Assembly (NCBI GenBank): GCA_964388715.1
Contig: CAYMBN010000013.1
Coordinates: forward strand, 1 to 32,293
Direction of reading: 5' to 3'
DNA from: an uncultured Methanosarcinales archaeon
GTDB lineage: Archaea > Nanobdellota > Nanobdellia > Woesearchaeales > CAYMBN01
DNA length: 32,293 nucleotides
In this document: in pieces, positions 1 to 32,293 of the stretch
How the letters are laid out: every line of letters starts with the position of its first letter
Numbering within the stretch: the stretch's first letter is position 1
Translations under genes and position numbers: made by a program
Notes under the pieces: model-generated
What the model was told of the DNA's origin: nothing
Databases searched by the model: none
What the model saw: only the letters and a program-made list of their open reading frames with translations

Positions 1-239
1 GTATTCAAACTCTGTCCAGGCATACCTGTCTCAAAAATTGCTCTAACAGCACCTTTACTACCATGAGCACCAGAAACCTTTCCTTTAATTTCCTTACCAG
101 CAGGACTTTTCCAGGAAACCTCTTTTCCAACTAATTCACTAGCTTTCTCTTTAGAATCTACTCCTTCAACTTGCAGAATCATATGATTATTATACTTTCT
201 TCTATGACTTCCTCTAAAACTTGTAATTTTCGCTTTCAT
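1..239 (-). CDS. rpl35ae: 50S ribosomal protein L35Ae (3' end outside window)
   Basis: Not in ORF track. Manual translation from ATG at 239 gives MKAKITSFRGSHRRKYNNHMILQVEGVDSKEKASELVGKEVSWKSPAGKEIKGKVSGAHGSKGAVRAIFETGMPGQSLN, typical of archaeal L35Ae (HG..G.VRA.F..G.PGQ). Confidence 0.93.
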   Translation of the reverse strand, partial: MKAKITSFRGSHRRKYNNHMILQVEGVDSKEKASELVGKEVSWKSPAGKEIKGKVSGAHGSKGAVRAIFETGMPGQSLN

Positions 240-280
240 AAGTGCTAGAAACCTCATCCCATTTATATAATTTATTGTTT

Positions 281-1489
281 TTAAACAAAATACAAAATAA
301 CAGGCAACAGCAAACATCCCATACTCATATTTCTACCAGTGTTAGTCATTGGCGCAATCATTCCTAACGCAGTAGAAACCATAAGTATCACCAATCCAAT
401 AAACCCAGAAAAATAAAACACAATCCCAATAATAAAAATAATCACTGACAAAACCATTTTCTTATAATCAACCTTACTCATCAACTTTGCAAAACCTCTT
501 GTTATGATCAATGCTAAAAAAGTAGCAATCCCTCCTGCTACTAAAGCCGAAGCAATAAAAACAATCAATCCATTCAAATCAATTGACTTAATAATCTCTA
601 ACACAACAATCACAGCACCATTCCTTGCCTTCTGTAATGTATACAAAGTAACCAAACTCAATAAAAAATTCACAGTATTAATCCCACCAATCAAAATCAT
701 AAAACCATAATTTCCAATATTTCCTGTTAATTGCGAACCAATTATTGCAGCTTGCGCAGCACCTAATCCAGGAAAAAATGAAGTTAATGTTCCAGAAAAA
801 GTTCCAGCTCCCAAAGCTTTCCATGTATTCTTTTTACTAACTGTAATAGTTTCAGTAATCTTTTGCTCAGGAATATTAACATTCTCATTTAAACTAGTTA
901 ACAAAGTACTTAACCCAAACAACCCACTCAACATTGGAAGTAAAGGTTGATCAATGTTTGCAATATTCAACACAATCAATCCTAAAACACCTGAAACAGC
1001 AAACACTACAAAACTCCAACATGCTTGTTTGAATGAACCAGCTCTAACAACCATATAAACAACAACAAAAATAAGTATATATCCAATAAACGGCTTAATC
1101 CAGTTATACAACACAGGAACAATTGGAATCAGACCAGGCAAAATAACAATTGACAAAATTAAACATAATAATGAACCAATCACAGTTAACTTTACTGCTT
1201 CAAACCCTTTCCCTTCCAACAACATTTTATGTCCAGGTAAAACTCCTAACGCAGTATCTGCATCAGGTGCACCTAAAAACACACTCGGAATAGTATCCAA
1301 AAACGAATGCGTAACGCTCATACAAATAATAAAAACACACAATGAAATCGGCTCAGTAAATCCCAAAAGATACCCAGAAACATTTAACAATATTATAGAA
1401 ACAAGATTAATATGTATTCCAGGAATCAAGCCTGTAATTATTCCTGCACAACATCCAACTAAAATTGCAATCAGTATTTGGTAAAACAT
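281..1489 (-). CDS. Tripartite tricarboxylate transporter TctA-family (DUF112) membrane protein
   Basis: 402 aa, many transmembrane segments. Motifs GLIPGIHIN and PSVFLGAPDADTALGVLPGH..L..GKG..A, with an internal repeat (FPGLG). Confidence 0.85.
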   Translation of the reverse strand: MFYQILIAILVGCCAGIITGLIPGIHINLVSIILLNVSGYLLGFTEPISLCVFIICMSVTHSFLDTIPSVFLGAPDADTALGVLPGHKMLLEGKGFEAVKLTVIGSLLCLILSIVILPGLIPIVPVLYNWIKPFIGYILIFVVVYMVVRAGSFKQACWSFVVFAVSGVLGLIVLNIANIDQPLLPMLSGLFGLSTLLTSLNENVNIPEQKITETITVSKKNTWKALGAGTFSGTLTSFFPGLGAAQAAIIGSQLTGNIGNYGFMILIGGINTVNFLLSLVTLYTLQKARNGAVIVVLEIIKSIDLNGLIVFIASALVAGGIATFLALIITRGFAKLMSKVDYKKMVLSVIIFIIGIVFYFSGFIGLVILMVSTALGMIAPMTNTGRNMSMGCLLLPVILYFV

Positions 1490-1490
1490 C

Positions 1491-1877
1491 TTACTTCACT
1501 ACAACAACATTACCAATCAACTCAGGCTTTCCTTGATATTCTTCTATCTTACCAGTTACCTCTACATCATCTCCTTTCATAATATCAATCCCTTCTTCTT
1601 TAAACAACACAACAGTAATTGCACTTGGTTGCGTAACTTCCAAGATCATAACACTCTCTAAATCAATCACTTTAGTAACAACACCTTTAATTGTAACTTG
1701 TTTATCAACATCCTCAACATTAATCCTATCAATTGTTGTTTCATCAATCTTAACACCTTTAGAAAAAAAGAATAATACAACAACCCCTACAATAGTACAA
1801 AGAAGCGCAATCTTGAATAGTGTTTTCTCTTTCATAAACAACCTCAGAACCTCTTTTTTAACTAAATAACCACCCAA
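1491..1877 (-). CDS. Membrane-anchored OB-fold nucleic-acid-binding domain protein (true start may be ATG at 1835)
   Basis: N-terminal TM helix, then V.IKGVV..V and GDDVEVTGKIEEYQGKPEL, an OB-fold pattern. Confidence 0.75.
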   Translation of the reverse strand: MGGYLVKKEVLRLFMKEKTLFKIALLCTIVGVVVLFFFSKGVKIDETTIDRINVEDVDKQVTIKGVVTKVIDLESVMILEVTQPSAITVVLFKEEGIDIMKGDDVEVTGKIEEYQGKPELIGNVVVVK

Positions 1878-1888
1878 TATAAAAATCT

Positions 1889-3031
1889 TTACTTTTTCTT
1901 CTTCAATCCTTTCTCCAATGCTTGTTTAATCTCTTTTACTGTTCTACCCCAATGAAACTCTTTCTTAACAGTTTGCCGTGCAGCTTTACCAACTCTACCA
2001 ATATTACTTGGATTCATCAACAAAAACTCAATCTTTCTCGCCAAAATATGATAATTCCCTTTTGGAAAACTATAACCATTCTCTTTATTTTTAATATAAC
2101 TTTTTATATTACCCACTCTAGTAGAAACCACAGCCAACCCACATGACATTGCCTCTAATGTAGCAAGTGACGTTGTTTCTGTCAAACTTGGTAAAACAAA
2201 AATATCCATTGCTTGCAAATAATCAACAACATTATTAACAGAACCAGTTAACATAACATTCTTCATACCACCTAACATCTTTTCAAGTTGATGAACTCCA
2301 CCACCAACTATTAACAAAAATACATTTTTATTATTCTTACTAATCATAGAAAACGCTCTATATAATGTAACTAAATCTTTTTCCCTACCAATCCTACCAC
2401 AAAAACCAATCACAGTTAACCTAGGATCAATCCCAACTTTCTTTTTTGAATTTGCTTTATTAAAACTAGGTTTAAATGTTTCAATATTAGTTCCAAGTTG
2501 AACAATCACTTTATTTGTTTTAATCCCAATCTGTTCAAACATATTAGAAACCTCAACAGAAGGTACCATTAATACATCTGACTGATTATAAATCCTTTTA
2601 ACATACTTTTTTATAAAAAGACTAACCCAATTCTTTACAAACAATGGCACAGGAAGACTTTTTGAAAACAATTCCCATTCAATTGAATGAATAAAATTAG
2701 TCACAGGTTTCTTATACCTCTTAGCAAGTCTCATAACCTTTACTCCAATTGGCCCAACTGTCTGCACCCATACAATATCAGCATCACTCACAAACACAGC
2801 CAAATCTTTTTTACTTACTTTTGTCAGATTAATATCAGCAACTTGCCAATCTCTTATTGGAAATCTAACAACTCTATACTCTTTAGACTTAATTTTTTTA
2901 CCTTTAAAATTAGGTGCAAGCACAGTTATTTCATATTCTTTAGAAAGTCCTGGTAAAACTTCTGACAAAAACCTTGCAATACCATCCCATCTAGGTAAAA
3001 ACGAATCAGTTGCAATAAGTAACTTTGTCAT
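1889..3031 (-). CDS. Glycosyltransferase family 4 (GT-B)
   Basis: TDSFLPRWDG N-terminal motif, GRIGREKD, and E-x7-E motif in DIFVLPSLTETTSLATLEAMSCG. Confidence 0.92.
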   Translation of the reverse strand: MTKLLIATDSFLPRWDGIARFLSEVLPGLSKEYEITVLAPNFKGKKIKSKEYRVVRFPIRDWQVADINLTKVSKKDLAVFVSDADIVWVQTVGPIGVKVMRLAKRYKKPVTNFIHSIEWELFSKSLPVPLFVKNWVSLFIKKYVKRIYNQSDVLMVPSVEVSNMFEQIGIKTNKVIVQLGTNIETFKPSFNKANSKKKVGIDPRLTVIGFCGRIGREKDLVTLYRAFSMISKNNKNVFLLIVGGGVHQLEKMLGGMKNVMLTGSVNNVVDYLQAMDIFVLPSLTETTSLATLEAMSCGLAVVSTRVGNIKSYIKNKENGYSFPKGNYHILARKIEFLLMNPSNIGRVGKAARQTVKKEFHWGRTVKEIKQALEKGLKKKK

Positions 3032-3672
3032 TTTATCTTATAAAAAACCTCAGCTCTCTTAACACCAGCCTTCCATCCATTCTTAATAGCACGCCAATAA
3101 ACTGCTGGAAGCAATTGTAACATCACAAATCCTTGACTTTTGAATTCTCTTAATGCTTTAACCTTTATCTTAAATGTTTTTGAAACATCAATAACCAATT
3201 TAGGATAATTAGTTGAAAGTTTAACAGGACTCCACACATCAAAACTGTAAACATCACACTTATACTTTAGAATCCCAATTGTTTTTATAACAATTTCACG
3301 CACAGCCCTATGATCAGGATACATATCATCATCAACATGTGTAAATATTTTATTTGGTTTATGTTTTTTAATTAAAGCAGCAACCCTCAGATAAATCTTT
3401 CTTTTCTTAATCTCTTCCTTTATCTTAAGATCAGGCACACCTAAAAAATAAGTTTTCTTACATCCAAGAATCTTATCACCTTTAATTGCTTCTTTAACTC
3501 TAGTTTCAATAGTATGCTTTTTTCTTAACCACCAATTACCTTGTTCACCATACGAGAATATAACATTAAACACATCATGTCCTTCTTTAGCATATTTTGC
3601 TATGGTTGCACCCAATCCAAATGCTTCATCATCAGGATGTGCACAAAATACCATAATTGTTTCTTTTACCAT
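3028..3672 (-). CDS. PIG-L/LmbE-family N-acetylglucosaminyl deacetylase
   Basis: AHPDDE metal motif, R..EA, (H>Y)PDH, K..AL....SQ. Overlaps the GT4 gene by 4 nt. Confidence 0.9.
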   Translation of the reverse strand: MVKETIMVFCAHPDDEAFGLGATIAKYAKEGHDVFNVIFSYGEQGNWWLRKKHTIETRVKEAIKGDKILGCKKTYFLGVPDLKIKEEIKKRKIYLRVAALIKKHKPNKIFTHVDDDMYPDHRAVREIVIKTIGILKYKCDVYSFDVWSPVKLSTNYPKLVIDVSKTFKIKVKALREFKSQGFVMLQLLPAVYWRAIKNGWKAGVKRAEVFYKIK

Positions 3673-3793
3673 GGTAAGAAATACTGTTTAGTGGTTTATA
3701 TATGTTTCTGTTGTTTGTTTGGAAAAGTTTAATATTAGACTAAAAAGATAAATTTATAATATGGGAAGTTATTATTAAAAGAAAAGATTAAAA

Positions 3794-4486
3794 ATGGAAT
3801 TATTAGATATTGTCAACAGTTGTATTGACTGGCTTAAAAATCCAGAACTAATCAAAGGATTAATTATTAATCAAGCTTGGACACCTTTTATTATTCCTTT
3901 TGGTATTAGTGAAATTACAATAAATAGTAAAGATTCAATTGACCTTAGGTTGTCTGATGAATTCAATGAATCAAAATACACTAATTTACCTAAAAATTTC
4001 ACTTCATTAGATTATTTAAATGTAGCAAGTTCAATTATTCATGAATTTTATGAAGGAGAAGGCGAATGTAAAGAATATAGTATCCTTACTTATAAGACCT
4101 ATTTAAGATTAATCAAACTAAATAATAGGTCTGAACTAAAGAAAAGTGTCAGGATTGTTGCTGGAAAATATTTTGGTGAAATTAGCCACATGGCGCTAGA
4201 AATTAAGGATGTAGATCAAAAATTTTATCCTTATGAAACAACAATGCATACTCCCTATTTGTTACCAGAAGATGTGAAGGGATATTCTCTTAATACAAGG
4301 GATGATAGAAAATATTATATTACTCAATTATGGATTAAGACATTTCCAGGAACGTGGATTTTTAGACCTACTTGGAATATAGCGTTATACCCTGGGGGTG
4401 CAATTGGTTTTAGTATTAAAATTATAAAAGATATAATTTTGTATAAAATGAAATCAATTAATAACATATCTCAACCTAATTCTTAG
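3794..4486 (+). CDS. Hypothetical protein, possible transglutaminase-like cysteine protease fold
   Basis: 230-aa ORF. GECKEYS and SHMALE resemble the Cys and His motifs of transglutaminase-like proteins. Confidence 0.5.
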   Translation: MELLDIVNSCIDWLKNPELIKGLIINQAWTPFIIPFGISEITINSKDSIDLRLSDEFNESKYTNLPKNFTSLDYLNVASSIIHEFYEGEGECKEYSILTYKTYLRLIKLNNRSELKKSVRIVAGKYFGEISHMALEIKDVDQKFYPYETTMHTPYLLPEDVKGYSLNTRDDRKYYITQLWIKTFPGTWIFRPTWNIALYPGGAIGFSIKIIKDIILYKMKSINNISQPNS

Positions 4487-4520
4487 TTTTTTAGAAATTA
4501 ATAAATTATATCACACCACT

Positions 4521-4580
4521 CAAGTCTTGCGAAGAACCTAAATTTAAGAGTGCACAAAGTATGATTTAGGTAGTTTTCAC
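4521..4580. repeat. Hairpin repeat family 1, copy A
   Basis: CAAGTCTTGCGAAGAACCTAAATTTAAGAGTGCAC (4521-4555) is identical to 5036-5070. ACCTAAAT/ATTTAGGT stem. Confidence 0.9.
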
Positions 4581-4594
4581 ATAAGAATAACTAT

Positions 4595-4963
4595 TTATTC
4601 AATCTTCAAAGCTTTCATTATTTTGTCAAGCTTTTCATTAATCATCTCAATATCCTTACTAGAAACCTTATCAGAACCACTTTTCCCTTTTTTTGCAAAA
4701 CAATCATCACAATAGACTGGTTTGCTTGAAGTTGGTTTAAAAGGAACTTCACATTCAACACCACAAGAAGAACAAATAACTTTAGTCATCTCAAAATCAC
4801 GCCTATTTCTGCTACCATGTTTACGATCTCTACCAGAACCTCTTCTACCTCTTCCTTTAGGCCGATCTTCAAAACTACCTCTATCTCTGCCACCTCTACT
4901 TCGAGACCTACCTTTAGAATCTCTTTTGCTTCTTCCTCCTCTTGAACGTTCAAATCTTGGCAT
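4595..4963 (-). CDS. CxxC-x17-CxxC zinc-ribbon domain protein with Arg/Gly-rich N-terminus
   Basis: CSSCGVECEVPFKPTSSKPVYCDDCF motif. BRE/TATA-like AACCTTATATAC about 25 nt upstream. Confidence 0.88.
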   Translation of the reverse strand: MPRFERSRGGRSKRDSKGRSRSRGGRDRGSFEDRPKGRGRRGSGRDRKHGSRNRRDFEMTKVICSSCGVECEVPFKPTSSKPVYCDDCFAKKGKSGSDKVSSKDIEMINEKLDKIMKALKIE

Positions 4964-5030
4964 AATTTGATTAAAAATGCCACCAGTATATAAGGTTATG
5001 TGAAATTATTGAAGAAAAAGTCAAAAAATA

Positions 5031-5114
5031 CCAACCAAGTCTTGCGAAGAACCTAAATTTAAGAGTGCACGAAGCACGTTTTAGGTTAAATTGAGCTCTT
5101 TTCGCACTTGATGG
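5031..5114. repeat. Hairpin repeat family 1, copy B (long imperfect inverted repeat)
   Basis: Nested stems CCA/TGG, CAAGT/ACTTG, GCGAAGA/TCTTTTCGC (with bulge), AACCTAAA/TTTAGGTT and GTGC/GCAC. 35-bp identity to copy A. Confidence 0.9.
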
Positions 5115-5132
5115 CATATTAAATAAAAAATA

Positions 5133-5242
5133 TGCGCCGGCTGGGACTGTCGCAGATCTTCTCTTTGTCGCAGAGACTTTCTGATTCGAACCCAGATCAA
5201 AGGCTTGGAAGGCCTCTATCCTAGCCATTAGACTACCGGCGC
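5133..5242 (-). tRNA. tRNA-Gly (anticodon TCC at 5209-5207) with 38-nt intron (5147-5184) at position 59/60
   Basis: Acceptor stem GCGCCGG/CCGGCGC-A. Anticodon arm GAGGC-CTTCCAA-GCCTT. T stem CTGGG/CCCAG with the TTCGAA|T loop interrupted by an insert that forms a bulge-helix-bulge. CCA is not encoded. Confidence 0.95.
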
Positions 5243-5267
5243 ATAATTCAATTTAAACTAGAAGTAA

Positions 5268-5275
5268 TTTATAAA
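5268..5275 (-). promoter_or_regulatory. TATA box of tRNA-Gly
   Basis: TTTATAAA 26 nt upstream of the tRNA 5' end. Confidence 0.6.
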
Positions 5276-5347
5276 TTTAACTAAAAAACCTCAAAAAAAC
5301 ACATAAATTTATAAAGAAAACCGTTTTTTTTATTAGTGTGATTAAAA

Positions 5348-5539
5348 ATGGTCAAAGCATATTGCGTTAAATGCAAAAAAAAAGGTCAAGAAATGAAAGC
5401 ACCTGAGATTGTTAAGACTGCTAGAGGCGGTTTCATGGGTAAAGGTAGTTGCCCAGATTGTGGTACCAAAATGTGTGCTATGATGTCCGAAGACAACGCA
5501 GAAAAAGCAATGAAAGCAGGCGCTAAAAAATCTTTTTAA
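5348..5539 (+). CDS. DUF5679-like small zinc-ribbon protein
   Basis: AYCVKCK and KGSCPDCGTKM. TATA (TTTATAAA) near 5308-5315. Confidence 0.8.
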   Translation: MVKAYCVKCKKKGQEMKAPEIVKTARGGFMGKGSCPDCGTKMCAMMSEDNAEKAMKAGAKKSF

Positions 5540-5559
5540 TTTTTTTCTTCTTTTCTTTT

Positions 5560-8500
5560 TTAAATCTTCAAACTAACAACATTACTTACTCCATGTTGGT
5601 TCATACTTACTCCATATAAATTGTCTGACTCAGAAATAATTTGATCATTGTGGGAAATAATCACATACTGCGCTTTATCACAGTACATTCTTAACAATCT
5701 TGCCAATTTTTCACTATTATGTTTATCAAGTGCAGCATCAACTTCATCTAAAACATAAAAATAAGCTGGTTCATGCTCTTGGATAGCAAATATAAACGCA
5801 AGCGCAGTCATTGTTTTCTCTCCGCCACTCAAACTTCTTATATCCAAATACTTTTGTCCTGTTATTCTAACCCTAATCAGCAACCCTTCTTCAAACGGAT
5901 TCTCAGGATTTTCCAATACTAAAGAAGCTTCACCTTTATGTGAAAGTTGTGAAAATATATTTTGGAAATTCTTATTAACAATATCCATTGTTTTCACAAA
6001 CCTTTCCTTCTTTTTCCCTTCAATCTCATTAATTAACATAAGAACATCTCCTTTTTCAACACCAAGCTTTTCCCTTTTTTGTAAAAGAGAATGATACTCT
6101 CTTTCAACATTATCATAAATTTCAAGAGCTTTCATATTAACAGCTCCCATGTCTTGTGTAATTTTCTGGAACTTATCAATTTCATACTTAAGTTGTTTCT
6201 CTGTTTTATTTGTATTAATCTTAACTCCTTCATACTGTTTAAACTCAGTCTGCAACCCACTCATCTCTCCTTTAAGTCTTGCTTCCTCAAGTGAAAGATT
6301 ATTCATTTGTATTTCATTACCTCTATCCTCTCCTCGTAATGATTCAATCTTAAGCTCAGCTTTATTCATCTCATTATTAATTTGTTCTCTCTTATTGAAC
6401 AACTTTTTATATTTGTTATAAAACTGTTGTGCCATCTTTTCCTTTCTTTGTAACTCTTCCTTATCATTTCTAATCTTTTTAGCTAACAATTTAATAGTAG
6501 AATCAAAATTTTCAATCTCTTTATCCAATTGTTTTACAATATCATTAATCTTTTCTTTTTCAGGTGCAGCCATTTTAATTTGCTTTTCAATATTTTCAGC
6601 TTCAGCCTCAAACTTAATTAACCTTTCTTTAATCTGACTCTTTTTTTCTTCAAACGCATTTAACTCAGCAACAAGCCTAGGATTTTTAAGTTGTGTTATC
6701 TTAGCTCTTAACTCTTGTTTTTGACTTTTAATTTGAGCAAGCTTTCTCACAGAATCACTCACATCCAAACTCAATTCTTCCAATTCTTTGTCAACTTCCT
6801 CTAACCGTTTCTTCATCTCCTCTTTCTCTTTCTTAGATGCATCTAGATCACCAGATTCAAGGTGCAATGATTTCTCAATCTTAATAACATCACCTTCAAG
6901 ATGTGCTTTACTTTCCCTTAACTTATTTATTTTTTCTTCAATCTCTTCTCTTCTTTTTGCAAAAGTCCTTAATAATTTCTCTGACTCATCAACATTTAAT
7001 TTAAGCTCTTTAAGTTCCTTTGTAAACTCTTTCTCTTTGAAAGCCATTGCTTTACCTTTATCTCTTCTAAATCCACCACGCATCACACCACTTATATCAG
7101 CTAAATCACCATCAAGCGTAACCATTCTGGCATTCCCAATTCCAATCCTTCTTGCAACATCAATATTATCAGTAATCAATGTATTCCCAAAAACATAAGA
7201 AAACACTTTTTTATACTTACTATCAAACTCAATCAAATCAATTGCAAACCCATGCACACCATTTGCTTTTTCAAACTTCTTAATATTATTATCAACATCT
7301 CTGGCTTTTATTTTATTTAATGGTATAAAAGATGCAACACCTAACTTATTCTTTTTAAGATAACTAATCGCATCAGCAGCAACTTTATCATTTTCAACAA
7401 CAATACTATTTAATCTTGGCCCAGCTGCAACTTCTAAAGCAAGTCCATATTTACTACTGACATCACCAAGATCAGAAACAACACCATGAATACCTTTCAT
7501 TTTCTTTTTCAGTTCAAGAATTCTTTTAACAGCAATATTTGAAGCAATTCTTTCCCTAGCACTCACATTTCTTGCTTCAAGCTTTGCAAGTTTCTCCCTA
7601 TTTTTTGCTAATTCTTGCCTTTTACTACCAACTTGCGCAGCTAGATTAGAATCTTCATTTAATAACTTATTAAGTTCAAGTGTTGCTTTCTTAAATTTTT
7701 CTTTCTTTTTCTTAAGTTCACTAACCTGTTCAATATTTTCTTTTTCAACTTCAAGAACTTTATTAATTTGATCATCAACACCTTGTATTTGTAGTTCAAA
7801 CCTATCTTTTTCTCTTAAAAGATTTTGTTGTTTTTCTCTTAATTCATTAATTTCTTTTTGAACATCATCAGACTCTTTGTCAATTCCTTCAATCTCTTTC
7901 TCAATCTCAATAGCATTATCAATTTCATTCTTTTTTCTAAACTCTTTAAGTTCAACATCAATCAACTTTTGCTCTTTCAAACTTTTTCGTTTTTCTCTTA
8001 CCAAAGCTTCTTTTTCTTCCTCAAATCCAGCAACCTTTTCCTTTTGTTCTTTTAACTCATTATCAAGCTCATTTTTTCTTTGCTCAACTCTTTTAATTTC
8101 ATTTTTATAATTTTCAATTTTACCTTTATCAGTTGCAAGTTCAACCTTTAACTGTTCAACCTGTTTATGCAATGAAACCTGTTCTTTTTCACCTTTTTCT
8201 TCAATTTCTGTTGTAATATCATGAGCATCCTTTTTTTTATCTTGAATAACTGTTTTCAAATCAGTTATTTTTTGTTGTGTTTCAGTTAACCTTTTTTTAT
8301 AATCAGCTATTTTTTTATCAAGTGCATTAATCTCTTTTTCTTTTTCTTGTATTTGTACATAAATGTAAGAAGCCTTATTACTATCTGTTCTATCTCTTAA
8401 TTCTTTGAACTTCAACGCCTGATTCCTTTCCTTCTTCAACTCCTTCAAATAAGTTTCACGCTCAGCTAAAATAATTTGCGCTTCATTAAGTTTTTCCTCA

Positions 8501-9054
8501 ACCCGGTTTAATTCACGCAATGCTTTATCCTTTTTTTCTTCATAAACAGAAATTCCCGCAATTTGTTCAATAATCTTTCTCCTTTCAACTGTTGACATCT
8601 CAACAAACCTAACTATATCACCCTGAAGAATTATATTATAACCATCTGGTTTAATCCTTGCAACAGATAATAAATCAATAATCTGTTGCCTAGTGCTTGT
8701 TTTGTTATTAATTTTATACTTACTTTGACCATTTTGTCTAATTATTCTAGTAACCTTAATTTCTTTTTCATCCATTGCAAATAATTTATTTGAATTATCA
8801 AAATAAATAGAAACCTCACCTTCTTTCATAGGCTTTTTAGTTTTACCACCATTATAAATCAAATTAGCTGATTTCTCAGCTCTTAATGACTTACTTCCAA
8901 GTCTACCAAGAACAAAACATAATGCATCTAAAACATTAGACTTTCCAGAACCGTTTGGTCCAAGAACACAGTTAAATTGTTTTCCAAACAGTAACTCTGT
9001 ATGTTTTGCAAAGCTTTTAAATCCATGCACAACAAGTTTATTGATTTTTGTCAT
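5560..9054 (-). CDS. smc: Chromosome segregation protein SMC
   Basis: Walker A GPNGSGKSN, long coiled coils, hinge (G.ASFIPL, VTLDGD..G...GG), signature LSGGE, Walker B VLDEVDAALD. Confidence 0.97.
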   Translation of the reverse strand: MTKINKLVVHGFKSFAKHTELLFGKQFNCVLGPNGSGKSNVLDALCFVLGRLGSKSLRAEKSANLIYNGGKTKKPMKEGEVSIYFDNSNKLFAMDEKEIKVTRIIRQNGQSKYKINNKTSTRQQIIDLLSVARIKPDGYNIILQGDIVRFVEMSTVERRKIIEQIAGISVYEEKKDKALRELNRVEEKLNEAQIILAERETYLKELKKERNQALKFKELRDRTDSNKASYIYVQIQEKEKEINALDKKIADYKKRLTETQQKITDLKTVIQDKKKDAHDITTEIEEKGEKEQVSLHKQVEQLKVELATDKGKIENYKNEIKRVEQRKNELDNELKEQKEKVAGFEEEKEALVREKRKSLKEQKLIDVELKEFRKKNEIDNAIEIEKEIEGIDKESDDVQKEINELREKQQNLLREKDRFELQIQGVDDQINKVLEVEKENIEQVSELKKKKEKFKKATLELNKLLNEDSNLAAQVGSKRQELAKNREKLAKLEARNVSARERIASNIAVKRILELKKKMKGIHGVVSDLGDVSSKYGLALEVAAGPRLNSIVVENDKVAADAISYLKKNKLGVASFIPLNKIKARDVDNNIKKFEKANGVHGFAIDLIEFDSKYKKVFSYVFGNTLITDNIDVARRIGIGNARMVTLDGDLADISGVMRGGFRRDKGKAMAFKEKEFTKELKELKLNVDESEKLLRTFAKRREEIEEKINKLRESKAHLEGDVIKIEKSLHLESGDLDASKKEKEEMKKRLEEVDKELEELSLDVSDSVRKLAQIKSQKQELRAKITQLKNPRLVAELNAFEEKKSQIKERLIKFEAEAENIEKQIKMAAPEKEKINDIVKQLDKEIENFDSTIKLLAKKIRNDKEELQRKEKMAQQFYNKYKKLFNKREQINNEMNKAELKIESLRGEDRGNEIQMNNLSLEEARLKGEMSGLQTEFKQYEGVKINTNKTEKQLKYEIDKFQKITQDMGAVNMKALEIYDNVEREYHSLLQKREKLGVEKGDVLMLINEIEGKKKERFVKTMDIVNKNFQNIFSQLSHKGEASLVLENPENPFEEGLLIRVRITGQKYLDIRSLSGGEKTMTALAFIFAIQEHEPAYFYVLDEVDAALDKHNSEKLARLLRMYCDKAQYVIISHNDQIISESDNLYGVSMNQHGVSNVVSLKI

Positions 9055-9134
9055 CCAAACTCCTCATTTTTATAACTATTTATAAAATAATAAGAAAAAT
9101 CTTTAAATACTTTTTGCTTTATAACACCTTATAT

Positions 9135-9764
9135 ATGAAGAAAATCACTATTTTATGCCTTTCACTGTCCATCTTTCTACTTTTCTTGCTCTCATCCTTT
9201 TCATCAGTAGTCTACAATGAAAGATTCTACCACAATCAATATAAAAAAAACAATATTCCATTCAACGAGTCAACATTTAAACAACAAACAACCAACCTTT
9301 TCGGTTTTTTTAAAGGTAATTACGAACTTACCACTGGCTTTTTCAATGAAAAAGAAATATTACACTTACAAGATGTTAAAGTACTAATCAACAGAACAAT
9401 AAAAACATACTACTTCCTTCTCATGTTTACTGTACTGTTCATTGTTTTCATCTACAGAAAATATTATAATGATTTTGTTAAAATACTTTCAAAATCATTC
9501 ATCTATTCTAGCACTAGCCTTATCATTTTAACAATCATATCATTTTTATTAAGAAACCATTTCCAATCTTTTTTCATCTTATTTCACAAAATGTCTTTCT
9601 CAAACAACTTATGGATCCTTGACCCACTAAAAGACAATCTCATAAGAATGTTTCCACTTCAATTCTTCGTAAACATCACACAATACATTTTTCTAAGAAG
9701 TTTAATCCTAAGCATAATAATCCTTGCAGTAGGATTATACTTAAACCACTCTATTAAAAAGTAA
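9135..9764 (+). CDS. DUF1461/TIGR01906-like integral membrane protein
   Basis: E..HL.DVK.L and F..FH...F.N..W..DP..D.LI..FP..FF motifs. Start moved to the ATG at 9135. Confidence 0.8.
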   Translation: MKKITILCLSLSIFLLFLLSSFSSVVYNERFYHNQYKKNNIPFNESTFKQQTTNLFGFFKGNYELTTGFFNEKEILHLQDVKVLINRTIKTYYFLLMFTVLFIVFIYRKYYNDFVKILSKSFIYSSTSLIILTIISFLLRNHFQSFFILFHKMSFSNNLWILDPLKDNLIRMFPLQFFVNITQYIFLRSLILSIIILAVGLYLNHSIKK

Positions 9765-10328
9765 TCACGCTCTTCCAGAACTCTGCCCTTTTTTAATCCC
9801 TTGTCCAATTATGTGTGCAATCCTAATTGGTTCTGGTACATAAGAATGAGTACATGCTATTTTCAAGATCTTCTTCACATTATTTAAAGAAATCCCTGCC
9901 TTCTGCACATAAACCTTTCCAAGTTTTTTTGGTTTCCCAGCCTTCATCATTAACTCAAACCTTTTCTCACCACGACTTAAGTTAGAAAGTGCCTTCCTAA
10001 TCTTTTCAAAATCAGGCATATCACGTATAATCACAATCACAGGTAACTTTGTTTTCTCACTTAACTCATGAATATCAACAACATTAAACCCACCAAGAGC
10101 AATCCCATCAAGCATAATACATTGCAACTGACTATAAAACTTACTCCCAGCAACCATCTTCACCAACTTTTCAGTAGCATTCATACCATCTTGTTTAATA
10201 TGCGTACTAACTAACCCATCCATAAAATCTCCACCACGATAAAAACATCCCACAACAAGAACATTAGTCTTCCTTCTCCGCGGAAAAGGCGCATCATCAA
10301 TCCCCAAGATTCGTATTTCTTTTTTCAT
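9765..10328 (-). CDS. DUF99-family protein (endonuclease V-like fold)
   Basis: RILGIDDAPF, DG..AT, MLDGIALGGFNVVD, PEPIRIAH motifs. Confidence 0.88.
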   Translation of the reverse strand: MKKEIRILGIDDAPFPRRRKTNVLVVGCFYRGGDFMDGLVSTHIKQDGMNATEKLVKMVAGSKFYSQLQCIMLDGIALGGFNVVDIHELSEKTKLPVIVIIRDMPDFEKIRKALSNLSRGEKRFELMMKAGKPKKLGKVYVQKAGISLNNVKKILKIACTHSYVPEPIRIAHIIGQGIKKGQSSGRA

Positions 10329-10354
10329 AATACTTATTATACTCAAGAAATATA

Positions 10355-11125
10355 TTAACTTTGTGTTATCTTATAAACAAATTCAACAACATCTTTAACC
10401 AAAGTATCTGGTTCATCTTTATTAAAAGGATTCAAATCTTTTGGTACATGATTAAAACAATGATTCTTCTCAGCAAAAACTTCTGAACTAGAATTAGGAA
10501 ACCTACTAAAATGCTTAATAAACCTTTGAGCAACCCTTGGATCATATGTCTTTAATGCATGATCATTTCCACCAATTGCAAACCTAATAGGTTCTTCAAT
10601 ATCTTGTTTTGTTAATGGAAATGCAATAGGTGCAAAATCTGTAAAAGTATAAAAGTTAACTGCTATTTGTAGTGGTGATTCCTGAGCAATATCTGCATCA
10701 AAAGTTCTTGAATCGCCAAAACTTGGATAAGTGCATATTCCATAATAACCAATAACTTCTAAATCATATTTATTCTTTGCAGCAACAGCAAGGGGCATTC
10801 CCATTGAATGTCCAATATAAACAACTTTATTTGTTTCAACCCTATCTCTTAAACTTTGATCAATCTGAAGAAGATCTCTTAAAACCTTTTTTCCCTTAGT
10901 AAATCCTTTTCTTCTTAACTCTGTAATATAAATATTAAACTCATTACCTAACCACTTACCAAAATAATCAACATAAGCATCACAACACGCTTTTCGCCCA
11001 GCAACAAACAACAAAAGAATATCAGACTTAGTACTTGGTTTAATAAGCTTACCAGGGATCTTTATTTTTTTCTTATCATCAAAATCCCGTTTTCCAACAT
11101 TAACACACCAGTCTATTGTTCTCAT
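10355..11125 (-). CDS. Alpha/beta hydrolase
   Basis: GHSMG nucleophile elbow, GGND acid residue, NHCF His. Confidence 0.75.
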   Translation of the reverse strand: MRTIDWCVNVGKRDFDDKKKIKIPGKLIKPSTKSDILLLFVAGRKACCDAYVDYFGKWLGNEFNIYITELRRKGFTKGKKVLRDLLQIDQSLRDRVETNKVVYIGHSMGMPLAVAAKNKYDLEVIGYYGICTYPSFGDSRTFDADIAQESPLQIAVNFYTFTDFAPIAFPLTKQDIEEPIRFAIGGNDHALKTYDPRVAQRFIKHFSRFPNSSSEVFAEKNHCFNHVPKDLNPFNKDEPDTLVKDVVEFVYKITQS

Positions 11126-11186
11126 GTTTTTCTAAAAATTTAATTTCTTTATAAAACTTTCTAATATATTCACTTAGAAGTAGTTA

Positions 11187-11708
11187 TTATTTCCCAACAC
11201 CTTGCACTAAAACACTTATTTGCCTATCTCTAGAACAATCAAGCTCAACAAGTAATATCTCTTGCCACCTTCCTCTTACTAATTTCCCATCATTAATAAT
11301 CATTGTCAATGAACAAGGTAAAATCATTGCTTGCGCATGCGAATGTCCATTTATACACTCAGGTATAACACCACAAGAATCAGGTTCACATAAATGATCA
11401 TCACGCTTACCACTCGGATTCTTATCATCTTTAATATCATTATGTCCATACTTTTCATCAGGACTAGCAAACCTATCCAACACTTTCATTAAATCAGGTG
11501 TATAACCTAATACACTTTTTGGCCCAATAAGATTCTTTTCATCTTCATTAATCCAAACAGCACAAGTAGTATGATGACTCTGTATAACAACAACACCAGT
11601 ATTAACACCAGACTCAGAAACAGCTTGCTCAATATCTTTGGTAATAGTAATAAACTCCAATCTCTCCCTAGTCTTATACTGAAATGTCTTTACTTTTGAT
11701 ATCATCAT
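11187..11708 (-). CDS. yjbQ: YjbQ (UPF0047, secondary thiamine-phosphate synthase) family protein with an insertion
   Basis: HTT.AV.INE.E, Y.HN, NGHSH, G.WQ.I..VELD..R.R motifs. Confidence 0.88.
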   Translation of the reverse strand: MMISKVKTFQYKTRERLEFITITKDIEQAVSESGVNTGVVVIQSHHTTCAVWINEDEKNLIGPKSVLGYTPDLMKVLDRFASPDEKYGHNDIKDDKNPSGKRDDHLCEPDSCGVIPECINGHSHAQAMILPCSLTMIINDGKLVRGRWQEILLVELDCSRDRQISVLVQGVGK

Positions 11709-11769
11709 AACACGCCCTTTAGAACTATGATTGAGCTTGATTATTTAAATTTTTGGGATAATTATACGA

Positions 11770-11888
11770 GCATAGTGTCCATGCCATCTTTTTGTAAAAA
11801 ATAATTATTCGGTTCGTAAGACAATAATATCAAAAACTTTAATGGTTAATAATGAGTTTTTGTATTTTTTACAGGCATGACACTATGC
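11770..11888 (+). repeat. Structured repeat family 2, copy A (candidate ncRNA or MITE-like element)
   Basis: Terminal inverted repeat GCATAGTGTC/GACACTATGC plus internal stems. Homologous to 30059-30201, and 11855-11889 is identical to 30168-30202. Confidence 0.9.
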
Positions 11889-11930
11889 AATACAGATAAT
11901 TATTTAAATACTATAAAACAGCTATATTTA

Positions 11931-12428
11931 ATGGATACACTAGCACACTTTTTGTGGACAGTAATACTTTTTAGAAAAGTTAAACATTATGTTTGGGCTT
12001 TGTTATTTGGTGTTTTACCAGACCTTTTATCATTTGGAATTTCTATTATGTCCAGATTACTTTTCACAGGTTTTAGTTTTGGCAGACCTGAGGTACATCA
12101 GATTCCCAAGTGGGTAATGATGTTATACGGTATAACTCACAGCTTAATCATTCCCATCATCATTTTACTAATAATTTACATCATCTACAAAAAAGTCCCT
12201 TTATTCCTATTAGCATGGCCAATTCACATAATCCTCGACATTCCTACACACACAAAAGAATTCCTTCCAACACCTTTCCTATGGCCAATAAGCAACTACG
12301 CATTCCCAGGAATAAGTTGGGGAACTAGGTGGTTCATGCTAACCAACTACTCCTTAATCATCATAGGATTAATTTACGTTTTCAGAAAAGAACTAACAGC
12401 TGGAATCAAAAAAATATTTACTCCCTAA
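11931..12428 (+). CDS. Membrane-bound metal-dependent hydrolase (YdjM/DUF457-like)
   Basis: M...AH, LPD, THS, H..LD..TH, ..WP motifs with TM helices. The track start at 11877 lies inside the repeat. Confidence 0.75.
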   Translation: MDTLAHFLWTVILFRKVKHYVWALLFGVLPDLLSFGISIMSRLLFTGFSFGRPEVHQIPKWVMMLYGITHSLIIPIIILLIIYIIYKKVPLFLLAWPIHIILDIPTHTKEFLPTPFLWPISNYAFPGISWGTRWFMLTNYSLIIIGLIYVFRKELTAGIKKIFTP

Positions 12429-13341
12429 TCTCAATATCATCCACAATCCCATCAGAATCAAGATCAATTCCTTCTACAACCTTTGCATTTATCTTATTAT
12501 TCTTTTTATTACCTAACACAATTTCATTAAACTTTTTCAGAAAAGCAATGATTGCTGCTTTTGTACCAGAATAACGTTTTCCTGCAACAAGTAAAACATA
12601 TTTTTCTTTATTAAAAGGATTCCTTGCTTTAACAATAATACCAATTTCATCACTCATATACTTCTGCTTTGAAACACTTGAATAAATATTACCTTTATCA
12701 AACCTAATTGGTAATTTATCATTAACTTTCTCAGTCACTTTATTAACAATTGGTCCTCCAATCAAGATCAAATTATTATTCAAATCTTCTGAACGTGTTT
12801 CAGTATCAAGCTTTACATTCAAATTAGGAACATAATTCAAAAAAGTACCTAAAAATAATGCAAGATCCATTCCATAATAACCATCCCTACTACGTGCCTT
12901 TTCTGGTCCATGCGGATCAGGACTTCCGACGATAATCATAGCATTAAGCTGTCCTTCTTTAATAAAAGGTTCTAAAAACTCATTTGTCTCTTGTTTTGTT
13001 GCAGTTATTTTCTGTGTTGCTTTTAACTCTTTAAACCTTAATACAAAAGCAGGCTCAACCAACCCATAAAAATTAGCAACAGCACCTTGTATTGTTTCTC
13101 TTTTAACAACCCTAATAATTCTATCCTTTTCCATATTCCTAACATGATAATAAATCTTCTGCTCATTCTCCTTCAACTTCTTAGCAATCTCTTTAGGATA
13201 CATTACTTTATCAGAAATCAATTTCAAAATCCTAATAGCTAACTCAGACTTAATTGACTTTATCTGACTCAGCTTAATTTCTTTTGCAGGCAATGAATAT
13301 GTTTCATTAACCCTTTTTTCAATTATAAACATTCTAACCAC
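12418..13341 (-). CDS. ArsR-like HTH transcriptional regulator with C-terminal alpha/beta (S-layer-like) domain
   Basis: wHTH YPKEIAKKL..EQKIYYH. C-terminal NLILIGGP.VN and L.VAG....GT.AA. Confidence 0.78.
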   Translation of the reverse strand: MVRMFIIEKRVNETYSLPAKEIKLSQIKSIKSELAIRILKLISDKVMYPKEIAKKLKENEQKIYYHVRNMEKDRIIRVVKRETIQGAVANFYGLVEPAFVLRFKELKATQKITATKQETNEFLEPFIKEGQLNAMIIVGSPDPHGPEKARSRDGYYGMDLALFLGTFLNYVPNLNVKLDTETRSEDLNNNLILIGGPIVNKVTEKVNDKLPIRFDKGNIYSSVSKQKYMSDEIGIIVKARNPFNKEKYVLLVAGKRYSGTKAAIIAFLKKFNEIVLGNKKNNKINAKVVEGIDLDSDGIVDDIEIRE

Positions 13342-13382
13342 TAAAAATTATTTTTTACTAGTATTATAAATATTTTAATAAT

Positions 13383-13396
13383 ACTTATATATAAGT
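13383..13396. promoter_or_regulatory. Palindromic TATA box / candidate operator upstream of glmS
   Basis: Perfect 14-bp palindrome ACTTATATATAAGT, 27 nt before the glmS ATG, in the divergent intergenic region. Confidence 0.6.
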
Positions 13397-13422
13397 TTTT
13401 CGTTTCTATACAGATCTAAAAA

Positions 13423-15183
13423 ATGTGTGGCATAATTGGTTATAAAGGGCAGGGAAACGCAATTTCTATAGTAATCAATGGCCTAAAAACACTTGAATAC
13501 CGTGGATATGATTCCTGGGGCATAGGCTGTTTAAACAACAATTCTTTCTCCACACACAAAAAAATAGGACAAATAGGCAATGTTCTTATTGAAAACATCC
13601 CTGTTGAACAAGCAAACATCTGCCTAGGCCATACACGCTGGGCCACATCTGGATCAGTCACACAAACAAACGCTCACCCACACTTATCAAACAACAAACA
13701 AATCCTAGTTGTACACAACGGAATCATTGAAAACTTCCAAGAACTTAAAGAATTCTTAATGCAAAAAAAAATTAACTTTTATTCACAAACAGACACAGAA
13801 ATTATCCCTAACCTAATCCAATACTATCTATCTCAAAACAATTCTTTCAAAGAATCTGTAAGAAAAACAATGCAAAGACTAGAAGGTAGTTCAGCTTTTG
13901 TCGCAATCAACGAAAAAGGCGAAATGGCAGGTGCACGTGATGGTTCCCCTCTTGTTTTAGGAAAAAACAACAATGACTTTTTTGCTGCATCAGATGTTCC
14001 AGCATTTCTAAATCACACTAACCAAGCAATTTATCTTAATGACGGCCAAATGTTTCACATTAATTCAAAACTAGAAATATTTGATGTAAAAACAAACCAA
14101 GAAATCCAATACAACATAAAAACAATTGATTGGACAATTGAAGATGCAAAAAAAGGTAATTATAAACATTTCATGTTAAAAGAGATCTGTGAACAAAAAC
14201 ACACAATTAAACAGTCAATTGAACAAGACAAAAAACTAATTCAAGAAGTTACTCAGATGATTAAAAACGCAAAAGGTGTTTTCTTTGTTGCCTGTGGAAC
14301 AAGCTACAATGCTTGCTTATCAGCATCATACCTATTCTCAGAAATATGCAACATGCACATTAACGTTGTCCTTGCATCAGAATTCCCACATTACCAAAAC
14401 TTTCTAAACAAAGATACACTAATGATAGCTGTCTCACAATCAGGTGAAACAGCAGACTTACTTGACGCAGTCAAAGTTGCAAAAGCAAAAGGTGTAAAAG
14501 TTATCTCAATTGTTAATGTAATGGGCTCAACACTAATGAGAATAAGTGACAAAACAATCATGATGAATGCTGGCCCAGAGATTTGCGTGCTAAGCACAAA
14601 AAGTTATACATCACAAGTTGCAATTTTCATTCTACTTGCATACTCTGTTGCAAATAAATTCCAAGAAGGCAAATCATATATTGAAGAAGCATGTGGTTAT
14701 GTTGATGAAGTAATTGACAATAATATTGAAGACCTCAAAGAACTTGCCGAAAAAATTAAAAACCAGAAAGATTTCTTCCTCATTGGCAGAGACCTAGCAT
14801 GTCCAAGTGCAATGGAAGGTGCTCTTAAAATAAAAGAAGTATCTTATATCCATGCAGAAGGTTTTGCAGGTGGCGAACTAAAACACGGTCCAATTGCATT
14901 AATTGAGCAAGGTGTTCCTGTAATTGTATTACACACAGAAAAAACACGAAAACAAATATTAAGCAATGCACTTGAAGTTAAATTACGTGGTGCATACATA
15001 ATTGGAATTGATGACCAACCCAATGATGCATTTGACTTTTACATTTACGTCCCCACTGCAGGAATAACAGACCCATTATTAGACATAATTCCAATCCAAA
15101 TCCTTTCATACTACCTGGCACTCGCACGTAACTGCGATCCAGACAAACCAAGAAACTTAGCAAAGAGCGTGACAGTAAGATGA
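13423..15183 (+). CDS. glmS: Glutamine--fructose-6-phosphate aminotransferase
   Basis: MCGIIG, LEYRGYDS, GHTRWAT, HNGIIEN, SQSGET, ELKHGP, PRNLAKSVTV. Confidence 0.97.
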   Translation: MCGIIGYKGQGNAISIVINGLKTLEYRGYDSWGIGCLNNNSFSTHKKIGQIGNVLIENIPVEQANICLGHTRWATSGSVTQTNAHPHLSNNKQILVVHNGIIENFQELKEFLMQKKINFYSQTDTEIIPNLIQYYLSQNNSFKESVRKTMQRLEGSSAFVAINEKGEMAGARDGSPLVLGKNNNDFFAASDVPAFLNHTNQAIYLNDGQMFHINSKLEIFDVKTNQEIQYNIKTIDWTIEDAKKGNYKHFMLKEICEQKHTIKQSIEQDKKLIQEVTQMIKNAKGVFFVACGTSYNACLSASYLFSEICNMHINVVLASEFPHYQNFLNKDTLMIAVSQSGETADLLDAVKVAKAKGVKVISIVNVMGSTLMRISDKTIMMNAGPEICVLSTKSYTSQVAIFILLAYSVANKFQEGKSYIEEACGYVDEVIDNNIEDLKELAEKIKNQKDFFLIGRDLACPSAMEGALKIKEVSYIHAEGFAGGELKHGPIALIEQGVPVIVLHTEKTRKQILSNALEVKLRGAYIIGIDDQPNDAFDFYIYVPTAGITDPLLDIIPIQILSYYLALARNCDPDKPRNLAKSVTVR

Positions 15184-15836
15184 TCAAAGCTGTAATATTT
15201 GATATGGATGGGGTTTTAAGAAACACTCCTGAATTTGATATTAAAGTTGTAGAAAATGCATTTAAAGATCTAGGTCTTGAAATTAATGATAAAGTAAGAA
15301 AACTTGCTGTTGGAAGAAATCCTAGGGATTATATTCCAATGTTATTAAATGAATATGGTTTTAATTTTGATCCTGTTGAATTTAAAAAACTAACTCATAA
15401 ACATTTTACCCATTTTCTTGACAAAGAAATGAAACTAATGCCTTTTGTAAGAGAAACTTTTGAAATGTTGAAAAAGAATAATTTAAAGATAGCAATTGCA
15501 ACAAGTGCAAGTCCTAGAGGTGCTTATCAATTTTTCATTGACAAATTTAACTTTCCAAACACTTTTGATGTAATCACTACATTTGACGATTGTAAAGAAA
15601 GAAAACCTAATCCAGAAGTATACTTAACTTCATTAAGAAAACTAAATCTAAAAGCAGAAGAATGTATTGTTATAGAAGACACACAGATTGGCCTTGAGGC
15701 TGCAAAAGCAGCAGGAATCAAATGTGTTGTTGTACCAAATGAGTTTACAAAAGATTTAGATTTCACTAAAGCAGACGTCATAATCAACTCACTCAAAGAA
15801 CTAAACTTAGACTTAATAAAGAGGTTAGAACAATGA
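15180..15836 (+). CDS. HAD family IA phosphatase (beta-PGM-like), paralog 1
   Basis: FDMDG motif I, ATS, KPNP, IED...G..AA..AG. Confidence 0.9.
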   Translation: MIKAVIFDMDGVLRNTPEFDIKVVENAFKDLGLEINDKVRKLAVGRNPRDYIPMLLNEYGFNFDPVEFKKLTHKHFTHFLDKEMKLMPFVRETFEMLKKNNLKIAIATSASPRGAYQFFIDKFNFPNTFDVITTFDDCKERKPNPEVYLTSLRKLNLKAEECIVIEDTQIGLEAAKAAGIKCVVVPNEFTKDLDFTKADVIINSLKELNLDLIKRLEQ

Positions 15837-16486
15837 TAAAAGCAATATTATTCGACATGGATGGTGTAATTATTAATAGTGAACCAATTCATAGTAAAGT
15901 AGAATCCTCTTTACTAGTTGAATTAGGAGCAAAAGTTACTGAGGATGATTTCTTAAAATACGCAGGGATGCCATTCGATGCAATAGCAGCAGATGTCTTA
16001 AAAAAAGATAAAGATGATCCTGTTATTAAAGATGTAGTTAAAAAAAAGTTTGACAGGATGTTACCTTTATGTGAAAAAGAATTAAAAACCTATCCAAATG
16101 TAACAGAAACACTAAAACAACTAAAAAAAGAATTCTCATTAGCACTAGCATCAAGTTCTATTAGTGTTTTTATAAAATATGTAATAAAAAAATTCAATTT
16201 ATCAGATAATTTTGATGTTGTTGTTAGTGCTGCAGACGATGTTAAAAACGGAAAACCAGCACCAGACATATTTCTTAAAGCTGCAGAAAAACTTAATGTT
16301 AAACCAGAAGAATGTGTTGTTGTTGAAGACGCTCTTAATGGAATAAAAGCAGCAAAAGCAGCTGGCATGAAATGTATTGCAAACACAAACTCATTTCCAA
16401 AAGACAAATTAACAGAGGCAGACTTAATAATTGACAACTTCAATGAACTCACAATTGATACAATAAAACAATTAGGTGAAAAATGA
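15833..16486 (+). CDS. HAD family IA phosphatase (beta-PGM-like), paralog 2
   Basis: FDMDGVIINSE, ASSS, GKPAPDIF, VEDA..G..AAKAAGM. Confidence 0.92.
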   Translation: MIKAILFDMDGVIINSEPIHSKVESSLLVELGAKVTEDDFLKYAGMPFDAIAADVLKKDKDDPVIKDVVKKKFDRMLPLCEKELKTYPNVTETLKQLKKEFSLALASSSISVFIKYVIKKFNLSDNFDVVVSAADDVKNGKPAPDIFLKAAEKLNVKPEECVVVEDALNGIKAAKAAGMKCIANTNSFPKDKLTEADLIIDNFNELTIDTIKQLGEK

Positions 16487-17823
16487 CACGTAAACTCTTT
16501 GGCACTGACGGAATCCGTGGAATCGCAAACCAATATCCAATGACAGCTGATGTTGCCATAAAACTAGGCAAAGCAATTGCAATCACATTCAGAAACGGTA
16601 AACCAATGCCAAGAATAGTTATTGGTAAAGATACTCGTGAATCAGGTTACTTATTTGAATACGCACTCACAGCAGGAATAGTTGCAATGGGAGGTCGTGC
16701 ATTACTAGTTGGTCCAATGCCCACTCCAACAATAGCACGTTTAACAAAATCAATGAACGCAGACGCAGGTATTATGATTACTGCTTCACATAATCCTTAC
16801 CAAGATAATGGTATTAAGATTTTTAACAAAAACGGCTTCAAACTATCTGACGAAGTTGAACAAAAGATAGAAAAATTAGTCATTGAAAACAACTTTGAAA
16901 TTTATCAAGGTCAAGTTGGAAACACATTCAGAGTTGAACAAGTATATGGAAGATATGTTGAATTTGCAAAAGCAACAATCAATGATAACAGTCTTGAAGG
17001 ATTAAAAATAGTAGTTGATTGTGCAAATGGTGCAGCTTACAAAATCGCTTCTTATGTTTTCAAAGAACTTGGTGCAGAAAGTATTATCCTCAACAATCAA
17101 CCAGACGGTAAAAACATAAATGAAAAATGCGGTTCACTCCATCCAGAAATTATTAAAGCAGCTGTTCTTGGTCACAAAGCAGACATTGGCATTGCACTTG
17201 ACGGCGATGCTGACAGAGTTATTGTTATTGACGAAAATGGCCAAGAAGTTGATGGTGATAAAATAATGTTAATCTGCGCAAACCAACTAAAAAAACAAGG
17301 CAAACTAAACAAAGACACAATTGTAACAACAGTTATGAGCAATATCGGAATGCAAGAAGCAGCAGATAAATTAAACATCAAATTAGTAAGAACAAAAGTT
17401 GGCGATCGTTACGTAATAAAGGAAATGAAAGACAATAATTACAACTTTGGTGGTGAACAATCAGGTCACATCATTTTTCTAGAACACACAACAACAGGCG
17501 ATGGCATTATCACAGCACTTCAATTATTAAACATAATAAAACAAACAGGAACAAAACTATCACAACTTGCAAATATCATGACAACTTACCCACAAACTCT
17601 AGTGAATATCAATGTAATCTCAAAACCACCATTAGAATCACTTGAACTAGTCCAAAAAATTATTAAACAAGTTGAATCTACACTAGGACAACAAGGCAGA
17701 GTCTTAGTCCGTTACTCAGGCACAGAAAACTTATGCAGAGTAATGATTGAAGGCAAAGATCAACAACAAATAACACAACTCGCAAACCAAATAGCAGAAG
17801 AAATCAAAAAGGTGATTGGATAA
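16483..17823 (+). CDS. glmM: Phosphoglucosamine mutase
   Basis: LFGTDGIRG, ITASHNP (phospho-Ser), DGDADR, GGEQSGH, RYSGTE. Confidence 0.95.
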   Translation: MTRKLFGTDGIRGIANQYPMTADVAIKLGKAIAITFRNGKPMPRIVIGKDTRESGYLFEYALTAGIVAMGGRALLVGPMPTPTIARLTKSMNADAGIMITASHNPYQDNGIKIFNKNGFKLSDEVEQKIEKLVIENNFEIYQGQVGNTFRVEQVYGRYVEFAKATINDNSLEGLKIVVDCANGAAYKIASYVFKELGAESIILNNQPDGKNINEKCGSLHPEIIKAAVLGHKADIGIALDGDADRVIVIDENGQEVDGDKIMLICANQLKKQGKLNKDTIVTTVMSNIGMQEAADKLNIKLVRTKVGDRYVIKEMKDNNYNFGGEQSGHIIFLEHTTTGDGIITALQLLNIIKQTGTKLSQLANIMTTYPQTLVNINVISKPPLESLELVQKIIKQVESTLGQQGRVLVRYSGTENLCRVMIEGKDQQQITQLANQIAEEIKKVIG

Positions 17824-19010
17824 TGCAAGCCGTAATACTAGCAGCAGGAAAATCAACAAGAACATACCCTTTAACAGTTAACTATCCTAAAGCATTACTA
17901 AAAATAGCCAACAAAACAATTCTTGAACATAGTCTTGATGCTTTACAAGGACTTGTTGACGAAGTTATCCTTGTAGTAGGCTTCAAAAAAGAACTCATAA
18001 CACAAAAATTTGGTTCAAAATACAAAGATATCAAACTAACTTATGTTGAACAAAAAGAATTAAACGGACCTGGTGGTGCAATCCAATTATGTGAAAAACT
18101 TCTAAAAGATAAATTCCTTGTTATGAACGGAGATGACATTTATTCAAAAAAAGATATTGAAAAATGTATTCAACACAAGTACTGTGTCATGTCACAAAAG
18201 ATTGATCATCCTGAAAGATGGGGAATATTTGAAGTTAAAGATAATAAAGTTATTTCATTTGAAGAAAAACCTAAACATTCAAAATCAAATCTTGGCAATA
18301 TTGGGGTTTATGTTTTTAACAAAAAAGTTTTTGAACATAAACTAGAAAAAACATCAAGAAATGAATATGAAATAACTGATTACATCACTTTCCTAATCAA
18401 AAAAGGAGAAGATGTTTATTGTGAACAAGTTTCAGATTATTGGCTTCCTGTTGGATATCCTTGGCACATTCTTGAAGCAAACGAATTCATGCTAAAAAGA
18501 ATAAAAAAATCTGATATAAAAGGCACAGTTGAACAAGGAGCAACAATAAAAGGTGTTGTTGTTATAGGTGAAGGCACTCTTATAAGAAGCGGAACCTATA
18601 TTAAAGGTCCTGTCATGATTGGAAAAAACTGTGTAATTGGTCCAAACTGTTACATCAGACCTTACACAACAATCGCAGACAATTGTAAAATCGGTAATGC
18701 ATCAGAAGTCAAAAACTCAGTCTGCTATGAAAACACAGGCATTAGCCATCTATGTTATGTAGGTGATTCTGTTATAGGTATGAACACAAACCTTGGCGGT
18801 GGTACAATCACTGCAAACCTACGCCATGATAATGCAAATGTCAAAACATTAGTTAAAGATGAACTAGTTGACTCAGGAAGAAGAAAGTTTGGCACAGTTA
18901 TTGGAGAAAACGTTCACACAGGAATCCATACTTCTATTTACCCTGGCAGGAAAATCTGGCCAGACAAATCTACTCTTCCAGGCGAAGCAGTAAAAAAAGA
19001 TATAAAATAA
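17823..19010 (+). CDS. glmU: Bifunctional sugar-1-phosphate nucleotidyltransferase/acetyltransferase (archaeal GlmU)
   Basis: LAAGKSTR.YPLT...PK, NGD, hexapeptide repeats, HL.YVGDS, GTITANLRHD, GRRKFG. Confidence 0.92.
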   Translation: MQAVILAAGKSTRTYPLTVNYPKALLKIANKTILEHSLDALQGLVDEVILVVGFKKELITQKFGSKYKDIKLTYVEQKELNGPGGAIQLCEKLLKDKFLVMNGDDIYSKKDIEKCIQHKYCVMSQKIDHPERWGIFEVKDNKVISFEEKPKHSKSNLGNIGVYVFNKKVFEHKLEKTSRNEYEITDYITFLIKKGEDVYCEQVSDYWLPVGYPWHILEANEFMLKRIKKSDIKGTVEQGATIKGVVVIGEGTLIRSGTYIKGPVMIGKNCVIGPNCYIRPYTTIADNCKIGNASEVKNSVCYENTGISHLCYVGDSVIGMNTNLGGGTITANLRHDNANVKTLVKDELVDSGRRKFGTVIGENVHTGIHTSIYPGRKIWPDKSTLPGEAVKKDIK

Positions 19011-19238
19011 TTACCTAGCCACTATCATAGTACTAGTTAACTTATTCCCTGGTATGGATCTTATTTGTTCTATAACAAACTTTTCCAATTCAGCAGGACT
19101 TTCTACTTGAACTTTCATAATAAGATCCCACTCACCAAAAATAAGATTAACATCTTTAATTTCAGGCAACTCACTTAACGCATCCAGAGCATTTCTTTCA
19201 GACCCTGGATTAAAACTTGCTAATATATATGCAAACAT
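19011..19238 (-). CDS. Stand-alone Lrp/AsnC ligand-binding (RAM) domain protein
   Basis: AYIL...GEWDL...IRSIPG...TST.I pattern. Start set at MFAY. Confidence 0.85.
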   Translation of the reverse strand: MFAYILASFNPGSERNALDALSELPEIKDVNLIFGEWDLIMKVQVESPAELEKFVIEQIRSIPGNKLTSTMIVAR

Positions 19239-19239
19239 T

Positions 19240-19857
19240 TTATTGCACCTCCGATAATGGTTTTCTTTTAATAAAATCAGGAACATCTATTTCCCTACTA
19301 TCTCCTTGTAAGTATGGGCTAATATTAAAATTTGGATCAATTTCTTTCATATCCTTTAATGTTTGTTCAATTTGATCACTACCCTTTTTTATCCATTCTT
19401 CCCAAGACTCAATAGTAACTTTATTTTCTTTTGTATAAACTGAAATATCGTACCCATCAATTCCTTTCCAAGTTATTTTAAAGTTAAAAACTTCAAGTTC
19501 ATGTTCACAAGAGCCAGTTCCTAGTGTTTTATACATCTTTAGTAATTCTGTTATTTTTTGTTGTTCATCAACATATCTATCTGCAAAACATAAACGTATT
19601 CTTGGGTTTCCTTCATATATAGAGTCTTTCACCTTTACACCAAGACCACCTGCTATCTCAGGAAAATCATGTTCATCAATTAAATGTGTTAAAAAGTCAA
19701 GCTTAATTTTTTCAACATGATCAACTGGAATCCTATATGTAACTTCAAATTCATTTGCTAACCCAAAACTTTCTACTGCTTTTTCCAATGCTTCATACTT
19801 CATTGGATTACACTTTGATTTATGTTTCTGTTGTAATTCAGCCATTCTTACCCCCAC
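19240..19857 (-). CDS. Hypothetical protein
   Basis: About 200-aa ORF exactly filling the gap between trmI and the Lrp-domain gene. Confidence 0.7.
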   Translation of the reverse strand: MGVRMAELQQKHKSKCNPMKYEALEKAVESFGLANEFEVTYRIPVDHVEKIKLDFLTHLIDEHDFPEIAGGLGVKVKDSIYEGNPRIRLCFADRYVDEQQKITELLKMYKTLGTGSCEHELEVFNFKITWKGIDGYDISVYTKENKVTIESWEEWIKKGSDQIEQTLKDMKEIDPNFNISPYLQGDSREIDVPDFIKRKPLSEVQ

Positions 19858-20589
19858 TTAAATTTTCCTTACAAAACTTAAAAATCCAGTATGACCAAGC
19901 ATATCTGACCTTGGCCTAACCTTCCTCCCTTCTACTATCCACTCTCTCTTTAATATCTCTATGGTTTTTTCATATATAAATTCTTTGTTTTTTTCAATCT
20001 CTTTCACAAACTCCATCACTTGCGTTATACAAGGAGAATAACTTACAAGAAAACCACCTGGTTTAAGTGCTTTAGAAACAGAATTTAATGCTCTCCACGG
20101 TTCAGGAACATCCAAAGTAACCAAATCAACATTTTTTTCATCAATTTTCTTACAAACATCCTTATTTTTAACTTTAATATTCTTCAATCCTAAAAACTCA
20201 ATATTCTCATTAACCAATTTAGTAAAATCCTTTCTGATTTCATACGTAACAACTTCTTTAACAATATTAGCTAATGCTAAACACAATCCACCTGATCCTG
20301 CACCAGCATCAACAACTTTACTTTTCTTATTAACACCAGTCTCACTAATTATCATCCCAACATCTTTCCGCATTATAATCTGCGCACCACGCTTAATCCG
20401 TTTATATTGATCAATAAAACTCGGTTCAAGAATACTAAACTCTTTCCCTGTATTAGTCTTAACCTTTCCCTTCTTTTTCTTAAGATCCTTTTTCTTAATA
20501 AAGCCGAACTGTGTATGGTAATCTTTAGAAGTATCTTTAACAACAAGTGTTTTTTCTTTACTAACCAAGACCTTTTTAATTGGTTTCAT
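19858..20589 (-). CDS. trmI: tRNA (adenine-57/58-N1)-methyltransferase
   Basis: HTQFG, RGAQII..KD, DAGAGSG, LD.PEPW, YSPC..Q, RP...M.GHTGFL. GGAG RBS before the ATG at 20589. Confidence 0.93.
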   Translation of the reverse strand: MKPIKKVLVSKEKTLVVKDTSKDYHTQFGFIKKKDLKKKKGKVKTNTGKEFSILEPSFIDQYKRIKRGAQIIMRKDVGMIISETGVNKKSKVVDAGAGSGGLCLALANIVKEVVTYEIRKDFTKLVNENIEFLGLKNIKVKNKDVCKKIDEKNVDLVTLDVPEPWRALNSVSKALKPGGFLVSYSPCITQVMEFVKEIEKNKEFIYEKTIEILKREWIVEGRKVRPRSDMLGHTGFLSFVRKI

Positions 20590-20672
20590 ATAATCTCCAA
20601 TACAATCAGTCATATAAAAACCTTTTTATTTTACCAAAAGGTTTATATTATAATAAATTATATTTATTTAAA

Positions 20673-20933
20673 ATGAGAAAAAAGAGGAAAAATAAAGTAA
20701 AAAGAATTTATTACAAATTCACAGACACTCCAAAAAGATCTCTTGTAAAATCAATCACATGGAGAATCATTGGAATTATTATTCTCGGATTAATCAGTTG
20801 GTACATCACAAAAGACTTAGAAACAGCAACAATAGTGACAGTTGTCTTCCACTTAATCAGATTCATTCTATATTACTTCCATGAACGTATCTGGGAAAGA
20901 ATCAATTGGGGCCAAGAAAAAGAAAAACTCTAA
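20673..20933 (+). CDS. DUF2061 membrane protein
   Basis: RSLVKSITWR and YYFHERIW motifs. Confidence 0.85.
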   Translation: MRKKRKNKVKRIYYKFTDTPKRSLVKSITWRIIGIIILGLISWYITKDLETATIVTVVFHLIRFILYYFHERIWERINWGQEKEKL

Positions 20934-21599
20934 TCATTTCTCATAATACTCAACACTCATATCATTCTTAAGAATATCATATGCTCTTGTCACATGTTTA
21001 TCATCTAAGATTAGCGTAATCTCTGTTTCAGTATTAACAAGATCAATAATATTAACATTCTCAAGAGCTAATGCTCTTGTTATTGCAAAGAAAAACCCAG
21101 GTCTATTAACACATTTCTTAGGAATCTTCATTGACAAAGATGAAATCTTATCCTGAACTTTTTTCACTTTTTCTCCTTTCAAAATCTTCAAAAATCTTTT
21201 CCTATACTTAACATTGCCAATAATCAAAACCTCATAATTACCTTCAATAATATTAAGTGTATCACCTTCACTAAAACTCACAATATCATACAATTTCATC
21301 AATTTCTTAAAAATTCTTTGTGACTTAAACGCAGAAATTTCAAACAAATTAGATTTAACAAGCAAATCAGACTTTGCACTTAACCTAACTCTCTGATAAA
21401 ACTCTTTTTTACTTTTTTCCAAATACCTTCTGATCGCCATAGAAATTGCAGAAGTCTTTACCTTTCCCATTTCTTTCTCAATCTGCGGCTGAATCATCTC
21501 AGCCAAAGCACCAATGTTAATTAAATCTTTAACCAATGCTTCATGCACAAAAGGTTTCTCCTGTAATATCTTTTTCGTTAAATGCGCAACAGTAACCAT
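20934..21599 (-). CDS. Archaeal ACT-domain protein with N-terminal helical (HTH-like) domain
   Basis: LIN..ALA..I...AI.MAIRRY N-domain. C-terminal ACT pattern PG......L...NVNII...NT.TE. Confidence 0.8.
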   Translation of the reverse strand: MVTVAHLTKKILQEKPFVHEALVKDLINIGALAEMIQPQIEKEMGKVKTSAISMAIRRYLEKSKKEFYQRVRLSAKSDLLVKSNLFEISAFKSQRIFKKLMKLYDIVSFSEGDTLNIIEGNYEVLIIGNVKYRKRFLKILKGEKVKKVQDKISSLSMKIPKKCVNRPGFFFAITRALALENVNIIDLVNTETEITLILDDKHVTRAYDILKNDMSVEYYEK

Positions 21600-21678
21600 A
21601 ACATTTTCACCCTAATTTTGTTAATATTTTAACATCAAGTTAATATATTATATAAAGTTTTCCTTTATTATTAAACAA

Positions 21679-21984
21679 ATGGAGTGTGAGAAAATGCCGG
21701 AATTATATTTTAAACCAGGAGTAGATTACAACAATATTGCAGGACAATTAGGTGTTAGTGTCCGAGATTTCTCAACTTATCTAGATTTACATGTTAGATT
21801 AAGTGGGGACAGTAAAAGTCGTAATGCCGAAATAATTAATTTTAGTTTTAGTGGAGAAGACTTTGCAACTTACCAACGTGTAAAAGGACAAATTAATAGT
21901 GATGATTTAAGAGAGTTAGTTATGGGTTGTTTTGTAGAACAAGAATATTCTCCAGTAGAACGTGAAATTGAAACTTTACACTAA
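21679..21984 (+). CDS. Hypothetical protein
   Basis: 101-aa ORF with upstream TATA and downstream T-tracts. Confidence 0.6.
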   Translation: MECEKMPELYFKPGVDYNNIAGQLGVSVRDFSTYLDLHVRLSGDSKSRNAEIINFSFSGEDFATYQRVKGQINSDDLRELVMGCFVEQEYSPVEREIETLH

Positions 21985-22022
21985 TTAAAAAATTATTTTT
22001 ACTTTTTTTTTAAAAATAAAAA

Positions 22023-22523
22023 TTAATGAACAGTATTAGGTCCATAACTATTCAAAAATATTCTGTATAATCCCATTCCTGCTTCCGTATTTGGGTTACT
22101 TAATCTAGCTAATCTATGTTGATCATATGTTTCCTCAACTTTCCGCACATCACAATCATCAATATATGATACCAATCCTTCAACAGCATCAACATCAAAA
22201 TCAGCTGTTAAAAACTCTGTTCCTGAATTAACTCCATTATTCAAAAGCACTTGACCCAACTCAACAGGTCTAACTCCTCCATTATTAAAACTACATCTCA
22301 CATAAGTATCCTTTCTTGGTCTTTTTACAGATGATAATGGTGATCCTTCTAGTGTAGCATAAGCTGCTGCAGCTTCAACACTTTCTACTGTTCCTCCCAT
22401 TGCCCTTACAACAGTCTCAACTGTTTCAAGATAATCAGGATCAACTCCTTTTAAGTGCACGTAAAGCTCTTGAACAGCCTTACCATCATCTCTTGGTCCT
22501 TTTTGAACAAATGAATTTTCCAT
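22023..22523 (-). CDS. Hypothetical protein
   Basis: GGAGG RBS precedes the ATG at 22523 (MENSFVQKG...). Confidence 0.7.
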   Translation of the reverse strand: MENSFVQKGPRDDGKAVQELYVHLKGVDPDYLETVETVVRAMGGTVESVEAAAAYATLEGSPLSSVKRPRKDTYVRCSFNNGGVRPVELGQVLLNNGVNSGTEFLTADFDVDAVEGLVSYIDDCDVRKVEETYDQHRLARLSNPNTEAGMGLYRIFLNSYGPNTVH

Positions 22524-22569
22524 TTTTACTCTCCTCCATATCATTTATTTATTAATCACAAACACTTTG

Positions 22570-22615
22570 AAAAAAAACCCGCAGCCCAGAGCACTTGTCA
22601 GGCACTCATGACCTA
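22570..22615 (-). terminator. GC-rich structured segment followed by T8 tract (candidate terminator/attenuator)
   Basis: Minus strand reads AGGTCATGAGTGCCTGACAAGTGCTCTGGGCTGCGGG-TTTTTTTT. Confidence 0.5.
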
Positions 22616-22622
22616 AGAAATC

Positions 22623-22688
22623 TTAAATAATAATGATAATAATTCCTACTATCAGAATACTTATTATTTTTTTAGTGAATCTTACCAT
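22623..22688 (-). CDS. Putative 21-aa hydrophobic micro-peptide MVRFTKKIISILIVGIIIIII
   Basis: Manual translation. BRE/TATA AAAAGGTTTATATATAA lies about 25 nt upstream of the ATG. Confidence 0.5.
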   Translation of the reverse strand: MVRFTKKIISILIVGIIIIII

Positions 22689-22769
22689 GTTGAAAAATAA
22701 AAATCTAACTTTATATATAAACCTTTTGATTTCAAAACCTTTAAATAATACAATCAATTAATTTTTTAC

Positions 22770-23189
22770 ATGAAAAAACCATTAGTACTAATTGTTTCTG
22801 CTTGCATTCTTTATTCAGGTTCAGCTCATGCTATAGAATACAAACCAACACGCCAACATAAAAAAGTAATCTACAATCCTTTCACACAAGAAACTGATAT
22901 TGAAAAATTAAAAGAATTCTACATTAAAGTTTACGGAGAAGAACCAAGATACATTGACATTGTTTTCAGAGACTTTGACATCAAAGCACTACTTCAATTA
23001 AGACCATCTGCACTATACTCTCCTTGTCCTATCTCACCATTAGCACAAACAGTAAACACAACTTCTTACCAAACACAAGAAGCAACAAGAATAAAAAAAC
23101 AACTTGAACACAACCCAGAAACAAGAATTGAAAAATTGATAAAGAAGTATCAAAAATTTATCAGAAAAATAAGAATAAATCTTCTATAA
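22770..23189 (+). CDS. Hypothetical secreted protein
   Basis: Signal peptide MKKPLVLIVSACILYSGSAHA. AAAACCTTTAAATA promoter upstream. Confidence 0.7.
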   Translation: MKKPLVLIVSACILYSGSAHAIEYKPTRQHKKVIYNPFTQETDIEKLKEFYIKVYGEEPRYIDIVFRDFDIKALLQLRPSALYSPCPISPLAQTVNTTSYQTQEATRIKKQLEHNPETRIEKLIKKYQKFIRKIRINLL

Positions 23190-23244
23190 TATATAATCAC
23201 AAACATAAATGTTTAAATAATAGTTTAACCAACTATTTTTAGTT

Positions 23245-24669
23245 ATGAGTGAAGACAATATAGAAACTACCATCAATGAACTATGTGAAAAATGGGGTGT
23301 AGATGCTGTTAGAGATAGATTAGCCCATATACTTTCTGATGACACAGAATTCTTCGGAAGATTATTAGAAAACAAACTTTTAAGATTCCAAGGATACACT
23401 GAAAGAAATAGATTATTGCCAGGTAAAAGATATCTTAAAATTGATGCCTTGTTAAGATTATTAGATGTAAACAAAATAATACAAGTTGGTCCTGCACTCT
23501 GTTGCATGACTTTTGCAGATGGTAAAAAACTTCCAGAAGACCTTAATTTTTACTTTAATAACTTTGACGAGAAATTTCCAGAATTCCAAGAACAACTCGG
23601 ACATCCTTACATCACAGCAGAATTTCAACCAATGAAAAACTGGACAAAAGATGATAGAGAAATTTATGTTCTAAACCAAGAACATTATGATTTTGTAAGA
23701 CAACAAAACATTGGAGTTCACATGCCTATAACTGGTAATCCTCATGATATTTTTGCAGCAATGCACTTTGCTCATGAAATCAATGCAGACTACTTTGTAA
23801 TTCACTTAACACCTGATTTAAAAAGATATCCTAATGATTATGAATTAATGCAAAAAAATCCTTGGTATTTTAGAGAAAAATTTATAGAGCATTGGATGAA
23901 AGAATTCCAAAACATAGCTCGCTTTTACAATGAAAACAATTTTAATTTTGTTCCTTGCATTGAAAACTTAGAATTCCCAAAATTTCCTTGTACACCAAAA
24001 GAAGTTGAAGTTGCTTTTTATGAATGTAAAAAATACCTACCAAATCTTCAAATCTTATGTGACATAGCACACTTTTGGAGAAGTCAATCCTTGATACAAG
24101 AATTCTTCTGGAAACATGCACAAGGTGATTCTTCAAAGCTTCCACATTACCCCGTATATATGGCAAATGAACTTGAAAAAATACAAGAACCATTCCATGA
24201 CTTCTTTGACCATGCAATCTATGATCACAATGCTTTAAAATTTAATATTCATGTATTTCATCTTGCAGGTTGTGATGGTTATCATACTCATCTTATCCCA
24301 GGACTTAGAAATGATGAGAATCCTGATGAAAAAAAGGTTATTAACATTCGCAGAGGATATGATGAATCAAGAGAAATGAACTTTGAGAGAATGTTAAAAT
24401 GCTTTTCTTGTTATGTATTAGACACAGGAGTAAGAACAGATGAACATAATAACCTAATATTTGGTGATGGAACAATGAGAAAATCAAAAATCATACTTGA
24501 ATGTTACACAAATCCATTCCAACCTCATGTAAATGGTGTTGCTTTCGAACATATCTTAAATGGTGCTAAATCTGTAAGGGACTATATTTTACAATACATG
24601 GGTAAACAACAAATGAAATCTTTACTAAGATGCCATGTAGAAAACGCAATAAGAAAACCAAATACTTAA
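23245..24669 (+). CDS. Xylose-isomerase/AP-endonuclease-2-like TIM-barrel metalloprotein
   Basis: Ordered motifs GVHMP, VIH, CIEN, LCDIAH, VFHLAG...H, IILE. Confidence 0.65.
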   Translation: MSEDNIETTINELCEKWGVDAVRDRLAHILSDDTEFFGRLLENKLLRFQGYTERNRLLPGKRYLKIDALLRLLDVNKIIQVGPALCCMTFADGKKLPEDLNFYFNNFDEKFPEFQEQLGHPYITAEFQPMKNWTKDDREIYVLNQEHYDFVRQQNIGVHMPITGNPHDIFAAMHFAHEINADYFVIHLTPDLKRYPNDYELMQKNPWYFREKFIEHWMKEFQNIARFYNENNFNFVPCIENLEFPKFPCTPKEVEVAFYECKKYLPNLQILCDIAHFWRSQSLIQEFFWKHAQGDSSKLPHYPVYMANELEKIQEPFHDFFDHAIYDHNALKFNIHVFHLAGCDGYHTHLIPGLRNDENPDEKKVINIRRGYDESREMNFERMLKCFSCYVLDTGVRTDEHNNLIFGDGTMRKSKIILECYTNPFQPHVNGVAFEHILNGAKSVRDYILQYMGKQQMKSLLRCHVENAIRKPNT

Positions 24670-25283
24670 TTCTTCTCTTTAATCTCACTAGCATACCTAT
24701 GTGCTAGATGCAATGGCTCAGGTAATTTATGAGGGACTTTAACAAGTGATTTTACTAACTCAACAGACTTTTGTAAACTTATTCTGTGGCCCAAACTTAT
24801 AATCAACGGCCTTCCATGTTCTTTTGTTTGAATCAAATTAGCTCTAACTTCTTTATCAACAATAATTGCACCATCTCTCATCTCACCGCACAACTGTTTT
24901 TTTGCAATACCAATTGTAGGAGTATCTGTAAGAATTCCTAAATGAGATGCAAAACCAACTCTTCTTGGATGTAATATTCCATTCCCAGCAACAATCATTA
25001 CATCAGGTTTATTTTCAAGCTTGTTAAAAGCTTCAATTGAACTAGGCAATTCTCTAAAAGCAAGATAACCAGGAACATATTTCATAGGAACATCCATAAC
25101 ATGGTATGATTTCTCAATTACTTCTAAACTCTTTGCATCACACACAACAATCACAGAAAAAATCTTATCATTAGTAAAAGCTTGATCACAACCAGCAACA
25201 GTTTCTATTTTATCGAAATCATCACTACTTACAACCTTCTTCGCAATCTTAATTTGCTCCTCTTTTAGCTTTATAGTGTCCAT
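24666..25283 (-). CDS. nfi: Endonuclease V homolog (one catalytic Asp replaced by Ala)
   Basis: AGCD, YVPGYLAFRE, (D>A)GNGILHPRR.G.ASHLG, TIGIAK, PEPL..AH. Confidence 0.9.
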   Translation of the reverse strand: MDTIKLKEEQIKIAKKVVSSDDFDKIETVAGCDQAFTNDKIFSVIVVCDAKSLEVIEKSYHVMDVPMKYVPGYLAFRELPSSIEAFNKLENKPDVMIVAGNGILHPRRVGFASHLGILTDTPTIGIAKKQLCGEMRDGAIIVDKEVRANLIQTKEHGRPLIISLGHRISLQKSVELVKSLVKVPHKLPEPLHLAHRYASEIKEKN

Positions 25284-25413
25284 TTTTCAGCCTTTTTTAA
25301 ATAAGAAAACCAAACACTACTATATAAACCTTTCTGTTTTTGCTACTACAAAGTAAGTAAATAACTAATTCCAATAACAATTTTTTTAAATAAAGTTAAT
25401 TTTTTAGTTTAAA

Positions 25414-25737
25414 ATGGGAGATACAATTCATATTCAGAAAAGTAGCATGCCAAGTAATTTAAATATACCAACAAACCTAGTTAAAATACTTGCAGAATTA
25501 ATCACTCAATATACTCCAACAAAAATTGCTCTTAAACCAGATTATGAAGATGAAAGGCATGAGGAAATGGGATTTCCATTCAGATATGGAATAGAATGTC
25601 ATTTTGATCAAATAATTGATTTCAGTGTTCCACTTGAAAGACTAGAACAAGATCAAAATATATTAACAGACAATACTGATGGAAAAACAGTATACACTCT
25701 TACTTTCCACTATTTTCCTGAAATAAAAAAAGATTAA
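25414..25737 (+). CDS. Hypothetical protein
   Basis: 107-aa ORF with upstream TTTAAATA. Confidence 0.6.
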   Translation: MGDTIHIQKSSMPSNLNIPTNLVKILAELITQYTPTKIALKPDYEDERHEEMGFPFRYGIECHFDQIIDFSVPLERLEQDQNILTDNTDGKTVYTLTFHYFPEIKKD

Positions 25738-26093
25738 ACTCCTCGAATCCTTCTCAAGTAATCAATTGATGGAACACTTCTTCTTGGTCTTCTTCTGATA
25801 ACAGGTCTGTCTTCATCAACTTCTTCTTCCATCTTAGGAGTTCCTGTTGTAGTTACAACCACTTTCTTCTTTACAACTGGTTTTACTTTTCTAACTACAG
25901 GTGTTTCTGTTGTTTTCTTTCCCATAATATCATTATACAACTTAATCAATTCAACATTAATCATTTTTCCTGCTTCTTGCTTCATCATTAATTCAATCTT
26001 AGCAGAAAATTTGTAAGCATTTTCTTTACAATATTGTCTAAATGCTACTAAAGTATCTTTATCTACAGTTATAGAAAGCTTTGTTTTCGCCAT
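25734..26093 (-). CDS. Ribbon-helix-helix-like DNA-binding protein with low-complexity tail
   Basis: KTKLSITVD.D....F..YC......S.KIE RHH pattern. GAGGGTGAT RBS. Confidence 0.6.
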   Translation of the reverse strand: MAKTKLSITVDKDTLVAFRQYCKENAYKFSAKIELMMKQEAGKMINVELIKLYNDIMGKKTTETPVVRKVKPVVKKKVVVTTTGTPKMEEEVDEDRPVIRRRPRRSVPSIDYLRRIRGV

Positions 26094-26110
26094 GTTAATC
26101 ACCCTCTCTT

Positions 26111-26707
26111 TTAAATTTTTATTATTTTACCATAAGGACCAGGATTCAAAACTTTTGTCTTCCCGATCTTATCTTCTTTGCCACTATCTTCATGCAGATG
26201 ACCACAGATCGCAACATCAGGCTGAACAGTTTTAACAAAATTTCTTATTGTTTTGTTACCACAATGTTCTTCCATGATCATGTCAACCTTTGTTTTGTAA
26301 GGTGGCGCATGCGTTACAAGTACTATTTTGTTAAACTTCTTTATTAATCTTTTGAATTTTTTCGCTCTTTTTGCAAAATCTCGATCAACTAATGAAAATC
26401 CACCTCCACCATGTCCTAAAAAAATAACATCTTTGAAAATAAAACTTTTATTATGTATTGCATAAACATTCTTGAAAAGTGAAGCAGAATCCTTGATTTC
26501 TTTTTCAGATTCATGATTTCCTGGGATGATTACCATTGGCACTTTCAACTTACTTAATTTATGCATAATATAATCAATATCTCTACCAAATATAGTTATA
26601 TCTCCAGCACAAACCATCAAATCAGGATTATATTTTTTAACCTTCTCTTTAATCCTCTTAAGCGCTTTATCGCTTCCATGTATATCAACAAAAGCTAAGA
26701 TCCTCAT
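26111..26707 (-). CDS. Calcineurin-like metallophosphoesterase (Icc-related)
   Basis: DIH, GD, PGNHE, THAPP, CGHLHE, NPG motifs. Confidence 0.92.
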   Translation of the reverse strand: MRILAFVDIHGSDKALKRIKEKVKKYNPDLMVCAGDITIFGRDIDYIMHKLSKLKVPMVIIPGNHESEKEIKDSASLFKNVYAIHNKSFIFKDVIFLGHGGGGFSLVDRDFAKRAKKFKRLIKKFNKIVLVTHAPPYKTKVDMIMEEHCGNKTIRNFVKTVQPDVAICGHLHEDSGKEDKIGKTKVLNPGPYGKIIKI

Positions 26708-26762
26708 AATATAAAGAATATCGCAATAATATTTAAATATAGATGTTTTTGTTCAACAAAAT

Positions 26763-27152
26763 ATGTTACTTAATGACGCAAAAACCCTAGAGGAATTTAT
26801 GAAAGAATTTGACTGGAAACTAGATTATAAAATCCCAGAACAAATTGAAGAAAGACTTTCCTGGTATGATCCAACCAAAAACCCCTTAATATTCAAAAAA
26901 AGATCAAATCAATACACTTTTGAAGGCATATTAGTAATTACAGAAAATTATGGGATCTACTCTGTAGGTTGTTGTATTTATGATTATAATTCTTTTAAAA
27001 TCATGGAAAATATGTTCTTCAAAGACCTTTCTTTCTTTTGGTTTAAAAGAAAAACCAGAATGATAATCCATTCTGAATCAGAAATGTACCTTAGTGGTCT
27101 AGGCGATGAAGAAAATCTAAAAAAAATAGAAAAATACCGTATTCGACAGTAA
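26763..27152 (+). CDS. Hypothetical protein
   Basis: 129-aa ORF with upstream TTTAAATA. Confidence 0.6.
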   Translation: MLLNDAKTLEEFMKEFDWKLDYKIPEQIEERLSWYDPTKNPLIFKKRSNQYTFEGILVITENYGIYSVGCCIYDYNSFKIMENMFFKDLSFFWFKRKTRMIIHSESEMYLSGLGDEENLKKIEKYRIRQ

Positions 27153-27195
27153 GGTTTATATACTATGGAATATTCTTTAGACTGTTCTCAAAAAG

Positions 27196-27447
27196 ATGGT
27201 GGGGGTAATGATTATGTCAGATGTTCAAGAACTTAAGAATAAAATGTTTGAAATGCGTAAAAAGCTGATAACAATGGAATGGGATGATAAACGTAATCAG
27301 CTCAACGAAGGACGTAAAGTATATTATAATAAACTTAGAGAAGAATTCGAAAAACTTGAACAAGAACTTGACACTCTAGAAGGTAATGTAAAAGAGGTCC
27401 CAAAAAAGGAACAAGGTGATAACGAATTTGTAATGCCCATTATGTAA
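27196..27447 (+). CDS. Small coiled-coil hypothetical protein
   Basis: Heptad-rich 83-aa ORF. AAGGTTTATATA promoter. Start uncertain (27196, 27208 or 27214). Confidence 0.7.
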   Translation: MVGVMIMSDVQELKNKMFEMRKKLITMEWDDKRNQLNEGRKVYYNKLREEFEKLEQELDTLEGNVKEVPKKEQGDNEFVMPIM

Positions 27448-27473
27448 AATGGGTTAATTTGGAGGAAAATAAA

Positions 27474-27668
27474 ATGGGACAACAAGAAGTTTACAATTTT
27501 TTGAAAAAAAATCCAAGAAGATGGTTTACATCAAGAGAAATTAGTGAAAAAATTAAAATTTCAATAGGTTCTGTCACTTCTAGTTTAAAGAAACTAAGAA
27601 AAAGTAACCTAGTGCAGTACAAAACAACCACTAAAAGGAACATGTTTATCTATAAGTTCAAAAGATAA
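27474..27668 (+). CDS. Small winged-HTH DNA-binding protein
   Basis: MGQQEV..FL....W.TS.EIS......GSVT.SL.KLR. GGAGG RBS. Confidence 0.82.
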   Translation: MGQQEVYNFLKKNPRRWFTSREISEKIKISIGSVTSSLKKLRKSNLVQYKTTTKRNMFIYKFKR

Positions 27669-27727
27669 GCACTTTTTTTTCTTCTTAACACAAATTTTAT
27701 ATAACACTTATTATTTTATTTATAATA

Positions 27728-28750
27728 ATGAAAAAAAGAGCTGAATTACTTTCTTTAGTAAAAGGAAAAAAGGTGTTTATTGCAGCACATTGGGATGCTG
27801 ATGGAGTCGCATCAGCAGCTTTAATCTATCATCTTATTAAACCACATGCTAAAGACATCAACACCACTTCTAAAGGCCTTGTTTTTCAGGTATTTGAAGA
27901 AGACATAAAAGGGGATTATGACTTGGTTATATGCGTTGATATTCATCCAAGTCAAGAACTTGACCCTCAAAAAGTAATTTACATTGATCATCACCCTTCT
28001 GAAAATAACAATTTCCTTCTAACAATACATGATGATACATCTCAATCATGCTCATTATTAGTTTGGCAAGAACTTTTACATGACACAAACAACCCATACT
28101 TTATTTTTTTAACTTTAGTAGGTTATTTTGGTGACAATGGTAACAGGGAATCCATCCCACCAGAACTACAGGTTAAAGCACAAAAACTACTTAAAACAAA
28201 AACACGTAACGGAATCCATGACTTAATGGAAAAAAAGAATTCTTATTACAGTAAAGGATATTACTACGAGATTGAAAAATACGTTTCTTATCTTAACACA
28301 GGAAAAAGAATGCACTGGAGCGGTAATATTCCTTTAGAATTATTCAAAAACATTGATTCATACCAACCATTTATTTACCTTTTCCATCCAATTGCAGCAC
28401 AATTACATGAATACAAACTAGAACTAAGAAATCATTATAACATGCCTGTCAAAATACACAATCTTAAACATTTACAATATGGAATCATAGAATGTGACAA
28501 AAATGTACAAGGTGTTTTAGCTGCAAGACATATGAAAGATAAACCAATAATGATAATGAACCGTTTCAATGGCAAGATCATCGGTAGTTTTAGAGTACCT
28601 GATGACTGTGATTTTGACGCAGGTGCTTATCTGAGCGAATTCAACAATAAAATCAACTCCTTAGTTGGAGGAGGACACGAAAAAGCAGGTGGAGTAACAT
28701 TTGATGAACACGAACTCGAAGATTTTATAGAATTAATAAAAAAAGGCTAA
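27728..28750 (+). CDS. DHH-family phosphoesterase with DHHA1 domain (RecJ/NrnA-like)
   Basis: HWDADG, VD, IDHH, GD, S.R, GGGH..AGG. Confidence 0.9.
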   Translation: MKKRAELLSLVKGKKVFIAAHWDADGVASAALIYHLIKPHAKDINTTSKGLVFQVFEEDIKGDYDLVICVDIHPSQELDPQKVIYIDHHPSENNNFLLTIHDDTSQSCSLLVWQELLHDTNNPYFIFLTLVGYFGDNGNRESIPPELQVKAQKLLKTKTRNGIHDLMEKKNSYYSKGYYYEIEKYVSYLNTGKRMHWSGNIPLELFKNIDSYQPFIYLFHPIAAQLHEYKLELRNHYNMPVKIHNLKHLQYGIIECDKNVQGVLAARHMKDKPIMIMNRFNGKIIGSFRVPDDCDFDAGAYLSEFNNKINSLVGGGHEKAGGVTFDEHELEDFIELIKKG

Positions 28751-28751
28751 C

Positions 28752-29387
28752 ATGTACAAAAAAATAAAATTTCTTGGCTTTGAAACATCTAATAAAGAAG
28801 TTGAAGACCTTGTCAAAGCATGGTTAGTATTATCAGCTGCATTCACAATTCTTCTTAGTGGTATAGGAAAATACATGATCAACCCTTTTTTATTCTTAGT
28901 TTACATATTTACTCCAGAAATAGGTTATTATTTTATTTTATCACTCATTGTAATTGGAACAGCATTTGTTCTGCACGAACTAGGTCATAGATACATGGCA
29001 AGAAAATTAAAATGTCATGCAGAGTTTAGAAGTTTTGATCAAATGTTAATAATAGCTTTTGTAATGTCATTCTTTGGCTTTATCCTTGCAGCACCAGGCG
29101 CAGTATTTATTTCAGGTAACATGAATGTAAAGAAAAATGGAACAATATCACTTGCAGGACCTTTAGTAAACCTTATCATTGCTTTAATCATACTTCCTTT
29201 TTTACTTGTTTACACAAGTAAAATATTAACATATGTTTTCATGATCAATGCATGGTTTGGATTATTTAATTTAATACCTATAGGTAATTTTGATGGTAGA
29301 AAAATATTAAGATGGAACAAGCCTATTTATGTTATTATGGTTTTGGTTGCTCTTTCACTAATGTTTGCTCAGTCTTTTCTTGCTTAG
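28752..29387 (+). CDS. Peptidase M50 (site-2 protease-like) membrane zinc metalloprotease
   Basis: HELGH, AAPGAV, AGP.VN, FNLIP...DG. Confidence 0.9.
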   Translation: MYKKIKFLGFETSNKEVEDLVKAWLVLSAAFTILLSGIGKYMINPFLFLVYIFTPEIGYYFILSLIVIGTAFVLHELGHRYMARKLKCHAEFRSFDQMLIIAFVMSFFGFILAAPGAVFISGNMNVKKNGTISLAGPLVNLIIALIILPFLLVYTSKILTYVFMINAWFGLFNLIPIGNFDGRKILRWNKPIYVIMVLVALSLMFAQSFLA

Positions 29388-30006
29388 GACTTTCTGTTTC
29401 TTCAGGAAGTTTTTGAGGTTCTTCTTTTACTTTAGGTTTTTCTCCAACTTCCAAAACCTTCAACACTCTAATCTCACTTATCTTAACAGGATACACTTTG
29501 TTCAATGAATACTTTACATCTTTTTGCAATTTATTAGAAATCATATCTTTAATAAGAGCTTCAAAATTTAATTTCCCAATTCTCTTGGTTAACTCTTCAA
29601 CTAACTTCTTTCTCAGAGCAATAACTATTGAACTTTTAATTTTATTCCTTGTAATTATCAATGGTTTAATCCTAATTTTAACATTATCCCCTGTCTTAAC
29701 AACAAAAGATTCCTCAATTTTATTCTTACTCCTTCTAACAAGTCTTTTAACAGCAGAAGGTATTAATTCATAACTCATCATACTTGTAGTAAGGTTTGAC
29801 CCTTTTAATTCTTCAATCTTAAACTTAACCTTAATATTTTGCTTTCTAATGTTTCTAGTTAAAGTCATCATATTAACTGTAAGAATTCTTCCTAACAAAG
29901 TGCTTCCTTCATACACATAACTTTTCCCCAAAACCTGTTGATTAAACAGTTTAGGAGCCATAATAGGAAACCATCTCTTCTTCCTTTGCTTACTTATTCT
30001 TGCCAT
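29335..30006 (-). CDS. rps3ae: 30S ribosomal protein S3Ae (eS1)
   Basis: KK.W..I.AP..F, GR....M..LT, VRR...KI, .YP....EIR. AAAACCTTTATAAATA promoter. Confidence 0.9.
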   Translation of the reverse strand: MARISKQRKKRWFPIMAPKLFNQQVLGKSYVYEGSTLLGRILTVNMMTLTRNIRKQNIKVKFKIEELKGSNLTTSMMSYELIPSAVKRLVRRSKNKIEESFVVKTGDNVKIRIKPLIITRNKIKSSIVIALRKKLVEELTKRIGKLNFEALIKDMISNKLQKDVKYSLNKVYPVKISEIRVLKVLEVGEKPKVKEEPQKLPEETESPKQEKTEQTLVKEQPKP

Positions 30007-30052
30007 TTTTTATTTAAGAGAAGTGAGGTATTTATAAAGGTTTTGTTTTAAA

Positions 30053-30207
30053 GTATGTGCATAGTGCCTGTGCCATATTTTTGTAAAAAATAATAATTCG
30101 TATTGTAAAACAATTGTGTCAAAAACCTTAAAGAAGGGATATACTGTTTTTATTAATATTTAGAATTAGTTTTTGTATTTTTTACAGGCATGACACTATG
30201 CACATAC
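30053..30207 (+). repeat. Structured repeat family 2, copy B (candidate ncRNA or MITE-like element)
   Basis: Terminal inverted repeat GTATGTGCATAGTG/CACTATGCACATAC. Same internal stems as 11770-11888, with a loop 24 nt longer. Confidence 0.9.
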
Positions 30208-30210
30208 ATT

Positions 30211-31722
30211 TTACAAGTCTTTTTCCAGTTTCTCTTTTTCCTCAACATACTTTCTTTTATAATTAAGTAATTCCATAAGAATATGAGCTCTTAATTTTAT
30301 ATTAAATATACCTTTTTCAACAAGTGCATCATAATGTTTTCCAACTTCTTTTAATCCAAGCACTTTCAACTTTTTAAGATTTTCATCTGCATCATTAGGA
30401 AGTTTCTCAACAATCCCATGAGCAATTTCAATCTTTTTTATCACTCCTTCAATCTCTTTAACTCTTTTTTTTGCCACTCTTCTATACTTTTCAACATTAC
30501 TAACCTTTTCCTCAAGTTTATCTGCTTGTTTTTCTTTTTCAATTATTGCAAGGAATACCTTTAAACATTTATATTCCATATCAATTCCATTATCCTTCAA
30601 ATGAACAGCTGCTCCTTCTCTTGCTAAGATCCAATTTTTGTATTTCACAATCTTTCTTTCATACTCTTTTTTATAATCACTATCCCCTTCTTGAGGTGGT
30701 TTTTTTGTTTCTTTAATCTCTTCATCACATGTCTTAATCTGTTCATACAATATTTTAAGAAGATGTTTTTTAATTAATTCAACAGATTTTTCAGAAAGAC
30801 TTTTCAATAAATCAATTCCATGCTTTTGTACTTCTGCAACCTTTTCAATTGTTCCCTTATTTTTTAAAACATTTATTTCATCTTCTCTTAATCTTCTTTC
30901 CTCTTTAACAAATTGTCTAATATCTTTATCAATATCAATTATAAGTTGCTTATTCTCTTGAATGATTTCTTTTGTTTGTTCACTTGAAAGTTTAGCTAAT
31001 TCCTCTTTTACTATAACAAGAACTTTTGTCCAAATAATTTCTTTTTCTTTTATTATTAACGTTCTAATCTTATCATATTTTTTGTATATTCTACTTAATT
31101 TATCTCCAATATCAGAACCAGTAGGATCTTTAACCCATTGAGGAGAATCATCATAATTTTTTAGTTTTTCTAATAATTTACATATCTTTTTAATTAAATC
31201 CTTCTTTTCTTCATTAATTTTTCTAAGCTCTTGAATTTTCTTTGCCAACTCATCAATCTCTTCAGCCAATTCTTCACTCTCTTTCTCTTTCTTACCTTTC
31301 TTGTTTTTATACATAAAAGCCAAAACAATAAGAATACCACCAATTCCAGAACCAATACTAACATTCCTAACAGTATTACTCTTCCCTTTTGATACTTCAA
31401 CCTCAACACTCTTCTCAGCAAAACCATCAATCTTGTTTATGATTGCACTAATCCTTTGCAATTGTTCAGCATTAGCATTCTTCATTAATTCTTGACAATG
31501 ATCTCTAATTATTTGCAAAGATTCAATATCACTTGATCCTAATTCATCTACAAATTTTTCATAATAACCAAGATTACGATCAATAACATCTTCAACTACT
31601 TCATTTGTTTCTCCAATAAGATCATCAGCACCACTAATCATCTGTTCTTTTCCCCTAGGAACAAGAGCAACAGCTACATTAACCATCAACAATACAAGTA
31701 TTAACACAATTAACTTTTTCAT
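30211..31722 (-). CDS. Hypothetical single-pass membrane protein (signal peptide, TM, long coiled-coil tail)
   Basis: MKKLIVLILVLLMVNVAVA signal peptide. TM at about aa 121-138 followed by a Lys-rich stop-transfer. K/E-rich helices. Confidence 0.75.
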   Translation of the reverse strand: MKKLIVLILVLLMVNVAVALVPRGKEQMISGADDLIGETNEVVEDVIDRNLGYYEKFVDELGSSDIESLQIIRDHCQELMKNANAEQLQRISAIINKIDGFAEKSVEVEVSKGKSNTVRNVSIGSGIGGILIVLAFMYKNKKGKKEKESEELAEEIDELAKKIQELRKINEEKKDLIKKICKLLEKLKNYDDSPQWVKDPTGSDIGDKLSRIYKKYDKIRTLIIKEKEIIWTKVLVIVKEELAKLSSEQTKEIIQENKQLIIDIDKDIRQFVKEERRLREDEINVLKNKGTIEKVAEVQKHGIDLLKSLSEKSVELIKKHLLKILYEQIKTCDEEIKETKKPPQEGDSDYKKEYERKIVKYKNWILAREGAAVHLKDNGIDMEYKCLKVFLAIIEKEKQADKLEEKVSNVEKYRRVAKKRVKEIEGVIKKIEIAHGIVEKLPNDADENLKKLKVLGLKEVGKHYDALVEKGIFNIKLRAHILMELLNYKRKYVEEKEKLEKDL

Positions 31723-32293
31723 GGTTTTGGTCCAGGTGCAGCAGGTGCACTACCTCCACTAATTAAAGCAAGCAATAATAATATAATACCACCAACAATA
31801 ACAAAACCCCATACAGTTGAACCTTTAACCATCTTACTAGGTTTTCTCACAGTTGTAACAGGAGTCTTCACACCACTAACCTTTGCACTAGTATCAGTTG
31901 AACTCCTTTTATATGAATCATAATGAACATACTCTACATCATACTTTCCAGCCAATGCATCTTCCTTATGTCTTTCAACACTCCTAACAAGTTTTTCAGC
32001 ATCCTTAACAACATTCTGAACAACCCTATCCTGCACACTAACAACTTTCTCAACAACATCAGAACGCACACCCATCTTCTCCTTCAACTGCGCAAGCAAT
32101 GCATCAAGTTCATCTTCATCATACCCATCCTTATTATCATTAACATACTGTTCAATCTGTTGATAACTAAAAGCATTACCATCATCATTTTCAAAAACAT
32201 TAACATCAGCATTTAACTCACTAGCAATCTTTTCTTTTATTTCATCAATCTCATCACTCACAGTAGTAAACTTATCAACAGCATCATCAACAG
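31719..32293 (-). CDS. Hypothetical acidic protein with C-terminal TM anchor (5' end outside window)
   Basis: Frame stays open to the window end (VDDAVDKFTTVSDEID). C-terminal TM plus APAAPGPKP. ATGA overlap with the next gene. Confidence 0.7.
   Translation of the reverse strand, partial: VDDAVDKFTTVSDEIDEIKEKIASELNADVNVFENDDGNAFSYQQIEQYVNDNKDGYDEDELDALLAQLKEKMGVRSDVVEKVVSVQDRVVQNVVKDAEKLVRSVERHKEDALAGKYDVEYVHYDSYKRSSTDTSAKVSGVKTPVTTVRKPSKMVKGSTVWGFVIVGGIILLLLALISGGSAPAAPGPKP

Follow-up and report, generated by a model that had tools for sequence, protein, structure and literature searches.

A relocated tRNA-intron RNA and its degenerate duplicate probably flank a passenger CxxC gene behind tRNA-Gly in a Woesearchaeota-like archaeon

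Introduction

Two copies of a direct repeat enclose a single gene just behind tRNA-Gly(TCC) in the window analysed here, the whole 32,293-nucleotide stretch that is contig C13 of the archaeal genome G000 (1.3 Mb, 96% complete). What are these repeats, and why do they stand on either side of one gene at a tRNA? A preliminary description had read them as single-strand recombination sites of integron attC or REP type bounding a mobile cassette or, alternatively, as regulatory RNA bound by the product of the enclosed gene. The reading reached below is a different one: the tRNA-proximal repeat, copy B, houses a small element (X) whose homologues are tRNA introns, while the distal repeat, copy A, is a degenerate duplicate.

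Results

The repeat and its setting

The features of the locus are as follows.

3028..3672, minus strand: PIG-L family gene, the synteny anchor that follows tRNA-Gly(TCC) in relatives
3794..4486, plus strand: orphan ORF of 230 aa, convergent, a second accessory gene between tRNA-Gly and PIG-L
4516..4581, minus strand: copy A, degenerate duplicate of B, with an identical 3' arm (4521-4555)
4595..4963, minus strand: CxxC-x17-CxxC gene (PF23477/TIGR04272, 122 aa) for an Arg/Gly-rich zinc-binding protein
4985..5000, minus strand: BRE/TATA-like element, which by promoter consensus we take to be the promoter of the CxxC gene
5031..5115, minus strand: copy B, a complete BHB-type cassette with its outer stem formed by 5107-5115 and 5031-5039
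5133..5242, minus strand: tRNA-Gly(TCC) gene (exons 5185-5242 and 5133-5146), the likely source of a read-through transcript
5147..5184, minus strand: T-loop (59/60) intron of tRNA-Gly, 38 nt, unrelated to X

The repeat is identical over exactly 35 nt (4521-4555 and 5036-5070), as had been claimed, and the 16 further nt said to carry four mismatches do agree at 12 positions (P ~2e-4). With only ~6e-11 exact 35-mer pairs expected in the window, the identity and its extension exclude chance. Other structural claims of the preliminary description were equally sound: the interrupted hairpin of ~84 nt folds over 5031-5115, the two copies enclose one gene together with its presumed promoter, and the gap between copy B and the tRNA 3' end, given as ~20 nt, measures 17 nt. 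As minus-strand RNA, copy B folds with -24.6 kcal/mol (z -3.3), and copy A by itself displays no significant structure (z -0.6 to -1.6). The argument that the apex of copy A stays paired through G-U on the plus strand fails, the relevant strand being the minus strand, where the change of GTGC to ATAC breaks the pairs. Nor do the copies belong to a hairpin family: G000 holds two matches even at 9 mismatches in 35, a covariance model again returned just copies A and B, and searches for a genome-wide repeat family gave none.

No homologue of the 230-aa ORF was found by sequence; its Atlas neighbours, at scores of 0.92-0.93, are viral hypothetical and transglutaminase-like proteins, which is a lead only. 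The window's other hairpin family (11746-11889 and 30035-30202) comprises elements of ~125-145 nt with inverted ends that are unrelated to X, with roughly ten related copies across the genome. Elsewhere in G000, two small genes spaced by 570 nt (C1:216210 and 216780) are each preceded by an exact direct repeat of 38 nt, at the end of which stand a Shine-Dalgarno sequence and the start codon; a related leader lies at C4 ~21160, and these may share a cis-regulatory role as leaders.

Copy B houses a BHB-bounded element, X

Within copy B, the following parts are distinguished, all on the minus strand.

5103-5106 with 5043-5046: central helix, 4 bp
5040-5042 and 5101-5102: 3-nt bulge on the 3' side and 2-nt bulge on the 5' side
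5041..5100: element X, expected to be excised as a (circular) RNA of 60 nt, with homologues among the T-loop introns and stand-alone small genes of further order members
5065..5077: apical GYGC/GCRY stem-loop of X, present in 21 of 22 copies and covarying
5091..5096: GCUCAA motif of X, present in 20 of 22 aligned copies

On the tRNA strand, copy B runs from an outer stem through a TGCG helix and the 2-nt bulge into the 60-nt X, which ends CGCA-AG, followed by the third bulge base and the outer stem. Where X is hosted by a tRNA, TTCG of the T-loop pairs with CGAA to form the helix, and the T-stem serves as outer stem. The flanks of copy B derive from the T-arm of tRNA-Gly with compensatory changes, and compensated changes in helix and outer stem are common to B and to genome G102. 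Free copies carry the helices TGCG/CGCA (G000, G102), TTTG/CAAA (G205) and TCCG/CGGA (G249), while in G159 the helix TCTG/CACA retains three of four pairs. B, G102, G205 and G249 all combine a 4-bp helix with a 3-nt bulge and an outer helix; the second 3-nt bulge of a strict hBHBh' motif is lacking, as the covarying register gives a 2-nt 5' bulge. The BHB of copy B is of the relaxed type, as in the tRNA-hosted copies. Copy B is not a tRNA intron itself, since it lies outside the tRNA, but its homologues are in 14 genomes and in the metagenome contig L115.

In an unfitted MAFFT alignment, the lower and apical helices of X are 92% paired, and five of eight pairs show two-sided changes. Paired fraction, two-sided counts and score were reached by 0-1 of 500 shuffles and slid controls scored lower, while 101 of 500 shuffles reached the pair-type count; as kin in the alignment are non-independent, these counts are support and carry no P value. 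The middle stem is ambiguous between two possible registers: it is 64% paired on the fitted alignment and the covarying register is the best in 15 of 22 copies, while circular MFE folds pick a different one. A GNRA loop at the circle junction occurs in 16 of 22 copies, weak evidence because 9 of the 13 T-loop introns of G000 likewise end GAAAG. The covariance models of Rfam 15 matched X neither in the window nor at five other loci.

Copy A duplicates B over its full length but has lost 10 nt of the 5' arm that hold GCUCAA, as well as the apical stem, and it has no outer helix of its own in the BHB register. It is probably dead and could at most serve the CxxC mRNA as a 3' stem-loop. Even decay does not explain a damaged 5' arm beside an identical 3' arm; a recent duplication that was then damaged, gene conversion, or selection acting on the 3' arm may account for it.

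Distribution and housing of X

X was counted in 22 of 401 sampled order-level, Woesearchaeota-like genomes, G000 included, and in metagenome contig L115; the large searches used strict filters and uneven depth (a first model for G001-G149, a second for 240 later genomes, a third for ~50), and the count is thus a floor. Six of the 22 genomes are unpublished (G120, G207, G182, G244, G374 and G205). A DNA search of the 401 genomes with B gave five informative matches, four of them T-loop 59/60 introns and the fifth, in G102, behind tRNA-Gly(TCC); the set was extended by patterns and three covariance models, every match being read in context. X is housed in T-loop introns in 14 genomes (and L115), behind tRNA-Gly in three and as a stand-alone element in five, with the isotypes of X-bearing tRNAs assigned by eye:

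In a tRNA-Gly(TCC) intron: G120, G128, G002, G207, L115
In a GCC-type tRNA-Gly intron: G171, G236, G071, G289
In a tRNA-Gln intron: G091, G182, G244
In a tRNA-Glu intron: G129, G374
In a tRNA-Arg intron: G223
Behind tRNA-Gly(TCC), with gaps of 17, 6 and 5 nt: G000, G102, G205
Stand-alone with BHB-like ends: G159, G249
Stand-alone, lacking a BHB: G306, G049, G161

Every model search returned one X match per genome. A TATA-like box lies 20-23 nt upstream of X in G159, G249 and G306, where there is no tRNA.

The X core of copy B is 0.91-0.94 identical to those of L115 and G120; ordinary T-loop introns show identities of 0.08-0.62 across genomes (25 pairs). In the sister genome G102 identity to B is 0.68 (shuffle maximum 0.65), below the non-sisters L115 and G120, and 9 of 15 homologues lie at 0.58-0.69, a conservation that is partly ascertained because homologues were found by similarity to B. 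This pattern would fit uneven rates and also horizontal spread. The sisterhood of G000 and G102 (SH-aLRT 97; RpoA' 76% identical) comes from a quick-method RpoA' tree of 28 rows that leaves out G036, G289 and G244, whose sequences are partial or missing; it indicates that the free state of X lasted across two families. A family search around G102 returned G102 alone. The one genome behind an independent eviction in family f129 is G205, whereas the other claims also stand on published records.

X is not universal in detectable form. The broadest model, run on 40 near-complete genomes, gave seven matches at E<=0.5, of which one was credible (a training sequence) and one doubtful, and in a phylum-wide draw of 148 genomes X was found in G000 and in none of the other 147. 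Of four pattern scans of IMG/VR, two gave no match, the third at least 120 (among 80 inspected, a crude hairpin filter let one through, which proved not to be X) and the fourth one match, within coding sequence; GenBank phages gave none. Two metagenome scans gave 0 and 7 matches, L115 being the real one among the latter.

Several candidates were set aside. Most pattern matches in 22 and 28 of the 401 genomes were chance and were dropped after context reading. Model matches in G072 and G104 are other T-loop introns, that in G101 (E 0.027) overlaps a probable gene start, those in G059, G066, G031, G017 and G013 are coding (E 0.15-0.38), and that in G044 (E 0.52), which looks like a diverged member, was not counted. 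At L253 (G071), the T-arm of tRNA-Gly(GCC) holds a second insert directly before the X intron.

The slot behind tRNA-Gly(TCC)

The tRNA-Gly(TCC) gene was missed by ARAGORN because of its 38-nt T-loop intron; Rfam detects its 5' part. PIG-L and glycosyltransferase genes lie downstream of this tRNA in G000, L115, G120, G128 and G002, separated from it by 0 to 4 or 5 variable genes, which bears out the proposal of a tRNA hot spot for accessory genes. At the orthologous locus X is found inside the tRNA in L115, G128, G002 and G120. Relatives with one hairpin and no gene, which the preliminary description had proposed looking for, do occur: G102 carries the cassette at the same site with neither the CxxC gene nor a second copy. 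The cassettes of G000 and G102 can still be aligned (74% over 95 columns), but the introns of the two tRNA-Gly genes show no relationship (identity 0.32). A six-T tract separates tRNA-Gly from copy B, and read-through may thus be low. At L016 (G024), a short-type CxxC-x17-CxxC gene follows tRNA-Gly(TCC), and X and the repeats are absent.

The CxxC gene

The PF23477/TIGR04272 gene is single-copy in G000, and Woesearchaeota and Nanoarchaeota MAGs are among the nearest relatives of its protein that have named records. Two Methanosarcina mazei members of the family are described as binding zinc (PMC12704099). Among 51 other CxxC loci, which include duplicate views of some places and two with little upstream DNA, 14 are preceded by a similar promoter motif, and 50 lack flanking direct repeats of more than 13 nt; at the remaining one, the repeat is a tandem gene copy. 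No credible X match was present among the 28 CxxC loci and 10 tRNA loci scanned. All five other X carriers tested have the CxxC gene, each time on a contig other than that of X. By these comparisons, the gene would be a passenger with its own promoter that is elsewhere unlinked to X. Tandem near-identical short CxxC-x17-CxxC genes occur at the Methanomicrobiales loci L047 and L050.

Splicing machinery and other tRNA inserts of G000

G000 encodes both EndA and RtcB, and 13 of the 29 tRNAs found in it have 59/60 introns, so that the genome has the enzymes and the other introns expected of a host for BHB introns. EndA is a single subunit of 177 aa (C2:54148-54678, minus strand), with no paralog by tblastn, and among PDB entries it is closest to the Nanoarchaeum equitans enzyme and not of epsilon2 type. 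DPANN lineages with many disrupted tRNAs are described as having alpha4-type EndAs with an L3 loop (PMC5829648). In G000, the 59/60 introns of relaxed type, at least 13 in number, have this single 177-aa EndA to serve them.

Other inserts were noted. tRNA-Ala(GGC) (C3:45570, plus strand) contains a T-loop intron of 101 nt, far longer than the others, which may house a further small RNA. Tandem repeats of the tRNA 3' end, starting with the T-loop, follow the gene at C3:113034-113300 (minus strand) and C8:41293-41640 (plus strand) in G000 and at L243 in G129; they are separated by palindromic inserts of ~70-110 nt that resemble mini-elements integrating at the T-loop. The 16S rRNA gene on C15 has an AT-rich insert of ~105 nt within a conserved segment, probably an rRNA intron, at a site that we take to be near E. 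coli position 790.

Discussion

Taken together, the data make it probable that the locus consists of a relocated tRNA-intron RNA, X, and of a dead duplicate that lies on the far side of a passenger CxxC gene. Homology of X across its housings, BHB geometry, synteny, the EndA and RtcB genes and the loss of motifs from copy A are observed; the transcription, cleavage and circularisation of X, its function and the order of events are inferred. The ancestor of G000 and G102 may have placed a duplicated tRNA-Gly T-arm containing X just behind the tRNA; as the two are sisters, a single eviction in that ancestor is the simplest reading, and tandem tRNA 3'-end duplicates at two other G000 tRNAs and in G129 point to a possible route. 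The tRNA-Gly would then have taken another intron, and what was left of the T-arm would have become an outer stem of B's own that keeps the BHB geometry. Read-through from the tRNA-Gly promoter would generate a 3' trailer carrying B, EndA would cut its BHB and RtcB would close the 60-nt circle, a mechanism that follows BHB biology as described elsewhere (PMC7714728, PMC12558985). X is thus probably released as a circle by these enzymes. Later, and in the G000 lineage only, the CxxC gene would have landed behind B with its promoter, accompanied by local duplication of the cassette, and the duplicate, A, would have lost the X motifs.

The proposal of a mobile one-gene cassette drew on direct repeats that flank one gene at a tRNA, and relatives with one hairpin and no gene in a variable slot agree with it. 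Like integron attC sites and REP/RAYT elements, B is an imperfect hairpin with extrahelical bases beside a single gene. By the attC consensus, one strand carries a RYYYAAC core site at one end and GTTRRRY at the other; a complete R''/R' pair is absent from both strands of both copies, with one GTTRRRY heptamer in B and none in A. Unlike those systems, the locus shows no array alternating with genes, no multi-copy family as in REP or IS200/IS605 (two copies in G000, one match per carrier) and no linkage to a recombinase or HUH nuclease: both tyrosine recombinases are encoded on other contigs, and no Y1 transposase was found in the 96% complete genome by a search with PF01797. Since CxxC homologues lack flanking repeats and homologues of B are tRNA introns, the recombination-site reading is largely refuted and is now very improbable. 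The other early idea, operator RNAs through which the CxxC protein would regulate its own gene, was right that RNA is the relevant kind of molecule; binding by the zinc ribbon gains no support. The protein is basic, its family is described as zinc-binding, and copy A falls within the 3' region of the gene, but B lies upstream of the promoter and hence outside the mRNA, X and CxxC genes occupy different contigs in all five other carriers, and no X accompanies the other CxxC loci scanned, which leaves autoregulation scarcely credible.

X could also lack any function and be a mobile BHB intron or hairpin moving among tRNA T-loops and further sites, with B as a displaced tRNA 3' fragment (an attR-like relic) and with BHB ends that keep insertions harmless or re-mobilisable. 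Its occurrence at one position in at least four isotypes resembles the intron transposition described for Thermoproteales, where one family likewise occupies several isotypes (PMC4033280, bioRxiv 10.64898/2026.10.13.758758), and fragments of tRNAs driven by mobile elements have been described (PMC3293823); T-arm-like flanks of B, tRNA 3'-end duplications in G000 and G129, a similarity that departs from the species tree and a patchy distribution point the same way. However, similar introns recur within a genome in those Thermoproteales accounts and other intron types do so here, whereas X gives one match per genome and has free forms with TATA-like boxes; an intergenic splice site protects nothing, yet four different compensated BHB versions persist, and no viral carrier emerged from the IMG/VR patterns or GenBank phages. 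We therefore regard this reading as unlikely. A further proposal concerns the 3' arm of copy A, which might pair with the 5' arm of B so that EndA alternatively excises a 575-nt circle (4526-5100) carrying the CxxC gene. It can coexist with the relocated-intron reading and would explain why A conserves its 3' arm only: the 35-nt identity covers exactly that arm, the two duplexes have equal energies (-22.4 versus -21.8 kcal/mol) and the read-through RNA folds 99% in the long form. The long form is nevertheless favoured with shuffled spacers too (mean 0.90 in 20 shuffles); repeated hairpins behave this way in general, and the pairing was rejected as evidence of function. Co-transcriptional folding would favour local B, T-tracts and the CxxC promoter intervene, the unpaired bases of the 3' arm are identical too, which suggests recent duplication or gene conversion, and the arrangement is seen in one genome only; nested splicing, and with it such an added role for copy A, is improbable.

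Returning to the relocated intron, whether X serves its host is evenly balanced on comparative grounds. A function is favoured by the single copy in each genome, by the conserved motifs, by splice ends that were rebuilt in several ways at sites with no tRNA to rescue, and by the TATA-like boxes of stand-alone copies; the patchy distribution, an identity that does not follow the species tree and the failure to find a target argue against it. Tentatively, X may be a guide- or protein-scaffold-type small RNA that acts in stable-RNA metabolism through its GCUCAA bulge and apical stem, a view held somewhat below even odds. No convincing target was found in partial rRNA (the middle of 23S is missing from the assembly), SRP RNA or RNase P RNA. 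GCUCAA was rejected as an antisense guide to 16S, 23S or SRP RNA, its 6-7-bp pairings with G-U being at chance level, and X is not a missing SRP or RNase P RNA, as both are present in G000. Box C is RUGAUGA and box D is CUGA; C-like boxes occur in two of 22 X copies and D boxes in two, none having both, and inspection for H/ACA features gave no consistent ACA or K-turn. G000 encodes Cbf5 and L7Ae.

BHB introns at 59/60, transposition of introns and small RNAs hosted in or behind tRNAs are already known. The ARMAN-2 pre-tRNA-Cys and -Pro introns described in PMC3239211 share with X the 59/60 position, a helix with a 3-nt bulge, a relaxed second bulge and presumed EndA processing; X differs in that its sequence and structure are conserved from family to family and in that some of its copies lie outside tRNAs. 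Archaeal C/D box sRNAs, as presented in PMC7994747, have the same housings as X (tRNA introns, sites behind tRNA genes and own promoters) and include a circular small RNA encoded in the tRNA-Trp intron, but none of the 22 X copies combines boxes C and D, a K-turn or ACA is not evident, and the search for a target yielded none. BHBs outside tRNAs that release circles, as in X, are reported for the 5' UTR intron of Haloferax HVO_1309 (PMC7714728), whose circle is small, and for the circular SRP RNA of Thermoproteus (PMC7994747). In those accounts neither is homologous to tRNA introns, while X forms a homologous series from intron to free-standing element. No paper on X was found in open-access full texts, and a 2026 Asgard preprint reports no general route by which archaeal tRNA introns arrive.

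X thus presents one homologous series, hosted by four tRNA isotypes, placed directly behind a tRNA and standing as a gene by itself, which makes intron eviction and domestication directly testable. The chances are about equal for and against X being an undescribed, host-functional small RNA of Woesearchaeota-like archaea, mostly circular and lacking C/D or H/ACA hallmarks, for which T-loop introns are hosts that can replace one another and which has moved out of them at least twice, rebuilding its own splice-endonuclease site or gaining its own promoter as it did so. If so, the window would record an intermediate stage, with X evicted to a tRNA trailer. A functional X would be a new small-RNA class in reduced DPANN genomes, and its copies would offer a naturally occurring series of compensated substrates for an EndA of a single subunit.

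Follow-up and report, generated by a model that had tools for sequence, protein, structure and literature searches.

Dispersed fold-back elements beside TATA boxes in a Woesearchaeota-type archaeon: probable relics of an orphan MITE family

How does a very compact archaeal genome come to carry the same strongly folding, non-coding sequence in two separate intergenic places? The question is raised by the window studied here, a 32,293-nt stretch of DNA that forms one contig (C13) of a genome assembled in 31 contigs (about 31% GC, 95.75% complete). The first-pass annotation, made from the letters of the window, had read the two occurrences as copies of one multi-stem element under selection for its fold, and had proposed either an undescribed non-coding RNA or a non-autonomous, possibly REP-like, mobile element whose enzyme is encoded elsewhere.

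Both occurrences were located on the + strand at the positions first described, and they align over their full length. Copy A spans 11764-11893 including 6-nt degenerate tips at its ends (core, 11770-11888; 132.2 bits with the covariance model described below), and copy B, a long-loop variant, spans 30053-30207 (125 bits). Every part of the proposed fold, from P1 and P2 through a 7-nt bulge to P3, P4 and P5, is present in both. In copy A, the 5' strands of P1 (11768-11779) and P2 (11781-11785) have their partners within 11874-11890. They are followed on the + strand by the moderately variable 7-nt bulge (11786-11792), the 5' strand of P3 (11793-11803, partner 11863-11873), the side hairpin P4 (11804-11828), whose inner 2-bp stem closes a GUAA loop, and P5 (11831-11862), with stems at 11831-11838 and 11855-11862 and a variable loop between them; the 3' strands of P3, P2 and P1 together occupy 11863-11890. 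The inverted ends of copy B pair over 14 bp (30053-30066 with 30194-30207), and in the pairwise alignment the 24 nt by which this copy is longer fall inside the P5 loop (about 30128-30167), as the first-pass annotation had noticed. The stem differences it had read are real in this alignment: P4 has a swap from T-A to A-T together with one wobble, and P2 has two G-U pairs. The C-A mismatch reported next to P1 is seen in one register, but a one-base bulge pairs equally well there without any mismatch.

Copy A folds with a free energy of -36.2 kcal/mol (z of -5.49) into a minimum-energy structure that reproduces P1-P5, and copy B with -47.4 kcal/mol (z of -5.85) into one whose interior is rearranged relative to P1-P5; for each copy, none of 200 shuffled sequences folded as well. 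The reverse strand of copy A folds nearly equally (-34.5 kcal/mol, z of -5.49). Neither window copy contains an ORF of at least 60 aa, and the ORF listed from 11877 merely starts at an ATG within the 3' arm of copy A.

The count of two copies turned out to be an underestimate: both are real, but the genome holds 13. An nhmmer search recovered these 13 with E-values from 4e-45 to 3e-19, and a covariance model built on them returned these 13 loci alone, with scores of 116-148 bits. On the opposite strand, the same loci scored only 25-46 bits with this model, so that the orientation of every copy is well defined. The family thus consists of 13 full copies, which lie on seven contigs of the 1.30-Mb genome, and two fragments. 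The copies are 119-190 nt long and share 68-85% identity with each other (mean 77%), with no close pairs among them, and hence give no sign of recent movement.

The first fragment is a solo left arm on the - strand of another contig (C11:25189-25206), which differs from the corresponding arm of copy B by two mismatches in 18 nt. It is followed by unrelated small palindromes, lies upstream of a coding region and looks like a truncated relic. The second is an additional 5' arm of about 36 nt (C1:242693-242728) that abuts the 3' end of the copy at C1:242717-242855; it carries the bulge sequence of that very copy and looks like a partial tandem duplication. In the copy at C8:13605-13794, the 3' strand of P3 is interrupted by a 52-nt insertion consisting of two small hairpins, one of which repeats the P5 stem with a 3-nt loop. 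Small hairpins similar to this insertion adjoin the solo arm on C11. We considered whether P5 might be a dispersed triloop palindrome in its own right, and dropped the idea, as the P5 stem with a 3-nt loop was found once, in this insertion. The window also contains a different, 72-nt repeat (4500-4571 and 5015-5086, 82% identical), possibly the 'family 1' of the first-pass annotation, which adjoins two small - strand ORFs (4595-4963 and 4971-5228), and a 117-nt direct repeat (15638-15754 and 16288-16404, 72% identical) inside the adjacent genes 15180-15836 and 15833-16486, seemingly tandem paralogues.

Conservation of the fold was assessed in a MAFFT alignment of the 13 copies, using the first-described structure extended by outer pairs (48 pairs in all). 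In this alignment, 91.7% of the cells are paired, compared with 86.7 +/- 0.6 in shuffles, and 16 of the 48 pairs are changed on both sides, compared with 8.7. The number of cells changed on both sides is 39, against 13.5 in shuffles, these cells not being independent events since the copies are paralogues of one genome. None of 500 shuffles reached the observed value for any of these three measures. When the partners were slid along the alignment as a control, just 33-50% of cells were paired. One of the five measures, the number of further pair types, was not above the shuffles (reached in 156 of 500).

The covariation is distributed over the whole structure. Pair 45:131 of P3 covaries perfectly (U-A in six copies, C-G in seven), and 11:209, among the outermost pairs of helix 1, occurs as G-C in seven copies, A-U in three and U-A in one; pairs 37:191 and 39:189 are also telling. 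As seen for the arms, the local hairpins P4 and P5 covary, with pair 58:63 being C-G in eight copies and U-A in five, and pair 75:128 being A-U in ten and G-C in three. All four combinations of 45:131 and 58:63 are present among the copies, which points to recurrent compensatory change or to recombination between copies. An alternative interior pairing suggested by RNAalifold (columns 69-72 with 130-133) was rejected, as its columns change on one side only, in contrast to the perfectly covarying P3 pair 45:131. Copy B and the copy at C2:54720-54879 have a homologous 24-nt segment in the P5 loop, yet differ at pair 45:131; either the long loop is an ancestral form that was lost several times, or copies have recombined.

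Constraint also differs between the parts of the element. Pairwise identity reaches 83-91% in the P1, P2, P3 and P5 stems and is lower in the P4 stem (76%), the bulge (67%), the P5 loop (56%) and the flanks (29-36%). Changes specific to one copy affect 1-2% of cells in the P1, P2, P3 and P5 stems, compared with 5.5% in the bulge, and of 75 stem cells with something other than the majority pair, 49 are still paired. The GUAA loop of P4, which exists on the + strand only, is found in 12 of the 13 copies. Compensatory substitutions thus preserve the pairing of arms and local hairpins, whereas the P5 loop is free to drift, and the selection on a multi-stem fold that the first-pass annotation had proposed from two copies is borne out by constraint and compensatory changes across all 13.

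The ends of the copies bear on how they spread. They are imperfect terminal inverted repeats of about 14-16 bp, and helix 1, which they form, is paired in 89% of cases across the 13 copies. In 8-nt windows, the 5' and 3' flanks of the same copy match at 6.85 of 8 positions, compared with 5.13 for swapped flanks, and none of 10,000 derangements reached the own-flank sum. The values are 6.23 for own and 4.00 for swapped flanks when offsets are limited to 5-7 nt, and 4.46 and 2.71 with a fixed offset. Exact direct repeats of 9-11 nt flank copy A, the copy on C10 and the copy at C2:54720. The 3' flank of the copy at C1:242717 was unusable for the duplication test because the partial copy abuts there. 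Around copy A, the target-site duplications lie at 11756-11765 and 11894-11903, with an exact 9-nt identity between 11757-11765 and 11895-11903 (in the 8-nt register, the left one is 11756-11763); the right one overlaps the TATA box of the downstream gene. Those of copy B, at 30045-30052 and 30208-30215, match at six of eight positions. The right one includes the stop codon (30211-30213) of a 503-aa gene on the - strand, so that the insertion must have hit the spacer of about 40 nt between this gene and the promoter of the gene for ribosomal protein S3Ae. Dating the insertions by the decay of their duplications was abandoned, as the identity of the duplicates comes out anywhere between 56% and 86%, according to the offset rule chosen. 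Passages of PMC3184786 define MITEs by terminal inverted repeats, target duplications and long stem-loops. Inverted ends, a duplication of about 8 bp, small size, the lack of an ORF and an intergenic, multicopy distribution together give the family here the character of a MITE.

We searched the genome for an enzyme that could have moved the copies. No match was obtained for any of 11 Pfam families, all of which do give matches in control genomes: PF01609, PF00872, PF01610, PF00665 and PF07282 (IS4/5, IS256, ISL3, rve and TnpB), PF12762, PF04693, PF13358 and PF01797 (IS1595, ISC1217-type, IS630-type DDE_3 and Y1/HUH), PF00078 (reverse transcriptase) and PF03050 (IS66). The co-occurring transposase, HUH nuclease or reverse transcriptase gene that the first-pass annotation had suggested looking for is therefore missing, as far as these families go, from the 95.75%-complete assembly. 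The 47 neighbouring proteins scanned are products of housekeeping genes, with no transposase among them, and the genome contains no longer element with the same ends. Looking for a parent IS through paired end motifs 40-4000 nt apart yielded chance pairs and a tandem-repeat coding region. The latter (C2:28986-30150), in which a sequence with the 8-nt core motif of the element recurs every ~570 nt, looks unrelated to the MITE. A parent IS could lie in the unassembled part of the genome, as IS copies often fail to assemble. The proposal of a non-autonomous mobile element with its enzyme elsewhere agrees with the inverted ends, the ~8-bp duplications and a genome without a transposase of the families searched.

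All 13 copies are intergenic, and most are placed at a regular distance from promoters. Six lie between divergent genes and seven between a gene end and the next promoter; none of the 13 is found between convergent gene ends, which is not significant given that such spacers make up 90 of 772 in a crude ORF call. A TATA-like octamer (at least 7 of 8 positions matching) is present on 21 of the 26 flanks. It starts exactly 20 nt from the core in ten flanks, belonging to ten different copies, and at 8, 9, 14, 17, 21, 22, 22, 23, 23, 32 and 32 nt in the others. By eye, an eleventh copy has a 7/8 octamer at 20 nt in addition to an equal-scoring one nearer the core, and the remaining two copies have an octamer at 22 nt. 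As 20 nt is the sum of a 6-nt tip, an 8-nt duplication and 6 nt, the duplicated target of most copies lies 6 bp upstream of the TATA box, just outside the place where the BRE would sit.

In the window, copy A is framed by two such octamers. One belongs to a divergent UPF0047 gene (11187-11708, - strand) and lies at 11742-11749 on the - strand, 20 nt from the core; the other, at 11903-11910 on the + strand, precedes the downstream gene (likely start codon at 11950) and is 14 nt from the core. The octamer of the S3Ae gene (29335-30006, - strand) occupies 30031-30038 on the - strand, and the distance from its start to the copy B core is exactly 20 nt. Other neighbours of the copies are likewise of archaeal type, such as ribosomal proteins S13/S15, a tRNA-splicing endonuclease, Cdc6, FEN1 and PTH2, and the neighbouring genes have no obvious common function. 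Among copies with a promoter on one side only, orientation relative to it is split (3 versus 3-4 copies).

The octamer distances show a sharp lower bound plus a tail, and survivorship in very short spacers would give the same distribution; the median tandem spacer is 51 nt in the crude ORF call. In so compact a genome, the exact docking could thus partly reflect survivorship. Of the four copies with clear slack around them, two keep a distance of 6 bp and two of 8 bp, which hints at real targeting without proving it.

Outside this genome, relatives of the family were sought at several levels. The window has no match at gathering score in Rfam 15, in agreement with the first reading, in which the element was not recognised as a known family. 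Four further copies compared with Rfam at E-values up to 1 gave six matches, all below threshold (21-30 bits against cut-offs of 41-140), four of them to plant-microRNA hairpin models, and ARAGORN found no tRNA or tmRNA. The covariance model detected no copy in 150 other genomes of the same order, all of other families (the set comprised 151 genomes including that of the window, from 143 genera, and was preceded by an overlapping set of 60). The closest S3Ae protein among 25 same-order genomes is 45% identical, and a search of metagenome contigs with the S3Ae protein returned one distant locus (42% identity over 48 residues). Two degenerate consensus patterns had no match in public genome contigs or viral contigs, and one such pattern had none in public metagenome contigs; these exact-pattern scans miss diverged relatives and possibly left out records of the genome itself. 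Searching plasmids and phages with blastn gave no match either. Contigs of four other DNA runs covering window positions 11400-30400 yielded only identical pieces from the same organism, with zero differences over 11700-12527, and none of them joins across either element. Marine samples of two studies contain this organism (runs X1-X8).

Taken together, these results make it likely that the copies are relics of a non-autonomous DNA transposon, a new orphan MITE family of a Woesearchaeota-type DPANN archaeon. A DDE-type transposase making staggered cuts of 8 bp would have moved them in trans, and would no longer be encoded in the assembled genome. Integration would have been aimed at, or would have survived only at, the first position upstream of BRE/TATA that spares the promoter. 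The fold-back, on this account, would have been kept because it acts as a single-stranded nucleic acid in either orientation, and most likely served the propagation of the element itself first. After insertion, it may block incoming transcripts of neighbouring genes through its hairpin and oligo-T. The six copies between divergent promoters should receive no such transcript, and termination therefore cannot explain all copies. A plain DNA transposon needs no local hairpins P4 and P5, and the covariation in them, together with the GUAA loop, looks RNA-like.

The copies might be domesticated, that is, old insertions kept by the host as orientation-independent terminators or insulators, or as upstream promoter elements. 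Runs of at least five T occur on both strands in all 13 copies, and six copies start 2-20 nt from the 3' end of a gene or overlap it. Runs of five to six T stop the archaeal RNA polymerase (PMC2253867), and the efficacy of termination is set by the U-tracts of terminators (PMC8716108). The absence of a clear strand asymmetry is what a symmetric hairpin predicts, copy-specific changes in the stems are as rare as given above, a streamlined 1.3-Mb genome has retained thirteen elements of about 135 bp, and in 10-11 copies the distance between inverted end and TATA box is fixed at 14 bp. Against such a role, the divergent promoters around six copies leave nothing there to terminate, T-runs are common anyway at 31% GC, and a terminator needs neither P4 nor a GNRA loop; the neighbouring genes, moreover, have no obvious common function, and the duplicate identities, which vary with the offset rule, allow no calibration of the age of the insertions. 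We regard domestication, as judged from the sequences, as possible but doubtful. In a scenario that joins targeting with retention, the transposase would have read the architecture of the promoter, perhaps as DNA bent by TBP/TFB, in the manner of TFIIIB guiding Ty3, and would have inserted the copies exactly 6 bp upstream of TATA boxes; the host would then have kept the fold for a task at these promoters, as a bidirectional insulator or terminator, or as a small RNA produced from the neighbouring TATA box. This combined scenario seems to us rather unlikely, and to our knowledge transposon targeting guided by transcription factors has not been described in archaea.

The copies could alternatively be structured small RNA genes, transcribed on the + strand from a TATA box about 20 nt upstream, with the three-way junction and its GNRA loop as their product and the transposon-like spread as merely the way in which the genes multiplied. 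Several of the observations above would fit: compensatory changes occur in the local hairpins as well as in the arms, the four combinations of 45:131 and 58:63 call for repeated compensatory events or recombination, the widely kept GUAA loop is specific to the + strand, and conservation is far stronger in the stems than in the P5 loop. In ten copies, moreover, the stretch upstream of the 5' core has an octamer at a distance of 20-23 nt, and it is present in two of the three copies where that stretch is coding sequence. However, the outward-facing neighbouring genes, with start codons 47-90 nt away, account for the flanking TATA boxes. Archaeal transcription starts about 23 nt from the TATA box, and a start at this distance would land in P1, so that the transcript would lack the 5' strand of this stem. 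In three copies, a gene ends 4-20 nt upstream, which leaves no room for a promoter of their own, and orientation is independent of the sole neighbouring promoter where there is only one. G-U cells outnumber A-C cells by 16 to 7 within P1-P5, which would favor the + strand, but the ratio is only 10 to 7 by columns and 19 to 16 over all cells. With this balance and with the unbiased orientation, the earlier preference for the + strand is not supported. The lack of a copy in the 150 same-order genomes and of an Rfam family at threshold also speaks against a small RNA gene, and we consider this origin improbable.

A REP/REPIN-like or IS200/IS605-derived palindrome, mobilised in the form of single-stranded DNA through an HUH (Y1) transposase or a RAYT, would likewise be a strongly folding, dispersed, intergenic palindrome, but such elements have neither terminal inverted repeats nor target duplications, both of which are present here (the duplications at ~8 bp), and as PF01797 (Y1) and PF07282 (TnpB zinc-ribbon) are unmatched in the genome, the REP-like or HUH mobilisation first considered is very hard to sustain.

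As a MITE family, the copies can be compared with known systems. ERIC/IRU elements of enterobacteria, imperfect palindromes of ~127 bp with old, immobile copies and a constraint thought to act on the transcript hairpin, resemble them in palindromic form, age of the copies and hairpin constraint, but are bacterial, are usually located in stretches that are transcribed, and lack a clear transposase and a clear target duplication. For the MITEs of Sulfolobus and Halobacterium, parent IS elements can be recognised, whereas no parent was found in this genome. For Correia elements of Neisseria, the target duplication is the dinucleotide TA. Ty3, which is directed to the start sites of RNA polymerase III by the TBP-containing factor TFIIIB, is comparable only in its base-pair-precise integration beside a promoter. 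This is an analogy and not a membership, as Ty3 is a eukaryotic LTR retrotransposon, and guidance by TBP/TFB of the family described here would be conjecture.

Other parallels come from the literature on small repeats. The bcr1 repeat of the Bacillus cereus group is a MITE-like element whose fold is kept by compensatory changes (PMC3184786); like the present family, it is dispersed, of similar size (~155 bp) and flanked by short direct repeats, with a compensated multi-stem fold. It differs in being bacterial and in having 5-bp repeats, and is known to be transcribed (PMC3184786); the present family is archaeal, with ~8 bp and a fixed distance to the TATA box. Correia elements (CREE/NEMIS), too, are small MITEs with inverted ends. 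Most of them sit directly upstream of genes, and they can affect the expression of neighbours; they have sigma-70-type promoters of their own and a site for IHF (PMC10969869), neither of which is known for the copies here. The same paper lists MITEs for Sulfolobus, Halobacterium and Haloquadratum, and a census of prokaryotic MITEs (PMC11602168) counts a Woesearchaea genome among the MITE-densest archaea. Archaeal MITEs so described are non-coding, flanked by terminal inverted repeats, multicopy and intergenic, as is this family. Neither docking at a fixed distance from TATA boxes nor covariation in a three-way junction is reported in the passages of PMC10969869 and PMC11602168 drawn on here.

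What began as a lead to a new non-coding RNA thus probably resolves into a MITE family, a known kind of element. If the docking reflects targeting and not survivorship, it would represent a mode of target-site choice new to archaeal transposons, and would also provide a promoter marker for DPANN genomes, whose owners cannot be grown alone. The compensated stems in a genome without a visible transposase bear on whether streamlined symbiont genomes keep such elements for their usefulness, and the 13 copies offer a ready test set for ideas on both targeting and retention.
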